DNA from: Rickettsiales bacterium
Lineage (GTDB): Bacteria; Pseudomonadota; Alphaproteobacteria; Rickettsiales; JABIRX01
Length of the DNA: 64,000 bases
Reading direction: 5' to 3'
Assembly: GCA_034111325.1 (NCBI GenBank)
Contig: JAWUXM010000002.1
Span: forward strand, 80,774 to 144,773
In this document: piece after piece, positions 1 through 64,000 of the stretch
Layout: every line of letters starts with the position of its first letter
How positions within the stretch are numbered: the stretch's first letter is position 1
Translations under genes and position numbers: made by a program
The notes under the pieces: generated by a model
What the model was told of the DNA's origin: nothing
The model's input: only the letters and a program-made list of their open reading frames with translations
Databases searched by the model: none

Positions 1-1677
1 CGCATCATCATTAATGTGCCAACCACTTTGCAATTGTAGCGTAAATTTTATCTGCGCATTAGGCTTAAGCGATGCTAGTTCTAACTTTGCACTATTGGGT
101 ATGGAAGTTGTGAATTGTGGTTTTGATTTGCTATATTTTGGCATTATCGGCAAAATACCAATCTCCTTATTTACGCTATCAATCACCTTGATTTGATGAT
201 GGTTAGTATCCGCAACATAATATTTATTACCGATTTTAACAATATCATTTGGCTCACTAAAGAATTCCGCCGATCTTTTACCATCACCAACAAAATTGCT
301 CAGAACGCCTTTTTTGATATCATAGTGACGAATTGAGTGATTGTAAGAATCGGCAATATAAATCCCTCCATCATTAGCAGTTAGCCCTAACGGATGTTGC
401 ATAAGTGCTGTGCCTTTTTTGCCTTCTACATAACCAAAATCAAATAGACCGCTACCGATTAGAGTTGTGATTTTCTTGCCCGATAGCACACGTAATGAAC
501 TAGTTTCGGAATCAACGAAATATAGTTTTCCCTTATGTGTAACTAAGCCACTTGGTTGTGAGAGAGAATTATATGGATAGCTACCATCATCAATCGATTC
601 CCGCCCATTTCCTGCTAGAATACTGACAGTTTTCCCTGTTACATTATATGACCAAAGCTGATGCGTGCCAGCCATAGCGATCGCTATATGATGTTCATCA
701 GGATAGAAGGCCAAATCCCAAGGTGAGGCGAGCGCAGTTTTCAATGCAGGGTCATCAAGTGCAGAGCGATTATGCCCTTGCTTGCCAGTTCCTGCGATGG
801 TTTTGACTTTTTGACTAGTTAGATCCGCCTCGCGTAAAATATGATTTTCCGTATCCGCAATATAAAGTTTACCCGCAGCGTAGAGAATTCCTTGTGGGCG
901 ATTAAACTTCGCAGTAGCAAAGGAGCCATCCTTATTACCACTTTTGCCAGAACCAATTTCAACCGTGATTTTGCCGTTTAAATCCACCCCCAATATACGA
1001 TTATTGTTACTATCGCTAATAAATAGAGTTTTGATATCTTCTGCATATTCAAGTTTACTCGGGAAATTTAATACAGATTTTGGTGCTTTGTCTTTCTCCA
1101 GATCATAAGGAAGAGGCGCACTATTAACTTTGTCGCCATGTATTTTAAGCAAGCTCGCAATATCACGCTCTATTTCTGCACGGTGACCCTCTCCTGAATA
1201 AACCTGCGATAATTTACCAAGTGGATTAATCAACATCAAGGTTGGCCAAGAACGCACGCCAAAACTATTCCATATGCGGAAATTATAATCATTAACCACA
1301 GGGTGTTCTAGCTCATAACGCAAAATAGCTTGGCGAATATTCTCACTATCTTTTTCATTATTAAACTTTGCTGAGTGCACGCCAATGACGGTTAATTTAT
1401 CACCAAATTTCTTTTCTAAATATTTCAAATCAGGCATAATATGGATGCAATTTATGCAACAAAATGTCCAGAAATCGAGCAATATCACGCGCCCTTTTAG
1501 ATCTTGCGCTTCTAGTGGGCGCGAAACATTAAGCCACCCCGCTTCTTGAACAATTGCTTTATGGATATTGGTAATTGGATATTTCATTTTTTCCTTTGAT
1601 AAGAGGTTAGATGCAAAACCTATAGTAATGCTAACTAATAAAAACATTATGAAAATCACTTTTTTACTATATCTCAT
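1..1677 (-). CDS. Thioredoxin-fold (CxxC redoxin) + NHL-repeat beta-propeller protein, partial (C-terminus runs off left window edge)
   Basis: Absent from the supplied ORF track because it has no in-window stop. My translation of the minus strand from ATG 1677-1675 stays open for all 559 codons to position 1. It reads MRYSKKVIFIMFLLVSITIGF (signal/anchor), then GRVILLDFWTFCCINCIHIMPDLKYLEKKFGDKLTVIGVHSAKF (thioredoxin fold, CxxC). NHL-like units follow: FNRPQGILYAAGKLYIADTENHILR, LSQPSGLVTHKGKLYFVDSETSSLR, MQHPLGLTANDGGIYIADSYNHSIRHY, FSEPNDIVKIGNKYYVADTNHHQIKV. Confidence 0.8.
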   Translation of the reverse strand, partial: MRYSKKVIFIMFLLVSITIGFASNLLSKEKMKYPITNIHKAIVQEAGWLNVSRPLEAQDLKGRVILLDFWTFCCINCIHIMPDLKYLEKKFGDKLTVIGVHSAKFNNEKDSENIRQAILRYELEHPVVNDYNFRIWNSFGVRSWPTLMLINPLGKLSQVYSGEGHRAEIERDIASLLKIHGDKVNSAPLPYDLEKDKAPKSVLNFPSKLEYAEDIKTLFISDSNNNRILGVDLNGKITVEIGSGKSGNKDGSFATAKFNRPQGILYAAGKLYIADTENHILREADLTSQKVKTIAGTGKQGHNRSALDDPALKTALASPWDLAFYPDEHHIAIAMAGTHQLWSYNVTGKTVSILAGNGRESIDDGSYPYNSLSQPSGLVTHKGKLYFVDSETSSLRVLSGKKITTLIGSGLFDFGYVEGKKGTALMQHPLGLTANDGGIYIADSYNHSIRHYDIKKGVLSNFVGDGKRSAEFFSEPNDIVKIGNKYYVADTNHHQIKVIDSVNKEIGILPIMPKYSKSKPQFTTSIPNSAKLELASLKPNAQIKFTLQLQSGWHINDDA

Positions 1678-1742
1678 AGCTGACACTTGATAATTAGCTG
1701 CATTGACTTAGCTTGAGGATATAACACTAATATATTATTCAT

Positions 1743-2018
1743 ATGAAAAAATTATCGTTACTGATATTATTTGCTATAGCCTTAACTTCCTGTAGCCAAG
1801 GCTTCTATCACCATAAAACAGATAAGCGCGCTCAATGTAAACATGCTGGCAAATATTTTGACAGAATTGATAAAAACGCTGATGGTCTAATTACACCAAA
1901 TGAGCAGCGTGAATTTGCTGATGAGAAATTTAAGGAGCTAGACCTTGATGCTGATGGCAGGATTTCAAGAGATGAGTTCAAGAGTCACATGCAAAATCAT
2001 CGCAAACGTTACAAATAG
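1743..2018 (+). CDS. Small secreted EF-hand calcium-binding lipoprotein
   Basis: Lipobox LTSCSQ follows a hydrophobic signal. Two canonical EF-hand loops are present: DKNADGLITPNE and DLDADGRISRDE. Confidence 0.6.
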   Translation: MKKLSLLILFAIALTSCSQGFYHHKTDKRAQCKHAGKYFDRIDKNADGLITPNEQREFADEKFKELDLDADGRISRDEFKSHMQNHRKRYK

Positions 2019-2062
2019 CCTTCTAAAAAAATATAGCCTACTTTAGCAGGCTTCTCCGACAA

Positions 2063-2078
2063 TGTTTCACGTGAAACA
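2063..2078. promoter_or_regulatory. parS: parS (ParB-binding centromere site), perfect palindrome TGTTTCACGTGAAACA
   Basis: Exact match to the consensus 16-bp parS palindrome. It is intergenic, and parAB is encoded in the same window. Confidence 0.8.
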
Positions 2079-2161
2079 TCGACACTTAAAATCAACATTT
2101 ACCTTTAAATACGTATTTAAAGATGCATGTTAGTATAAAATTAACTTACCAAACTTATTGA

Positions 2162-3553
2162 ATGATAATTACCAGTTTCTGCGTTTCTCTTTTTATTATC
2201 ATTCTAATAGGTGTTTCATCCTCCATAAAAAATCGTCATACTAGCACTGATTACTTCCTTGCTGGTCAGAGCCTAAAGCCTTGGTTGGTGTCTTTATCAG
2301 CAGTTGCTACTAATAGTAGTGGCTACATGTTTATAGGCATGATTGGCTATACTTACATGGTTGGCCTTTCCTCTATATGGCTCATGATCGGTTGGATTGG
2401 TGGTGACTTTTTATCATCCCTTTTCATTCATAAACACCTACGTGTAGCAACTGAGCGGGGGAAAGTGCTTAGCTTTGCTGGTGCCTTAAGTAACTGGCAT
2501 GGCAATAATTATCGAGTTTTACAATTCGTAGGCGGTTTAATCACTATAGCTTTTCTTGGTATATATGCCGCAGCGCAATTAAGTGCCGGCAGTAAAGCCC
2601 TACATGTATTGTTCGGGTGGGACTATGCAGTTGGAGCAATAATTGGCGCTATCATGGTAGCACTATACTGCGTTGCTGGGGGTATAAGAGCTTCTGTTTG
2701 GACAGATGTAGCACAATCTTTCATTATGATAATTGCTATGGCTGCATTGTGCGTTATGTCGATAGCCGAATTCCCGCATTTAACAGACTTTGTAGATAAA
2801 TTACACGATGTCTCTCCCAGCTATATGAGCCTTTTCCCTAAATCCTCTAACAGTATTGGTGGGCTGCTACTATTTATATTAGGGTGGGTGTTTGCCGGCA
2901 TAGGTGTAATTGGGCAACCACATATCATGGTAAGGTTTATGGCTATGAATCAGCCAAGTGATATCAAGCGAGTTCGTATTTACTATTATAGTTGGTATAG
3001 CTTGTTTTACCTTTTAACTATTGGCACAGGTTTCGCAGCACGTTTGCTTTTACCAGATATTAACAACTTTGATGCAGAATTAGCTTTGCCAACCTTGGCA
3101 CAAAATTTATTGCCGGAGATACTGGTAGGGTTGGTGTTAGCAGGGTTATTTGCAGCAACAATGTCCACTGCGGATTCTCAAATATTAAGTTGCTCAGCAG
3201 CGATTACACATGACCTCACTTTAGGCAAAAAGCTGCCTTACTTTGTCGCAAAGATAACCACGATTCTTGTCACCATAACAGCATTACTAATTGCTTTATT
3301 TGGTAGCAAAAGTGTGTTCTCCTTGGTGTTAATTGCATGGTCTGCTTTGGCAAGTTGCTTTGCACCATTATTAATTATCTATGCATTTGGTGGCAAGCCT
3401 TCCGAAAAACTAGCCCTGATGATGATTACCACTGCTATATCGACCATGTTTATTTGGCGTTATTTCAATTTAAACAACATTATGTATGAAGTAGCACCGG
3501 CTATGATAGTTGGGTTGTTAACTTATGCGCTAGGAACAGCCTTGAAAAAATAA
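2162..3553 (+). CDS. Sodium:solute symporter (SSS) family transporter, PutP-like
   Basis: Polytopic membrane protein. N-terminal YFLAGQSL..W..S..ATNSSGYMFIGMIGYTY is typical of the SSS family. Confidence 0.8.
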   Translation: MIITSFCVSLFIIILIGVSSSIKNRHTSTDYFLAGQSLKPWLVSLSAVATNSSGYMFIGMIGYTYMVGLSSIWLMIGWIGGDFLSSLFIHKHLRVATERGKVLSFAGALSNWHGNNYRVLQFVGGLITIAFLGIYAAAQLSAGSKALHVLFGWDYAVGAIIGAIMVALYCVAGGIRASVWTDVAQSFIMIIAMAALCVMSIAEFPHLTDFVDKLHDVSPSYMSLFPKSSNSIGGLLLFILGWVFAGIGVIGQPHIMVRFMAMNQPSDIKRVRIYYYSWYSLFYLLTIGTGFAARLLLPDINNFDAELALPTLAQNLLPEILVGLVLAGLFAATMSTADSQILSCSAAITHDLTLGKKLPYFVAKITTILVTITALLIALFGSKSVFSLVLIAWSALASCFAPLLIIYAFGGKPSEKLALMMITTAISTMFIWRYFNLNNIMYEVAPAMIVGLLTYALGTALKK

Positions 3554-3635
3554 AAGGGTGGGAGCCGAAGCTTCCACCCCCTTACGAGAGAGATATGAGA
3601 ATCCCTAGTGTAACACACCATAAACAACTATGCAA
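3545..3635 (-). ncRNA. Candidate small RNA gene, copy 1 (promoter + ~55-nt transcript + intrinsic terminator)
   Basis: On the minus strand: -35 TTGCAT (3635-3630), 17-nt spacer, -10 TACACT (3612-3607). The transcript reads GGGAUUCUCAUAUCUCUCUCGUAAG, followed by hairpin GGGUGGAAGC-UUCG-GCUCCCACCC and a UUUUAUUUUUU tail. About 100 bp is paralogous to 35164-35262. The hairpin could also terminate the upstream FMN-reductase gene. Confidence 0.4.
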
Positions 3636-3685
3636 CTCCTAATTGTACTATTTAACTAAAAATTCTAATAAAAGTTGTATATGCC

Positions 3686-4261
3686 CTAAGAGCCATGCTT
3701 TTTGCTTGTTTCCACAAAAGCTTCGACAGCCGCTTTTAACATCTTTTGCTGCTTTGCATCTTTCAAATCACCACTCTCATCAAAAATATTACTAGCAAAT
3801 GAGAGCGCTACTTGATTAGGTATCACCAAAACACCGATATTCCCTAGCATCATACGTAATGGCACGAGACCACGCAAACCACCAAAGCCTCCCGGAGAGG
3901 CAGCGCTGATTGCGGCGACCTTACCATTAAACGCTATAAGTGGGGCTTCGTTTGCTTCTGATGGACGAGAGATCCAATCTAAAGAATTTTTAAGTAGAGC
4001 AGAAAAAGAGCTGTTATATTCAGGGGAAGCAATGAAAAATCCATCTGCCCGACGAAACACTTCTTTTAACTTTTGGACATTTTCTGGCAAGCCAGATTCC
4101 ACTTCTAAATCACCATTGTAAATTGGCATTTCATAATTTGCCAAATCAATGACTTCTGCATTTGCACCAAGCTCAGCAGCTATCTTACAGGCTAGCTGCG
4201 CTAGTTTTGTGTTGAGAGAATCTTTACGAATTGAACCAGAGAGGAAGATTAGTTTTGTCAT
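3686..4261 (-). CDS. NADPH-dependent FMN reductase family oxidoreductase
   Basis: MTKLIFLSGSIRKDSLNTKL and SPEYNSSFSALLKNSLDW motifs. The start overlaps the pirin stop (TAATG). Confidence 0.8.
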   Translation of the reverse strand: MTKLIFLSGSIRKDSLNTKLAQLACKIAAELGANAEVIDLANYEMPIYNGDLEVESGLPENVQKLKEVFRRADGFFIASPEYNSSFSALLKNSLDWISRPSEANEAPLIAFNGKVAAISAASPGGFGGLRGLVPLRMMLGNIGVLVIPNQVALSFASNIFDESGDLKDAKQQKMLKAAVEAFVETSKKHGS

Positions 4262-4956
4262 TATTTTGCTATTTCAATTATTAAAATTTCAGCTGCATTT
4301 ATTGCGCTGATTTTTATATTTTGTAAATCTGTAATTTCAGCACCATCACCTTTTAGCATTTTTTGCCCTTCAATTTCCACCTCTCCATCTGATACTAAAA
4401 TATAGGCGTTTTCCCTGATAGAATGATTAATGACCAACCCTTGATTTAAGCGGCCACCATAGATTTTAGCATCTTGATGAATGAATAATGCATTTTTATC
4501 ATTTTTATCGCCTGAAACTAAAAGACGAAGCTTATCACTTACTAGCTCTTTAGGAAACTGTGCCTCTGCCCAGCGAGGCTGAACGCTCAGCTCTTTCGGT
4601 TCTATCCAGATCTGGTAAAGATTCGCATCAATATTTTCATTGTTATGTTCTGAATGACGAATACCTGATCCGGCACTCATAACTTGTACATCTCCAGATT
4701 CGGTACGCCCCAAATTTCCCTTGCTGTCCTTATGTGTAATGACTCCTTGGCGCACATAAGTGATGATTTCCATATCCTTATGTGGATGCGTAGCAAAACC
4801 ACCGCCAGCCTTGACGATATCATCATTGATGACTCGTAATTTGCCAAAACCCATGCGCTCAGGATTATGATAATTGGAAAAGCTAAAATGGTAATGTGCT
4901 TCTAGCCAATCATTTTTAAAAGTGCCAAGCTCGGCGTATTTTTGAATTTTGATCAT
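4261..4956 (-). CDS. Pirin family protein (cupin)
   Basis: HPHKDMEIITYV..G...H.DS.GN and GDVQVMSAGSGIRHSE pirin signatures. Confidence 0.85.
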   Translation of the reverse strand: MIKIQKYAELGTFKNDWLEAHYHFSFSNYHNPERMGFGKLRVINDDIVKAGGGFATHPHKDMEIITYVRQGVITHKDSKGNLGRTESGDVQVMSAGSGIRHSEHNNENIDANLYQIWIEPKELSVQPRWAEAQFPKELVSDKLRLLVSGDKNDKNALFIHQDAKIYGGRLNQGLVINHSIRENAYILVSDGEVEIEGQKMLKGDGAEITDLQNIKISAINAAEILIIEIAK

Positions 4957-6389
4957 TTGCTAAAAACTACTCCAATTAAAAAATGTGCAAGTAATGAGAT
5001 AATGATTACTGAAATAATGTTTAAAATCAACCCTGCGCGCATCATTTGCAGTACAGTTATGCGGTTACTTGCAAAAATAATAGCATTGGGCGGGGTGGCA
5101 ATTGGCATCATAAAAGCACAGCTTGCCGCTAAGGAGACAGGAATGGCCAAATATAATATATTGCTATCACTGCTTAGACTAATTGCTGCAACGACAGGCA
5201 AGAAAAGTGCAGTCAGTGCCATATTGCTCATTAGCTCGGTTAAGAATAAAGTTAGGGCAGTAACTAATATAATCATCAGTAACGGGCTAAAATTCCAATT
5301 GGAAATTGTCTGACCCAAATTGCTTATAAGCATTGTATTGCTTAGCATTGAAGCAATAGTTAGCCCTCCTCCGAAAAGTAGTATAAGACCCCAAGGGATG
5401 TTTTTGGCGCTTTGCCAATCTAAAGCAAATTTCTTTTTACTAAGGTCGATAGGTAGCATAAATAAAGCAATTGATGCAGCGATCGCAATGGAAGTATCGG
5501 ATAATTCACCAAGTGGCAGATTATAGGCATTAATCATAACATTAAATGGCGCTCGTAAAATCCACAATGATGCTGTAACCAAAAATACCGCAGTGACGAT
5601 TTTCTCAGCTTTTGAGAAATTACCTAATTTTTTAACTTCTTGGTGGATTATATCCGCCTGTAACGTTTTGATTTTATTTGGGAATAATATTTTTGTGAGC
5701 AATAGCCAGCAGAAAAACAGCATGCTTAATGCAAAGGGCAGCCCAACTATAAGCCATTTCGCAAAGCTGATACTGTAATTGTATTTCTCATACATAAACG
5801 CCACAAGAATTGCATTAGTCGGCGTGCCAATTAAAGTCGCTGTGCCGCCTATATTTGCTGCATAGGCAATAGAAAGCATCAAGGCTGTAGAAAAGGAAGT
5901 TTTATCATGACTAGGCAAGTTTTTAAGCACAGCCAAAGCAATAGGCAACATGATAACTGCAGTGGCAGTATTGCTAATCCACATGCTTAGAAAGGCAGTT
6001 GATACCATAAAGCCAGCAATGATGTGATTTGTATCCGTACCGATAAATTTGATTATATTAAAAGCGATCCGCTTATGCAAATTAGACTTCTGCATGGCAC
6101 TTGCGAGGAAGAAACCACCCATAAATAAAAATACTATAGGGTGAGCATAATGACTAGTAATGCTTTTAATGCTTTCTATGTTTGTCAGGGGAATTAAGGC
6201 AATTGGCAAAAGCGCCGTCATAGCCATAGGAACAATATCTGTAATCCACCAGCTAACCATCCAAGCAACTATGCCGATGATTATGACTTCCTGCTTAGGA
6301 AGGCCGAAGAAGGGCAGAATAAGTAGTGAGGCAATTAATAAAAAAGGGCCAATTAGTAAATATAGTAAATTTTTATACTTATCTAACAT
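4953..6389 (-). CDS. SLC13/DASS family anion:sodium symporter (permease)
   Basis: Polytopic protein with the duplicated hairpin motifs SNTATAVIMLPI and TPPNAI. It has a 4-nt overlap with pirin, consistent with an operon. Confidence 0.8.
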   Translation of the reverse strand: MLDKYKNLLYLLIGPFLLIASLLILPFFGLPKQEVIIIGIVAWMVSWWITDIVPMAMTALLPIALIPLTNIESIKSITSHYAHPIVFLFMGGFFLASAMQKSNLHKRIAFNIIKFIGTDTNHIIAGFMVSTAFLSMWISNTATAVIMLPIALAVLKNLPSHDKTSFSTALMLSIAYAANIGGTATLIGTPTNAILVAFMYEKYNYSISFAKWLIVGLPFALSMLFFCWLLLTKILFPNKIKTLQADIIHQEVKKLGNFSKAEKIVTAVFLVTASLWILRAPFNVMINAYNLPLGELSDTSIAIAASIALFMLPIDLSKKKFALDWQSAKNIPWGLILLFGGGLTIASMLSNTMLISNLGQTISNWNFSPLLMIILVTALTLFLTELMSNMALTALFLPVVAAISLSSDSNILYLAIPVSLAASCAFMMPIATPPNAIIFASNRITVLQMMRAGLILNIISVIIISLLAHFLIGVVFSK

Positions 6390-6407
6390 AGGCCTTTCTA
6401 GAAATTG

Positions 6408-7652
6408 TTATCTGTTGCCGCTCTGTTTATTACCAAAAGACTTGCGTGCGCCGCCGAATGGTTTCTTGCCGAAATTATTATTGCGGCTTTTACCTTTAAA
6501 TTCACGACCAAAAGGCTTTTTACCACCTTTATGTTGACCGCCGCCTCGATGATTATCATTCTTTGCTTCGCCACCGTTTAACAAAGTTTTAATTGCCTGA
6601 TATTTTTTACGATCTTCACCAGAAATAAAGCTTAAAGCTTCACCTTTTGCACCAGCACGAGCAGTTCTACCAATACGGTGGATATAATCTTCAGGGCAAC
6701 CTGGTAGATCATAATTTATCACATGTTCAATATGTGGGATATCCAAACCACGTGCAGCAACATCCGTTGCGACCATGATGCGGTGATGTTCGTCACGGAA
6801 GGATTTAATGGCACGAGCACGTTGATGTTGACGTAAATCACCATGTATTGCAACAGCACGATATTTAGCAGCATTTAATTTCTTAGATAATGCTTCAGTG
6901 TTGCGCTTAGTTTTTACAAAAATAATTACTGAACCTTGGCGCTTTTCTAACTCTTCTATTAGGCGATCATATTTTGCAGTCTGTGCAATCTCGACAAATT
7001 CTTGTTTGATATTTTCAGCTGGTGAATGAGTGCTTCCGACTGAAACACGCTCTGGCGTTACAAGATATTTGGCTGCAATTTTTTCAATTGCTTTAGGGAC
7101 AGTCGCTGAGAACATTACAGTTTGCTTAACAACTGGCAAATGCTTAACAATATCGTCAATCTGTATGCCAAAACCCATATCTAACATACGGTCCATTTCA
7201 TCAAGTACGAGGAAGTCAGAATTTTTGAGGTTTAAAGAGCGACGTTGTAAATGGTCATTGATTCTACCTGGAGTTCCAACAATTATGCGTGGGTGTTTTT
7301 TTAATTGAAAGAATTGCTTAGCAATCGGCTCACCACCGATAAGTAATGCAGCGCGAATTTGGCTGTTCTTACCAAGTAATTGTTCGATCAACGCCATAAC
7401 CTGCATAGCAAGTTCACGAGTTGGCGCAAGCACCAAGCCTGTGCTTGTATCAGAGCGAAGTAGTTTTGCAATAAGGGGGATAGCGAAGGCTGCAGTTTTA
7501 CCTGTTCCAGTTTGGGCAGATCCTAAAACGTCCTTTCCTTCTAATGCGAAAGGGATTGCCTGTGCTTGAATCGGCGTAGGTGTGTCATATTTCATTGCCA
7601 CTAGTGCATTTACAAGTGGCGTAGGCAAGTTTAATTCAGAGAAGTTTTCCAT
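6408..7652 (-). CDS. DEAD-box ATP-dependent RNA helicase (RhlE-like) with Gly/Lys/Arg-rich C-terminal tail
   Basis: Q-motif region PTPIQ, motif I AQTGTGKTAAF, motif III SAT and motif VI HRIGRTARAG are all present. Motif II reads DEMD rather than DEAD. Confidence 0.9.
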   Translation of the reverse strand: MENFSELNLPTPLVNALVAMKYDTPTPIQAQAIPFALEGKDVLGSAQTGTGKTAAFAIPLIAKLLRSDTSTGLVLAPTRELAMQVMALIEQLLGKNSQIRAALLIGGEPIAKQFFQLKKHPRIIVGTPGRINDHLQRRSLNLKNSDFLVLDEMDRMLDMGFGIQIDDIVKHLPVVKQTVMFSATVPKAIEKIAAKYLVTPERVSVGSTHSPAENIKQEFVEIAQTAKYDRLIEELEKRQGSVIIFVKTKRNTEALSKKLNAAKYRAVAIHGDLRQHQRARAIKSFRDEHHRIMVATDVAARGLDIPHIEHVINYDLPGCPEDYIHRIGRTARAGAKGEALSFISGEDRKKYQAIKTLLNGGEAKNDNHRGGGQHKGGKKPFGREFKGKSRNNNFGKKPFGGARKSFGNKQSGNR

Positions 7653-7823
7653 GATATTTAATTTAATAGTTAAAGAATTAAGAGTTCTTTAACTATTTGA
7701 GGGAATATTTGAAGAAACCAACTCAGGAAAAGAAATCTTATTTAGTAAGCAGGACTTTATATAGATGTTTCCTTAAATGTAAAGCTTTGCGAGAAATTAC
7801 GCGGAAAAATATCCCGAAAAAAG

Positions 7824-9311
7824 CTAAGCAGCATCCGCAAAGCTTTGCGATTCCCCAACATTAAGGACGATGCGAGCATGGTTGCGTGTTAGATGACGTG
7901 GAGTTTTAACGCCACATGAATGGGCTATAATGCCAACTTCTTTTTCCATGTTTCGTGCATAATTAGCTACACGCACTGCTTTATGCTCTGGATCAAGACC
8001 TGCTTGCAGGCGTTTATTATGTGTAGTTATACCAGTCGGGCAGGTATTTTTGTTACATTGCAATGCTTGTATACATCCGAGAGAAAACATAAAGCCCCGC
8101 GCATTATTGATAAAGTCAGCCCCAGCGCATAACGCCCAAGCAACATCAGCAGGATTAATTAATTTACCACTAGCAATCACGCGAATGCGCTTGCGTAATT
8201 TATGCTTCTCAAGCAAACTCACAACCTGTGGCAAACTTTCGCGAATTGGCATTCCGACATTGTCAATTAAAGCCATTGGCGCCGCACCTGTGCCGCCATC
8301 GCCGCTATCGATTGTTATAAAGTCTGGCGCTGTATCAGCCCCCGCCTTGTTAATTGCTTTGAACAAATCCGCTACTTCGGTAATATTACCCACGCAGAAT
8401 TTGATCCCCGTTGGCTTGCCGGTGACGTTACGGACATGACTAATCATCGCCAGTAACTTCTCGCTACTATCTATTTCAGGAAAGCGGTTAGGGCTAATTG
8501 CATCTTTTCCAGCAGGGATATGGCGAATTGCAGCAATTTCTTCAGTTACTTTTGCCCCAGGTAAAATCCCTCCCTTACCAGGTTTTGCTCCTTGGCTAAG
8601 TTTTATTTCAAACATACGTACCTGTTCATGGCTCGATGCTTGCAATAATTTATCATCCGATAAATTTCCCTTTTCATCAGCTAATCCAAATTTTGCTGTG
8701 CCTATTTGAAAAACAATATCACAACCCCCTTCCAAATGATAAGATGATAGACCACCCTCACCCGTGTTCATCCAGATTCCAGCCTCTTTAGCGCCTTTTG
8801 ACAGAGCTCTAATTGCTGGCTTGGAAAGTGACCCGTAACTCATCGCGGATATATTAAAGAAAGATTTATGTTTATAAGGAATGCGGGCGCCTGCTCCTAT
8901 GAGCAACTCTTCTGATTCGACAGCATCCTTGCCCAAAGTAGGAAACATGCAATTAGTGAAATACACTGTGCCAGCTATATGAATATTGCGAGTCGAACCA
9001 AAAGGAACCGTACTATCAATATTTTTAGCAGAGCGATAAACCCAAGAGCGCTGAGCGCGATTAAAGGGTAATTCTTCACGATCCATAGCGAAAAAATATT
9101 GGCGAAAGAATGTCCCCATTTCCTCAAAAACATAGCGCATTCTACCGATAACAGGGTAATTATGGCGTATTGCGTGCGAGGTTTGTAATTTGTCAATTAT
9201 ATATAAAGTGGCTATCCACAGAAAGAAGACTCCGACAAAAAACAAAAACAAATAAACCATTATTTGCATGGTTAGGATAACTGAGTGTGGTATCATTTCC
9301 TGCATCATCAT
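7824..9311 (-). CDS. FMN-binding glutamate synthase family protein (GltB-domain-2-like), N-terminal membrane anchor
   Basis: The N-terminus is hydrophobic. Core motifs are EIKLSQGAKPGKGGILPG and IDSGDGGTGAAP. Confidence 0.8.
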   Translation of the reverse strand: MMMQEMIPHSVILTMQIMVYLFLFFVGVFFLWIATLYIIDKLQTSHAIRHNYPVIGRMRYVFEEMGTFFRQYFFAMDREELPFNRAQRSWVYRSAKNIDSTVPFGSTRNIHIAGTVYFTNCMFPTLGKDAVESEELLIGAGARIPYKHKSFFNISAMSYGSLSKPAIRALSKGAKEAGIWMNTGEGGLSSYHLEGGCDIVFQIGTAKFGLADEKGNLSDDKLLQASSHEQVRMFEIKLSQGAKPGKGGILPGAKVTEEIAAIRHIPAGKDAISPNRFPEIDSSEKLLAMISHVRNVTGKPTGIKFCVGNITEVADLFKAINKAGADTAPDFITIDSGDGGTGAAPMALIDNVGMPIRESLPQVVSLLEKHKLRKRIRVIASGKLINPADVAWALCAGADFINNARGFMFSLGCIQALQCNKNTCPTGITTHNKRLQAGLDPEHKAVRVANYARNMEKEVGIIAHSCGVKTPRHLTRNHARIVLNVGESQSFADAA

Positions 9312-9330
9312 AGCTTATGCTAATTTTAAA

Positions 9331-9960
9331 TTATTTAATTGATTTAAATACGCCAGTATCTTGATTATATTCCTCTAACTTGCCATCATGCATGGAGAAA
9401 TACCAGCCGTAAAGCTTCATGCCGTTTTTCTCCACAGATTCCTTAATCCACGGGAAAGTCAGCAAGTTCTCCAAAGAGGTGATAATACTTTCTTTTTCAC
9501 AATTTGTATGGAGATCTTCTGGAGAAGATTTAGCAATAGCGCGCTTTTTTGCATCTTTGGCTATATCCATCCAGCGGCCAATAAAAGTTGAAGATTTGGT
9601 TAATTCTGCAGGGTTCAATAATGCCCTAATTCCTGCGCATCCGCTATGCCCAAGCACCACAATATTCTTCACTTCTAAATAACAAACACCAAATTCTAGC
9701 GCAGTACTAACACCGTGTAGCATTCCGTCATCCCCTGCATAAGGCGGAACAAGATTTGCAACGTTTCTCACGACAAAAATATCACCTGGGTCAGCGTCTG
9801 TAATAATTGAAGGGTCAGCTCGTGAATCACTACAGCTGATAATAAGTGTTCTTGGGCTTTGCCCTTGTGTTGAGAGATTTTGATAAAGGCTATTGTCAGT
9901 TTTAAAGTACCGTTTGAAAAAACGCCTGTAACCTTTGATTAGTTTTTTTATATCAGCCAT
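9331..9960 (-). CDS. Beta-class carbonic anhydrase
   Basis: CSDSR and HSGCAG zinc-ligand motifs. Confidence 0.85.
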   Translation of the reverse strand: MADIKKLIKGYRRFFKRYFKTDNSLYQNLSTQGQSPRTLIISCSDSRADPSIITDADPGDIFVVRNVANLVPPYAGDDGMLHGVSTALEFGVCYLEVKNIVVLGHSGCAGIRALLNPAELTKSSTFIGRWMDIAKDAKKRAIAKSSPEDLHTNCEKESIITSLENLLTFPWIKESVEKNGMKLYGWYFSMHDGKLEEYNQDTGVFKSIK

Positions 9961-10056
9961 GTTTGCTCTAAAGTGTTTTCTTGATTTTATATATGCAAAG
10001 AGATGAGTTGCAACTAGAATTTATCGCTATATTTTTTCTTATTGTAATTTACAATA

Positions 10057-11070
10057 GTGACAATGAATGTTTTTGAAATTGGTGGCGTAGAAATTTTACC
10101 TGGAGAAAGAAGAGAGATCAACCTTGATGTTGCTGAGCTCTATGATTACACCGAGATGAAAATGCCGGTTGAGGTGATCCGCGGCAAGAAAGAAGGCCCT
10201 ATTTTGTTTATATGTGCGGCAATCCATGGCGACGAAATAAACGGCGTTGAAATCATTAGGCAAATCCTAAATAAAAAAGCATTGTCTAAATTACGCGGCA
10301 CATTAATCGCCGTCCCAATCGTAAATGTCTTTGGTTTTAACGACAAATCACGCTATTTGCCAGATAGGCGTGATCTTAATCGTTGTTTCCCTGGCATGAA
10401 AGGCGGCTCCCTAGCCTCGCAAATGGCACATATATTAATGACCGAAATCATCAGTAAGTCAACACACGGGATTGATTTACATACTGGTGCTTGGCACAGA
10501 AAAAACCTGCCGCAAATCCGCGGTAATCTTAATGACCCAGAAACTGCAAAGCTTGCACAAGCTTTTGGTACACCCGTCATTATTAATGCATCGACTCGTG
10601 ACGGCTCATTGCGCCAAGCTGCCGCTGATAAAAAGATACCAACTTTGCTTTACGAAGGTGGCGAGACTTTGCGTTTTGAAGATGATGTCATTAAAATCGG
10701 TGTTAAAGGTATAATGCGTGTCATGCGTAACATTGGTATGCTACCAAAACTAGCTGTGCCAAAAACACATAAAGCATTTGTAGCACAAGCCAGCTATTGG
10801 GTTAGAGCACCACGCAGCGGCATACATGTACGTAATAAAAAACTTGGCAGCATGGTAAAAGCTGGCGAAATTCTTGGCATAATATCTAGCCCACTAGGGA
10901 AACATAGTATTCAAGTTTCTGCTGACCAAGCTGGAATTATCATAGGTAAATCAATAATTCCATTGGTCAATAAGGGTGATGCACTTTTTCATATCGCAAC
11001 TTTTGAAGATCATCGTCAGACTCAAGAAGTTTTTGACAATTTGGAAGACGTAGACCCCGTCAACCTCTAA
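10057..11070 (+). CDS. Succinylglutamate desuccinylase/aspartoacylase (AstE/AspA) family zinc hydrolase
   Basis: AAIHGDEINGVEI zinc-binding motif. Length is typical of the family. Confidence 0.75.
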   Translation: MTMNVFEIGGVEILPGERREINLDVAELYDYTEMKMPVEVIRGKKEGPILFICAAIHGDEINGVEIIRQILNKKALSKLRGTLIAVPIVNVFGFNDKSRYLPDRRDLNRCFPGMKGGSLASQMAHILMTEIISKSTHGIDLHTGAWHRKNLPQIRGNLNDPETAKLAQAFGTPVIINASTRDGSLRQAAADKKIPTLLYEGGETLRFEDDVIKIGVKGIMRVMRNIGMLPKLAVPKTHKAFVAQASYWVRAPRSGIHVRNKKLGSMVKAGEILGIISSPLGKHSIQVSADQAGIIIGKSIIPLVNKGDALFHIATFEDHRQTQEVFDNLEDVDPVNL

Positions 11071-11198
11071 AATCTCATTCTTTTGTACGCTTTTTGACAC
11101 ATAACCTCTGCTCGTTCGACTCGTGTATGTAAAATACACGTCGCTCACTCGCATAGGACATGTGTCAAAAATCAAAACAAAATTTATGAGATTTCATG
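11071..11198. repeat. Palindromic repeat element, family C (diverged copy) with 9-bp terminal inverted repeats AAATCTCAT/ATGAGATTT
   Basis: It starts immediately after the stop codon at 11070. It carries internal inverted repeats TTTTTGACACAT...ATGTGTCAAAAA. It aligns in blocks with 17996-18103 (ATAACCT..CTCG..CGT..ACG..AGGACAT..AAAATCA..ACAAAA). Confidence 0.6.
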
Positions 11199-11240
11199 CT
11201 TTGACTTGAACACCCAAAAAGATCCTATATGTAATTATTT

Positions 11241-11350
11241 TGCGTGTTTTTGTGATGATTTTTATTAAATGTTCTGCCTAAGCAAGGGATCGTATACTTC
11301 ATACGTGACCGAAGCGCAGGTAGGTTATTTGATAAAAAGGGCGCAAAAGC
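11241..11350. repeat. Palindromic repeat element, family C (inverted orientation relative to 17996-18103)
   Basis: Its reverse complement, GCTTTTGCGCCCTTTTTATCAAATAACCT...CGTATGAAGTATACG...GGCAGAACATTTAATAAAAATCATCACAAAAA, aligns end to end with 17996-18103. Confidence 0.7.
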
Positions 11351-11374
11351 ATGCAAAATAATTAGATTTTGGCA

Positions 11375-11412
11375 TAAAAAAAGCCATTTGGAGTTAACCA
11401 AATGGCTTTTTT
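11375..11412 (-). terminator. Rho-independent (bidirectional-type) terminator downstream of cspA
   Basis: AAAAAAAA-AGCCATTTGG-AGTTAA-CCAAATGGCT-TTTTTT: a perfect 10-bp stem flanked by A and T runs, about 20 nt past the cspA stop. Confidence 0.85.
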
Positions 11413-11432
11413 ATACTTATAGAATTGTGTTA

Positions 11433-11633
11433 TTACGCAATTTTTAAGTCAGTAGCAAATTCTTTGCCATTGTTGTTTCCTAGTTCAAAGGACACTTGTT
11501 GGCCTTCAGCTAGATCATCCAAACCTGCTTCTTGTAGAGCAGTGATGTGAACGAACACATCTTTTGAACCTTCGTCTGGTTGAATAAAACCGTAACCTTT
11601 AGTGGCGTTAAACCATTTAACAGTACCTTGCAT
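11433..11633 (-). CDS. cspA: Cold-shock protein, CspA family
   Basis: [15 protein letters not shown] (RNP1) and VFVHITAL (RNP2-like); 66 aa. Confidence 0.9.
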
Positions 11634-11822
11634 AATAATAATCCTCGTAGAAATAATGAAATAATAAAAATAGATAAGGAAAAGCTGAGAATAAAAAGGG
11701 GAAGAAAAGAAGCGCCTTGCGAGAAGAAATCTTATAAACTTGCCCTAGCCTAAAAGCAGCTAAAACATATCTGCATCGAAAAATAGCTTCTTTATAATAA
11801 GAAGCAAGCAATTATTTTTGTT

Positions 11823-12773
11823 CTAATCTTGATAAAGATGAACATCGCGTTGCGGGAAGGGGATCTGTATGTCATTCTCTTTGAATTTATGCCAAATAGC
11901 GCGCATAACATCACTTTTTGCAACAAGGCGACTCAAAGCAATATCACTAACCCAAAAGTGCAGTTCAAAATCTACTGAGCTATCATTGAATTCTATTAAA
12001 TAACAGCCCGGCTCTGGCTCAGCTATACAATGTGGATGTTCCATTGCAGCTTCTAAGATAAGATCACGAGCTCGTTCAATGTCAGATTTATAAGAAATCC
12101 CAATACTAATATCAATCCGCCCCTGTGAATTACTATGTGTCCAGTTGGTAACTCGGTTTGTAATAAAATCTTCATTAGGCAACATAACTTCTTTACTATC
12201 CAATGTCTCAACCAATGTATAACGTGCGCCTATATATTTAATAAAGCCATACATCCCATCATTTAACTCAACTAAATCACCAGTTTTTACTGAACGCTCA
12301 AAAAGCAGGATCAGACCACTAATAAAATTTGAAGTGATCTTTTGCAATCCAAAACCAATACCAATACCAATTGCTCCACCAAAAATTGCGAATTTCTTTA
12401 GCTCAACATTGATAATTTCCAACAAAACAAGGAAGACGATAAAATACAACAGTATCTGAAATATCTTGATAGTAAGAGCACGATTACCTGTTTTTATACT
12501 TCTCAAATGCTTCAAATATTTGACCCCAGCATCTGAAATAATACTGGCAACCCAGAGCACCAATATAATGAGCGCAATGCTACGCAAAATAATATAGAGA
12601 GAAAATTTATGCTCTAATATCGCAAATATAAATTTGTCAGAGTCTAAATAGGCAATGATAGGGTTGATATAACCGTATTTTGCTAATGCTATAATTATAG
12701 AAAATGCAAAGAATAATAACCACTTAGCCGCACTGCCGCCAGGCTTGAAAATAAAGGTAATGATTCTGTTCAT
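11823..12773 (-). CDS. Mechanosensitive ion channel family protein (MscS-like)
   Basis: N-terminal TM helices, then GDLVEL.., LPNEDFITNRVTNWT, and a C-terminal alpha/beta domain. Confidence 0.8.
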   Translation of the reverse strand: MNRIITFIFKPGGSAAKWLLFFAFSIIIALAKYGYINPIIAYLDSDKFIFAILEHKFSLYIILRSIALIILVLWVASIISDAGVKYLKHLRSIKTGNRALTIKIFQILLYFIVFLVLLEIINVELKKFAIFGGAIGIGIGFGLQKITSNFISGLILLFERSVKTGDLVELNDGMYGFIKYIGARYTLVETLDSKEVMLPNEDFITNRVTNWTHSNSQGRIDISIGISYKSDIERARDLILEAAMEHPHCIAEPEPGCYLIEFNDSSVDFELHFWVSDIALSRLVAKSDVMRAIWHKFKENDIQIPFPQRDVHLYQD

Positions 12774-13336
12774 TATTTTTTACGTATAGATTTATTCCAC
12801 GGCATCCATTTCAGCAGCAAAGCCATGCCGCACCAACCAGAATAGCCAGAAAATACCAGACCAATACCGATAAACCCTGCTAATAAAAACCAGGCGCTAG
12901 ATAACAAATAGCCAAGGGCAATAGATGTAAAAATTAAGCTTCCAGCAGTTATTTGCACTTGGCGATTAATAGAGATTGTACAAGATTTGACAATTGGGAG
13001 CCCGCATGCTTGCCAAGCTTCTATACCGCCTACGAGATTGTAAACTTTCTCAACAGAAGAATCATCACCTTCTGCTTGCATAAATTGGCAAACGGCCATG
13101 CTTCTTTTGCCAGACTTACAGTGAAATATTAGATCCTTACCTTTTATGTTTTTTGGCAAGTTAATGGAGCTTAGCAACGAAAGTGGTGACAGGTAAGAAT
13201 TAGGAATTGAGGCTTCTTTATATTCATCAATTTCACGTACATCAATTAGAATTGCTTTGCCCTCATCGAGTAATTTCTTAGCATTCTTGACATCTATCTC
13301 GCTGATCTTCATTTTAATACCTATTTTGCTTTTCAC
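12773..13336 (-). CDS. Rhodanese-domain protein with C-terminal membrane (DUF2892/YgaP-like) domain
   Basis: Active-site loop HCKSGKRS plus two C-terminal hydrophobic helices. The start may be an internal Met (MKISEIDV). Confidence 0.7.
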   Translation of the reverse strand: MKSKIGIKMKISEIDVKNAKKLLDEGKAILIDVREIDEYKEASIPNSYLSPLSLLSSINLPKNIKGKDLIFHCKSGKRSMAVCQFMQAEGDDSSVEKVYNLVGGIEAWQACGLPIVKSCTISINRQVQITAGSLIFTSIALGYLLSSAWFLLAGFIGIGLVFSGYSGWCGMALLLKWMPWNKSIRKK

Positions 13337-13401
13337 CCTTAGTAAATCTTAACAGGAATCGTTGCAAGTTAAAAATTTTTCCAATCACAACCTTTTGCCA
13401 T

Positions 13402-14052
13402 ATGAAGCTATATATTTACGATCATTGCCCATACTGCGTCAAAGCACGCATGATTTTTGGCATAAAAAATATTCCTTTTGAACTTGTGACATTACTCAAT
13501 GATGATGATAAAACGCCCATTAGTATGATCGGGCAGAAATTGGTGCCTATCCTAGAAAAGAGTGATGGCTCTTATATGGGCGAAAGCATGGATATAATAA
13601 AATATATAGATAATTCCGATGGCGTTCCTGCGCTGAATTATGATATGCACAATGAGAAAATTAGCCACTGGCTAGAAGAAGCTAGCAGATTTACTTATCA
13701 ATTATGCATGCCCCGTTGGGTACAAGCGCCGTTGGCAGAATTTGCCACTGAATCTGCTCGTAATTATTTCATCAAAAAGAAAGAAGCCTATATTGGCGAT
13801 TTTGCTGAACATCTTGCAAACTCCGATGATCTCAAAGCACAAGCAAATGGATCTTTGCAAAAGCTTGAACCTCTATTAACCCACAAATACGCTGCTGATA
13901 ATAATTTAAGTGAGTTAGATATTCACCTCTTCGCTAATCTACGCAGCCTTTCTATAGTGACTGATTTAAATTACCCAGCCAAAGTTGAGGCATATCGTCA
14001 AAATATGGCAAAACTCACGAATATATCTTTGCATGATGATTTGAGTATTTGA
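13402..14052 (+). CDS. grxB: Glutaredoxin 2
   Basis: MKLYIYDHCPYCVKARMIFG N-terminus (CPYC). The ~215-aa GST-like length is typical of Grx2. Confidence 0.8.
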   Translation: MKLYIYDHCPYCVKARMIFGIKNIPFELVTLLNDDDKTPISMIGQKLVPILEKSDGSYMGESMDIIKYIDNSDGVPALNYDMHNEKISHWLEEASRFTYQLCMPRWVQAPLAEFATESARNYFIKKKEAYIGDFAEHLANSDDLKAQANGSLQKLEPLLTHKYAADNNLSELDIHLFANLRSLSIVTDLNYPAKVEAYRQNMAKLTNISLHDDLSI

Positions 14053-14103
14053 CATAAAAACTAACAAACGGCATAAAGGGGTTTCATCCTAAAATTACAA
14101 GCC

Positions 14104-14247
14104 ATGAAAAAAATCATTCTACTTTTATCATTACTAACAATTATCCCTTCTTGCTCCAGCAAAAAAGAAGACCTTAAAAGCCCTTGTGTTTCAACTGATG
14201 AGGGGCCTTGTGGGCCTAGGCGTGCGGTCAATAAATGGCTTTCATAA
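14104..14247 (+). CDS. Small (47-aa) predicted lipoprotein, below ORF-track cutoff
   Basis: My own translation reads MKKIILLLSLLTIIPSCSSKKEDLKSPCVSTDEGPCGPRRAVNKWLS*. It has a classic signal plus lipobox (IPSC). Confidence 0.45.
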   Translation: MKKIILLLSLLTIIPSCSSKKEDLKSPCVSTDEGPCGPRRAVNKWLS

Positions 14248-14356
14248 ATTAGCCTCTTTTTGCAACAAAGATTTTACGTCTATTTTTCTTTACAAAAAGA
14301 GATTTTAAAATATAAGTCCTTTTTTCTTTTTTGTAACTATTGATAAGAGGGTTTTG

Positions 14357-15631
14357 ATGAAGGGTGATCAACACGCACGAGCCACGAAAAACATATATAA
14401 AATCAAACCTTCCAAACTATATAAAAAGGGGGCGGCACAAAGTAAATACCAGTCAATTGGGCAAGCTCTATCTTCCATAAAACCTTCCGAACCGCTAACT
14501 TGTTTACGCCTCCATACGATAGCAGAAGCAACCTCATTCTTTCTAGATAATTGGGCAGGTCGCACATTATATTCAGTTAAAAGCAACCCCTCAAAAATCA
14601 TTCTTGAAAAGCTTTATGCAGAAGGCATTCGTGAGTTTGACGTTGCATCCCTAAAAGAGGTGCAATTAATCGCCGAACTTTTTGCTGGCAAGCCTAAAAA
14701 CATGTATTTCATGCACCCTGTAAAATCACGCGAGGCTATTGCAGCTAGCTATTTTGATTATGGCATTCGTGATTTTTCATTAGATTCTATTGATGAGTTA
14801 GAAAAGATTCTGCAAGTCACCAATAATGCGCAAGATCTAAATTTGCATGTCAGGCTTGCCATTCCTAATGGTTACGCTGCTTTTGATTTATCAGGCAAAT
14901 TTGGCGTTGATATGGAACATGCGGCAGATTTAGTTAGCGAAACTCGCCAACATGCAAAAAAATTAGGCATTTGTTTCCATGTTGGCTCACAATGTATGAA
15001 TCCGCAATCTTACAAAGCAGCTTTGATTATGGTGCGTGACATATTACAGCATGCGGAAGTTAAACTAGATGTTTTGGATATTGGCGGTGGTTTTCCCTCA
15101 ATTTACCCAGATCTCATACCACCAGCCCTAATTTCTTATATGGATGTTATCAAAGCAGAAATTAAGGATCTCGGCTTGGATAATGGTTGTGAATTATGGT
15201 GTGAACCAGGTAGAGCGTTAGTTGCTGAATCCACTTCAATTATCGCACGGGTTGAATTGCGCAAAGCAAATTTTCTCTACATAAATGATGGTACATATGG
15301 TTCATTATTTGACGCTGGCACGCCAAACTTTATTTTCCCAACTAAGGCATTTCGCCTTAATGGCAAAATATCTAAAGATTTGATTCCTTTTTCTTTCTAT
15401 GGCCCAACTTGTGATTCAATCGACGTTATGAAAGGACCTTTTTATTTGCCAGAAGATATAAAGGAAGGTGACTATATCGAAATCGGTCAATTAGGTGCAT
15501 ATGGCACAACTATGCGTACAAAATTTAATGGCTTTCACTCTGATGCACAAATCGAAGTCGACAATAATCCATTAATGTCTTTATTTTTCTCTAACCAAAC
15601 AACTCTAAAAGCGGTCTCCAATGGTAACTAA
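14357..15631 (+). CDS. Type III PLP-dependent decarboxylase (ornithine/lysine decarboxylase-like)
   Basis: PLP-lysine context YSVKSNP, DIGGGFP and CEPGRALV motifs. ATG at 14357 is preceded by AGAGGG; the track begins at TTG 14354. Confidence 0.8.
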   Translation: MKGDQHARATKNIYKIKPSKLYKKGAAQSKYQSIGQALSSIKPSEPLTCLRLHTIAEATSFFLDNWAGRTLYSVKSNPSKIILEKLYAEGIREFDVASLKEVQLIAELFAGKPKNMYFMHPVKSREAIAASYFDYGIRDFSLDSIDELEKILQVTNNAQDLNLHVRLAIPNGYAAFDLSGKFGVDMEHAADLVSETRQHAKKLGICFHVGSQCMNPQSYKAALIMVRDILQHAEVKLDVLDIGGGFPSIYPDLIPPALISYMDVIKAEIKDLGLDNGCELWCEPGRALVAESTSIIARVELRKANFLYINDGTYGSLFDAGTPNFIFPTKAFRLNGKISKDLIPFSFYGPTCDSIDVMKGPFYLPEDIKEGDYIEIGQLGAYGTTMRTKFNGFHSDAQIEVDNNPLMSLFFSNQTTLKAVSNGN

Positions 15632-16643
15632 ACAAGAATTATTACAGAAAACTGTAAAGCATGTCGATATAACTTCTTTTGATGCAAGGAAGGTGATTGA
15701 TTCAATGCGTGACATGTCCTTTTCTTCAAGGGATTTAGCAAGAGCGACCGACATTTATAATGAAATGCTGGCAGATAAGGATTGCTCGGTGATTTTAACT
15801 ATTGCCGGCTCAACAGCGGCGGCGGGCTGCATGAAGCTTTATGCAGATTTGATTAAATATAATATGGTCGACGCGATTGTTGCAACTGGCGCTGCTATTG
15901 TCGATATGGATTTTTTTGAAGCACTTGGTTTTAAACATTACCAAGGCTCACCTTTCGTTGATGATAAATTCCTTCGCTCAAACTACATAAACAGGATTTA
16001 TGATACTTATATTGACGAAGAAGAATTGCAGAATTGTGATCGCACGATTTTTGAAATCGCTGAAACTCTAGAAAAACGCCCCTATTCTTCTCGTGAATTT
16101 ATTAGCGAAATGGGTAAATATTTACAGAAGAATGCTAAAAAGGAAGAATCCCTAATTCAGCTCGCCTATGAACATGATGTGCCGATTTTCTGCCCAGCAT
16201 TCTCTGATTCATCAGCTGGTTTTGGTTTAGTATTGCATCAAGTCAAACACCCTAAAACGCATCTTTCGATTGATTCAGTGGCAGATTTTCGTGAATTAAC
16301 CGATATTAAAATTGCCGCTGGGCAAACTGGGTTATTGATGATTGGCGGCGGTGTACCGAAGAATTTTGCTCAAGATACTGTAGTTTGTGCGGAGATTCTC
16401 GGCAAGGAGGTTGATATGCATAAATATGCGGTGCAAATCACCGTGGCAGATTCACGTGATGGCGCTTGCAGTAGTTCAACTTTGAAAGAAGCTTGTTCAT
16501 GGGGCAAGGTTGATCTTGTCAAAGAGCAAATGGTTTATGCAGAAGCAACTACTGTTCTACCGTTAATGATAAGCGATGCTTATCACCGTAATCACTGGAA
16601 AAATCGCGAGCGCAAAAATTTTGCAAAATTATTCAATGTTTAA
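15621..16643 (+). CDS. Deoxyhypusine synthase-like (DHS family) protein
   Basis: IGGGVPKNF and SSAGFG motifs of the DHS/homospermidine-synthase-like family. It overlaps the decarboxylase by 11 nt. Confidence 0.8.
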   Translation: MVTKQELLQKTVKHVDITSFDARKVIDSMRDMSFSSRDLARATDIYNEMLADKDCSVILTIAGSTAAAGCMKLYADLIKYNMVDAIVATGAAIVDMDFFEALGFKHYQGSPFVDDKFLRSNYINRIYDTYIDEEELQNCDRTIFEIAETLEKRPYSSREFISEMGKYLQKNAKKEESLIQLAYEHDVPIFCPAFSDSSAGFGLVLHQVKHPKTHLSIDSVADFRELTDIKIAAGQTGLLMIGGGVPKNFAQDTVVCAEILGKEVDMHKYAVQITVADSRDGACSSSTLKEACSWGKVDLVKEQMVYAEATTVLPLMISDAYHRNHWKNRERKNFAKLFNV

Positions 16644-17529
16644 ACTTCTCCCTGCCGAAAAAGGCTTCCTTGGTTTAGAGGAAGAAACCTCCTATGCAGA
16701 TGCAAAAGTTGTTGTCGTACCTTTTGGCTTGGAAGCATCAGTTAGCTATGGCGGCGGCACTAGCAAAGGCGCACAAGCAATTCTAAACGCCTCACATCAA
16801 GTTGAGTTATTTGATGAAGAACATTGGTGTGAAATCTATAAAAAGATTGGTATCACCACGATAGAAGAGCCAGAAATCAACAAGGATATTGTGCAAGCCT
16901 TAGCGCAGTTAGAACATATCACTGAACAAATTCTTGCTGATGGTAAATTTCCCTTGATTTTAGGTGGTGAACATTCACTAACCGCCGGTTCAATTCGCCC
17001 TTTCGTTAAAAGACATGATGATTTAGCGATTCTTCATTTTGATGCACATGCAGATTTGCGTGATGGTTATGATGGCGAACATTACTCACATGCAGCGGCT
17101 CTACGACGCGTTTTGGATCACCCACAAGTTACTAAACTTGTCTCATGTGGAATCCGCAATATCTCCGCTAGCGAGATTCCTTTCTTAGAAGAAAATAGCA
17201 AGCGTATTGATATTCATTGGGGCAAAGACCGTAAGGATTGGGATGTGGAAAAAATCGTTGCTCCACTTAAAGGTAAAAAAGTTTACCTAACTTTTGATTT
17301 AGACGGTTTTGATTCTAGCCTTATGCAAGCAACTGGCACACCAGAACCGGGAGGTTTTTTCTGGGATGATGCAATGGCGATAATTCGCGCTGCAAGCAAG
17401 ATTTCTGATATTATCGGCGCTGATATTGTTGAACTCGCCCCAATTCCACAATTCCACTCTTGTGATTTTTTAGCGGCTAAGTTAGCTTACAAAATATTGG
17501 GTCACGTATTTATTAACCAAAAAATATAA
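16636..17529 (+). CDS. speB: Agmatinase/ureohydrolase (arginase family)
   Basis: GGEHSLT, HFDAHADLRD and LTFDLDGFD Mn-binding motifs. The likely start is ATG 16636 (MFKLLPAEKGF), overlapping the upstream stop in ATGTTTAA. The track ORF begins at 16576. Confidence 0.8.
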   Translation: MFKLLPAEKGFLGLEEETSYADAKVVVVPFGLEASVSYGGGTSKGAQAILNASHQVELFDEEHWCEIYKKIGITTIEEPEINKDIVQALAQLEHITEQILADGKFPLILGGEHSLTAGSIRPFVKRHDDLAILHFDAHADLRDGYDGEHYSHAAALRRVLDHPQVTKLVSCGIRNISASEIPFLEENSKRIDIHWGKDRKDWDVEKIVAPLKGKKVYLTFDLDGFDSSLMQATGTPEPGGFFWDDAMAIIRAASKISDIIGADIVELAPIPQFHSCDFLAAKLAYKILGHVFINQKI

Positions 17530-17532
17530 AAA

Positions 17533-17994
17533 ATGAGCAATATAGAAAATAGACTAAAAGAGCTAAATATTACCTTGCCAGAAGCGCCAACGCCGGTGGC
17601 AAACTATGTTTCATATATGCAAACTGGGAATTTGGTTTTTGTTTCCGGGCAGATTTCTAAAGCAGGAGATGTTGAATATTTCGGCAAAGTCGGGCGTGAT
17701 TTCGATGTTGCACAAGGCATTGAAGCAGCTAAAATCTGCGGGCTGAATTTAATTGCTCAAGCCAAAGCTGCTTGTGGTGGTGATCTTGAAAAAATCTCGC
17801 AATGCGTAAAGCTCTCAATCTTTGTTAATTCAACGGATGATTTTACCAATCAAGCAAATATTGCAAATGGAGTTTCAGATTTGATGGTTGAAGTTTTTGG
17901 TGAAAAAGGCAAACATAGCCGCGCGGCAGTTAGCGCTGTTTCACTGCCTTTGAATGCTGCTGTAGAAGTTGAAGCAATTTTCCAGGTTAATTAA
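17533..17994 (+). CDS. RidA/YjgF family protein
   Basis: Length and C-terminal ...RAAVSAVSLPLNAAVEVEAIF are typical of the RidA family. Confidence 0.75.
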   Translation: MSNIENRLKELNITLPEAPTPVANYVSYMQTGNLVFVSGQISKAGDVEYFGKVGRDFDVAQGIEAAKICGLNLIAQAKAACGGDLEKISQCVKLSIFVNSTDDFTNQANIANGVSDLMVEVFGEKGKHSRAAVSAVSLPLNAAVEVEAIFQVN

Positions 17995-17995
17995 T

Positions 17996-18103
17996 CTTTT
18001 TGCGCCCTTTTTAGCAAATAACCTTCTTTCACTCGAGTCACGTACGAAGCTGTACGCTAACTCGTTCAAGCAGGACATTTACTAAAAATCATCACAAAAA
18101 TTC
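17996..18103. repeat. Palindromic repeat element, family C
   Basis: It starts 1-2 nt after the stop codon. It contains the nested hairpin CGAGT-CA-CGTAC-GAAGCT-GTACG-CTA-ACTCG. Its termini are shared with 11241-11350. Confidence 0.7.
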
Positions 18104-18142
18104 TTAATTCACACTCCGATTTGTTTAATTAAAAATAAAAAA

Positions 18143-18616
18143 ATGACCAGTATTTTATTCGTTTGCATGGGAAATATATGTCGCTCGCCAACGGCGCACG
18201 GGGTGTTTCAGCATGTTATCAATCAAGAGGGTTTCAGTGACAAAATCACCATTGATTCTGCTGGCACGCATGGCTGGCATGCAGGCGAAGCCGCCGATAC
18301 AAGATCAATAAAAACCGCACTGGAGAAAGGCTATAATTTGAGTTTTGTAAGATCACGTCTAGTCAATGAGGCTGACTTTGCAGCGTTTGATTATATTTTA
18401 GCAATGGATGCTGATAATCTCGCCAACCTAAAAAAGCAAAGCCCAACAGAGCATCACGATAAAATCGAGTTGTTTTTAAACTATACAAACTTGCCTGTTG
18501 ATGAAGTTCCCGATCCGTATTATAGCGGTGATCAAGGTTTTGATTATGTGTTGGAATTAATCGAAAGCGCCTCACATGGCTTGCTTAGACATTTGCGTGA
18601 TAGTAATAAAATCTAG
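18143..18616 (+). CDS. Low-molecular-weight protein-tyrosine phosphatase
   Basis: LFVCMGNICRSP, the C-X5-R-S P-loop, at the N-terminus, and DPYY near the C-terminus. Confidence 0.85.
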   Translation: MTSILFVCMGNICRSPTAHGVFQHVINQEGFSDKITIDSAGTHGWHAGEAADTRSIKTALEKGYNLSFVRSRLVNEADFAAFDYILAMDADNLANLKKQSPTEHHDKIELFLNYTNLPVDEVPDPYYSGDQGFDYVLELIESASHGLLRHLRDSNKI

Positions 18617-18800
18617 ATTCCTCGCTTGTTGATATATTGCAGACCCTGAACTTTCAATTAAACCTAAGATTTTGGCTTCTTGAACGTAGCATAAACCCAA
18701 CGAAAAGGGTAAGTCAGGAAATAAACTGACATGCAAACGGGGCAAGGGAAAAGTTTGAAGATTTTTATCTTATGGCAGCTTTTAGCTTTTTGAGTCATTA

Positions 18801-19310
18801 TTAATCTCTCCTAAATACATCTTTTGATAAAACGAATATTAAACCCATTACTTGTAGCAATAAAGCAAAGGTTTTGAGGCGAGTATTATCATCCATAATT
18901 GCTTCCTCATCTTTGACAAAAGAGATTCTTTCTAGATAAAGGTCATTGATTTTATCGGTAAGTTTGCTTTGTAGATTGTCCAATAAAAGCAACTGATCAG
19001 AAATTAAAGATATATCTATTGCGTTGGCTTTGCTAATTCCCACAACCCAGTTTTTGCTGAAATTCTCGGCTATTTCTATATTAGACTTTTTATCTGCAAG
19101 GCTACGTACATTTATTAACATATTCTTCTTTTCTTCAGCACTTAAAGTATGTTGCCAGAGATTATCAATTCGCTTATCAACCGACAGAGCCTTATGTTGT
19201 AATTTCTGTGTTTCTACATTATTTGCTTCAAGCAGACGATTACTAATATAGGCTGATGTAACCGTCATCAACACACCGATAAATACTAAAAATAGAGCAA
19301 TAGGACGCAT
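18801..19310 (-). CDS. Hypothetical bitopic membrane protein
   Basis: Hydrophobic helices at the N- and C-termini flank a predicted helical middle. I recognise no motif. Confidence 0.45.
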   Translation of the reverse strand: MRPIALFLVFIGVLMTVTSAYISNRLLEANNVETQKLQHKALSVDKRIDNLWQHTLSAEEKKNMLINVRSLADKKSNIEIAENFSKNWVVGISKANAIDISLISDQLLLLDNLQSKLTDKINDLYLERISFVKDEEAIMDDNTRLKTFALLLQVMGLIFVLSKDVFRRD

Positions 19311-19353
19311 TTTATTTGATAAATATGTGGATAGAGTTTTTATGTTATGATTA

Positions 19354-20844
19354 ATGAAAGGAAAAACAACTGAAATTATGAACGAAATTTTAAGCGCCGC
19401 AGAAATCTATCTTGCCGATAAATTAACTACTGAGAAATTTAGTATTTCAGGCGAACAACTTATGGAGAATGCTGGCACGGAGATTAGCAAAATCATCACG
19501 CAAAAATATCAACCTTGCGCTATTTTGGTTTTGTGTGGTTTAGGTAATAATGGTGGCGATGGCTTTGTTGTAGCACGCTTGCTACAAACGCAGGGCTTTA
19601 CAGTGCAGCTTTGTGTTTTTGGCGATGACAGCAAAATAAAAAATGATGCGTTACTTGCCAAAGCAAAATGGTTGGCTGATGGCGGCGAGATCAAAGCTTT
19701 TTCAAATGATTTACTAAAAGAGGCGGCGTTAATTATTGATGCGATTCTAGGCGTTGGTTTAAGTAAAAATATTGAGGGAGAGATTGCGCAAGCAATTGAT
19801 TATGTTAACAAATCAAAGCTGCCAATTATCGCGGTGGATATTCCAAGCGGCGTCAATGCAGATGATGGCAAAATCATGGGAGTTGCGATTCAGGCAAGCG
19901 AAACGATAAGCTTTTTCCGTCCGAAATTAGGTCATTATCTCTTACCGGGGAAGGAATATATTGGTAGATTACATATTGTTGATATTGGCATTCCAAATGA
20001 TGTATTGCTTGAGATCAAAGTACAGAATTTCTTGAATGAGCCGAGCCTTTGGCAAAATGATTTCCCACATCTAAAAGCGGCTAGCAATAAATATGATCGT
20101 GGGCATGCGATAATAATTGGTGGTGAAATGCAATCCGCCGGCGCTGCAAAAATCGCCGCTTATTCTGCACTACGTAGCGGCAGCGGCTTAGTCAGTGTGG
20201 CGTGTTCATCAGAAACATTGCTAATTTATGCAGAATCCTTAATGGCAGTGATGACCAAACTTGTTGATTCAGAGGAAGCCCTCACCAAGCTAATTGATGA
20301 TAAAAGAACCAGCGCTTTTCTCATCGGCCCGGGGAGCGGCTTGACGCAAGCAACAAAAGAAAAAACTCAACAAATTTTGCTAAGCAGAAAAGCTTGCGTA
20401 ATTGATGCAGATGCGATTTCAGTTTTTGCAGATAACCCAAAAGAGATTTTCGCCCTAACTCACGAAAATGTAATTTTCACACCACATAGCGGTGAATTTA
20501 AAAGGATTTTTGATGATAGCGGCAGCAAAATAGAGAATGCTAAAAAAGCTGCACAACAAAGCGGCGCAGTGGTAATTTTGAAAGGTAATGATACAATTAT
20601 TGCTAGCCCTGATGGACGGTTAGCGATAAATCACAATGCGCCAAATTGGCTAGCAACGGCAGGCTCTGGCGACGCATTAGCAGGAATCGCCACTGGTTTA
20701 CTCGCGCAACATATGCCAACTTTTGAAGCAGCCTGCGCTGCTGTTTGGCTTCATTCAGAAGCGGCAAACTTCTCCTCAATTGGTATGATCGCGGAAGATT
20801 TAATCGATAATATTCCAAAGGCTTTAAGTCTTATTCATATTTAG
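19354..20844 (+). CDS. nnr: Bifunctional NAD(P)H-hydrate repair enzyme (epimerase/ADP-dependent dehydratase)
   Basis: YjeF-N motif GLGNNGGDG and C-terminal carbohydrate-kinase motif GSGDALAG. Confidence 0.85.
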   Translation: MKGKTTEIMNEILSAAEIYLADKLTTEKFSISGEQLMENAGTEISKIITQKYQPCAILVLCGLGNNGGDGFVVARLLQTQGFTVQLCVFGDDSKIKNDALLAKAKWLADGGEIKAFSNDLLKEAALIIDAILGVGLSKNIEGEIAQAIDYVNKSKLPIIAVDIPSGVNADDGKIMGVAIQASETISFFRPKLGHYLLPGKEYIGRLHIVDIGIPNDVLLEIKVQNFLNEPSLWQNDFPHLKAASNKYDRGHAIIIGGEMQSAGAAKIAAYSALRSGSGLVSVACSSETLLIYAESLMAVMTKLVDSEEALTKLIDDKRTSAFLIGPGSGLTQATKEKTQQILLSRKACVIDADAISVFADNPKEIFALTHENVIFTPHSGEFKRIFDDSGSKIENAKKAAQQSGAVVILKGNDTIIASPDGRLAINHNAPNWLATAGSGDALAGIATGLLAQHMPTFEAACAAVWLHSEAANFSSIGMIAEDLIDNIPKALSLIHI

Positions 20845-21294
20845 GAAATCCAGCGCACCTTGTAACATAAAAGAAGCGGCGACCATATCGTCTGATTTAT
20901 CAGCCTGTTTTGGTGAAAAGCCAGCCTGCTCAAAAACTCGTGATGCAGCTCTGGTTGAAAACCTTTCATCCCATAGAGAAATAGGTAAATCAACATGTTT
21001 ACTTAAGCGATCAGCAAAGCTTTCAACTTGTGCAGCAGCGCGCCCAATTGAGCCGTCTAATTCAAAAGGCATGCCAATTACGACCCCGCCAATTTCTTCA
21101 TTTTTGATAATATCCGCAAGTTGTTGCAAGTCTTTCTCGAGATTATTACGTTTTAGAATTTTACGCGGGCTCGCAATCATGCGTGTAGAGTCGGAAATTG
21201 CGATACCTAGTTTTTTTGTGCCAAAATCAATACCCATTAGGCGGGTATGATTGCTTTTATCGGTGAAGAAATATTCTATAGAAACTGTAGCCAT
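20824..21294 (-). CDS. ruvX: Holliday junction resolvase-like RuvX (YqgF)
   Basis: LMGIDFGTKKLGIAISD N-terminal RNase H-fold motif; ~155 aa. Confidence 0.85.
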   Translation of the reverse strand: MATVSIEYFFTDKSNHTRLMGIDFGTKKLGIAISDSTRMIASPRKILKRNNLEKDLQQLADIIKNEEIGGVVIGMPFELDGSIGRAAAQVESFADRLSKHVDLPISLWDERFSTRAASRVFEQAGFSPKQADKSDDMVAASFMLQGALDFLNMNKT

Positions 21295-21369
21295 GTGCAG
21301 AAGTTGGTGGATTTTAAGTAAATATCAATTAAAAACAGCAACCCTCCATTATATAACTATCCTAGAGAG

Positions 21370-22893
21370 ATGAAAAAAATTACTAGAGCGTTAATTTCCG
21401 TATCAGATAAAACCAACCTTGCTGAATTAGTCAAACTTCTACGTGAGTATAATATTGATATAGTGTCTACAGGCGGCACATATAAAGCCATTAGTGATTT
21501 AGGCATAAAAGCCACTGAGATCTCTGATTATACAGGTTTTCCAGAGATTATGTCTGGCCGTGTAAAAACCCTTAACCCTTTGATTTATGGGGGGATTTTG
21601 GCAGATCGTGATAAGCAAGATCACATGCAAGCCATGCAAGATAATGAAATCAAGCAAATCGATTTAGTTATCGTAAATTTATATCCTTTTGAAGCAACTG
21701 TCGCAGGCGGAGCGGATTTTGCTACTGCTATTGAAAACATTGATATTGGTGGTCCATCGATGATTCGCGCTACAGCTAAGAATCATGCACACACCACAAT
21801 TCTAACTGACCCTGCTGATTATACGCAGTTTTTTGAACAGATGCGTGCTAATGATGGGCAAGTCTCGGCGGAGTTCCGCAAAGAGATGGCGGTTAAAGCT
21901 TTTGGGCGCACAGCAAAATATGATATAGCAATCTATAATTGGTTTAATAAAGAAGAAGAATTTGCTCCAGAACTCAAAGTGAATGCGCAGTTAAAACAAG
22001 TTTTGCGCTATGGCGAAAATCCACATCAAAAAGCTGCTTTATATCAAAATTCAGATAGAGGAATTGTCGCTAGCGAACAAATTCAGGGCAAGGAACTTAG
22101 CTATAATAATATCGCAGATAGTGATAGTGCTTTTGCTTTGATTAAAGAATTTAGTGAACCTGCAGCGGCGATTATCAAACATGCAAACCCTTGTGGCGTT
22201 GCTATTGGTGATAATATAACAGAGGCCTATCAACGCGCTCTGGAGTGCGACAAGGTCAGTGCATTTGGCGGTATTATTGCGTTAAATCGTCCGCTCAATA
22301 AAGAACTAGCCTTACTTATCAAAGAGATGTTTTTTGAGGTAATTATAACGCCAGCGATTGAGCCAGCAGCGCAGGAGATTTTAGCAGCGAAAAAGAATAT
22401 GCGTATTCTTATCGCCAATATTGAAAGCCCCGCAGATAAAGTGATGGTTAAGTCAGTTTCTGGCGGTTTTTTAGTGCAAGATAATGATAATTATACAGTA
22501 ACTAGCAAAGATCTAAAAATAGTTACTAAAAAGCAGCCAGACGAAGTAGAGATTCAAAATTTACTGTTTGCCTTCAAAGTTTGCAAACATGTAAAATCAA
22601 ACGCAATTGTTATAGCCAAAAATTTTGCCGCAATTGGTGTTGGTGCTGGGCAAATGAGCCGTGTTGATTCAGTAAGATTAGCAGTAGAAAGAGCAGGCAG
22701 TGATGCCAAAGGCGCTGTGCTTGCTTCAGACGCTTTTTTCCCTTTTGCTGATGGTTTATTAGAGGCCACAAAAGCAGGAGTAGCAGCCTTCATTCAGCCA
22801 GGTGGCTCTATGCGTGATGATGAAGTGATTAAAGCCGCCGATGATTCTGACGTGGCAATGGTCACCACTGGAATCCGCCACTTCAAACACTAA
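21370..22893 (+). CDS. purH: Bifunctional AICAR transformylase / IMP cyclohydrolase
   Basis: ALISVSDKT..., GGTYKA, and the C-terminal FIQPGGSMRDDEVI...TGIRHFKH. Confidence 0.95.
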   Translation: MKKITRALISVSDKTNLAELVKLLREYNIDIVSTGGTYKAISDLGIKATEISDYTGFPEIMSGRVKTLNPLIYGGILADRDKQDHMQAMQDNEIKQIDLVIVNLYPFEATVAGGADFATAIENIDIGGPSMIRATAKNHAHTTILTDPADYTQFFEQMRANDGQVSAEFRKEMAVKAFGRTAKYDIAIYNWFNKEEEFAPELKVNAQLKQVLRYGENPHQKAALYQNSDRGIVASEQIQGKELSYNNIADSDSAFALIKEFSEPAAAIIKHANPCGVAIGDNITEAYQRALECDKVSAFGGIIALNRPLNKELALLIKEMFFEVIITPAIEPAAQEILAAKKNMRILIANIESPADKVMVKSVSGGFLVQDNDNYTVTSKDLKIVTKKQPDEVEIQNLLFAFKVCKHVKSNAIVIAKNFAAIGVGAGQMSRVDSVRLAVERAGSDAKGAVLASDAFFPFADGLLEATKAGVAAFIQPGGSMRDDEVIKAADDSDVAMVTTGIRHFKH

Positions 22894-23022
22894 AAATCTA
22901 ATTCTTTTGAGTGCTTTTTTGCCAATAACTTTTGAGTGCTTTTCTGCCAAATAGCTTGCACTTGTGTATTAACTAAATTCTTCTAGAGTACGCTCGCCTT
23001 AATCTATCTATATATTTATTTT

Positions 23023-24843
23023 ATGACTGACATTAGAAATATCGCCATTATTGCCCACGTTGATCACGGGAAAACAACATTGATTGATTCACTTTTTCAA
23101 CAAAGTGGTTCCTTTCGTGATAATCAGCAAATGGGTGAACGCATCATGGACTCTAATGATTTAGAGCGTGAGCGCGGCATTACGATTTTAGCTAAATGTA
23201 CATCAATTAAATGGCAGGAAAGTAAAATTAATATTATCGACACTCCGGGACACGCAGATTTCGGTGGTGAGGTTGAACGTGTATTATCTATGGCTGATGG
23301 TGTGTTATTGCTAGTTGATTCAAGCGAAGGCCCTATGCCACAAACAAAATTCGTTTTAACCAAAGCTTTAGCGCTTGGTCTAAAACCAATCGTAGTTATC
23401 AATAAAATCGACAAACCAGATAGCCGAGCAGATGAAGTTTTGGACGAAGTTTTTGACTTATTCGTATCGCTTAACGCTAATGACCAACAATTAGACTTTC
23501 CAACTCTATATGCTTCAGGGCGTGATGGTTGGTGTGTACGTGACCTTGAAGATGAACGTAAAGATTTAACGCCGCTTTTAGGTGCTGTACTAGAATATGT
23601 TAGCCCGCCACAAGTAGATAAAGAGGCACCATTTTCAATGTTGGCAACAATATTGCAGGCTGACCCATATTTAGGGCCAGTATTAATTGGTAAGGTCTAT
23701 AGCGGTGTAGCAAAAATCAATATGCCAGTTCATGCAATAGATTTGAATGGTAAGGAAGTTGAAAAAGGGCGTTTAACAAAATTACAATCTTTTGAGGGCG
23801 TTAGTCGTGTGCCGATTGAAGAAGCGCAAGCAGGTGATATCATCGCTATTGCGGGAATGGTCAAAAGTGGCGTTTCTGATACTATTGCAGATATATCTGT
23901 TACTGAGCCAATTTATTCAACACCAGTTGACCCTCCAACCATCGCAATTACCATTAGTGTGAATGATTCTCCTTTTGCTGGGCAAGAAGGTACAAAAGTA
24001 ACTTCTCGGATGATTGCTGATCGTTTAACTCATGAAGAAGCAGTTAACGTTGCAATCACTGTGACAGAAACTGAGAAAAAAGATGCGTTTGAAGTAGGTG
24101 GCCGTGGTGAGCTACAGTTAGGCGTGTTGATCGAAACTATGCGTCGTGAAGGTTTTGAACTTTCCGTTTCTAAGCCAAGAGTACTTCTGCAAGAAATTGA
24201 TGGCGTATTATCTGAGCCTTTGGAAGAAGTAACCATCAATGTTGATGATGAATATAGTGGTGTTGTAGTTGAAAAACTTAGTAAAAGAAAAGGTGAATTA
24301 CGTGAGATGAAGCCTAGTGAAGGCGGAAGGACGTCGATTGAATTCCTAATTCCTGCTCGTGGCTTGATCGGTTATCAAGGTGAATTTATGACTGATACAC
24401 GTGGTACTGGGCTATTAAATCGCCTGTTCCATTCTTATGGCAAATATCGTGGACCGATTGAAAATCGCCGCAATGGTGCGCTCATTTCTACTGGTCAGGG
24501 TGAAACTGTAGCCTATGCTTTATTTAATCTACAAGAGCGCGGCATGATGTTCCTAAATAGTGGTGAAAAAGTCTATGCAGGCATGGTAATTGGTGAACAT
24601 AATCGTGATAATGATTTAGAAGTTAACATCCTCAAAGGTAAGCAATTAACCAATATGCGTGCTTCAGGTAAAGACGAAGCCGTAAAAGTTACAGCTCCTA
24701 AAAAAATGACTTTAGAGGAAATGATTTCTTATATTGGTGACGATGAATTAGTCGAAGTCACGCCAGAATCGCTTCGTATACGTAAAAAATTGCTTGATCC
24801 AAACGCGCGGAAAAGAGCCGAAAGATCTGGAGACAAACTATAG
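23023..24843 (+). CDS. typA: Translational GTPase TypA/BipA
   Basis: [21 protein letters not shown] and NKID G-motifs; ~606 aa. Confidence 0.95.
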
Positions 24844-24877
24844 ATCCCTTGTTACACAAGCGTAAGGGATAGTTTAT

Positions 24878-25651
24878 ATGGTAAAGAAAATGAATTATAT
24901 CGGTTTTTATACACTCTATTATAAAGAATCCTTTCGCTTTCTAAAAGTCTATAATCAGACATTATTTGCTCCTGTTATTAACACCCTCATTTTTCTGGCG
25001 ATTTTCATGTTAGCTATCGGTGGTAGTGACCGTTCTATCGGTGGCATACCTTTTAGTGAGTTTATGGTCCCCGGGCTCATTATGATGGTGATAACACAAA
25101 ACGCCTTTGCAAACAGCTCTTCTTCCATGACTATGGGCAAAGTTTTGGGGCATATAATTGATCTATTAATTCCACCCCTTTCAGCAGGAGAGATCACTAA
25201 TGCTATGCTTTTAGCTGCGATAACCAGAGGCGTTATTGTTGGCATTCTTACTGCAATGGCGATTTATATCTTTGTGCCTTTTCAAATCCACCATGTTGGC
25301 TTGCTGATTTTTTATGTATTATCTGCAAGTTTTTTGCTTGGCCTGTTAGGCTTGCTCTGTGGCTTGTTATCAAATACATTCGACCAAATGTCAGCAATTA
25401 CCAGCTATATCATAACGCCGCTTTCCTTTTTATCAGGAACCTTCTATTCGGTAAAAAACCTGCCTGATTTCTGGTATCAAGTAAGCACTTATAATCCATT
25501 TTTCTATATGATTGACGGGATAAGATATGCAATGACAAACTATGCTGATGGCTCCATCAATGTTGGAATAATTTATTTAACGGCAACTAATATTGTGATG
25601 TGGTTAGTAGTTTATTACTTGATTCGCATAGGATTTAGGCTAAAATCTTAA
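24878..25651 (+). CDS. ABC-2 type transporter permease (YadH-like)
   Basis: Six hydrophobic segments with ABC-2 family topology. No adjacent ATPase gene. Confidence 0.7.
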   Translation: MVKKMNYIGFYTLYYKESFRFLKVYNQTLFAPVINTLIFLAIFMLAIGGSDRSIGGIPFSEFMVPGLIMMVITQNAFANSSSSMTMGKVLGHIIDLLIPPLSAGEITNAMLLAAITRGVIVGILTAMAIYIFVPFQIHHVGLLIFYVLSASFLLGLLGLLCGLLSNTFDQMSAITSYIITPLSFLSGTFYSVKNLPDFWYQVSTYNPFFYMIDGIRYAMTNYADGSINVGIIYLTATNIVMWLVVYYLIRIGFRLKS

Positions 25652-25674
25652 TTTATAATCACGTTATTCCTCTA

Positions 25675-25788
25675 CACGTCACTCCCTGAATTCTGAAAGA
25701 ATTCAAGGGGAGCCTAGAAGCAAAGAGCGAGATAATTGTTTGTGGCTGTGGATAACCCTAGAATTCCTATGGAATTCAGGGCATTATG
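25675..25788. repeat. Two-hairpin MITE/RPE-like element, family A
   Basis: CACGTCACTCCCTGAATTCTGAAAGAATTCAAGGGGA ... CCCTAGAATTCCTATGGAATTCAGGGC. It aligns over its whole length with the reverse complement of 28519-28630. Confidence 0.75.
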
Positions 25789-25819
25789 AATCTATTACGG
25801 AGAATTAAAAAAGAAAAAA

Positions 25820-26353
25820 ATGGCAAAATTACCAATTATCGAATGGCCTGATAAAAGGCTCAAAAAGAAATCTCTACCAGTTGCAAAGGTTGATGATGAG
25901 TTGCGCAAATTCATGGATGACATGTTAGAGACCATGTATGATGCTAGTGGTGTGGGCTTGGCGGCCGTTCAGGTTGGCGTGTTAAAACGTATTTTAGTAA
26001 TGGATGTTAGCTATGGCTCAGCACGTTACGAAGATTCGAAAGAAGAAAGTAAACCGCAGCCATATTTTCTAATTAACCCAGAAATCCTTACAGAAGATCA
26101 AAATCTAGCTCCTTATGATGAAGGCTGCCTTTCCTTCCCTGGTCAATATGCTGAAGTTATTCGCCCAGAGACGGTTCGTGTGAGCTATCTTGACTATCAC
26201 GGAAAAGAAAGGGAGATGAAAGCGGAAGGGCTAATGGCGGTTTGTGTACAGCATGAGATCGACCATCTAAACGGCATTGTTTTTGTTGATCATATTTCAC
26301 GGTTAAAACGTGCCTTCGTCCTCAAAAAACTCGAAAAAGCTAAGAAATTCTAA
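25820..26353 (+). CDS. def: Peptide deformylase
   Basis: GVGLAAVQVG, EGCLSFPG and HEIDHLNG motifs. Confidence 0.9.
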   Translation: MAKLPIIEWPDKRLKKKSLPVAKVDDELRKFMDDMLETMYDASGVGLAAVQVGVLKRILVMDVSYGSARYEDSKEESKPQPYFLINPEILTEDQNLAPYDEGCLSFPGQYAEVIRPETVRVSYLDYHGKEREMKAEGLMAVCVQHEIDHLNGIVFVDHISRLKRAFVLKKLEKAKKF

Positions 26354-26355
26354 TC

Positions 26356-27210
26356 ATGCAACTAGTTCAAAATATTCAAGAAATTATCGATCAATATGAT
26401 TTTTTCATATTAGATTTATGGGGAGTTATCCACGATGGACAAGCGACTTACCCAAATGTCCTCGCAACGTTAGAGTTATTAAAAGCCAAAGATAAGAAAG
26501 TGATTTTCCTTTCTAATGCACCACGCCGCGCCTCTAAAGCAGAGGAAGTCTTGACGCAGCTAGGGATTAAGGGAGATTTATATATTGATATTATAACCTC
26601 TGGTGAGGTTGCATATCAAACTTTTAAAGCAGAACAAACGGAGCAAATTAAACCATATTTCTATATCGGGCCAGAAAAAGACCGTGCTGTTTTTGATGGT
26701 TTAAATTGCCAAGAAATAATGGATGCAAGTAAAGCAGAGTTTGTTTTAGCGACTGGTTTTGAAGTCGGTGGGAAAATGGATGATGTGATGCCACAATTAA
26801 AGGATGCTGCGCGATATAAACTCCCTATGCTTTGTGTGAACCCTGATAAAATCGTCGTTCGTCAGGATGGCTCTGTGCAGCTTTGCTCAGGTTTGATGGC
26901 TGATGAATATAAACAATTAGGTGGTGAAGTAACATATTACGGCAAGCCTTATCCAAAGGTTTACGAACATATTTTTACTAAATATCCTACTATTGATCGT
27001 AGCAAAATCCTTGTCGTTGGCGATGCTTTGGAGACGGATATTAAAGGTGCGCACGATAATGGGCTAGATTCTGCGTGGATTGTTTCAGGAATTCACCTAA
27101 AAGATCTAAATATTAAATTTGGCGAGATGCCAGAGCTAGCAGATCTCAAAGCAATGACCCAAGATTTCAATACTGTTCCAAACTATATTTTGCCAAAATT
27201 TGGCATTTAA
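26356..27210 (+). CDS. HAD-superfamily hydrolase, subfamily IIA
   Basis: FILDLWGVIHDG (motif I), LSNAP, and GDALETDIKGA (motif IV). Confidence 0.75.
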   Translation: MQLVQNIQEIIDQYDFFILDLWGVIHDGQATYPNVLATLELLKAKDKKVIFLSNAPRRASKAEEVLTQLGIKGDLYIDIITSGEVAYQTFKAEQTEQIKPYFYIGPEKDRAVFDGLNCQEIMDASKAEFVLATGFEVGGKMDDVMPQLKDAARYKLPMLCVNPDKIVVRQDGSVQLCSGLMADEYKQLGGEVTYYGKPYPKVYEHIFTKYPTIDRSKILVVGDALETDIKGAHDNGLDSAWIVSGIHLKDLNIKFGEMPELADLKAMTQDFNTVPNYILPKFGI

Positions 27211-27218
27211 TTATAAAA

Positions 27219-27234
27219 TGTTTCACGTGAAACA
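27219..27234. promoter_or_regulatory. parS: parS site, perfect TGTTTCACGTGAAACA
   Basis: Exact consensus palindrome, 9 nt after the HAD hydrolase stop. The flanking sequence is related to the parS modules at 28402 and 28706. Confidence 0.8.
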
Positions 27235-27433
27235 TTGACGAGATCATGCGGAAACCGCAGACCCTTCATTTTTTAGAGCTTGTTTTTAACCTACAATGTC
27301 TAGCAAGCCACAAAACTGGCTCGCCCTCCCTCAATTGACTTTTACTACTTCTCCATTTTGCCTTTGCAAAAAACATTTAATAGTGCGTTAATGGATATAA
27401 AAGTAATATAACCAACCGAAAAACTGTAATATC

Positions 27434-28393
27434 ATGAGTAAAATCGAGATTTATACTAATAAAAACAATGAGGCTTCAATTGAAGTCCAGTTTGAAAACG
27501 AAACTGTTTGGCTTACACAAAGTCAGATAAGTGACCTTTTTGGAAGAGACAGAACTGTAATTTCAAGGCATTTAAATAATGTATTTAAAGAAGGTGAGCT
27601 TGAGAAAAAAAGCAATATGCAAAAAATGCATATTGCAAATTCTGACAAGCCCGTCGAGCTTTATAACCTTGATGTGATTATCTCAGTTGGCTATCGAGTC
27701 AAATCAAAACAAGGCACGCAATTTAGAATTTGGGCGACTAATCGCTTAAAAGAATATTTAGTTCAAGGCTATTCCATCAACGAAGAGAGGCTCAACCAAT
27801 TACAAAAAACCATTAAACTTATTGGTAAAAATATTGATGTAGAGAATGTTGATTTGGGGGAAGCAAAGGGTATGCTTAATATAATCAAAAACTACAATGA
27901 GAGCTTTGTTTTGCTTAATCAATTTGATAGCAATAGCTTAGAAACAAAGCATCTTAATAGAAACATCACTTACGCAATAAAGCATGATGAAGCTTTGCTA
28001 GCAATAACCGAACTCAAAAACCAACTCATTAAGAAAAAAGAAGCAACCGAGTTGTTTGGTAATCGAAAAGACGATTCTTTTCAGGGCACTTTGGGTAATA
28101 TTTTACAAAGTTTCGGCGGAGAATATCTATATCCCTCAATTGAAGAACAGGCGGCAAATTTGCTTTATTTAACCATTAAAAACCACTCGTTTTCTGACGG
28201 CAATAAACGCATCGGCGCCTTTATGTTTATTTGGTTTTTAGAGAAAAACAAACACTCCTTTAAAAAAACAGGCGAGCTCAAGATAAATGATAATGCCTTG
28301 GTGGCTCTTGCTTTATTGGTTGCGAGCAGCAACCCAAGTGACAAAGATTTAATGGTAAAATTAATAATTAATTTAATCAAAGACCAAAAATAG
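27434..28393 (+). CDS. RhuM-N-terminal domain fused to Doc-type Fic domain (RhuM/Fic/DOC family protein)
   Basis: The N-terminal half, VWLTQSQISDLFGRDRTVISRHLNNVF...YNLDVIISVGYRVKSKQGTQFRIWATNRLKEYLVQGY, matches the RhuM family. The C-terminal half has the Fic/Doc core HSFSDGNKRIGAF (HxFxDGNKR, Doc-like NKR). Confidence 0.8.
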   Translation: MSKIEIYTNKNNEASIEVQFENETVWLTQSQISDLFGRDRTVISRHLNNVFKEGELEKKSNMQKMHIANSDKPVELYNLDVIISVGYRVKSKQGTQFRIWATNRLKEYLVQGYSINEERLNQLQKTIKLIGKNIDVENVDLGEAKGMLNIIKNYNESFVLLNQFDSNSLETKHLNRNITYAIKHDEALLAITELKNQLIKKKEATELFGNRKDDSFQGTLGNILQSFGGEYLYPSIEEQAANLLYLTIKNHSFSDGNKRIGAFMFIWFLEKNKHSFKKTGELKINDNALVALALLVASSNPSDKDLMVKLIINLIKDQK

Positions 28394-28401
28394 AGATGGG
28401 A

Positions 28402-28479
28402 AACCATAATGTTTCACGTGAAACATTCACAGGATCCCGCAGATAACTAAGCTTTATGGTTTTTTTGAGCGTCAAATTT
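28402..28479. repeat. parS-carrying ~78-bp direct repeat, copy A
   Basis: AACCATAATGTTTCACGTGAAACATTCACAGGATCCCGCAGATAACTAAGCTTTATGGTTTTTTTGAGCGTCAAATTT is near-identical to 28706-28782. Confidence 0.85.
28410..28425. promoter_or_regulatory. parS: parS site, perfect TGTTTCACGTGAAACA
   Basis: Exact consensus, 17 nt after the Fic/Doc gene stop. Confidence 0.8.
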
Positions 28480-28518
28480 AATAAATAGTTCTTATGGCAT
28501 CTCACACTAAAATATCGT

Positions 28519-28630
28519 CATAGCCTGAATTGCGTAGCAATTCTAAGGCTATCCAGGAGCTACAAACAATTATTGCGCCCTTTACTCCTAGACTCCCTTA
28601 GAATTCCTGCGGAATTCAGGGAGTGACGCG
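28519..28630. repeat. Two-hairpin MITE/RPE-like element, family A (inverted copy)
   Basis: Its reverse complement, CGCGTCACTCCCTGAATTCCGCAGGAATTCTAAGGGAG...ATAATTGTTTGTAGCTCCTGGATAGCCTTAGAATTGCTACGCAATTCAGGCTATG, aligns with 25675-25788. Confidence 0.75.
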
Positions 28631-28705
28631 GCAAGCAAGGGAGTAATAAATATTTTTATCCGGTAGTGTGATGGCATATATAAAACAGCCTTAACATCAT
28701 AATTG

Positions 28706-28782
28706 AACCATAATGTTTCACGTGAAACATTGACAGGATCCCGCAGATAACTAAGCTTTGTGTTTTTTTGAGCGTCAATTTT
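28706..28782. repeat. parS-carrying ~78-bp direct repeat, copy B
   Basis: AACCATAATGTTTCACGTGAAACATTGACAGGATCCCGCAGATAACTAAGCTTTGTGTTTTTTTGAGCGTCAATTT. Confidence 0.85.
28714..28729. promoter_or_regulatory. parS: parS site, perfect TGTTTCACGTGAAACA
   Basis: Exact consensus within direct-repeat copy B. Confidence 0.8.
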
Positions 28783-28804
28783 TCTATTTATCACTCCGCA
28801 GCGA

Positions 28805-29077
28805 CTATGTTTTTTCGCTGATAATCACTGAAAAACCATTTTCCTCACAACTTTTCAACAGCTCTGTAGATAGATAATCAAGTTTACGAATAGTTTCCTG
28901 ATATTTTCTGAGCCAATCTTCCGTAACAAACAATTGGAATTTCTGGAGCTTATTAGCAAAATCTTCACAGCTTTTCATAGCATAGCGCATATTATTCTGC
29001 ACTTGTGCATAGCTACTCACAATATTTTGCATCTCAATATAAACGTTGGTGGGGTTGGTAGATTTGGATTTTGTCAT
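28805..29077 (-). CDS. Hypothetical 90-aa protein (island orphan)
   Basis: Clean ORF starting MTKSKS. It looks helical and has no motif I recognise. It shares an upstream hairpin architecture with the KAP NTPase gene. Confidence 0.45.
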   Translation of the reverse strand: MTKSKSTNPTNVYIEMQNIVSSYAQVQNNMRYAMKSCEDFANKLQKFQLFVTEDWLRKYQETIRKLDYLSTELLKSCEENGFSVIISEKT

Positions 29078-29484
29078 GATGGTTACCTATAAAAGTTACT
29101 AAGCTTTAAAACGCACACATATAAGGAGCAGGTGCTAGGGCGTTAGTAAGCCGCCAAAGACAGCCGACTGCACCTTACGATACAGCCCGCCCTAGCATAA
29201 AAGCATAATCTTTGAAGGTTACTAAGCCTTAGTGGCTAGAATGGTAATCTACCACTTGAAAGTCAATGAAAAGCTTCTCTTTCTATGAATTTGCGCACTT
29301 TGCATCTTAAGGAAGCGCTGAGATGAGCTGGCTGATATTTTGTCTTCTTGGGAATTTATTTGGTTGCGAGGGTTAAAGCCTTTGTTTATAAGGATTTGAC
29401 ATAGTAGTTGCGGCACATCAAAATCTTTTTTAGAGAAAAATTAGAATAGCACCAATTATTACTAAACCCGCAATGGTCATAATA

Positions 29485-30924
29485 TTAATCAAAGAAATTT
29501 AGACACATATCAACCTTTTTTGATATACTGTCCATAAAACTACCACTGCCATTATAACTGCCATGATGAGAACCAAGAATGCTTTGAGCCCCTCTAAGAA
29601 GATAGCTTTGCTGAGCTTGATAAGCCTGGTCTTGGGCACTAATTAGAATAAAAGGGTGAAGATATTCTATAAGAAAGTCTGTATTTGCTTGATAATTTTC
29701 TTTGGTTTTAATTATATAAAGCGTCATTTCAGCCCACCAAGAACTGCCAACTAAATTATCTTTTTTAATTAATCCATGTTTTTCAAAGAGCTGAATATAG
29801 TCTTGGTATAAAAAGCTACCTTCTCTAATTCTTTTTGCATTTTCTTCATTATCTAACAAAATCGCAATATAAAGAATCGCTGCAAGTAAAATTCCATGCA
29901 CCTTCTTTGTGCCTTGCTGTGCTGTTAGAGTATGAGATAATATTCTAAAAAACTCATCTACTTGTCTTGGAGACAAGTTAAAACAATTACAAATCTCGCA
30001 TATTTGCTCTTGTACGTACTCAATTATATTGTTTGTATAGAATCTATCTGCCCGCCCTTGTCCAAAATACTCTTCAACTTTTGACTTAATATATGACAGA
30101 ACAGCGTTCTCATCTGGCTTTGGAAGGCTAACATTCCTGTGAATGAATTTTCTGTAATATTCTGAAAAATCTAGGTCTCCATATAAGCATCTAATTGATG
30201 ATTCTAGATGCCCTTTGTCTACCCCTAAAATAAATACTACCCCTTTAGTTTGAAAGAAGTGTTTAAGGGTTTCTAGAAAATGAACTGCGTAATTTGGTCT
30301 AGACCTATCCAACTCATCAACTAGGATGAACAAAGGCTTATTTTCTAATGAAGAAATATAACTTTTTAATGACTTATTTAGCTGTTCAAACAAATTGCTC
30401 TTTTCAACATATTCTTTGAAAATTGCATTACCCATTTTTTCATCTCTATCTTTCATGTCTTTTTCAACTATTTCAGCGCATTCCTTTACATTAATCCCTG
30501 TAAATTTATTGATAACTTGATTGGTTGCAATTGCACAACTGCCAATCACCATAAAAAGAGTCTCTTTCAGGCAACTTGTTATTTCTTCATCCAACCCTTT
30601 TTTCTTGTTTAAATGGTCTATTATCTCAGAAGCGATTGTAACTACTGGTTCGTCAAAAAAGTCATTTTTCCAAGCATTGATATGAATAACATCATATTCT
30701 TGACCAACTTCTAAACGGTTCTTCATCATTTCTAAAAAACATGATTTGCCAGAACCAAACTGTCCATTTAGACTCATTACCAAGCTACCTTCAACATGAG
30801 GATATTCAGCAACTACATGTTTTATTAATTTCTCAGCAAAACTTTTTAGGTCCAATTTGTCAAAATGATCAAATGTTTTATCTAAGTTGTTTTTTGCTAA
30901 TTCTGGACCAGTCTCTTTTGTCAT
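29485..30924 (-). CDS. KAP family P-loop NTPase
   Basis: Walker A LNGQFGSGKSCFLEMM is followed by INAWKNDFFDEP. After a long insert comes Walker B FILVDELDRSRPNYAVHFLETLKHFF, then VFILGVDKGHLESSIRCLYG. This is the canonical KAP motif order. Confidence 0.85.
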   Translation of the reverse strand: MTKETGPELAKNNLDKTFDHFDKLDLKSFAEKLIKHVVAEYPHVEGSLVMSLNGQFGSGKSCFLEMMKNRLEVGQEYDVIHINAWKNDFFDEPVVTIASEIIDHLNKKKGLDEEITSCLKETLFMVIGSCAIATNQVINKFTGINVKECAEIVEKDMKDRDEKMGNAIFKEYVEKSNLFEQLNKSLKSYISSLENKPLFILVDELDRSRPNYAVHFLETLKHFFQTKGVVFILGVDKGHLESSIRCLYGDLDFSEYYRKFIHRNVSLPKPDENAVLSYIKSKVEEYFGQGRADRFYTNNIIEYVQEQICEICNCFNLSPRQVDEFFRILSHTLTAQQGTKKVHGILLAAILYIAILLDNEENAKRIREGSFLYQDYIQLFEKHGLIKKDNLVGSSWWAEMTLYIIKTKENYQANTDFLIEYLHPFILISAQDQAYQAQQSYLLRGAQSILGSHHGSYNGSGSFMDSISKKVDMCLNFFD

Positions 30925-31242
30925 TATTTATCTAAATAAAAATTCATTTCACGTAAAAAAGGTGTCAGGGTGTTTGTAGATCGTACATAGTCGACCCTGA
31001 AAGCGTTACCACAATCAGCACCCTGACATAATAGGCCACTATCGCTTCCTAAGAAACGCTATGTACGTGCTACAAAACACAAACGAAGTATTAATCTCTG
31101 GTTAGGCAGGTGTCAATATAGGATGCGTAAGCTTTGCGATAATTAAAAAAATATAATCGCACGAACGATATTTTGCGGCAACAGTGCGGCAATGAGTTTT
31201 TATGTGGGGCTGAGGCAAAAGCCAAGAAGCCTTGGTTTTATG

Positions 31243-31319
31243 TGGTTGCGGGGGCAGGATTTGAACCTACGGCCTTCAGGTTATGAGCCTGACGAGCTAC
31301 CAGACTGCTCCACCCCGCG
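31243..31319 (-). tRNA. Initiator tRNA-fMet (anticodon CAT), CCA encoded
   Basis: The reverse complement reads CGCGGGGTGGAGCAGTCTGGTAGCTCGTCAGGCTCATAACCTGAAGGCCGTAGGTTCAAATCCTGCCCCCGCAACCA. It is 77 nt and near-identical to E. coli tRNA-fMet. It has the C1:A72 mismatch hallmark. The anticodon stem is UCAGG/CCUGA, giving two rather than three G:C pairs next to the loop. Confidence 0.95.
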
Positions 31320-31803
31320 CTAATGACTTAGATTGTTTATGCGTTTTGCACATTGGAATCTAAGGAGAGCGCATTTTGTGGGTTTTCGGCTAAGAGTCAA
31401 GGTTTTATACTAGGCAGCCTGCTCTTATGTGCTGGATATTGTAAATTAATTCGTGACACTCGCACAGTATGGACCCCTGCCTGCGCAGGGATGACGGCTT
31501 GGACGTTATTTTGCGCAAACGTCAGCCTAATAACGACATTCATCTTTAAATGCACATTTCTTGTAGGCATAAAAGCTAGGGGTTTTTGTCACAATCCTAC
31601 GGATAGAAGTAAAATTAGCGATATAGCTTCGTGCAATTTCTCGCCAATAGCTTTGGCTATTAGCTTTACGATTCTACGTGGCTACTCAGCATCTAATTTT
31701 ACATAACTGCAAATGCGTATTTAAAGATGAATGTCGGTATAAGATAAGATATTGCATTAGCAGGAAACCCCTACTATAACTGAAAAAATCACTGAATTTA
31801 TAC

Positions 31804-32733
31804 ATGATGCTTATGTCTCGGAGGTTGATCTCATGCTACTTCTCTCTACTTATCGCGCTTAGCAGCTGTTCACAACGCTCGGCGGAGATCGTCTATAAGG
31901 ACGGGATTTTTTATGGTAAAAACCGCACTGTACAAGCACAAAGACGCACTCAGCCTAACCGCCAAAAAACGACAAATGCCAATGCAATTTATGTTGAGGA
32001 AGGAGACACACTTTATAGCATTGCACGCCGCAATAAAATCTCAACACGTGCCTTAATAAACACTAACTCTCTTAGGCCGCCATATCTTTTAAAAGTTAAT
32101 CAAGAGTTACAAGTTCCATCTGAAAGGCTCACCCATATAGTAAAATCTGGCGATAGTACTTATCAAGTCGCTAATTCATATAACATCTCCGCTAATGATT
32201 TGATTTCGCTAAATCGCCTGGAAAAGCCATATAGACTGCAAACTGGGCAAGTCTTAGTTTTACCTTATGAGGCAAAACGCTCCTCTTCTAAACAAGTAGC
32301 AACAGCTCGCTCAAAGAATAGCCCAACCTCAATCATCCGTAATTCTTCAACCAAACAGAATTTCATATGGCCAGTTAGCGGAAAGATTGTCTCAAATTTC
32401 GGGCCAAAATCCGGCGGGCTGTATAATGATGGTATAAATATTCAAGTTCCTGAAGGCACGCCTATTAAGGCTGCCGCAAGTGGCAAAGTTGTATATATCG
32501 GCAATGAGTTGCGAGGCTATGGGAATTTAATTATTATTCGTCATGATAATGGCTGGTTAACTGCCTATGCACATAGCAAATCCGTCCTGACTAAAAAAGG
32601 CAGCTATGTTAAAACTGGTGACGTTATAGCTTCCGCTGGGCGTACTGGTAATGTGAAATCATCACAGCTACATTTTGGCTTACGCAAAGGTCGTAAGGCT
32701 GTTGATCCGCAAAAATATCTGCACAAATCTTAA
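31804..32733 (+). CDS. nlpD: LysM-domain M23 peptidase lipoprotein (NlpD-like)
   Basis: Lipobox ALSSCSQ and two LysM repeats (YVEEGDTLYSIARRNKIS, HIVKSGDSTYQVANSYNIS). M23 core GINIQVPEGTPIKAAASGKVVY...GNLIIIRHDNGWLTAYAHS. Confidence 0.85.
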   Translation: MMLMSRRLISCYFSLLIALSSCSQRSAEIVYKDGIFYGKNRTVQAQRRTQPNRQKTTNANAIYVEEGDTLYSIARRNKISTRALINTNSLRPPYLLKVNQELQVPSERLTHIVKSGDSTYQVANSYNISANDLISLNRLEKPYRLQTGQVLVLPYEAKRSSSKQVATARSKNSPTSIIRNSSTKQNFIWPVSGKIVSNFGPKSGGLYNDGINIQVPEGTPIKAAASGKVVYIGNELRGYGNLIIIRHDNGWLTAYAHSKSVLTKKGSYVKTGDVIASAGRTGNVKSSQLHFGLRKGRKAVDPQKYLHKS

Positions 32734-33365
32734 TGCAAAACCCCTCCCCTGATCTAGAAAAAATCTATATAAATCTGTGTAACATCACGAATGTTTCACG
32801 TGAAACATTCGTGAGATTGCAGCAATACGTTGACTTCCTTATAAAAAACAACGCTAAAATAAATTTAATTGGCAAGAATACCACAGCAGATATTTGGCAT
32901 CGCCACATATTCGATTCAGCACAAATTCTACAACATCTACCAAAAGACACAAAACGAGTTATAGATATAGGAACTGGCGCTGGTTTGCCAGGAATTATCC
33001 TATCTATTCTTGGTATTGAGGAAGTTGATTTAGTTGAATCAATTACTAAAAAAGCTAATTTTTTACGTGAAGCTGCACAATTCTCGCCTAATAAAATTAA
33101 TGTTTTTAACGATAGGGCTGAGGATTTGATAGCATGGGAAAGCGATGTGGTCACCTCTCGTGCCTGCGCACCGCTTGATAAATTACTTGGTTTTACTGAA
33201 AAATTGATTGCAAAAAGCAAAATTTGCGTATTCCTTAAAGGTAGAAATGTAGAGGAAGAAATTTTGCAGGCTAAAAATACATGGTCTTTTGATTATGATT
33301 TAGCCAAAAGCCTTACTGCGGAAGATTCTTACATCATTAAAATAAACAACGTAAAACATTTATAG
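32733..33365 (+). CDS. rsmG: 16S rRNA (guanine527-N7)-methyltransferase RsmG (GidB)
   Basis: NVSRETFVRLQQYVDFLIKNNAKINL N-terminus and SAM motif DIGTGAGLPGI. It lies immediately upstream of parAB. Confidence 0.9.
   Translation: MQNPSPDLEKIYINLCNITNVSRETFVRLQQYVDFLIKNNAKINLIGKNTTADIWHRHIFDSAQILQHLPKDTKRVIDIGTGAGLPGIILSILGIEEVDLVESITKKANFLREAAQFSPNKINVFNDRAEDLIAWESDVVTSRACAPLDKLLGFTEKLIAKSKICVFLKGRNVEEEILQAKNTWSFDYDLAKSLTAEDSYIIKINNVKHL
32792..32807. promoter_or_regulatory. parS: Intragenic parS site (perfect) inside rsmG
   Basis: TGTTTCACGTGAAACA is embedded in a 28-bp perfect palindrome at 32786-32813. It encodes the conserved VSRET of RsmG. Confidence 0.8.
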
Positions 33366-33368
33366 CAC

Positions 33369-34154
33369 ATGGGCGAAATAATAGCTATAGCAAACCAAAA
33401 AGGCGGCGTAGGGAAAACTACTACCTCAATTAACTTAGCCACATCATTCGCTGCTATAAAACGTAAAACCCTATTAATTGACCTTGATCCCCAAGGGAAT
33501 ACTGGCACAGGGCTTGGTTATGAAGCTAAAAATCGTGAATTTACGATTTATGATGCTATCAGTGGTATTAAAGAAATAGAAGAAGTTATCAAACATACAG
33601 GCATTAAAAACCTTGATCTGATCTCCTCTACTGTTGATTTATCAGCAGCTGAGCTAGAACTTAAAGATGTTCCGGAACGTGAGTTTGTCTTAAGAAAACT
33701 CTTACAGAAAGTTAGCGCCCAATATGATTATATTATTATTGATTGCCCACCATCGTTAGGTTTATTAACAATCAATGCCTTAGTTGCGTCTGATAGCTTG
33801 CTCGTGCCTATGCAATGTGAGTTTTTTGCCCTTGAAGGCTTGAGCCATTTATTACGCACTGTCTATTTAATTCAAAAAAGCCTAAATCGTGATTTAGAAA
33901 TTAAAGGCGTGTTATTAACAATGTATGACAAACGTAACCGCCTTTCTGGACAAGTAGCAGATGATGTGCGTGCCTTCCTTGGTGAAAAAGTATATAAAAC
34001 AATGATTCCACGTAATGTCCGAGTTTGTGAAGCGCCGTCACACGGCAAACCAGTAATTGTCTATGATATAAAATGCGCTGGTTCAAAAGCATATTTAGCA
34101 TTGGCAAAAGAGATTATTAACGACGAAGCAGAGATCAAAAAAGCTGCGGCATAA
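33369..34154 (+). CDS. parA: Chromosome partitioning ATPase ParA (Soj)
   Basis: Deviant Walker A NQKGGVGKTTT and DCPPSLG. Confidence 0.95.
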   Translation: MGEIIAIANQKGGVGKTTTSINLATSFAAIKRKTLLIDLDPQGNTGTGLGYEAKNREFTIYDAISGIKEIEEVIKHTGIKNLDLISSTVDLSAAELELKDVPEREFVLRKLLQKVSAQYDYIIIDCPPSLGLLTINALVASDSLLVPMQCEFFALEGLSHLLRTVYLIQKSLNRDLEIKGVLLTMYDKRNRLSGQVADDVRAFLGEKVYKTMIPRNVRVCEAPSHGKPVIVYDIKCAGSKAYLALAKEIINDEAEIKKAAA

Positions 34155-34176
34155 TATCTATTATATAGAGGTGAGT

Positions 34177-35028
34177 ATGAAAAAACACGGCTTAGGACAA
34201 GGTCTATCAGCACTTTTTGGTGAAGGTAATTTACCAGTTAATGATAGTGAGCAAATTACTAATGTAGCTATCACTAAATTAGAGGCTGGTCCATACCAAC
34301 CAAGAACTGAGTTTAAAGAGGAAGAGTTACAAGAACTTGCAGATTCCATAGTAGAGAATGGCATCTTACAGCCTATTATCGTAAAAAAGGCTCATGGTAA
34401 TGAAAACTACAAAATCATTGCTGGAGAGCGCCGTTTCCGTGCAGCGCAACTTGCAAACCTTGCTGAAGTCCCAGTTATTATAAAAGATATAACTGACTCA
34501 CAAGCATTAGAAATCGCTATCGTTGAGAATATCCAACGCCAGAACCTTACGCCAATTGAAGAAGCAAGCGCCTTTACTCGCCTTATTGAAGAATATTCAT
34601 ATACGCAGGAAGAGCTGGCAACTCATTTAGGTAAAAGCCGTAGCCACATAACAAATCTATTACGCTTACTTACCTTGCCAGAAAAAGTCCAAGATATGGT
34701 TAATAACGGCTCTCTTTCAATGGGACATGCACGTGCCTTAGTAAAATTAGAAAATGCTCTGCATGTTGCTGAAGAGATTATCGAGAAAAAACTAAGCGTT
34801 CGTGATACAGAAAGGCTAATCAACAAAGATACTCAGGATAGGAAAAAAGCACTTTTAGTACAGTTTGAAGCGGGAAAGCGTAAGCATCTACAAAGTTTAG
34901 AACAAAAACTAGCCGAAAAACTTAACACACAAGTTAAAATCAAAAATAAAGCTCAGGCGGGTAGAATTGAAATTTCCTTTGCTACAATTAAAGAAATGGA
35001 TGCGCTGATAGATCTTTTATTAGCATAG
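34177..35028 (+). CDS. parB: Chromosome partitioning protein ParB (Spo0J)
   Basis: GLGQGLSAL, the arginine patch IIAGERRFRAA, and the HTH region. ATG 34177 is preceded by GAGGTG; the track begins at GTG 34171. Confidence 0.95.
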   Translation: MKKHGLGQGLSALFGEGNLPVNDSEQITNVAITKLEAGPYQPRTEFKEEELQELADSIVENGILQPIIVKKAHGNENYKIIAGERRFRAAQLANLAEVPVIIKDITDSQALEIAIVENIQRQNLTPIEEASAFTRLIEEYSYTQEELATHLGKSRSHITNLLRLLTLPEKVQDMVNNGSLSMGHARALVKLENALHVAEEIIEKKLSVRDTERLINKDTQDRKKALLVQFEAGKRKHLQSLEQKLAEKLNTQVKIKNKAQAGRIEISFATIKEMDALIDLLLA

Positions 35029-35036
35029 TTTGGGAA

Positions 35037-35052
35037 TGTTTCACGTGGAACA
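35037..35052. promoter_or_regulatory. parS: parS site TGTTTCACGTGGAACA (one position off perfect palindrome)
   Basis: It lies 9 nt after the parB stop. The sequence equals the reverse complement of the classic B. subtilis parS TGTTCCACGTGAAACA. Confidence 0.8.
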
Positions 35053-35171
35053 TTGCTGTAAAACCCTAGTTTTCTGGGATCCTCTTTAATTTTAGAGCTC
35101 TAAAAGATTATTGTTTCACAAATACACACCCTGAATAATCACCTGATGCTAGAATAAAATTCAATTAGTGG

Positions 35172-35262
35172 TTGCATTGCTGTTTGCCCTATGTTATAAT
35201 GGGGATTCTCATATCTCTCTTGTAAGGGGGTGGAAGCTTCGGCTCCCACCCTTTTATTTTTT
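35172..35262 (+). ncRNA. Candidate small RNA gene, copy 2 (sigma70-like promoter + ~55-nt transcript + intrinsic terminator)
   Basis: -35 TTGCAT (35172-35177), exact 17-nt spacer, -10 TATAAT (35195-35200). The transcript reads GGGGAUUCUCAUAUCUCUCUUGUAAG. The hairpin is GGGUGGAAGC-UUCG-GCUCCCACCC (35228-35251) with tail UUUUAUUUUUU (35252-35262). Confidence 0.5.
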
Positions 35263-35303
35263 CTAGCACCAAAAGAATCATCACTCCGCTCCGCAAAAAA
35301 GGC

Positions 35304-35450
35304 GTCATCCTGAACTTGTTTTAGGATCTACTGAATTAGCCAATAGTTTAATAAGTATAGCTTTTATCATTAACAGCATGATGTTATTACAAATTTCTTA
35401 CCCCTTATTTTTGTTTGGCTACGCAGATCCTGAAACAAGTTCAGGATGAC
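35304..35450. repeat. MITE-like unit bounded by 26-bp inverted repeats
   Basis: GTCATCCTGAACTTGTTTTAGGATCT (35304-35329) matches the reverse complement of AGATCCTGAAACAAGTTCAGGATGAC (35425-35450) at 25/26 positions. Each arm is itself a small hairpin (ATCCTGAA/TTCAGGAT). Confidence 0.65.
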
Positions 35451-35481
35451 TTGTTTGGTAGGCACTCTACGCCATTATTCG

Positions 35482-36606
35482 TTATTCCTGCGCCGGCAGG
35501 AATCCATATGCTTTTATCATTTTTGCGAGCCTAATAATATCTTTTCGCTTATGCTGCGCAGAGAAGCTAATCCGCAAGCGGGCAGTGTTTTTCGGCACGG
35601 TGGGCGGCCTAATTGCAGCTAAAAGGAAACCTTCTTTTTTAAACATTTCGCTAAACTCTAACAAGCGTGCATCATCGCCAATAATAATATTAACGATCTG
35701 GCTCTCAGGCTCGGCTAAACCTGCTAACTTACAGAATAATTTAGCATTTACTAATGGCTTGCGACAAAGTGCTTTGTTGCTCTCTATAATCTTTAATGAT
35801 TGCACCATCGCCGCTAAAATCGGATATGGTAAAGCAGTTGAGTAAATCAATGATTTTGCCTTATTGGTTAGATAATCAATAAGCTGCTTATCCCCTGCTA
35901 CATAGCCGCCATACAGCCCTGCGGCTTTTGATAACGTTCCCATTTGTACTAAATTTGCTGATTTATGTTTTTGCTCGATAACGCCTAAACCATGCGCATC
36001 ATCAGTTAAAAGCATGCAATCATGCTTCTCTGCTAGTGTTAATAACTCCCCTACTCGCCCTAAATCACCATCCATTGAAAAAATTGTCTCCGTAATGAGC
36101 AAACAATTATCATATGATTTACGATGTTTTTTAAGCAAAGCTTGGCATTCCGCAACGTCATTATGGGCAAAACGTAAGACCTTGGCACGTGATAATAGCG
36201 CGCCATCGATTGATGATGAGTGAATTAATTTATCAGCAATGATTAGATCCTTACGACCAACAAGGGCTGAAATCGTTCCGATTGCTGTTAAATAGCCACT
36301 ACCAAAAATTAAAGCTTTGTCAGTGTTTTTAATTTTTGCAATTAGCTTTTCTGCTTGATCGTAATATTTATTATTCCCCGTGACTAAACGTGAAGCAGCA
36401 CTCCCAACACCATATCGCTTAATTGCCTTAATAGCAGCTTTTTTAACGGCTTTATTTTGTGCCAACCCCAAATAATCATTACACGCAAAAGAGACGTATT
36501 TATGGCTCTTTTCGCATAGATAGCGACCTTTGCGTTCATAGCTTATCAATTTTCGATAAAGATTTAGTTCTTTTATCTGTTTGATTTTTAATTCAAAACT
36601 TGTCAT
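35482..36606 (-). CDS. bioF: 8-amino-7-oxononanoate synthase
   Basis: Class II aminotransferase fold with PLP-lysine context GTLSKAAG. It is divergent from bioB. Confidence 0.85.
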   Translation of the reverse strand: MTSFELKIKQIKELNLYRKLISYERKGRYLCEKSHKYVSFACNDYLGLAQNKAVKKAAIKAIKRYGVGSAASRLVTGNNKYYDQAEKLIAKIKNTDKALIFGSGYLTAIGTISALVGRKDLIIADKLIHSSSIDGALLSRAKVLRFAHNDVAECQALLKKHRKSYDNCLLITETIFSMDGDLGRVGELLTLAEKHDCMLLTDDAHGLGVIEQKHKSANLVQMGTLSKAAGLYGGYVAGDKQLIDYLTNKAKSLIYSTALPYPILAAMVQSLKIIESNKALCRKPLVNAKLFCKLAGLAEPESQIVNIIIGDDARLLEFSEMFKKEGFLLAAIRPPTVPKNTARLRISFSAQHKRKDIIRLAKMIKAYGFLPAQE

Positions 36607-36658
36607 AAAATCCCGCGAGTAAAATATTTACGCGTGACATTATAAGGAATAACAGAAA

Positions 36659-37639
36659 ATGCAAAATCTCAGTACAGCCGACAAAACTATAAAGGAAGAT
36701 CTTTACTCGCCAAAGCAATTAAAAGAGATACTCGCCTTGTTTGAACTGCCGTTTAATGATTTATTATTCAAAGCGCAGCAAATACATCGTGAAAATTTTA
36801 AACCTAATGAAGTACAGGTTTCTAGCCTTTTAAGCATCAAAACCGCCTCTTGCCCTGAGGATTGTAAATATTGTCCACAATCGGCTCATAATAAAACTGC
36901 TATTGTAAAAGCAGATTTTATTGATGTCAGCGAAGTGGTCAAAAATGCACAAGCTGCCAAGGAACAGGGTGCAACACGCTTTTGCATGGGGGCTGCTTGG
37001 CGCCAACTACATGATCGTGACCTTGATAAGGTTTGTGATATGGTCAAAGCAGTAAAAGATCTAGGACTGGAGAGTTGCGTTACGTTAGGCATGTTAGATA
37101 AAGCACAAAGCACAAAACTCAAAGAAGCAGGGCTGGATTATTACAATCACAATCTCGATACTTCTCGTGAATATTACAAAGAAATCATTACTACACGTAC
37201 TTATGATGACCGTTTAAATACACTAAAAAACATCAAAGAAGCAGGGCTAAAAACCTGCTCTGGCGGTATTGTAGGCATGGGCGAGACACGAATTGATCGT
37301 GCTAAAATGCTTGCGACGTTAGCAGGGTTAGATAAGCAGCCAGAAAGCGTCCCTATTAATCGCTTAGTGAAAGTTCCCGGTACGCCACTTGCAAATGTCG
37401 ATGATATTGATGATTTCGAATTCATTAGAACAATAGCTATTGCACGAATTATATTAAAAAAATCATATGTGAGATTATCCGCTGGACGTGAAGAAATGAG
37501 CGATGAAACCCAGGCTCTCTGCTTCTTTGCGGGGGCTAACTCAATTTTCTATGGTGAGAAATTATTAACCCAATCTAATCCTTCTGTAAAAAAAGATTTG
37601 CATTTATTAAAAAAGCTTGGCATTAAACTAGAAGCGTAA
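36659..37639 (+). CDS. bioB: Biotin synthase
   Basis: Radical-SAM cluster motif [11 protein letters not shown], plus FCMGAAWR and YNHNLDTS. Confidence 0.95.
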
Positions 37640-37726
37640 TGCAATATTACTGCTAATAGCAAAAACCCCCTTTGCTTTTTTAATATTGTGATCTTGCATT
37701 ACGCAATCTTACGAGAGAGATATGAC

Positions 37727-38281
37727 ATGTTAAATATACCCTATTCACCAGCCAGAGTGGCAAATAGCTTTTTAGCCTTGGCTAACAAGAATAATGCCAC
37801 TATTACGCAAATGCAGATCCAAAGTCTGATCTACCTTGCGCAAGGCTGGTGTCTAGCTCTCAAAAACAAGCCTTTAATCAACGAAGCCTTGCTTGCTTGG
37901 CGCTTCGGCACAATCTCCACGTCAATTTTTCATGAGTTCAAACATTTTGGCAACGGCGCCATCAAATCACCAATGTTAGAGCTTCTCGTTGAAAAGGGTA
38001 ATGCACGCTGGCATCATACGACAATATCAGACACTGACAAATTTACTATGAACCTTCTTGCAGAAATTTGGGAATCTTACAGCGACTATCAGACTGACGA
38101 ACTAACCCAGATGACCTGCTGCGCTAAAAGCCCTTGGCAAAAAATATATAAAATAGGAGAGAAAGAAGGCATTGTTTTTGGCAAAGAAGTTCCCAATTGT
38201 GATATAAAAGAGTTCTTTCTAAGTAACCTCGCAACGAAAACCCCGCAAATTCCTCTGTTGGAGAATTCTCCTGCAACTTAA
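37727..38281 (+). CDS. Panacea-domain (DUF4065, SocA/PanA-like) protein, orphan
   Basis: ITQMQIQSLIYLAQGWCLALKNKPLINEALLAWRFGTISTSIFHEFKHFG matches the DUF4065 core pattern (LQKLLYxAQGW...PLFxExxxAWxxGPVxxxxYxxFKxFG). The likely start is ATG 37727; the track ORF starts at GTG 37688. Confidence 0.7.
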   Translation: MLNIPYSPARVANSFLALANKNNATITQMQIQSLIYLAQGWCLALKNKPLINEALLAWRFGTISTSIFHEFKHFGNGAIKSPMLELLVEKGNARWHHTTISDTDKFTMNLLAEIWESYSDYQTDELTQMTCCAKSPWQKIYKIGEKEGIVFGKEVPNCDIKEFFLSNLATKTPQIPLLENSPAT

Positions 38282-38290
38282 AAAGCGGTA

Positions 38291-39661
38291 TTAAACCAAC
38301 CTTTTTAAAACTTCCTCCTTTCCCAAAACCTCCATTGCCTCAAAAATACTCGGTGAGATGTTTGAGCCAGTAAGCGCTGCGCGAATTACCTGTGCATAAT
38401 CTTTTAACTTTGCACCTTTTGCTTCAACATAAGCCTTTAAATCCTCATAAAGCGCTTGATGATCAAAATCTGTAGTTTCACCAACAAAGCCGATGATTTC
38501 CGCAAGTAACTCTTTATTTGCAGATAGAATCTCTTGCGCCTTATCATTTAATATCAGTTCTCTATCTAGCAGAAACAACGCAGAATTAGCTATTTCCTGC
38601 GGGAAAATCGCCCTCTCTTTAAGGGAATTCATCATTTTTAAAATTCTATTTTTTTCAACATCACTAATTTCACCTGTAATGAACGGCAAAATTAACTCTA
38701 AAATATCTACGTTAGGCTTTTGTCGTAAATAATAAGCATTGAGATTATCTAGCTTCTTTCTATCAAACCGCGCTGGTGATTTACCAATTGCTTCAATATT
38801 AAACCATTCCTGCGCTTGCTTATCTGAAATTATTTCATCATCACCATGCGACCAGCCCAAACGTAATAAGTAATTACGTACAGCCTCAGGAAGGTAGCCA
38901 GCATCGGCATAGTCTGTAAGCGCCGTTGCTCCGTGTCTTTTCGACATTTTCTTACCATCTTCGCCATAGATCAACGGGATATGAGCGAATTGCGGAACTT
39001 GCCAGCCTAAAGCTTCAAATAATATTTTTTGCCTTGTTGAATTGGTTAAATGGTCATCACCACGAATTATATGAGTGATGTTCATGTCATAATCATCAAC
39101 AACGACCGCTAACATATAGGTTGGTGTGCCATCACCACGTAAAATCACAAAATCATCTAATTCAGAATTTTGCACAACCACCCTGCCCTGCACAAGATCC
39201 TCTATTACCGTTTCGCCTTCAAGCGGTGCTTTTATACGAATCACTGGTTGGACATCTTGTGGAATAGTTTTGTCTCCTGCATCACGCCAACGATTATCAT
39301 ATTTAAAGCGTTGATTGTTATTTTGTGCTGCTTGCCGCAATTCATCTAACTCTTCCTTAGATGAATAACAATAATAGGCTTTGCCCTCAGCCAATAATTG
39401 ATGCGCAACTTCTTTGTGGCGCTCAATATTAGCTGATTGATAGATTATTTCATCATCATAATCCAACCCAAGCCATCTCAAACCATCAACAATAACTTGC
39501 TTAGCATCTTCTGTCGAGCGCGCTACATCAGTATCCTCAACTCGCAATAGGAATTTACCTTTTGTTGCCTTAGCAAATAAGTAATTAAACAAAGCCGTCC
39601 TTGCGCCGCCTATATGTAATTGACCAGTTGGTGACGGAGCGAATCTTACAATATTTGTCAT
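38291..39661 (-). CDS. gltX: Glutamate--tRNA ligase
   Basis: HIGH motif (PTGQLHIGGARTALFN) and KMSKS-type KMSKR. Confidence 0.95.
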   Translation of the reverse strand: MTNIVRFAPSPTGQLHIGGARTALFNYLFAKATKGKFLLRVEDTDVARSTEDAKQVIVDGLRWLGLDYDDEIIYQSANIERHKEVAHQLLAEGKAYYCYSSKEELDELRQAAQNNNQRFKYDNRWRDAGDKTIPQDVQPVIRIKAPLEGETVIEDLVQGRVVVQNSELDDFVILRGDGTPTYMLAVVVDDYDMNITHIIRGDDHLTNSTRQKILFEALGWQVPQFAHIPLIYGEDGKKMSKRHGATALTDYADAGYLPEAVRNYLLRLGWSHGDDEIISDKQAQEWFNIEAIGKSPARFDRKKLDNLNAYYLRQKPNVDILELILPFITGEISDVEKNRILKMMNSLKERAIFPQEIANSALFLLDRELILNDKAQEILSANKELLAEIIGFVGETTDFDHQALYEDLKAYVEAKGAKLKDYAQVIRAALTGSNISPSIFEAMEVLGKEEVLKRLV

Positions 39662-39793
39662 GTTTTTTGTACAATAGTTGTGTAAATTGAGAGAAGCCTT
39701 GATTTGCGCGGAAAAACTATTGCAAATAGATTTACTGTCTATATGTTTACACCCTCATTTTTATAAACAACAAGTAAAATTAAGTTCTTTATT

Positions 39794-40357
39794 ATGTCAA
39801 TTAAGTTAAGGTTTGCAAGGGGAGGAAGCAAAAAAAATCCATTTTATAGATTAGTTGCAACAGACACACGTTCACCACGTGATGGAAAATTCCTAGAAAA
39901 AGTAGGTACGTACGATCCGATGCTAGATTCTAAGGATGAAAATCGTTTCACCTTCAAGCTAGACAGAGTAGAATATTGGCTTTCTAAAGGCGCAACACCG
40001 TCTGAAAAAGTAGCTGTATTATTATTTAACAAAGATGTTCCCATCCCTACGAAATACTTACCTTTTTCTTATCCTAAAAGCAAAAAAGAGTTGGAAGAAT
40101 TAAGAACAACAAGAGATCAAAAGAAAGCTGACGAACTCCAAGCAAAGCTTGATGCAGCTAAAAAACTAGAGGATGAAGCAGCAGCAGCTACAAAAGCTGC
40201 AGACGATGAAGCAGCGGCGGCTACAAAAGCTGCTGAAGCTGAAGCAAAAGCCGCTAGCGATGCAGAAGCTGCAAACGCTCCTGAGCCTGTAGTGGAAGAA
40301 ACTCCTAGCGAAACTCCAGCAGAAGCAGAAAAACCTGCAGAAAAAACAGGCGAATAA
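39794..40357 (+). CDS. rpsP: 30S ribosomal protein S16 with long Ala/Glu/Lys-rich C-terminal extension
   Basis: MSIKLRFARGGSKKNPFYRLVATDTRSPRDGKFLEKVGTYDP is the S16 core. The remaining ~100 aa are low-complexity and include a 33-bp tandem repeat. Confidence 0.9.
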   Translation: MSIKLRFARGGSKKNPFYRLVATDTRSPRDGKFLEKVGTYDPMLDSKDENRFTFKLDRVEYWLSKGATPSEKVAVLLFNKDVPIPTKYLPFSYPKSKKELEELRTTRDQKKADELQAKLDAAKKLEDEAAAATKAADDEAAAATKAAEAEAKAASDAEAANAPEPVVEETPSETPAEAEKPAEKTGE

Positions 40358-40385
40358 GCTTCTATGTTTCGATTTATTTTCTAGC

Positions 40386-40901
40386 ATGCCGAATAAACAT
40401 TACGTCTCTATCGGCAAAATTACCAGCGCACATGGCATTAAAGGCCTCGTGAAAATCCGCCATTACCTAGAAAACGCTAATGATTTCCTAAATTATGGCG
40501 AAATTTCCGACCAAAATGGACAAAAACTAGATATCCAAATCAATGGCAAAAAGGGTGATTTACTAATCGCTGCACTTAAAAATGTTACTGACCGAAATGG
40601 TACAGAAGCTTTGCGTGATCTGGAATTATTCGTTCCGCGCGAAAAATTACCGAAAATTACCGATAAAAGCTTTTACCATATCGACCTAATTGGTCTTACG
40701 GTTCTGAAAAAAAACAAAGATATGGTTGGTAGTGTTAAGGATGTACATAATTATGGAGCAGGGGATATTATTGAAATTCTACTGGAAAATGGCAAAACAC
40801 TGCTTTTTCCCTTTTCTGATAACATCTTCCCTGAAGTGAATTTGGCAGAAAAATTCATTACTATTAAATTCCCCGAAGAAATTATTGCCAAAGAAGATTA
40901 A
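40386..40901 (+). CDS. rimM: Ribosome maturation factor RimM
   Basis: IGKITSAHGIKGLVKI N-terminus, a PRC-barrel C-terminus, and position between rpsP and trmD. Confidence 0.85.
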   Translation: MPNKHYVSIGKITSAHGIKGLVKIRHYLENANDFLNYGEISDQNGQKLDIQINGKKGDLLIAALKNVTDRNGTEALRDLELFVPREKLPKITDKSFYHIDLIGLTVLKKNKDMVGSVKDVHNYGAGDIIEILLENGKTLLFPFSDNIFPEVNLAEKFITIKFPEEIIAKED

Positions 40902-40902
40902 C

Positions 40903-41616
40903 ATGAAATTTAATATTCTAACCTTATTCCCAGAGATGTACCCTGGGCCTCTTGGCCGCTCTTTAAGCGGCAAGGCGCTAGAAAAAGGCTTGTGGAATTT
41001 AGAAGTAACAAACATTAGGGACTTTGCCGAGGACACCCATAAAACCGTGGATGACAAGGGTTTTGGTGGTGGCAATGGCTTGGTGATGAAGCCTGATATT
41101 TTAGGAAAAGCATTAGACCATGTAATTGCTAAACAACCATCACCACCAACGATATATTATATGTCGCCACGTGGCAAGCCACTCTCGCAAAAGAAAATAG
41201 TTGATATTGTAAAGAAAAACAATATTGTGCTGCTCGCTGGTCGCTATGAAGGCATTGATGAGCGTGTAATTGAGGAATATAACATTGAGGAACTTAGCCT
41301 TGGTGACTTTATTCTCTCAGGGGGTGAAATCGCGACATTTGCAATTATGGATGCCTGTGTTAGGCTGCTGCCCGATGTAATCGAGAACTTAGAAACTCTT
41401 GATTATGAAAGCTTCACCTATGCAGGAAAACCTTCAGCTTTGCTAGAGTATCCTCACTATACTAGACCAAATGTTTGGAATGGTAGGGAAGTCCCAGAGA
41501 TTTTACTTTCTGGTGATCATGCAAAAATTGCTAAGTGGCGCCTAAAGAAGGCAGAAGAGCTTACAGAAAAAAGAAGGCCCGATTTATGGGAACAACATAT
41601 TAAAGATAAGATTTAA
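40903..41616 (+). CDS. trmD: tRNA (guanine37-N1)-methyltransferase
   Basis: [13 protein letters not shown]..., [10 protein letters not shown] and [15 protein letters not shown] 40903 lies 1 nt after the rimM stop; the track begins at 40885. Confidence 0.9.
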
Positions 41617-41632
41617 TTTTAGAGGTTATAAA

Positions 41633-42076
41633 ATGTCATCGATTGTACAAAATTTTGAAAAAGCTGAAGTAGCTAGATTATCTGAAGGAAAAAGCATTCC
41701 TGATTTCAGAGCTGGTGATACGTTAAAAGTTGGCGTAAAAATCGTCGAAGGTGATACTGAGCGCCTACAATATTTCGAAGGGCTGTGTATTGCAAAATCT
41801 AACAACGCTCTAAGTTCAAGCTTTACTGTGCGTAAAATCTCTAACGGGGAAGGCGTTGAAAGAAAATTCCCACTATATTCACCACGTGTTGATTCAATCA
41901 CCCTCATAAGAAAAGGAATCGTAAAAAGAGCGAAGCTCTATTACATGCGTGAATTACGCGGTAAAGCTTCCCGTATTAAAGAAAAGATGGATCTTAACTT
42001 CAAGAAGAAAGTAGCTCAGCCTGCGGTTAAAGCAGCACCAGCGAAAGCATCTTCTGCTCCACAAGAAGACAACTAA
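41633..42076 (+). CDS. rplS: 50S ribosomal protein L19
   Basis: [12 protein letters not shown]..., the [12 protein letters not shown] core, and YSPRVDSI. Confidence 0.9.
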
Positions 42077-42112
42077 GCCAGATTCTTACTGGCTGTAAAA
42101 AACTTTATAAAC

Positions 42113-43534
42113 ATGCCAGCACCTAGTACTTTATATGACAAAATTTGGGACAACCATTTAGTAACAACTAAGGATGATGGTGTTGCTATTTTATATGTTG
42201 ATCACCACTTAATTCATGAAGTTACCAGCCCACAAGCTTTCGAAGGTTTGCGTTTAGCAAATCAAAAACCACGCAATCCAAAAGCTGCCTTAGCGGTTGC
42301 TGATCATAATATTCCTACCGAAAACAGGGCAGGGGGAATCAAAGATAAAACATCACGCATTCAAATCGAAACTTTAGAGCATAATTGTGCAGAATTCGGC
42401 ATTGAATATTTCCCAATTAATGATGTTCGTCAAGGAATCGTACATATTATAGGACCTGAGCAAGGCTTTACACAACCGGGGATGACAATTGTCTGTGGGG
42501 ATTCGCACACTTCAACACATGGTGCGTTTGGTGCCTTAGCTTTTGGTATTGGCACAAGTGAAGTTGAACATGTTTTAGCAACTCAAACCTTATTACAAAG
42601 CAAAGCCAAAAATATGTTAATCCATATTGAAGGTGACTTGCACCCTGGCTTTACTGCTAAAGATATAATATTAGCCATAATAGCCAAAACTGGCACAGCT
42701 GGCGGCACAGGTTATGTTGTCGAATTTACAGGCAAGGTGATCGAAAGCCTTTCTATGGAAGGACGCATGACTATCTGCAACATGTCAATTGAGCTTGGTG
42801 CTAGAGCAGGTTTAATTGCTCCAGATCAAACTACATTTAACTATCTAAAAGGACGACCTAAGTCACCAAAAGGAACAGACTTTGACAAAGCACAAGCGTT
42901 TTGGCAAAGCCTATATTCTGATGAAGGCGCTAAATATGATAAAGAAATTACTTTAGACATAAGCGATATTGCTCCTGTTGTTACTTGGGGAACGAGCCCT
43001 GAGGATGTTGTGCCTATTACTGGCAATGTTCCTGACCCTGCTAATGAAACAGATAATGGTCGTCGCGCATCAAAACAACGCTCGCTTGAATATATGGATT
43101 TAACCGCTGGCATGGCCATTGAGGATATCAAAATCGATAAAGTCTTTATTGGCTCTTGTACCAATTCACGCATTGAGGATCTGCGCTCTGTGGCAGATTT
43201 AGTTAAAGGAAAGCAGGTTAATCAAAAGATTTATGCAATGATTGTGCCGGGTTCTGGCTTAGTAAAACAACAAGCTGAGGAAGAGGGTTTGGACAAAATT
43301 TTTATTGCAGCAGGTTTTGATTGGCGTGAAGCGGGTTGCTCTATGTGTTTAGCAATGAATGCTGATCAATTAGAACCCGGTGAGCGCTGCGCCTCTACTT
43401 CAAATCGTAATTTTGAGGGCAGACAGGGCAGGGGAGGGCGCACACATCTTATGAGTCCAATTATGGCAGCAGCCGCAGCTATTAACGGTCATTTAACTGA
43501 CGTTAGGGCAATGCTCAATGCCTCAGCAAAATAA
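42113..43534 (+). CDS. leuC: 3-isopropylmalate dehydratase large subunit
   Basis: [26 protein letters not shown] and [11 protein letters not shown] aconitase-family motifs. Confidence 0.9.
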
Positions 43535-43749
43535 CAAAACATCCTATATAAACAGACTCTAGGATCCTCAGGCGGAAAGATTTGTGTTTTGCTGTATTTT
43601 CAGCCAGTGGCAACATAGACGATTATGTTTTATTTTACCTAAGTAGCCAAGACTTATCGAAACATTCTTAGCAAATCGCTGATATTTTTTTAACTTGCGT
43701 GATATAGATTTTTACCGCAGGATTACCCAAAAATACACTTATCTCGCCA

Positions 43750-44376
43750 ATGTCACACGAAAGACATAAATTATCCACATCAGATTTCCTTCACCATGTT
43801 GTTAGAGATGGCAATTCGGACCGCATTACTCTTATTGACTTGATGCATTCTATCCATGAACGGGGGTTTGGCCTATTAACCTTAATTTTCTCGCTTCCTT
43901 TAGCGATACCTATGCCTTATATTCCAGGGCTTACTACTATACTTGCTGCACCATTATTGCTTTTTTCCATACAAATGATGATTGGCTCAAATGCGCCTTG
44001 GTTGCCTAAATGGTTAGCTCATAAATCAATACGCAGACAAACTTTAGCTAAAATCATTGAAAAAGCTTCGCCAATTCTCAGGCGTTTTGAAAAACTCCTC
44101 CGTTTACGTTTAGACTTTATTAGCTCTAATTGGGGTCATAAAGTCATTGGTTTTTTTATGATAATTTTTACGATCTCAATTGCGATACCTCTTCCACTTA
44201 CCAATCTATTGCCCGCGATTGGCATATTGCTTATATCACTAGGCTTGCTAAGTAGGGACGGGATCATTATAATTTGCGGGATTTTAATCGGGGTTATCGG
44301 CGTAGTGTTTACTGGCGCAGTTTTACTCCTTGGCAAAAAAATCGTTTTTGGTATAATTCACTCAATATTTAATTAA
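43750..44376 (+). CDS. Exopolysaccharide biosynthesis protein ExoD family (membrane)
   Basis: ITLIDLMHSIHERGFGLLTLIFSLPLAIPMP is typical of the ExoD family N-terminus. Multiple TM segments follow. Confidence 0.7.
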   Translation: MSHERHKLSTSDFLHHVVRDGNSDRITLIDLMHSIHERGFGLLTLIFSLPLAIPMPYIPGLTTILAAPLLLFSIQMMIGSNAPWLPKWLAHKSIRRQTLAKIIEKASPILRRFEKLLRLRLDFISSNWGHKVIGFFMIIFTISIAIPLPLTNLLPAIGILLISLGLLSRDGIIIICGILIGVIGVVFTGAVLLLGKKIVFGIIHSIFN

Positions 44377-44382
44377 AGAGAT

Positions 44383-45291
44383 ATGCATATTGAAAAAAAA
44401 GAGCGCTTAGCAAAGCCTGATTGGATAAGAGTCAAAGCGCCAAACTCCAAAAGCTTTGGCGATACGAAAGATCTTATCAAGAGCCTAGGACTTAATACAG
44501 TCTGCGAAGAGGCCGCCTGTCCAAATATTGGCGAATGTTGGAGCAAAAAACATGTTACAGTGATGATTCTTGGTTCAGTTTGCACAAGAGCTTGCGCCTT
44601 CTGCAACATCAAAACTGGTACGCCCGATTTACTTGATCCACATGAACCAGAAAATCTTGCTAAAGCAGTAAAAGGCCTTGGTCTTGAACATATGGTAATT
44701 ACTTCTGTTGACCGTGATGATTTGCCTGATGGTGGCGCTGAGCATTTCGCACAATGTATTACAAATATTCGTCAAACCTCGCCCAAAACAACGATTGAAG
44801 TTCTCACGCCTGATTTCTTACGGAAAGGCGATTCTTATCTAAAAGTCGTAGAAGCAAAACCAGATGTATTTAATCATAATATTGAAACTGTGCCAAGCCT
44901 TTATAATAAAATCCGTCCTGGTGCACGTTATTTTAATTCGCTAAATTTACTAAAAAGAGTCAAAGAAGCAGACCCGACAATTTTTACTAAATCAGGCATT
45001 ATGGTAGGACTTGGCGAAACAAAAGATGAAGTCTTGCAATTAATGGATGATTTACGCGCTGCAGAGGTTGATTTCATGACAATAGGTCAATATCTTCGCC
45101 CAACCCCAAAACATGCTAAAATTGATCGCTTTGTGAATCCTGAAGAGTTTAAATATTATGAAAGAGTGGCAAAAGCTAAAGGCTTCCTCATGGTTTCTAG
45201 CTCACCACTAACTCGCTCTTCTTACCATGCGGGTGATGATTTTGCAATTATGCGTAAAAACAGAGAGGAACAGTTACAAAAGGCTAATTAA
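44383..45291 (+). CDS. lipA: Lipoyl synthase
   Basis: [13 protein letters not shown] and the radical-SAM motif CTRACAFC. Confidence 0.95.
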
Positions 45292-46109
45292 CTTTTATCC
45301 TGTTGTAATAACTGTGCTAATTGCCCTGTGATCGTAGTTTTCTGATATTTCTCTACAGACTGAATTTCCTTAATTGGCATAATTCCCCACGCAACATTAC
45401 AAATAAACACCTCCTCTGCGCCTTTCAGATCCTTTAGTTTATAATTGCCTTCTATAACAGGGTAGGGAGATAAGCGAGCAACGGCAGCACGAGTTGTGCC
45501 CTCAACGATTGATGAATCGAGGCTTGGCGTATATAATTTACCTTTTTTATACCAAAAAATATTTGCTGACGAGGTTTCACAAACTTGACCTTTATCGCCT
45601 AACAACAAAACATCGAACACGCCTTTCTCTTGCGCCTCTAACCTTGCTAAAGTTGAGCCAACACCTTGCATCAATTTACTATTTGTCGGCAGGCTTGCTA
45701 AAGGAAGTTTTTGATATTGCGAAATTGCTAGAGTTTTTGCTGCCTTATCAATTTTTTTAACCTTAACTGTTTCAATAATGATTGTTGCTTTCTTACTAGT
45801 TGGTAAATAACCAATACTACCAATACCACGGCTGACTGAGATGCGCAGAAAACCCTTTGTGATATTATTCTTTTTGATTAGGAGTAGGCTATTGCGCTCT
45901 AATTTACTTAGATCCGTATTGATTTTTAGTTCTGCCAAACCTTGTTTTAGGCGCTTAAGATGCAAGGCCCATTGATACGGCTTTGCGTTATGAATATAAA
46001 TTGTTTCAAAAACACCATCGCCAAATCTGAAGCCTCGTTCAGTGATTGATATTTTTGCCTGGTTAGCTGGTAAGAAATTACCTTTTACGAAACTATATTC
46101 TATATCCAT
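45288..46109 (-). CDS. Class IV (fold type IV) PLP aminotransferase family protein (PabC/D-amino-acid/BCAT-like)
   Basis: [12 protein letters not shown]-terminal motif and ~270 aa length. I cannot resolve the subfamily by eye. Confidence 0.65.
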
Positions 46110-46112
46110 AAA

Positions 46113-48380
46113 CTACTGTAGTGGCTGCGACTGTAAGTTATTTAACAGCTCTAACTCCAACTTGTCTTTTAACTTACGCTCTATTCTTTTCTTCTCCTCC
46201 TCTGCTTTACGTGCCGCCTCAGCCGCTTCGAATGCAGCCCTTCTCTTAGCACGCTCCACAGCTCTTTTCTTAGCTTTTTCTACCTCACGACGCGCTAATT
46301 CTTTATAGTCCAACTCATATTTATAATTCACCAATTGCCCAGTAATGTTAATTGGCACGACAAAATCCTTGATTTTGGGCTCTAATGTAGCTTTGATTTT
46401 TTCAGTAATAAGATCAATCGCCCCAATGGCTGAAATTTGCACACTCCCACTTTGAACTAAAACATTACTATTTGGCAATATTACGCCTTTAGCTATAGAT
46501 AAATTCGCAGCGGCAACATCAAGCTTTAATGCTTTCTCCGACCTGCCGCTTTTTATGGTATCAATTGTTGTTTTTGGGTTGCTCATTATATCTTCTATAT
46601 CAACATTTTCAATTGCACCATCTACAACATTAAGCATTATATTGCCCTTCAAATTTGCAACTACTTCTTTTATTGACTCACCCTTACTATTAAGTTTTGC
46701 ATCACCTTTTAACTTTCCAGAGAATCTTTGAAAAGCTGAGATTTCTTCAATAAACTCGTGTGTTTGTGCATCCTTAAATTGCGTATTATTAGTGATTAAC
46801 AGACCATTCTCTGACTGTTTGGTTATTTGCAACTTATTACTCACCTCTCCCCCTGAAGCCAACTCCACTTGTGAAATATCGGCAATTGCCTGACCATCTA
46901 CTATTTGCATAGCCGCTTTAATTTCTTTTATAGCGAAGCTATTATAAGCAAAATCTTTTCCTTCCAAAACTATTTTTGCATTGACCCTATCTAGAAAGCC
47001 TAAATTAAACTTATTACTCGACCAGTTGAATAACCTTCTCTCCTCTGCAATATTGCTTGTCTCTACAGCATTTTTATTACTTGATGGTTGGCTAGGAATT
47101 TCAGCATGGGCTGGCTCTTCCTCGGAGGATATGTAGTCTTTTACGTTAATATTTGCTGCATAGATCTTGGCGGCAACATCCATTTTTTCTTTTAATGATA
47201 TTATTACTTCGCTTTGAATAATGTCATCAAATGAAGTAATGTTGATGTTTTCAAACTTAATTATATCATCCCTATATTGATAATCAGCTATAATATCTAG
47301 CACTGAGCCGATCTGAATGTTTTTGATAGCACCCCTGCTAAATATAGAATATAGCGCCTGTGTATCGGGAATTTTGATTTGGCTATGCCCAGATAAATCT
47401 TTGTTTTTTAAACCGATAATCAGTGCATTATTAACTGTAATGCTATTTAGGGCTATATCTAATTTATCAACTTTCAGCTGCTCTCTATTTAAAGTAAGTT
47501 TTGTTTTAATATCTAGTGGATTATTTAAATCAAAAACCTCTTGGCTATAAGCAACTCCTAGACCTTGCAATAATTTTTGTATTGAAATCGTACTAGCATT
47601 TAACTCCACATTGAGCGCCTCTTCACCTACTTGTTGAGGAATAGAGATGTTGGACTGTATATAAAGATAGTCTGAACTTAATTCTGTATCAATTTGCACT
47701 GCAAAATCTTCATTATCAGAAACATCACCAACTAATTTAAACTCTTGCTCACCGATACTAAACAAAGATTTAAAGCTTAGCTTACCTTTCAAGCCTTTAT
47801 TTTCTGCATTAAAGTATATTTCTTTTAATATAGCTTCATGCTCTGGAAATTTGATGTTGGCTTTTCCCCTCTCAATAGCAATTTTCCCACCACTAAATTC
47901 GTACTTTTTTACGAAATAATCTTTGTTGTCAATTGCAGAAGGGGCTACCTCTTCGATTACGCCTTCTTCTGCACTAAATTCTTCGCGCTGCGTAAATAGA
48001 AAATTACGATTGCCTTCGGCATCTGTTTCAAAAGTAAATTGTGGCCCTTTCACTTGAAACTTAGTTAAGTATATTTGTTTTTTGAAAAGCGGTAAAAAAG
48101 CTACTTCAGTCTTAATTGCAGGGATTATTCCAAATGTTTCAGATGCAAAGAGACCTTCATTCGGGTTATGTATTATAATGTTGCGAGCAATAAGTTTAAT
48201 CTTTGGGAAAACCCTGAGCTCTAACTTGCTTTTTATTTCAACTTTTCTATCTAGCGCCTTTTCAAGCTTAGCTATGATTTGGGGCTTGTATTTTTCGATT
48301 GATATAAAAAATGGCGCAACAACTAATGCGACCATTACCAAAAACACTATAGTAAAAACAACCAGTATTAGACGCTTCAT
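46113..48380 (-). CDS. AsmA family outer-membrane assembly protein
   Basis: The N-terminal anchor plus VAPFFISIEKYKPQIIAKLEKALDRKVEI is typical of AsmA N-termini. The body is long and predicted beta-rich. The C-terminus is basic and coiled-coil-like. Confidence 0.65.
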   Translation of the reverse strand: MKRLILVVFTIVFLVMVALVVAPFFISIEKYKPQIIAKLEKALDRKVEIKSKLELRVFPKIKLIARNIIIHNPNEGLFASETFGIIPAIKTEVAFLPLFKKQIYLTKFQVKGPQFTFETDAEGNRNFLFTQREEFSAEEGVIEEVAPSAIDNKDYFVKKYEFSGGKIAIERGKANIKFPEHEAILKEIYFNAENKGLKGKLSFKSLFSIGEQEFKLVGDVSDNEDFAVQIDTELSSDYLYIQSNISIPQQVGEEALNVELNASTISIQKLLQGLGVAYSQEVFDLNNPLDIKTKLTLNREQLKVDKLDIALNSITVNNALIIGLKNKDLSGHSQIKIPDTQALYSIFSRGAIKNIQIGSVLDIIADYQYRDDIIKFENINITSFDDIIQSEVIISLKEKMDVAAKIYAANINVKDYISSEEEPAHAEIPSQPSSNKNAVETSNIAEERRLFNWSSNKFNLGFLDRVNAKIVLEGKDFAYNSFAIKEIKAAMQIVDGQAIADISQVELASGGEVSNKLQITKQSENGLLITNNTQFKDAQTHEFIEEISAFQRFSGKLKGDAKLNSKGESIKEVVANLKGNIMLNVVDGAIENVDIEDIMSNPKTTIDTIKSGRSEKALKLDVAAANLSIAKGVILPNSNVLVQSGSVQISAIGAIDLITEKIKATLEPKIKDFVVPINITGQLVNYKYELDYKELARREVEKAKKRAVERAKRRAAFEAAEAARKAEEEKKRIERKLKDKLELELLNNLQSQPLQ

Positions 48381-48467
48381 GACTCCTTTATAAAACCTTT
48401 GACTAATGCATTATTTATATGCTTTACTGAGCATCTCTTAAATTAATGTTAAATGCAAAAGGTAAAT

Positions 48468-49064
48468 ATGTCCATAACTCTTCCTAATCTTCCATATGAT
48501 AAAAATGCGTTGGAACCGCATATATCCGCACAAACTCTTGATTACCACTACGGGAAACATCACAATGCATATGTTGTTAATGGTAACAAATTAATTGAAG
48601 GCACTGAATATGAAAATATGCCTTTGGAAGAAATTATCAAAGCAACTGCTAATGATGCTGCCAAAGCCGGGATTTTTAATAATACTGCGCAAGTATGGAA
48701 TCACACATTTTATTGGAATTCAATGAAGCCAAATGGTGGCGGTAAACCAACTGGTGCTTTATTAGCAAAAATTGAAGAAGATTTTGGCTCTTATGAAGCT
48801 TTTGCTGAAGCCTTTGCAGCAGCTGGGGCAACCCAATTCGGTAGTGGATGGGCATGGTTAGTTTTAGATAATGGTACGTTGAAAGTTACAAAAACAGCAA
48901 ATGCAGCAACACCAATTACTGAAGGCACAAAGCCTTTAATTACTATGGATGTTTGGGAGCATGCTTATTATCTAGATTATCAAAATCTACGCCCTAAATA
49001 CATCGAAACTTTTTTAAATAGTTTAGTTAATTGGGATTTTGCTGAAGAAAATTTCAACGGTTAA
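48468..49064 (+). CDS. sodB: Iron superoxide dismutase
   Basis: LPYDKNALEPHIS, HHNAYV, AQVWNHTFYW (Fe-type signature) and DVWEHAYYLDYQN. The start is at MSITLP; the track starts 15 nt earlier. Confidence 0.9.
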   Translation: MSITLPNLPYDKNALEPHISAQTLDYHYGKHHNAYVVNGNKLIEGTEYENMPLEEIIKATANDAAKAGIFNNTAQVWNHTFYWNSMKPNGGGKPTGALLAKIEEDFGSYEAFAEAFAAAGATQFGSGWAWLVLDNGTLKVTKTANAATPITEGTKPLITMDVWEHAYYLDYQNLRPKYIETFLNSLVNWDFAEENFNG

Positions 49065-49860
49065 TTTTAACAATGAATTTCTGCAGCTCTTCTATGAGCT
49101 GCAGATCATTAAAATCTGAATGTCCTTTTTCATTAAACACTATCATATCTTTTGGATAGTTAGCAGCTTTAAAAATCTTTTTACCATTTTCTATAGGAAC
49201 TAATCTATCTTTTACACCGTGAAAAATTAACAATGGTGTGTGGATATTTGGGATTTTAGCTAACGTATTATATTTCTCTTTTACCAAGAATCGTGCCGGG
49301 ATATACCAATATTTCTGCTGTGCAATATCAGGCAATGATGTAAAAGGCGCTTCTAATATTAAAGCTTTAAATTGATCTTTTACTGCTAGCTCTGTGGCAA
49401 CCGCACTTCCTAAAGACTCACCGTATAAAATAATATCTTCTGTTTGTACTCCCTGCTCTTGCAAAAATCTAACTGCAGCTTGCGCATCAATATAAAGACC
49501 TTCTTCACTTGGGTTGCCGCTACTTCTACCATAGCCTCTATAGCTAAGAGCCAATAATCCGTAACCACTTTCTTGGGTGAATTTTATATATTTCTGGGAG
49601 CGCCAAGCAATATTACCAGCATTTCCATGAAAGTAGATAATTGTTGGAGAATTAAATTTACTTGGTTTTTTGTACCAAAGAACAAGATTCTCTAAATCGT
49701 GAGTTTTTAAACGCACTTCATAAAAACCATGCTCAGCGATGTTATATTCATTAATCGCTTTTAAATTTTTATCTGTTGAATAGAGAAGCCTGTCTTGCAA
49801 CAAAAACATAAATAGGCAGAACAACCCATAAACAAACAGCGCTTTTATAATATTTCTCAT
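49054..49860 (-). CDS. Alpha/beta hydrolase (serine hydrolase) with N-terminal anchor
   Basis: Nucleophile elbow GESLGS, FHGNAGN, and a C-terminal GHSDF. Confidence 0.7.
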   Translation of the reverse strand: MRNIIKALFVYGLFCLFMFLLQDRLLYSTDKNLKAINEYNIAEHGFYEVRLKTHDLENLVLWYKKPSKFNSPTIIYFHGNAGNIAWRSQKYIKFTQESGYGLLALSYRGYGRSSGNPSEEGLYIDAQAAVRFLQEQGVQTEDIILYGESLGSAVATELAVKDQFKALILEAPFTSLPDIAQQKYWYIPARFLVKEKYNTLAKIPNIHTPLLIFHGVKDRLVPIENGKKIFKAANYPKDMIVFNEKGHSDFNDLQLIEELQKFIVKINR

Positions 49861-50735
49861 TTATCTTCTCTGCTTACCTTTTCACGCGCAACTAAACGAT
49901 GTCCTCGTCTTTTTTCTATGTGATAGTTAAATTCTGCTCCATAGATAAAAATCATCGCAATGATATAGAAGAACAACAAACTAATAATTACACCTCCTAA
50001 ACTCCCATAGATAACATTTACTTGTTTAAAGCGGCTCAGATATACAGAAAACAACTCACTTGTACCAAGCCATAATAACACTGTAAAAAAAGCTCCAGGG
50101 AAAACATTGTAACATTTTTGCCGCACGTTAGGAATAACATAATAAAGAAACGATGCAGAAAGAAAGAGCAAAGTCGTACTAAATATATAACTAATATTTG
50201 ACCAGCTCGATGGAAGATACTTAAAATCAAGATGAGTAATTTCAATTACTTTATTCATGATCACAGGAGCAACAACAAGTATTAACAAACCAGCTATTAC
50301 AATAAATGTCATAATTAAAAATTGACCAATACTAAGCAAGCGACGCCATATATAGGCAGGTGGAGTAGGCACGCGGTAAGCACGGTTTAGAATTGTACGC
50401 AAACCTTCAACAGCAGAAGAGGCTGTCCAAATTGCGCCGAGAATCGCCAAAGTTAACAAGCCTTGCGGTGGGCCAGAGATTATTTCTTCAATACGCGGCA
50501 ATAGTGCTTTTCCTACATGCTCAGGCAAACTGTCTAGAAACAGCGTAACAAATTTTGTTCCGATCTCTGTTTCGCCGACCATTCCTAAAATCGCCACAAA
50601 AAACACCAAAAAAGGAAAGAGTGATAATAGCGAGAGGAAGGAGAGATAGCCAGCATGCTCAACACCATCATGCTTTATCATGTCTGACAAAGCATCTATA
50701 GAGCTTTTATAAAAATCTTTAGCATGGTTCTTCAT
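49857..50735 (-). CDS. YihY/BrkB family membrane protein
   Basis: AGYLSFLSLLSLFPFLVF and six TM segments are characteristic of the YihY family. Confidence 0.75.
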   Translation of the reverse strand: MKNHAKDFYKSSIDALSDMIKHDGVEHAGYLSFLSLLSLFPFLVFFVAILGMVGETEIGTKFVTLFLDSLPEHVGKALLPRIEEIISGPPQGLLTLAILGAIWTASSAVEGLRTILNRAYRVPTPPAYIWRRLLSIGQFLIMTFIVIAGLLILVVAPVIMNKVIEITHLDFKYLPSSWSNISYIFSTTLLFLSASFLYYVIPNVRQKCYNVFPGAFFTVLLWLGTSELFSVYLSRFKQVNVIYGSLGGVIISLLFFYIIAMIFIYGAEFNYHIEKRRGHRLVAREKVSREDK

Positions 50736-50756
50736 CTCCTTTATGATTTTAGTGAT

Positions 50757-53099
50757 TTATGAACGTAATTTGGCGTTAAATTTACTCTCTATATTTTGTA
50801 TTATTTTATTACTTAAAGCATCTATTTCTTCAGAAGTAAGCGTTTTCTCCTGCGGTTGAATTTTAACATTTAAAGCTATGGATTTCTCCCCTGACTTTAT
50901 CCCCTGACCTTTATAAACGTCAAAAATTCGCACATCCTCTATTAAACCTTTAGCACTACGATAAATATTATCACTAATATTTGCTGCCTCTATTTCATCA
51001 CTTAATATAAAAGCAAAATCTCGACTTACCGCTTGCAAATCATTTAATATAAATGGCTGTGTTGTTTTTATCATAGGAATATTATCTGGAAAAATTTCAA
51101 ATGCATTTATGCGTTGATCAAACCCTAGATTTTTTAATATTTGTGGATGAATTTCACCGAAATAACCAATAATATTTTTACCAAACTTAATTGTAGCAGA
51201 GCGAGTAGGGTGGAAATAATCAGGAAAGCCTTCCTTGCTAAAAGACAGTTTTTTTACATCAACTCCACTAAGTGCGATTGCCTTTATCGAATCATCCTTT
51301 ACATCAAAAACATCAAAATCACGGCTATCATTATTGACCGATTTTTCACAAGAAACCCCGCAACGAATTCCCGCCAAACTGCTGATTTGATCTTCTGGCT
51401 TTGTGCCATGGAATATGCTGCCTAATTCAAAAATTGTTGTTTTGGTAAAGTTCCGATCATCATTTTTAATAGCTTTGTCAACTAGGTTAGGCAAAAGAGA
51501 AGCACGCATAACATCTAGATCTTCACTAATCGGGTTAAGAAGTCCTATGCTGTTTAAAGCAAAAAGCTTGGCTTTCTTGCTGGAAATAAAGGACCAGCTA
51601 ATAACTTCATCCAACCCGCAAGCGGCCATGTTTTTACGTAGATTTTTATGAGCCGCATGATGTGAAGGAAGCGTGTTTAATTGTTCGCTTGCAAAGCTCT
51701 GCGGGATAATTTTATCTAAACCATAAAGGCGCAAAACTTCTTCGATCAAATCTACCTCAATGGTAAGATCCGAGCGCCAGCTAGGAACCCTAACTTTTCC
51801 TGACTCTATACTGCAACCTAATTTCTTTAGAATTTCTTCTACTTTCTTTTGCGGAACGTCTACTCCGGTAATTTTAGCAATTTGGGCAAAATCAAATTTA
51901 ATTTCTCTTATTTGCGCCGTGCTTTTATCGGCAATTGTTTTTTTACTTAACTCACCACCGCAAATCTCATGAATTAGGCTTGCCGCATAATCCAAAGCCT
52001 GCTCAACAAAAGCCACATCAACATTCCTCTCAAAGCGATATCTTGCATCACTTTCTATGTTAATTTTACGCCCTGTAAGGGTAATATTTTCAGAGGCAAA
52101 AAATGCGGCTTCAACAAGGATATTTTGGCTTTTATCATTAATTGCGGAATCTTTCCCGCCAATAATTCCCGCTAGAGATAAAATCTTCTCTTTATCGCTA
52201 ACGACTATCATTTCTTTGCCAAGCGTATAATTTTCATCAAGCAATGATTTAAACTTTTCACCTTCTTTTGCATGGCGAACTTCTATATCACCAGCGATTT
52301 CATCAGCATCATATGCATGAATTGGCTGACCAAAATTATAGGCAATATAGTTTGTTACATCAATTATGGCATTTCTGCTCTCGATGCCAATCGCCGCTAA
52401 GCGTACTTTTAGCCATTCAGGGCTTGGTTTGTTTTGCAGGTTTTTAATATAGCGAGTGGTGAATTTACAATTAGCAATAGTTACAGTGCTTTTAACTGGA
52501 TTATCAAACCTATCTTTAATTTTAGGAGCGGCGAGTGGTTTTAACTTGCCTGCACCAGCTGCGGCTAGGTCTCGCGCTATGCCATATACACCTAAGCAAT
52601 CCCCACGATTTGGCGTGATTGCGATTTCAATTATTGCATCTAACCCTAATATTTTAGCAATATCTGACTGCATGTTTGTGTTTTCAGGCAAGTCAATTAT
52701 CCCCTCAGAATCTTGTCCTAAACCAAGCTCTGCCTTTGAACAAAGCATACCGCTTGATTCAACGCCGCGAATTTTGGCTTTTTTAACTTCCATCCCATTA
52801 GCTGGAACAATTCCACCAATTGGCGCTAAAATTGTTTTTAGCCCCTTACGAACATTTGGGGCGCCACAAACTATTTGTAGCTTTTGCCCATCTGCTTCTA
52901 CTTCGCAAATATTGAGGCGGTCTGCATCTGGATGTTTTTTGAAATTTGTAATTTGTGCTATTTGGAAATTTTTCAAACTTGCAGCTTGATCAATGACTGA
53001 TTCAACCTCTAAACCAATGGAGGTTAGAATCTCGCAAATTTCATCAACGGAAAGATTGGTATCTAGATATTCCTGTAGCCAATTAAAGGTGAATTTCAT
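50757..53099 (-). CDS. pheT: Phenylalanine--tRNA ligase beta subunit
   Basis: MKFTFNWLQEYL, a tRNA-binding domain (KHPDADRLNICEV), B3/4 and B5 regions, and a C-terminal FDX-ACB domain. Confidence 0.95.
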   Translation of the reverse strand: MKFTFNWLQEYLDTNLSVDEICEILTSIGLEVESVIDQAASLKNFQIAQITNFKKHPDADRLNICEVEADGQKLQIVCGAPNVRKGLKTILAPIGGIVPANGMEVKKAKIRGVESSGMLCSKAELGLGQDSEGIIDLPENTNMQSDIAKILGLDAIIEIAITPNRGDCLGVYGIARDLAAAGAGKLKPLAAPKIKDRFDNPVKSTVTIANCKFTTRYIKNLQNKPSPEWLKVRLAAIGIESRNAIIDVTNYIAYNFGQPIHAYDADEIAGDIEVRHAKEGEKFKSLLDENYTLGKEMIVVSDKEKILSLAGIIGGKDSAINDKSQNILVEAAFFASENITLTGRKINIESDARYRFERNVDVAFVEQALDYAASLIHEICGGELSKKTIADKSTAQIREIKFDFAQIAKITGVDVPQKKVEEILKKLGCSIESGKVRVPSWRSDLTIEVDLIEEVLRLYGLDKIIPQSFASEQLNTLPSHHAAHKNLRKNMAACGLDEVISWSFISSKKAKLFALNSIGLLNPISEDLDVMRASLLPNLVDKAIKNDDRNFTKTTIFELGSIFHGTKPEDQISSLAGIRCGVSCEKSVNNDSRDFDVFDVKDDSIKAIALSGVDVKKLSFSKEGFPDYFHPTRSATIKFGKNIIGYFGEIHPQILKNLGFDQRINAFEIFPDNIPMIKTTQPFILNDLQAVSRDFAFILSDEIEAANISDNIYRSAKGLIEDVRIFDVYKGQGIKSGEKSIALNVKIQPQEKTLTSEEIDALSNKIIQNIESKFNAKLRS

Positions 53100-53155
53100 A
53101 TTGTAATTATGGTGCTTTCATTTATTTTCTGAACTGCGCAGAACTATAAATTTGT

Positions 53156-54388
53156 ATGACCGAAAAGACAATTATAAAAAGACACAAAACCCACGCTGTA
53201 AAAGTTGGTAATGTTACGATTGGTGGCGATTCTCCTGTTATTGTCCAATCAATGACCAATACTGACACAGTCGATAGCGCCAAAACCGCCGCACAAATAA
53301 TTGAGCTCTTTCAAGCAGGCTCAGAAATTGTCCGCATTACCGTCAATAATGAAGAGTCCGCCAAAGCTGTTCCCATAATTCGCAATATCCTAATTCAAAA
53401 CGGTTTTCCTAATATCCCTTTGGTTGGGGATTTTCATTATAACGGTCACCAGCTTTTGCAAGATTTTCCTGAATGTGCGAAAGCACTTGATAAATATCGT
53501 ATAAACCCTGGCAATGTTGGCTTCGGCAATAAAAAAGATGCCCAGTTTGAAATGATGATCAAACAAGCAATAAAATATGATAAACCTGTACGGATTGGTG
53601 TTAATTGGGGCAGTTTGGATCAAGCATTATCAGCAGAATTGATGGATAAAAACGCCAAGTCAAAATCACCAAAATCTTCCGAGGAGATTCTTCAAGAAGC
53701 GTTAATCCTCTCTAGTTTGAACAGTGCTAAAATGGCCGAGAGCCTTGGCCTGGCAAAAGATAAAATCATCATTTCTTGTAAAGTTAGTAAAGTTCAATCA
53801 TTGATTTTTATCTATCGCGAATTAGCAAAAAGATGCAGCTATCCCCTCCACCTTGGGCTAACCGAAGCAGGAATTGGCTCAAAGGGAATTGTTGCAACTA
53901 CCGCCGCTTTATCAACCCTTTTACAAGAAGGAATTGGCGATACAATTCGTGCATCGCTAACTCCAGAAGTCGGGCAATCACGTGATGTCGAAGTTATTGT
54001 CTGTCAGGAGATCTTACAAACCTTGGGGATTCGGGCATTTTCGCCATTAGTTACCGCATGTCCCGGCTGTGGACGCACGACTAGCTCATATTTTCAAAAG
54101 CTAGCTGGCGACATTCAACGTTTTATTCGCAAGAAAATCCCCGAATGGAAAGAAAAATACCCTGGTGTTGAAAATATGGATGTTGCGGTTATGGGCTGTA
54201 TAGTTAATGGCCCTGGGGAAAGTAAACATGCAAATATAGGTATTAGCTTACCAGGAACTGGGGAATCACCAGCTGCGCCAGTTTTTATGGACGGAAAGAA
54301 AACACAAACTTTGCGCGGCGACAATATAGCAGCTGAGTTTCAAAAACTACTGGAAAATTACGTTATATCAAAATATTCTAAAAAGTAA
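53156..54388 (+). CDS. ispG: 4-hydroxy-3-methylbut-2-en-1-yl diphosphate synthase
   Basis: [23 protein letters not shown] and GCIVNGPGE. Confidence 0.95.
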
Positions 54389-54393
54389 AAACC

Positions 54394-54720
54394 ATGCATA
54401 AAATCATCATCCTTAGCTTGTTGTTCATAACCTCTTGTTCTTCTGCACCAAAAATCCTCCCTAACACTCAAACTGATTATCGTCTGACTTGTAAGCAGAT
54501 CAAAACAGAAGTTGCCTCTTTGCAAGAATATAGAAAAAAATTAGAAGAAAGTGATCGCTTCTCTATGAAAAACATGTTGATTGTTCCTGCAATTAAAATT
54601 GCCTTTACCAAGGACAAAAATCAAAAAAAGATTGATGCAAGGGTAAACCACTTACGTAAGGCCTATGTCTATAATGGCTGTTCTCAACGCTCAGGTCAAA
54701 ACCCAAATTATTATCAGTAA
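54394..54720 (+). CDS. Hypothetical lipoprotein
   Basis: Signal plus lipobox FITSCSS. No other motif recognised. Confidence 0.5.
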   Translation: MHKIIILSLLFITSCSSAPKILPNTQTDYRLTCKQIKTEVASLQEYRKKLEESDRFSMKNMLIVPAIKIAFTKDKNQKKIDARVNHLRKAYVYNGCSQRSGQNPNYYQ

Positions 54721-54872
54721 CTTCTAAATCTGGTCTTTTTGCACCCTTTTTAGTAAAAAAGCTTAGATTTTAGAGAGGAAAAGATACATAAGTAAGGAAC
54801 AGAAAAAGAATTAAGAGATCTCATTAAAAAGTCCTTTATCTATAAAGTAAGTTAATAATATTCGGTATAAAC

Positions 54873-55985
54873 ATGCGAAATTTAAAAATAACATCATCCC
54901 TATTATTAGGGGAAATCTATAAAATTAAATTATACGTCCATTGGACTTTCCTGCTTTTAATTGGCTGGGTTCTGTTTATAAAATTTGACGATGGTTTTAA
55001 TTTAGAGCAAGCAATTCTCAGGGTGGTTTTTATTGTCGCGTTATTTAGCTGTGTGATTGCGCATGAATTAGGCCACGCCTTGACTGCTAGGAAGTTTGGT
55101 TTTCAAACTAAAAATATTATTTTATTGCCTATTGGGGGAGTTGCGCAAATTGAGAAAATGCCTGAAGAGCCTTGGCAGGAATTAATCGTGGCGATTGCCG
55201 GCCCTTTAGTGAGTTTTGCTATTGCCATATTGCTTTATACCATTGTAAATATTACTGGTGAATTTCCCTCTCCTATCCAAATGGAGAATATAAGTATGGA
55301 TAATTTTATCGGTAATCATTTCCTTCTTTATCTGTCTTTGATTAATTTTATGTTAGCAATTTTTAACCTTATCCCAGCGTTCCCAATGGATGGAGGGCGC
55401 ATCTTGCGTGCTTTATTGTCCATGGGTTTAGGGCGTTTAAAAGCTACTGAGGTTTCGTCTGTAATTGGTCAATTTTTATCAATTATATTTATCATCTTTG
55501 CGATCCAGAGTCATAACCCTTGGTTAGCTATTATAGGAGCCTTTATATTTCTAGCCGCTAAAGGTGAAGCAGTGCATGAGGATGTTAAATCCTTATTATC
55601 TAAATATAGAGTGCGGGATTTAACTATGAGTAAATACACTACCCTGAATTCTGATGATAGCGTAGATAAGGCAGTTGCTATAATACTAAATGGTCAGGAA
55701 AGGGACTTCATTGTGGCTAAGGGGCAAGAGACAGTCGGGATTTTAACTAGGGACGATATTATCAAAGCTTTATCACAGAAAAATAACTCACCTTTGGTTC
55801 ATCAAGTGATGAATAAGAATTTTCTAAAGTTAGATCCAAATATGAATCTTGCCGAAGCTTATGAGCAAATGTTGGTTAAGCGTTTTGCTGTAGCGGCAAT
55901 TGTTGAAGATGGTAAGTTAATTGGCATATTAGATACTGAGAATATTCAAGAAAGCCTGTTGTTTCAAAAGGCTCTAAAGAAATAG
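54873..55985 (+). CDS. Site-2 protease family (M50) metalloprotease with C-terminal CBS pair
   Basis: HELGHAL zinc motif, NLIPAFPMDGGRIL, and CBS-like C-terminal repeats. Confidence 0.8.
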   Translation: MRNLKITSSLLLGEIYKIKLYVHWTFLLLIGWVLFIKFDDGFNLEQAILRVVFIVALFSCVIAHELGHALTARKFGFQTKNIILLPIGGVAQIEKMPEEPWQELIVAIAGPLVSFAIAILLYTIVNITGEFPSPIQMENISMDNFIGNHFLLYLSLINFMLAIFNLIPAFPMDGGRILRALLSMGLGRLKATEVSSVIGQFLSIIFIIFAIQSHNPWLAIIGAFIFLAAKGEAVHEDVKSLLSKYRVRDLTMSKYTTLNSDDSVDKAVAIILNGQERDFIVAKGQETVGILTRDDIIKALSQKNNSPLVHQVMNKNFLKLDPNMNLAEAYEQMLVKRFAVAAIVEDGKLIGILDTENIQESLLFQKALKK

Positions 55986-55993
55986 CTAGGTTT

Positions 55994-56362
55994 TTAGGAA
56001 GTCTTTTTAATGTGACTTTGCTCTCTAAAATAAAAATAAATTAACACACTAACAATAGCCGCGAAGAAGCACCAGATAGAAATATAAACTTCAGTATATA
56101 TAAAATATGCTACGCAGAACATTAATAGGTTAGCAACGCCGATTTGATGTATGAATGGCTTGCTTGATAGGAAGAATGGCAGAGCTATGGTCGCTAGATA
56201 AACCCATCTAACATAACCAATATTCTCTAAGGGAGAGCTATAGCCAATGCAGTGATCAATAATTTCTGCACTAAAGCCGCCTACGAACATAGTCTTTATT
56301 GTGAAAAACACTACTATGAGCCCAGTGCAAAATGTTGCCATTATTAGGCGCAGCCAAAGCAT
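55994..56362 (-). CDS. Hypothetical integral membrane protein
   Basis: Four hydrophobic segments, located downstream of secD. Too short and unlike SecF. Confidence 0.4.
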   Translation of the reverse strand: MLWLRLIMATFCTGLIVVFFTIKTMFVGGFSAEIIDHCIGYSSPLENIGYVRWVYLATIALPFFLSSKPFIHQIGVANLLMFCVAYFIYTEVYISIWCFFAAIVSVLIYFYFREQSHIKKTS

Positions 56363-56394
56363 AGATGATTTGTTATAGGCCTAAAAAACAGATT

Positions 56395-57954
56395 TTAAAG
56401 TGGGATGGTTTTTGATTTTGTTTTTCTTAACCACGTAACAACCATCAAGCGGGTAAGAGAGGTTGCTGAAAACATTGATGTTAAAATTCCTATTGATAGC
56501 GTTACCGCAAAACCTTTAACTGGGCCAGAGCCAAAATAGAAAAGAACTAAAGCAGCAACCAACGTCGTAATATTAGAATCAACAATAGTTTTAAAAGCGC
56601 TAGAAAAGCCTTTTTCCACAGAACCAAAAGCTGTGTTTCCAGAATCAAACTCTTCCTTTATTCGTTCAAAAATTAACACATTAGAATCAACCGCCATTCC
56701 TATTGTTAGGACGATTCCAGCAATTCCTGGCAATGTCAAAGTCGCACCAAAGATTGACAATAGGGCTGTGATAAAAACAATGTTCATGATCAAGGCAATA
56801 TTAGAGAAAATACCAAATAATCCATAGCTTAAAATCATAAATACCATTACGGCAACTATACCAATTACTACCGCTTTTCTGCCTGCCTTTATTGAATCTA
56901 GCCCAAGGCTTGGGCCAACTGTACGTTCTTCAATAATGTTAAGTGGCGCAGGCAAAGCTCCCGCACGTAAAAGTAAGGCTAAGTCATTAGCTGATTCTAT
57001 AGTAAAGCTACCAGATATTATTCCCTCACCACCTAAAATAGGCTCTCTTATAACAGGGGCGCTGATTACCTTATTATCAAAAACTATCGCAAGTGAAACG
57101 CCTACATTTTCAGTGGTTAGTTTTGCGAATTTCTTAGCCCCTAAACTATCAAATTTAAAATTCACTACTGCTTCAGCTTGGTTAAGGGTTGCCCTTGCAT
57201 CAATTAGTGACTCCCCATTTATTTCTACTTTTTTACGAACTGAGTAACGATATTTTGGTGCTCCAAACTCATCGGCTTCAATACTAGAGATTGTTCTTGT
57301 GCCTATTTCACCATAAGATTCTCTTTCAACAAGGCCGTTTTTACCCAGCAAATGAAATGATATTTTAGCAGTTTTGCCAAGTAGGTTTTTAAGTCTTTCA
57401 GGATTTCCAACCCCCGGAACTTGTAATAATATTCTATTATTGCCTTGGCTTTGAATAAGCGGCTCTTTTGTGCCTGTTTCATCAACTCTTCTTCTGACAA
57501 TTTCTATAGACTGCTCAAGAACTTTCACTCGCATATCCCGCATGAAATTATCTGAGTATCTCACTCCGACATTTTGCCCGTCACGCACAAGGATAATTTC
57601 ATTCCCCAAACTTTTACTAATAGAAGAAATATCGAGCTTCTCCTCGGCGCGGCGCAGTTCAAAAGATACGCCACTTTCATTAAGCGCAAGATTCATGTAA
57701 CCAACCCTATCTTTACGTAGGGTGTTCCTTACTTCATCTTTTAAAATGTCTAGTTTTTCTTTGAAGTAACTATCAAAATCAACCTCTAAAAGAAGGTGTG
57801 CTCCACCTTGCAAATCAAGCCCCGCATTTATTTCTGTGTTTTTAAGAAACTCAGGACGATCATTTTTATCAATAAAATTAGGAAAAGAAAACAATATTGC
57901 TAGCGCGCAAATTGTAAGAATCGACGATATTTTCCAAGTTGGGAAATTAAGCAT
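56395..57954 (-). CDS. secD: Protein translocase subunit SecD
   Basis: GLDLQGGAHLLLEV, a periplasmic P1 region, and C-terminal TM block with AGIAGIVLTIGMAVDSNVLIFERI. Confidence 0.9.
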   Translation of the reverse strand: MLNFPTWKISSILTICALAILFSFPNFIDKNDRPEFLKNTEINAGLDLQGGAHLLLEVDFDSYFKEKLDILKDEVRNTLRKDRVGYMNLALNESGVSFELRRAEEKLDISSISKSLGNEIILVRDGQNVGVRYSDNFMRDMRVKVLEQSIEIVRRRVDETGTKEPLIQSQGNNRILLQVPGVGNPERLKNLLGKTAKISFHLLGKNGLVERESYGEIGTRTISSIEADEFGAPKYRYSVRKKVEINGESLIDARATLNQAEAVVNFKFDSLGAKKFAKLTTENVGVSLAIVFDNKVISAPVIREPILGGEGIISGSFTIESANDLALLLRAGALPAPLNIIEERTVGPSLGLDSIKAGRKAVVIGIVAVMVFMILSYGLFGIFSNIALIMNIVFITALLSIFGATLTLPGIAGIVLTIGMAVDSNVLIFERIKEEFDSGNTAFGSVEKGFSSAFKTIVDSNITTLVAALVLFYFGSGPVKGFAVTLSIGILTSMFSATSLTRLMVVTWLRKTKSKTIPL

Positions 57955-58322
57955 TATTTCTTGATTTTTTGCTTCTTGTTTTTAGCCGTCGTTTTTTTAG
58001 CTTCAACTGCTTTGAATTTTTCCTGAGAAAGGTTAGCTATCGTTGATTTTAAAACTTTAACATTGATGCTATCTGCAATTTCTAAAACAACTATGTCATT
58101 TTCTTCAACCTTAAGAATCTTGCCAATAACGCCACCAGCAGTAACAACAACGTCGCCTTTTTTAACACCCTCGATCATTAATTTATGTTCCTTAACTCTT
58201 TTTTGTTGTGGACGGATCAATAAGAAATAAAAAATAAAGAATATTAAAATTATTGGCATCAAGCCAGCAAATGGTGATGTGGTTGAAGAAGTACCTATGG
58301 CCGCAAAAGCTTGAGAAATCAT
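57954..58322 (-). CDS. yajC: Preprotein translocase subunit YajC
   Basis: LIRPQQKRVKEHKLMIEGVKKGDVVVTAGGVIGKI core. Its stop overlaps the secD start. Confidence 0.85.
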   Translation of the reverse strand: MISQAFAAIGTSSTTSPFAGLMPIILIFFIFYFLLIRPQQKRVKEHKLMIEGVKKGDVVVTAGGVIGKILKVEENDIVVLEIADSINVKVLKSTIANLSQEKFKAVEAKKTTAKNKKQKIKK

Positions 58323-58450
58323 GATTTAAATTGGTTTGAGTTAGATTTTGCACACAAGATGCAAGAAGTAACTCTTTAAGCAAGTAATTATTGTAAAAAA
58401 CATAAGTTTTTCATAGGATGCTTCTCCATCAGATATAAATAATAAAAATT

Positions 58451-59104
58451 ATGAGCAAAGCCATAAAAATTTCTCCCTCTATCCTATCTGCAAATTTTGC
58501 TGATCTTGGTAATGAGGTAAAAGCCATCACAGAGGCTGGGGCAGATTATATCCATGTCGATGTGATGGATGGAAATTTCGTTCCTAATATCACAATCGGG
58601 CCCGATGTAGTTTCTGCAATTCGCCCATATAGCGAACTGGTTTTTGATGTGCACTTAATGATTAATAACCCTGAAAAATATGTAGGTAGCTTCGCTAAGG
58701 CTGGTGCAGATATCATAACTATTCACTATGAAGCTGTGGACGATTTGGATGCTGCAATATCCCAAATTCAAAAACTCGGCGTTAAAGCAGGCGTTTCTAT
58801 TGTTCCCGCCACACCCGCAAATGTTTTGGATTCTATAATTGATAAAGTAGATTTGATTTTAGTTATGACTGTTAACCCAGGTTTTGGCGGGCAAAGCTTT
58901 ATGGCGGATCAATTAGACAAAATAAAAGCGCTTCGTCAGAAAATTGAGCAAAGCGGTAGGAAAATAGACCTTGAGGTTGATGGCGGAATTAACCCCGAAA
59001 CTGCAAAACTTTGTATCCAAGCAGGTGCAAATGTCCTCGTTGCCGGCTCCGCAATCTTCAAAGGCACTGGCTCTTATAAGGAGAATATTGAGAGTTTGCG
59101 GTAA
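58451..59104 (+). CDS. rpe: Ribulose-phosphate 3-epimerase
   Basis: PSILSANFA, HVDVMDGNFVPN and MTVNPGFGGQ. Confidence 0.95.
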   Translation: MSKAIKISPSILSANFADLGNEVKAITEAGADYIHVDVMDGNFVPNITIGPDVVSAIRPYSELVFDVHLMINNPEKYVGSFAKAGADIITIHYEAVDDLDAAISQIQKLGVKAGVSIVPATPANVLDSIIDKVDLILVMTVNPGFGGQSFMADQLDKIKALRQKIEQSGRKIDLEVDGGINPETAKLCIQAGANVLVAGSAIFKGTGSYKENIESLR

Positions 59105-59399
59105 CAAGATTTATCAGAATAATTTCGATCTAAATACTTTGCAGGTAAAAGCACTTCTGGAAATGTCTGATCAAGTGTATGATACATTGCTAGCGTTGAT
59201 TTCGGTTTCGGCCAACATATCAACAAAACAATTGATGGAGTAGATCTCTTTAATTAGCAATGTTCGTAATTTAAAAAACCAATATGTTGTAGCAACCAAA
59301 TCTCTGGCGAGATTCTAAGGAAAGCGTCACAATGCAGATACAGGGGTTTGTGCAATCTGCATTATTTACTAGTAATGTGGTTAAGCGTAATTCCAAAAC

Positions 59400-62300
59400 C
59401 TAGCTTAGTTTGGATAAATCAAGCACAAGTATCTTTGTTTTTTCTTCATCTAAATCTTTATTTAATAGATCCAGCATTTCTGAAGGGGTAGTGGGAGTTA
59501 GCAAATTTTTAGGTTTTTTGATAGCTCTATTTTGACTAGTGTTAGTTCCAAACCAAAGAACGCAGTATATGCCTCTTCCTCCAACCCTGCCATCCTTTTG
59601 ATAATTTGCTAATTGCTGATAGTGGGCAGTCCACACATCTTTATGCCACTGACCCTTGATTTCTATTGGAAGCTTTAACAGGGAATGTGAGCAAAGTATG
59701 TCGCAGCGCTTATCATCTACCACATCCCCCTCTCTACCGCAAGACACGTTGAAGCTATTTAAATAATGAGATAACTCATCTATTATTAAGTCTCTACAGT
59801 GGTTCTCTACACGAGGCTCATCCTCCAATTTCCAAAATTTTGTTATACGAGTGTTATTGCCACTCCTTAAGTAGTTCTGCAATCTAACTAATTGATCAAA
59901 TACAACTGCCTGCAAATCTTCATGGTCAGAAGGTTCGCTTTGCATTAATATTTTCCTAACCCCATGAAGAGTTACGATTTTTATCTCCTCATTAGCCTTT
60001 TTTGTTTTCTGGTTGTAATGCAGATTCTTTATAAGATTTTGATATTGTTCCAATCCAGAGTAATTTACTAAATCACCTAGTTTTTTTATACCTTCGTCAG
60101 AATAATTATTTGATAAGTTTTGTATTTGCTGACGAATAAAGTCGGAAGCTTGCCGCGCATTCTTATTGCCAGAGCCGGAAGAAGGCATATCAACTGGAGG
60201 CCACAAAGAACCAAATAGTGTTATCAAAAAATAACTCTGCTCAATGCTTAAAATATTTATATTTGATTCACAGTACGAAACAAGATATTTTAGGTACCAT
60301 ATAGTTTCTTTTTTATCCTCAATATAAGTTTTTAAGGTTTTTTGACTAAATTCATAATCAACTATAAATGCAGCTCCCATCCATAGCCCTTTAATCTCTT
60401 CCCTCTCCCACTTATCTGCCTTGATTTTTCCTCTTATAATTTTTTTTAACCTCTCAGGGGCATGCTTTATGGCAATTGATAAAATCTCCTTCAGAGGATT
60501 AAATGAAACGCTGCTAAATTTGTTTAGCCAAGCAATTGATAAATCTTCTAAAATATCGTAAAATATTTCATCTCGTGCAATTTCGCATAATCCCCTAACA
60601 TGATCCACCTTTGCGCCCAGTTGTGATTCAATCAAGATGCGTAAAAATTCTTTTTTGGTCTTGTTGTTACCAAAAACTATATCTCGCAAATAGAGTTCTA
60701 GGTTTCTTATCTCAAAATTTTCTCTGAATAATTCCCATCGGCACGAGGCTAAAATAGAAAATAAGATTTCTTTTGGTTGATGATGTAGCTCATTTCTTTC
60801 TAGCAAAATAATGCCATACGCCAATAAAATCGATTCATGGAGATAAGATTTATTTAATGCATGCGCCTCGCAAATTTTATATACCGAAGGAATGTCCTCA
60901 CATTTCTTTATAAAAGAATTTAATCCCTCTAATGCAATTAACACGTTTTGTTTACCGGCAAGCTCTTCAACCCTCTCCAGAGAAGAATTGCCGCTTATTT
61001 TTGAAAAACATTCTCCTAAATATGCACAGGATATTCGGTGAATTTGTCCAAAATTAGTTCCGGATTTTATCTCAATTTGCGCTGAGTCATAACACTTATG
61101 GCGCTTTAGCTTTTCTTCTTCTTTTTCTCTTTTTGATTTTTCTTCACGTTCCTGAGATTTTCTTGCCCAGTCATTTTCAGCAGGCTTTTCTAAGGAAGTT
61201 AAATATTCCTTTAGCAAGTTATTTTGTTCAGCGTGAATTCTTACAAGCTTTAAGACTTCGCCAGAAGATGAGGATCTGACAAGACCTATGTAGCAATTAC
61301 TCCAGTTTTTATCTTTTATCTCTTCTTTAAATAAATCATCTAAATGTTTTATTATATCTTCTTCGCTAAAGGATAATCCTATACTTAGATTCTTAATTTC
61401 ATGTACAGTCATAAGTGTATTATTAGAATCACGCAAAGCTAATTTCTGAATAATATATTTTAGACCTTTATTTTCTTGAAAGTAGTTTAAACTAAATTCA
61501 TCCCATGCAGAGTGATCATGGGGACTCATATTCTCCAAACCCTTAATCCAGCTCCATAATTTTTCTGCATCAAGATTGGGAACAAGTTCTAAATATCTTT
61601 TTGTAAACTTAAAAACCCACTCCCCGATAGAACTATTATGGTTTTCATATGTGTTTTCAGAAATTGTGTGTAGTGCAGTTTCTAGTTGTTCAGAAGATAG
61701 GTTTTTCTCTATTCCATGTCCTATTCCAAACACAGGGATTTCATCATCTTTCCCGTTCAGAAAGTCTATTTTAATTAGGATATTTGCTATGTCGTTTCCA
61801 CTAAATGTAAAAGATTTATCCTGTATTATATCAATCGCTAAGCATAAAGAGTTAAAGTCACCACCGTATTCTTGAAGTTTAGATATTATTTTTTGCCAAT
61901 TGTCATATTTTTCCGATGCCAATAAAGCGCCAATTGCGGCATCTCGCTCAATGAAACTTTTTGTTTTATCAAGAATGAATTTTTCTAGTTTTTGGTAAAT
62001 AGAATCAGGAAAGAGATCAACCTGTATTGCCTCTAAAACCAGACATATTATTTGTCTGGAAGGCCCTTGAATGATCTTAACAATTTCATTATAAACCTCT
62101 GGTTCTGAGATATTTCTTTGGGTTTTTATACCTCTATTAGATATATGAAACCACGGATCTTTGTCATTTAGATACTCTAAGCACAATAAAAGATGCCTAA
62201 GTTGACTTGCATTTAATTCTGACGCATCAGCATATATTAGTATTCCGTATGGGTCTCTCTCAATTAAACCGTTAACTAAGTCCTTATTTTCTAAGGCCAA

Positions 62301-63350
62301 GAAAGTGGTTAAATGCGCATACAACCCTCTTAAAGAAGAAGGGACAATTCTATGGCTTCCATAAAATATGGTATTTAATCTTCTAGGGGAAATTGGTTTT
62401 TCAAGAAAATAAGAGATCCATTTTCCCGCTAGATATTCAGCAATTGTTCTGTGAAAAGGCTCTATTGTTATACTAGAGACAATATTAAATAATTTTGTTG
62501 ATACAGCATATTTTAAAGTCTTCAGTTGATATTCTTCGTTAGCTAAATCTTTTAATGAAGGAAGGGATGTGTTTTGCGTTCCTATATGTATTCCGCCAAT
62601 GCCAGACAAAATTAATTGAGAAAATATAAAGCCGCAGGTTTCTATTAACTTTTGATTAGAAGGGCGGTCATCACTTCCCATATCAAGGTGAATGAGATTA
62701 CTTTCTTCTACAAGAATCTCACAAAAATCATTATATAATTTATGTTTTGAATCAGGCCACCCTCCTTCCTTAACCACCTCTATGAACATTTTAAGAATTA
62801 AAGGATTGTATATCATGTCTTCTTCTACTCCACACTTTACGGACTTAGATAAGAATGTTTGGGGGGTAATATTTGTATACTTTGTTGTGATAAACTCTAT
62901 AACATCGGCATCACTAAATCTTTGAAGTATCCCTATGGTTAGTTCGCAACCCCATCTTTTTTTTATTCTATCTTCATATGTAGATTTCCAATCAACCGAT
63001 CTACAAGTAATGATAAAATTTGGCTTTTCTAAATGAGATATTTTTGACCAAACCTGATTAGATTCATATTGAGAATAAGCTGTAACCTCATCCAATCCAT
63101 CAATTATTATTTTTACGTCATTATTGCCACTTTCAACCGAAGAATAAATAGAGAGATCTGAAGCGTTGTATATGCTAGACCCACTCCTTTTTCTATACTC
63201 CTCAACCAAACAACTTTTACCCAATCCAGGTTCTCCTAAAATAATTAGCGGCCCATCCAAGTTAAGAAAATCTTCATCAGAGTATTCTTTGCTATCGTTG
63301 TTGCTATCGTTGTTTTGATTTACAAATATTTTACGCGAGATGTAATTCAT
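59400..63350 (-). CDS. Large (1316-aa) NACHT/STAND-like P-loop NTPase with helical-repeat body and C-terminal PD-(D/E)xK-like nuclease-fold module (candidate defence protein)
   Basis: Walker A is GEPGLGKS (aa 39-46) and Walker B is IIIDGLDEV. About 1000 aa follow that look helical by composition. The C-terminus reads HCRDLIIDEL...GDVVDDKRCDILCSHSLLKLPIEIKGQWHKDVW...GIYCVLWFG, giving an E...D...(E-x-K) arrangement. The gene is visibly more AT-rich than neighbouring housekeeping genes. Confidence 0.7.
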   Translation of the reverse strand: MNYISRKIFVNQNNDSNNDSKEYSDEDFLNLDGPLIILGEPGLGKSCLVEEYRKRSGSSIYNASDLSIYSSVESGNNDVKIIIDGLDEVTAYSQYESNQVWSKISHLEKPNFIITCRSVDWKSTYEDRIKKRWGCELTIGILQRFSDADVIEFITTKYTNITPQTFLSKSVKCGVEEDMIYNPLILKMFIEVVKEGGWPDSKHKLYNDFCEILVEESNLIHLDMGSDDRPSNQKLIETCGFIFSQLILSGIGGIHIGTQNTSLPSLKDLANEEYQLKTLKYAVSTKLFNIVSSITIEPFHRTIAEYLAGKWISYFLEKPISPRRLNTIFYGSHRIVPSSLRGLYAHLTTFLALENKDLVNGLIERDPYGILIYADASELNASQLRHLLLCLEYLNDKDPWFHISNRGIKTQRNISEPEVYNEIVKIIQGPSRQIICLVLEAIQVDLFPDSIYQKLEKFILDKTKSFIERDAAIGALLASEKYDNWQKIISKLQEYGGDFNSLCLAIDIIQDKSFTFSGNDIANILIKIDFLNGKDDEIPVFGIGHGIEKNLSSEQLETALHTISENTYENHNSSIGEWVFKFTKRYLELVPNLDAEKLWSWIKGLENMSPHDHSAWDEFSLNYFQENKGLKYIIQKLALRDSNNTLMTVHEIKNLSIGLSFSEEDIIKHLDDLFKEEIKDKNWSNCYIGLVRSSSSGEVLKLVRIHAEQNNLLKEYLTSLEKPAENDWARKSQEREEKSKREKEEEKLKRHKCYDSAQIEIKSGTNFGQIHRISCAYLGECFSKISGNSSLERVEELAGKQNVLIALEGLNSFIKKCEDIPSVYKICEAHALNKSYLHESILLAYGIILLERNELHHQPKEILFSILASCRWELFRENFEIRNLELYLRDIVFGNNKTKKEFLRILIESQLGAKVDHVRGLCEIARDEIFYDILEDLSIAWLNKFSSVSFNPLKEILSIAIKHAPERLKKIIRGKIKADKWEREEIKGLWMGAAFIVDYEFSQKTLKTYIEDKKETIWYLKYLVSYCESNINILSIEQSYFLITLFGSLWPPVDMPSSGSGNKNARQASDFIRQQIQNLSNNYSDEGIKKLGDLVNYSGLEQYQNLIKNLHYNQKTKKANEEIKIVTLHGVRKILMQSEPSDHEDLQAVVFDQLVRLQNYLRSGNNTRITKFWKLEDEPRVENHCRDLIIDELSHYLNSFNVSCGREGDVVDDKRCDILCSHSLLKLPIEIKGQWHKDVWTAHYQQLANYQKDGRVGGRGIYCVLWFGTNTSQNRAIKKPKNLLTPTTPSEMLDLLNKDLDEEKTKILVLDLSKLS

Positions 63351-63499
63351 GTCCTCATTTTGATTTTTTATTTAAGATAAACGGCGCAATGCTATGTGAT
63401 TATTAATAATTTTCAAAATATTGCCTAAGCCCTTTTCTTCCCACTCCCCACTAAACTCAGGAAGCCTCAATTTTAAAATGTTATTTTTTGCTTTAATAT

Positions 63500-64000
63500 T
63501 CATTTAATGTTTTTAATTTTCTCTTCTAATTGATCTAACTCTTTCAAATCTTCGTCATCAGCTAGCTTGGCATCAAATGCTTTTCTTTTTAAGTCAAAAT
63601 CTTCATAGATTTCTTTAACTTCTTTTTCCATTTGGGCATTACTAATTTTGCCAGAATTTTGAAGAAGATTCATGTCGTTAGATTGTAAAATGCGATCAAC
63701 ATTTTCTTGCCAAAATTTCATAATAATATCCTTGCGGCTTTTTGCTCTAAGCTCTGCTGTTTCTAAGAAAATTGTTACTAAACGATTTAAAATATCTAAC
63801 TCTTCTGCTGATAAATAATTTTTGGCAATAATAATATCTTGCTTTCTAACAACGCCACCTTGCCAAGAAGTTAGTGCCATATTGGGTTTATTAGCATCTG
63901 CTCTATTAAGAATTATTTCTGCGGCAGTTTTATTGGTAACAGCATATAAAAGTTTATTTTGCGTCCCGGCAAAGAACATTTGAGTTGCTTTATCACTTTT
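63500..64000 (-). CDS. RhuM family protein, partial (N-terminus beyond right window edge)
   Basis: FFAGTQNKLLYAVTNKTAAEIILNRADANKPNMALTSWQGGVVRKQDIIIAKNYLSAEELDILNRLVTIFLETAELRAKSRK matches the conserved C-terminal half of RhuM-family proteins. The frame stays open upstream of the track's Met to position 64000. Confidence 0.8.
   Translation of the reverse strand, partial: KSDKATQMFFAGTQNKLLYAVTNKTAAEIILNRADANKPNMALTSWQGGVVRKQDIIIAKNYLSAEELDILNRLVTIFLETAELRAKSRKDIIMKFWQENVDRILQSNDMNLLQNSGKISNAQMEKEVKEIYEDFDLKRKAFDAKLADDEDLKELDQLEEKIKNIK

Follow-up and report, generated by a model that had tools for sequence, protein, structure and literature searches.

A 1316-codon gene near the end of the window (the whole 64,000-nucleotide stretch of DNA analysed) very probably encodes a divergent, intact member of the Erebus (EruA)/Avs10 family of NLR-like, single-protein anti-phage sensors, in which a three-part layout is fixed. 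Its product matches the NCBIfam profile NF058535 (antiphage_EruA, 'NACHT domain-containing antiphage protein EruA') from end to end, covering model positions 7-1318 of 1318 with an E value of 5.5e-292 and 972.3 bits, 28 bits short of the equivalog cut-off of 1000 bits. A first-pass annotation had proposed an undescribed single-gene defence system. Homology supports the candidate single-gene system; "undescribed" was wrong. The gene belongs to an already described anti-phage system, so the result is a useful annotation and no new kind of defence. The features are as follows.

59400..63350, minus strand: eruA-like gene, NACHT / helical sensor / PD-(D/E)xK, 1316 aa (ORF and NCBIfam NF058535)
62391..63263, minus: predicted NACHT NTPase (nucleotide-binding domain, helical domain, winged helix), aa ~30-320 (AF2, Foldseek, conservation)
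63213..63236, minus: Walker A/P-loop GEPGLGKS, aa 39-46 (G44 and K45 invariant in 44 sequences)
63087..63113, minus: NACHT-type Walker B KIIIDGLDE, aa 80-88 (D84, D87 and E88 invariant)
59949..62390, minus: presumed sensor, aa 321-1134 (modelled part, aa 321-700, all helical)
59403..59948, minus: PD-(D/E)xK nuclease-like domain, presumed effector, aa 1135-1316 (AF2, Foldseek, conservation)
59601..59807, minus: catalytic core, aa 1182-1250 (invariant residues in 44 homologues)
63500..64000, minus: RhuM-family gene, 3' part (PADLOC PDC-S05), cut by the window end
63372..63503, minus: hsdS' remnant of a type I R-M specificity gene, 43 codons (context only, outside the system)
58451-59104, plus: rpe
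57954-58322, minus: 122-aa ORF, putative yajC
56395-57954, minus: secD

The nearest relatives of the window protein score 1158-1225 bits against the EruA model, over the curated cut-off, and a Pseudomonas homologue reaches 1380 bits, the top score among the relatives checked. Neighbour joining places the window protein among relatives that pass this cut-off. The 54 homologues found are at best 38% identical to it, the protein itself excluded. PADLOC v2 (2023), a release older than the EruA family, gave no match to the 1316-aa protein. The likeness to Erebus is co-linear over the full length (about 1320 aa) and extends to the layout: NACHT, helical region, and then a C-terminal domain with E, D, ExK and QxxxY. 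The differences are the score (972 bits against 1000), an identity of 38% or less to any sequence found, and the host: here an AT-rich alphaproteobacterium on a deep branch, and Pseudomonas for the best-scoring relative checked. The DefenseFinder entry for Erebus is a single gene. The name Erebus comes from van den Berg et al. (2024, Cell Host Microbe; cited in PMC13581612), and Erebus, Hypnos and bNACHT64 are described as one sensor cluster, Avs10 (Lee et al., Nature 2026, PMC13581612).

The open reading frame stands where the first-pass annotation had put it, with all the quoted motifs present, including GEPGLGKS with its lysine correctly numbered K45, and IIIDGLDE at aa 81-88. The STAND/NACHT reading of the N-terminus was likewise borne out. 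An AF2 model of aa 1-700 (pLDDT 87.6, pTM 0.81) places the Walker B motif on strand 81-84, and Foldseek against the PDB matches this model to NLRC4 (2.5e-8), NLRP3 (3.7e-7), a STAND-TPR protein (6.5e-7), Avs4 (2.9e-6), and NAIP5 (3e-5). The residues invariant across the module in the 44 sequences are G44, K45, D84, D87, E88, R117, P183, H300, and R301. Model and motifs thus support a predicted NACHT-type STAND NTPase. With the eukaryotic proteins (NLRC4, NLRP3, NAIP5; Foldseek E 2.5e-8 to 3e-5) it shares the NACHT fold and a DGLDE-type Walker B; unlike them, it has no CARD, PYD, or LRR, and carries a helical sensor and a presumed enzymatic C-terminal effector.

From about aa 300 to 700, the AF2 model is all-helical; the long helical region described earlier therefore holds for the modelled part, aa 320-700. 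Conservation within the family is lowest in this sensor region: over aa 481-1134 the homologues are 19-24% identical to the query, compared with 36% for the C-terminal domain. Avs10 proteins are reported to be activated by the phage major capsid protein, the representative assayed being EhAvs10, from Enterobacter (PMC13581612). Avs10 sensors are TPR-like and wrap around the A-domain of the HK97-fold major capsid protein; family membership suggests a sensor of this kind in the window protein, whose sensor region may by analogy bind that protein. At 38% overall identity or less, with a sensor so diverged, the specificity of the trigger may differ.

Conservation along the protein peaks in the C-terminal domain. 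An AF2 model of aa 1120-1316 (pLDDT 87.8, pTM 0.85) has a helix-strand-strand-strand-helix-strand core. The stretches ENHCRDLIIDEL, KRCDIL, and IEIKGQW lie at aa 1182-1235, and 44 homologues, only 19-38% identical to the query, hold invariant E1182 (in the helix), E1207, D1217 (at the start of strand 2), E1230-x-K1232 (on strand 3), and Q1246xxxY1250 (in the next helix). The earlier nuclease reading was right about the D of RCDIL and the E-x-K of IEIK; the acidic residue of the helix, on the other hand, is E1182, five before DLIIDEL. Top Foldseek matches in the PDB are mostly PD-(D/E)xK nucleases (SfsA, Hjc, Can2, R2 endonuclease, Bax1, McrC), individually weak: the best E is only 5e-3, none reaches 1e-3, and no PDB or Pfam match passes threshold, the sub-threshold Pfam matches being HSDR_N, PDDEXK_9, and Tox-REase-9 only. 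Matches to the domain at E <= 1e-3 number 1574 cluster representatives. Each of the 150 matches listed carries it at or close to the C-terminus, and almost all of those that exceed 1200 aa have a length of 1285-1401 aa. Model and conservation support a predicted PD-(D/E)xK-type module, with an intact catalytic set, in the last ~180 aa.

This domain order departs from the usual STAND layout, in which the effector is N-terminal (PMC13581612). The order had been described as inverted, and indeed the presumed effector is C-terminal with none at the N-terminus, but this arrangement is fixed across the whole family and no peculiarity of this gene. Avs7 and Avs1-4 are also STAND NTPases with a large helical sensor that recognises a conserved structural protein of phages; Avs4 is a structural match of the N-terminal model, and Avs7 likewise senses capsid protein and has a PD-(D/E)xK-class nuclease (Cap4). 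Those proteins carry their effector, nuclease or other, ahead of the NTPase, whereas the window protein begins its NACHT at about aa 30 and places its nuclease after the sensor. Profile searches found no Cap4 or Mrr match in the window nuclease, which belongs to a different sequence family from the Avs7 and Avs1-4 effectors. Hypnos (HyoA, NF058534) is a related NACHT protein whose model is ~110 residues longer. Against HyoA the window protein scores 76.9 bits (cut-off 1200), a weak, partial match with its best-scoring stretch at aa 299-504. The HyoA model aligns to the C-terminus in relatives P0010 and P0039, suggesting that Hypnos has this C-terminal domain as well.

A mechanism can be proposed by analogy with Avs10, whose STAND logic (target binding, oligomerisation, effector-dependent cell death) the window protein would share by family membership. 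In an uninfected cell, the Erebus-like protein would be an auto-inhibited monomer. During infection, the helical sensor would wrap newly made HK97-fold major capsid protein, releasing NACHT-driven, nucleotide-dependent oligomerisation; this would gather or unmask the C-terminal nuclease domains, whose degradation of DNA would then halt the infection, probably at the cell's expense. Anti-phage activity, capsid trigger, and need for the effector domain are all taken here from the literature on relatives, and presumably the distant window copy keeps the same trigger. We infer an effector role for the C-terminal nuclease, with DNA as its substrate. It is unlikely that this domain instead serves DNA binding, oligomerisation, or regulation while a partner such as PDC-S01 does the killing. 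That reading would suit the weak fold matches, a 2026 preprint that calls the mechanism of Erebus 'currently unclear', and the PDC-S01 (AAA_14-DUF4143) gene that lies on the same strand directly beside the homologue at 21 of 80 loci, in many cases with an overlap at start or stop. PDC-S01 is, however, absent from about three quarters of the loci, the window locus among them, and the invariance of E, D, ExK, and QxxxY in 44 very divergent sequences, within the most conserved domain, fits an enzyme. [quoted passage not shown]

Upstream of the eruA-like gene, across a gap of 149 bp (63351-63499), lies the co-directional RhuM gene noted earlier, now confirmed by Pfam PF13310 (E 1e-49, profile positions 117-250 of 252) and PADLOC PDC-S05 (E 3.5e-57). 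Its frame is still open at base 64000; the gene is thus cut by the window end. The supposedly intergenic gap contains an hsdS remnant that the first-pass annotation overlooked. The remnant's ATG and the stop codon of rhuM overlap (ATGA), and tblastn against plasmids found 24 records (best E 3e-4), nearly all of the matches listed lying in genes annotated 'restriction endonuclease subunit S'. The overlap suggests that rhuM is part of a type I R-M operon remnant, and the position of hsdS' between rhuM and the eruA-like gene indicates a decayed type I R-M island.

Since the adjoining hsdS is down to 43 codons, the island is decaying and the eruA-like gene could be heading for loss as well. The EruA score below the cut-off and split or truncated homologues elsewhere (L014, L038, L067, L059, and L066 among them) point the same way. 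A non-functional relic is nevertheless quite unlikely. The window protein keeps all invariant family residues, and a GAGGA ribosome-binding site precedes its ATG. Its 3951-nt frame is unbroken in 34%-GC DNA, where ~7% of random codons would be stops, so that 1316 open codons would arise by chance with a probability of ~1e-43. The AT-richness of the locus, remarked on earlier, is real, since no 4-kb segment in the rest of the window is as low as the 33.8% GC of the ORF (mean 38.3%, sd 1.5%), but modest, and GC3 (0.285) equals that of housekeeping genes. The low GC therefore stems from amino-acid composition and is no signal of fresh transfer; the host-like GC3 points to a resident, maintained gene.

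The short distance and shared direction, and the standing of RhuM as PADLOC defence candidate PDC-S05, might suggest a two-gene system made up of RhuM and the NACHT protein. This is highly improbable. RhuM lies within 10 kb in 0 of 93 homologous loci, so the linkage hinted at earlier fails and the two-gene reading is largely refuted; the intervening truncated hsdS marks rhuM as an R-M remnant, and NCBIfam names one Erebus gene only, eruA.

Species-representative genomes hold more than 583 relatives, and homologues lie on 23 plasmids (13 conjugative) and one phage-like record. Comparison of their neighbourhoods found no constant housekeeping setting: neighbours include integrases, transposases, HerA, MTases, bSEFIR, BovA, SoFic, and PDC candidates, and housekeeping genes also occur among them. 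No conserved partner gene was found in 93 homologous loci, and no conserved synteny with one metabolic operon was seen among homologues across taxa. The context is variable and rich in mobile elements and defence genes. In the window, the other flank is as described earlier, with rpe, secD, and between them the 122-aa ORF read as yajC by its position beside secD. That the gene encodes a non-defence STAND NTPase, such as a regulator of transcription or signalling in a housekeeping setting, is hardly credible: it adjoins these genes, and many STAND clades are described as lacking an immune role (PMC13581612), but the EruA family has experimentally shown anti-phage activity, its homologues are often plasmid-borne or beside mobile and defence genes, and in place of a DNA-binding output domain, of which none was detected, stands the nuclease catalytic set. 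The host of the eruA-like gene is a poorly sampled, Rickettsiales-like alphaproteobacterium.

The window's NACHT protein is encoded by an intact gene, downstream of a RhuM-family gene, in the following arrangement:

59400-63350, minus strand: uninterrupted 1316-codon open reading frame, the eruA-like (NACHT) gene
63372-63503, minus strand: 43-codon open reading frame in the 149-bp gap between the RhuM-family and NACHT genes, its ATG overlapping the rhuM stop codon (ATGA)
63500-64000, minus strand: 3' part of the RhuM-family gene, upstream of and co-directional with the NACHT gene (Pfam E 1e-49; PADLOC defence candidate PDC-S05)

The large frame and the motifs quoted for it in the first-pass annotation were all found where described: GEPGLGKS, residues 39-46; IIIDGLDE, residues 81-88; and ENHCRDLIIDEL, KRCDIL and IEIKGQW, residues 1182-1235. 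The same annotation took the gene for an undescribed defence system. The family in fact has a name, Erebus (EruA). Residues 15-1313 match positions 7-1318 of the 1318-position NCBIfam model NF058535, "NACHT domain-containing antiphage protein EruA", in a single co-linear stretch (E 5.5e-292, 972.3 bits); this score does not reach the curated equivalog cut-off of 1000 bits (NCBI), falling about 3% short. A search of 5.8 billion proteins returned 54 relatives, most of about 1310-1380 residues, the best non-self relative being 38% identical. The nearest relatives exceed the cut-off (P0002, 1222 bits; P0010, 1158; P0015, 1225), a Pseudomonas homologue scores 1380 bits, and two remoter relatives fall under it (P0039, 987; P0051, 873). 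In a neighbour-joining tree of 44 homologues, distance-based and without support values, the sister group of the window protein is the P0002-P0012 clade, whose scores pass the cut-off; the two together are sister to a clade with P0015, P0022, and P0026, all of which pass; and the sub-threshold P0039 and P0051 branch further out. Given the passing scores of its nearest relatives and this position in the tree, the protein is taken to be a divergent EruA rather than an automatic equivalog. What the gene adds to this named and previously described system is a new member, and a distant one.

Neither PADLOC v2 (2023) nor PHROGs gave a useful match to the large protein, a result that reflects the age of these libraries, not novelty. 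Indeed, PADLOC 2.0 (2023) lacks a model of this family, which is probably why the gene seemed undescribed. Most of the homologues (P0001-P0053) carry a precomputed match to Pfam PF28130.1.

Lee et al. (bioRxiv January 2026; Nature July 2026; PMC13581612) credit Erebus, Hypnos, and bNACHT64 to van den Berg et al. 2024 and Kibby et al. 2023, and group the three as Avs10. Anti-phage activity is established for these relatives of the window protein (PMC13581612). When 600 phage genes were screened, cell death through Avs10 was specific to major capsid proteins (MCPs), and in AlphaFold models the Avs10 sensor contacts the penton- or hexon-forming face of the MCP A-domain (PMC13581612). The accessible text of that paper does not name the domain that acts as the Avs10 effector. 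A March 2026 preprint, in which Erebus was found on a Pseudomonas plasmid, terms the Erebus mechanism "currently unclear".

The best-supported account of the window protein is a capsid-triggered, nuclease-executed defence; what the literature says of these relatives would supply its trigger, its dependence on an effector, and its activity against phage. The protein would rest as an auto-inhibited monomer. Its helical sensor (presumably residues 321-1134) would bind monomeric major capsid protein; capsid binding would lead to NACHT-dependent oligomerisation; and oligomerisation would activate the C-terminal nuclease, destroying DNA with an abortive-infection-like outcome. Even a sensor this divergent may keep its capsid specificity; the sensor region is homologous to the EruA model.

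The N-terminal STAND/NACHT NTPase proposed at first pass is borne out by a structural model. The AlphaFold2 (AF2) model of residues 1-700, built from the 44-sequence alignment, has a pLDDT of 87.6 and a pTM of 0.81. In it, a strand (residues 35-38) precedes the P-loop; the Walker B strand occupies residues 81-84; the sensor-1 strand terminates at R117; and a helical domain is followed by a winged helix, the wing of which (residues 288-298) lies before the invariant pair H300-R301. Past the winged helix, up to residue 700, the model contains helices only. The NACHT signatures are present: Walker A (GxxxxGK[ST]) as GEPGLGKS; Walker B (hhhhDGhDE) as IIIDGLDE; the sensor-1 arginine, R117; and the winged-helix histidine, H300, in H300-R301 within FHRTIAEYL. 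None of these motifs varies among the 44 sequences, and each falls on the structural element where it is expected; the full set of invariant residues is G44, K45, D84, D87, E88, R117, P183, H300, and R301. Foldseek comparison with the PDB retrieves NLRC4 (2.5e-8), NLRP3 (3.7e-7), Avs4 (2.9e-6), NAIP5 (3e-5), and a STAND-TPR protein. In the local Pfam copy, neither NACHT (PF05729) nor any other STAND model scores above its gathering threshold, and the sole match to the large protein is nSTAND3, with 19.7 bits against a cut-off of 27.2; PF05729 is recorded for several homologues. The sub-threshold score is a matter of sequence divergence and is compatible with a NACHT fold. Thus modelled, the N-terminal module is a NACHT NTPase beginning near residue 30.

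The C-terminal domain (residues 1135-1316) had been read as a PD-(D/E)xK-like module, and this reading likewise stands, on the modelled core and an invariant E/D/ExK/QxxxY set. The AF2 model of residues 1120-1316 (pLDDT 87.8, pTM 0.85) has the core order helix-strand-strand-strand-helix-strand. Seven residues are family-invariant: E1182, E1207, D1217, E1230, K1232, Q1246, and Y1250. In the model, these residues sit exactly where a PD-(D/E)xK enzyme requires them: E1182 opens the first core helix (model residues 63-81); D1217 lies immediately before strand 2 (model residues 99-103); E1230 and K1232 are on strand 3 (model residues 106-114); and Q1246 and Y1250 are on the next helix (model residues 123-131). 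The QxxxY motif is typical of RecB/Cas4-like members.

Taken one by one, the Foldseek matches to this model are weak, the best having E 5e-3 and none reaching 1e-3, and the top of the list consists mostly of PD-(D/E)xK nucleases: SfsA, Hjc, Can2, R2 endonuclease, Bax1, McrC, EcoO109I, and HindIII. Pfam matches to the domain are all sub-threshold (HSDR_N, PDDEXK_9, and Tox-REase-9), and neither sequence nor profile searches of the PDB gave a credible match to the C-terminal domain alone or to the whole protein. No other region of the protein is as well conserved: mean identity to the query is 36% here, against 19-24% in the latter half of the middle (sensor) region. An exhaustive phmmer search of 1.84 billion representatives found it in 1574 clusters at E <= 1e-3, and every one of the 150 matches listed has the domain at or near the C-terminus. 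Among these 150, nearly all of those longer than 1200 residues have 1285-1401, and the shorter ones look like N-terminally cut fragments, since they too carry the domain at or near the C-terminal end. The structural model thus argues that the assignment as a PD-(D/E)xK nuclease domain with intact catalytic residues is right. Presumably this nuclease is the effector, and DNA its likely substrate.

Canonical Avs and bNACHT proteins have an N-terminal effector, then the NTPase, then a C-terminal sensor. In the window protein, in contrast, the enzymatic domain is C-terminal, and about 30 residues stand ahead of the nucleotide-binding domain (P-loop, residues 39-46), with no effector N-terminal to the NTPase. 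The first-pass annotation was therefore correct that the order is inverted, the enzymatic domain following the sensor; this is not peculiar to the gene, being the fixed architecture of the whole family. Because the nuclease follows the sensor, away from the NACHT domain, its activation route may differ from that of Avs proteins with N-terminal effectors. One possibility is that the capsid-bound sensor itself releases the nuclease.

Among 185,579 species-representative genomes scanned, at least 583 relatives were confirmed; Proteobacteria hold most of them, and other phyla a few. Across the 93 loci examined (80 from species-representative genomes and 13 metagenomic), no partner gene is conserved. 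Clustering of all flanking ORFs yielded one recurrent neighbour: a same-strand, abutting gene for a protein of about 400 residues with AAA_14 and DUF4143 domains, corresponding to the PADLOC defence candidate PDC-S01. It abuts an EruA homologue in 21 of the 80 loci, in very different taxa, often overlapping the start or stop of the homologue, and is absent from the window. The flanked loci are:

L006, L010, L015, L019, L020, L022, L023, L025, L034, L039, L040 (PDC-S01 gene abutting)
L043, L047, L048, L052, L053, L056, L062, L076, L077, L078 (PDC-S01 gene abutting)

PDC-S01 genes lie on both sides in L015, L019, and L022. This neighbour may be part of a two-gene variant or a habitual co-traveller; if the former, the pairing would be a two-gene form of Erebus, undescribed in the literature texts examined. 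The abutting genes in 21 of 80 loci also speak for an alternative in which PDC-S01 is a partner and the C-terminal domain has a non-effector role, and this alternative is given low weight. In an hhalign comparison of the C-terminal profile with the DUF4143 neighbours, only the D...ExK core aligned (probability 1.5%), so the two nuclease domains are not specifically related. A composite proposal seems improbable: that the PD-(D/E)xK domain is restricted to the Erebus/Hypnos lineage, perhaps has a separate activation route, and in about a quarter of loci perhaps acts with the abutting PDC-S01 ATPase-nuclease gene. A second, rarer neighbour, a 440-residue AAA_22-like ATPase resembling PADLOC candidate PDC-S59, lies downstream of the gene in three Burkholderiales loci (L027, L028, and L080).

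A partnership with RhuM likewise receives low weight. The genes are adjacent and co-directional in the window, and the first-pass annotation had hinted at a link; a RhuM homologue within 10 kb occurs in 0 of the 93 homologous loci, and RhuM was dropped as a partner. That the window gene is a decaying relic is also improbable, its frame being uninterrupted. About 7% of random codons would be stops at 34% GC (an arithmetic estimate), so an open frame of 1316 codons is not due to chance. Weakest is the suggestion of a non-defence STAND protein, against which stands a genomic context of the mobile, defence-gene type, not of the housekeeping type.

That context is variable. The other nearest neighbours of the homologues are heterogeneous: integrases, transposases, HerA, type I and II methyltransferases, bSEFIR, BovA, and SoFic, as well as transporters and RelA/SpoT. 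Homologues are carried by 23 plasmids, of which 13 are conjugative, and by one phage-like record. Such a distribution is what a mobile, self-sufficient defence gene would show.

The phage-like record (MT835554.1, "Bacteriophage sp.", from human faeces) is unannotated and 33.4 kb long, and at its extreme end (30220-33321) has a homologue that spans 76% of the protein and may be carried by a prophage or satellite. Among the closest relatives is a full-length protein, 32% identical, on a 9.5-kb contig of a "Candidatus Bathyarchaeota archaeon" metagenome-assembled genome (MEZD01000048.1, locus L002), reflecting either cross-domain transfer or a binning error. Homologues in six loci are split or truncated (L014, as 759 + 589 residues; L038; L067; L059; L066; and L029), indicating that the EruA family is often pseudogenised, although assembly errors are possible.

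These results favour annotation as an Erebus (EruA)/Avs10-like NACHT anti-phage protein, not as a hypothetical protein or a new system. With this copy the family reaches a Rickettsiales-like alphaproteobacterium that is AT-rich and poorly sampled, and no other sequence found is more than 38% identical to it; the best non-self relatives of the host SecD are themselves only 57% identical, and are labelled as Rickettsiales or Alphaproteobacteria metagenome-assembled genomes. So distant a copy is a useful outgroup for residues that the family cannot lose, namely the NACHT motifs and the seven invariant C-terminal positions. The latter are ready-made mutants for asking whether the C-terminal nuclease is the Erebus effector. 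The remaining value of the locus lies in this invariant-residue map of the nuclease domain, together with the recurrent PDC-S01 neighbour in other genomes.

Downstream of the NACHT gene lie rpe (on the opposite strand), a 122-residue ORF read as yajC, and secD. No tRNA that might mark a nearby integration site occurs within window positions 50000-64000. The locus had been called AT-rich, and its GC content is indeed low: 33.8% for the eruA-like gene against a mean of 38.3% in the rest of the window (sd 1.5%, 4-kb windows), with no other 4-kb window as GC-poor. Recent arrival does not follow. Third-position GC, at 0.285, equals the value for housekeeping genes, so the AT-richness reflects protein composition, and recent horizontal transfer was dropped as a reading of the GC content.

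The visible part of RhuM covers profile positions 117-250 of 252, and its frame is still open at base 64000, the window end. The product of the 43-codon ORF, MNIKAKNNILKLRLPEFSGEWEEKGLGNIL..., matches plasmid genes annotated "restriction endonuclease subunit S" (best E 3e-4). The alignment begins at the first residues of this product, so the ORF resembles the 5' end of such a gene, a truncated hsdS. The position of this stump at the rhuM stop codon indicates that rhuM belongs to a type I restriction-modification operon with a cut-down specificity gene; hsdM presumably lies upstream of rhuM, beyond the window end. The Erebus gene starts 22 bp past the stump, which suggests that it took the place of the remaining operon. 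The locus thereby illustrates defence-island turnover, with an Erebus gene where the body of hsdS used to be.
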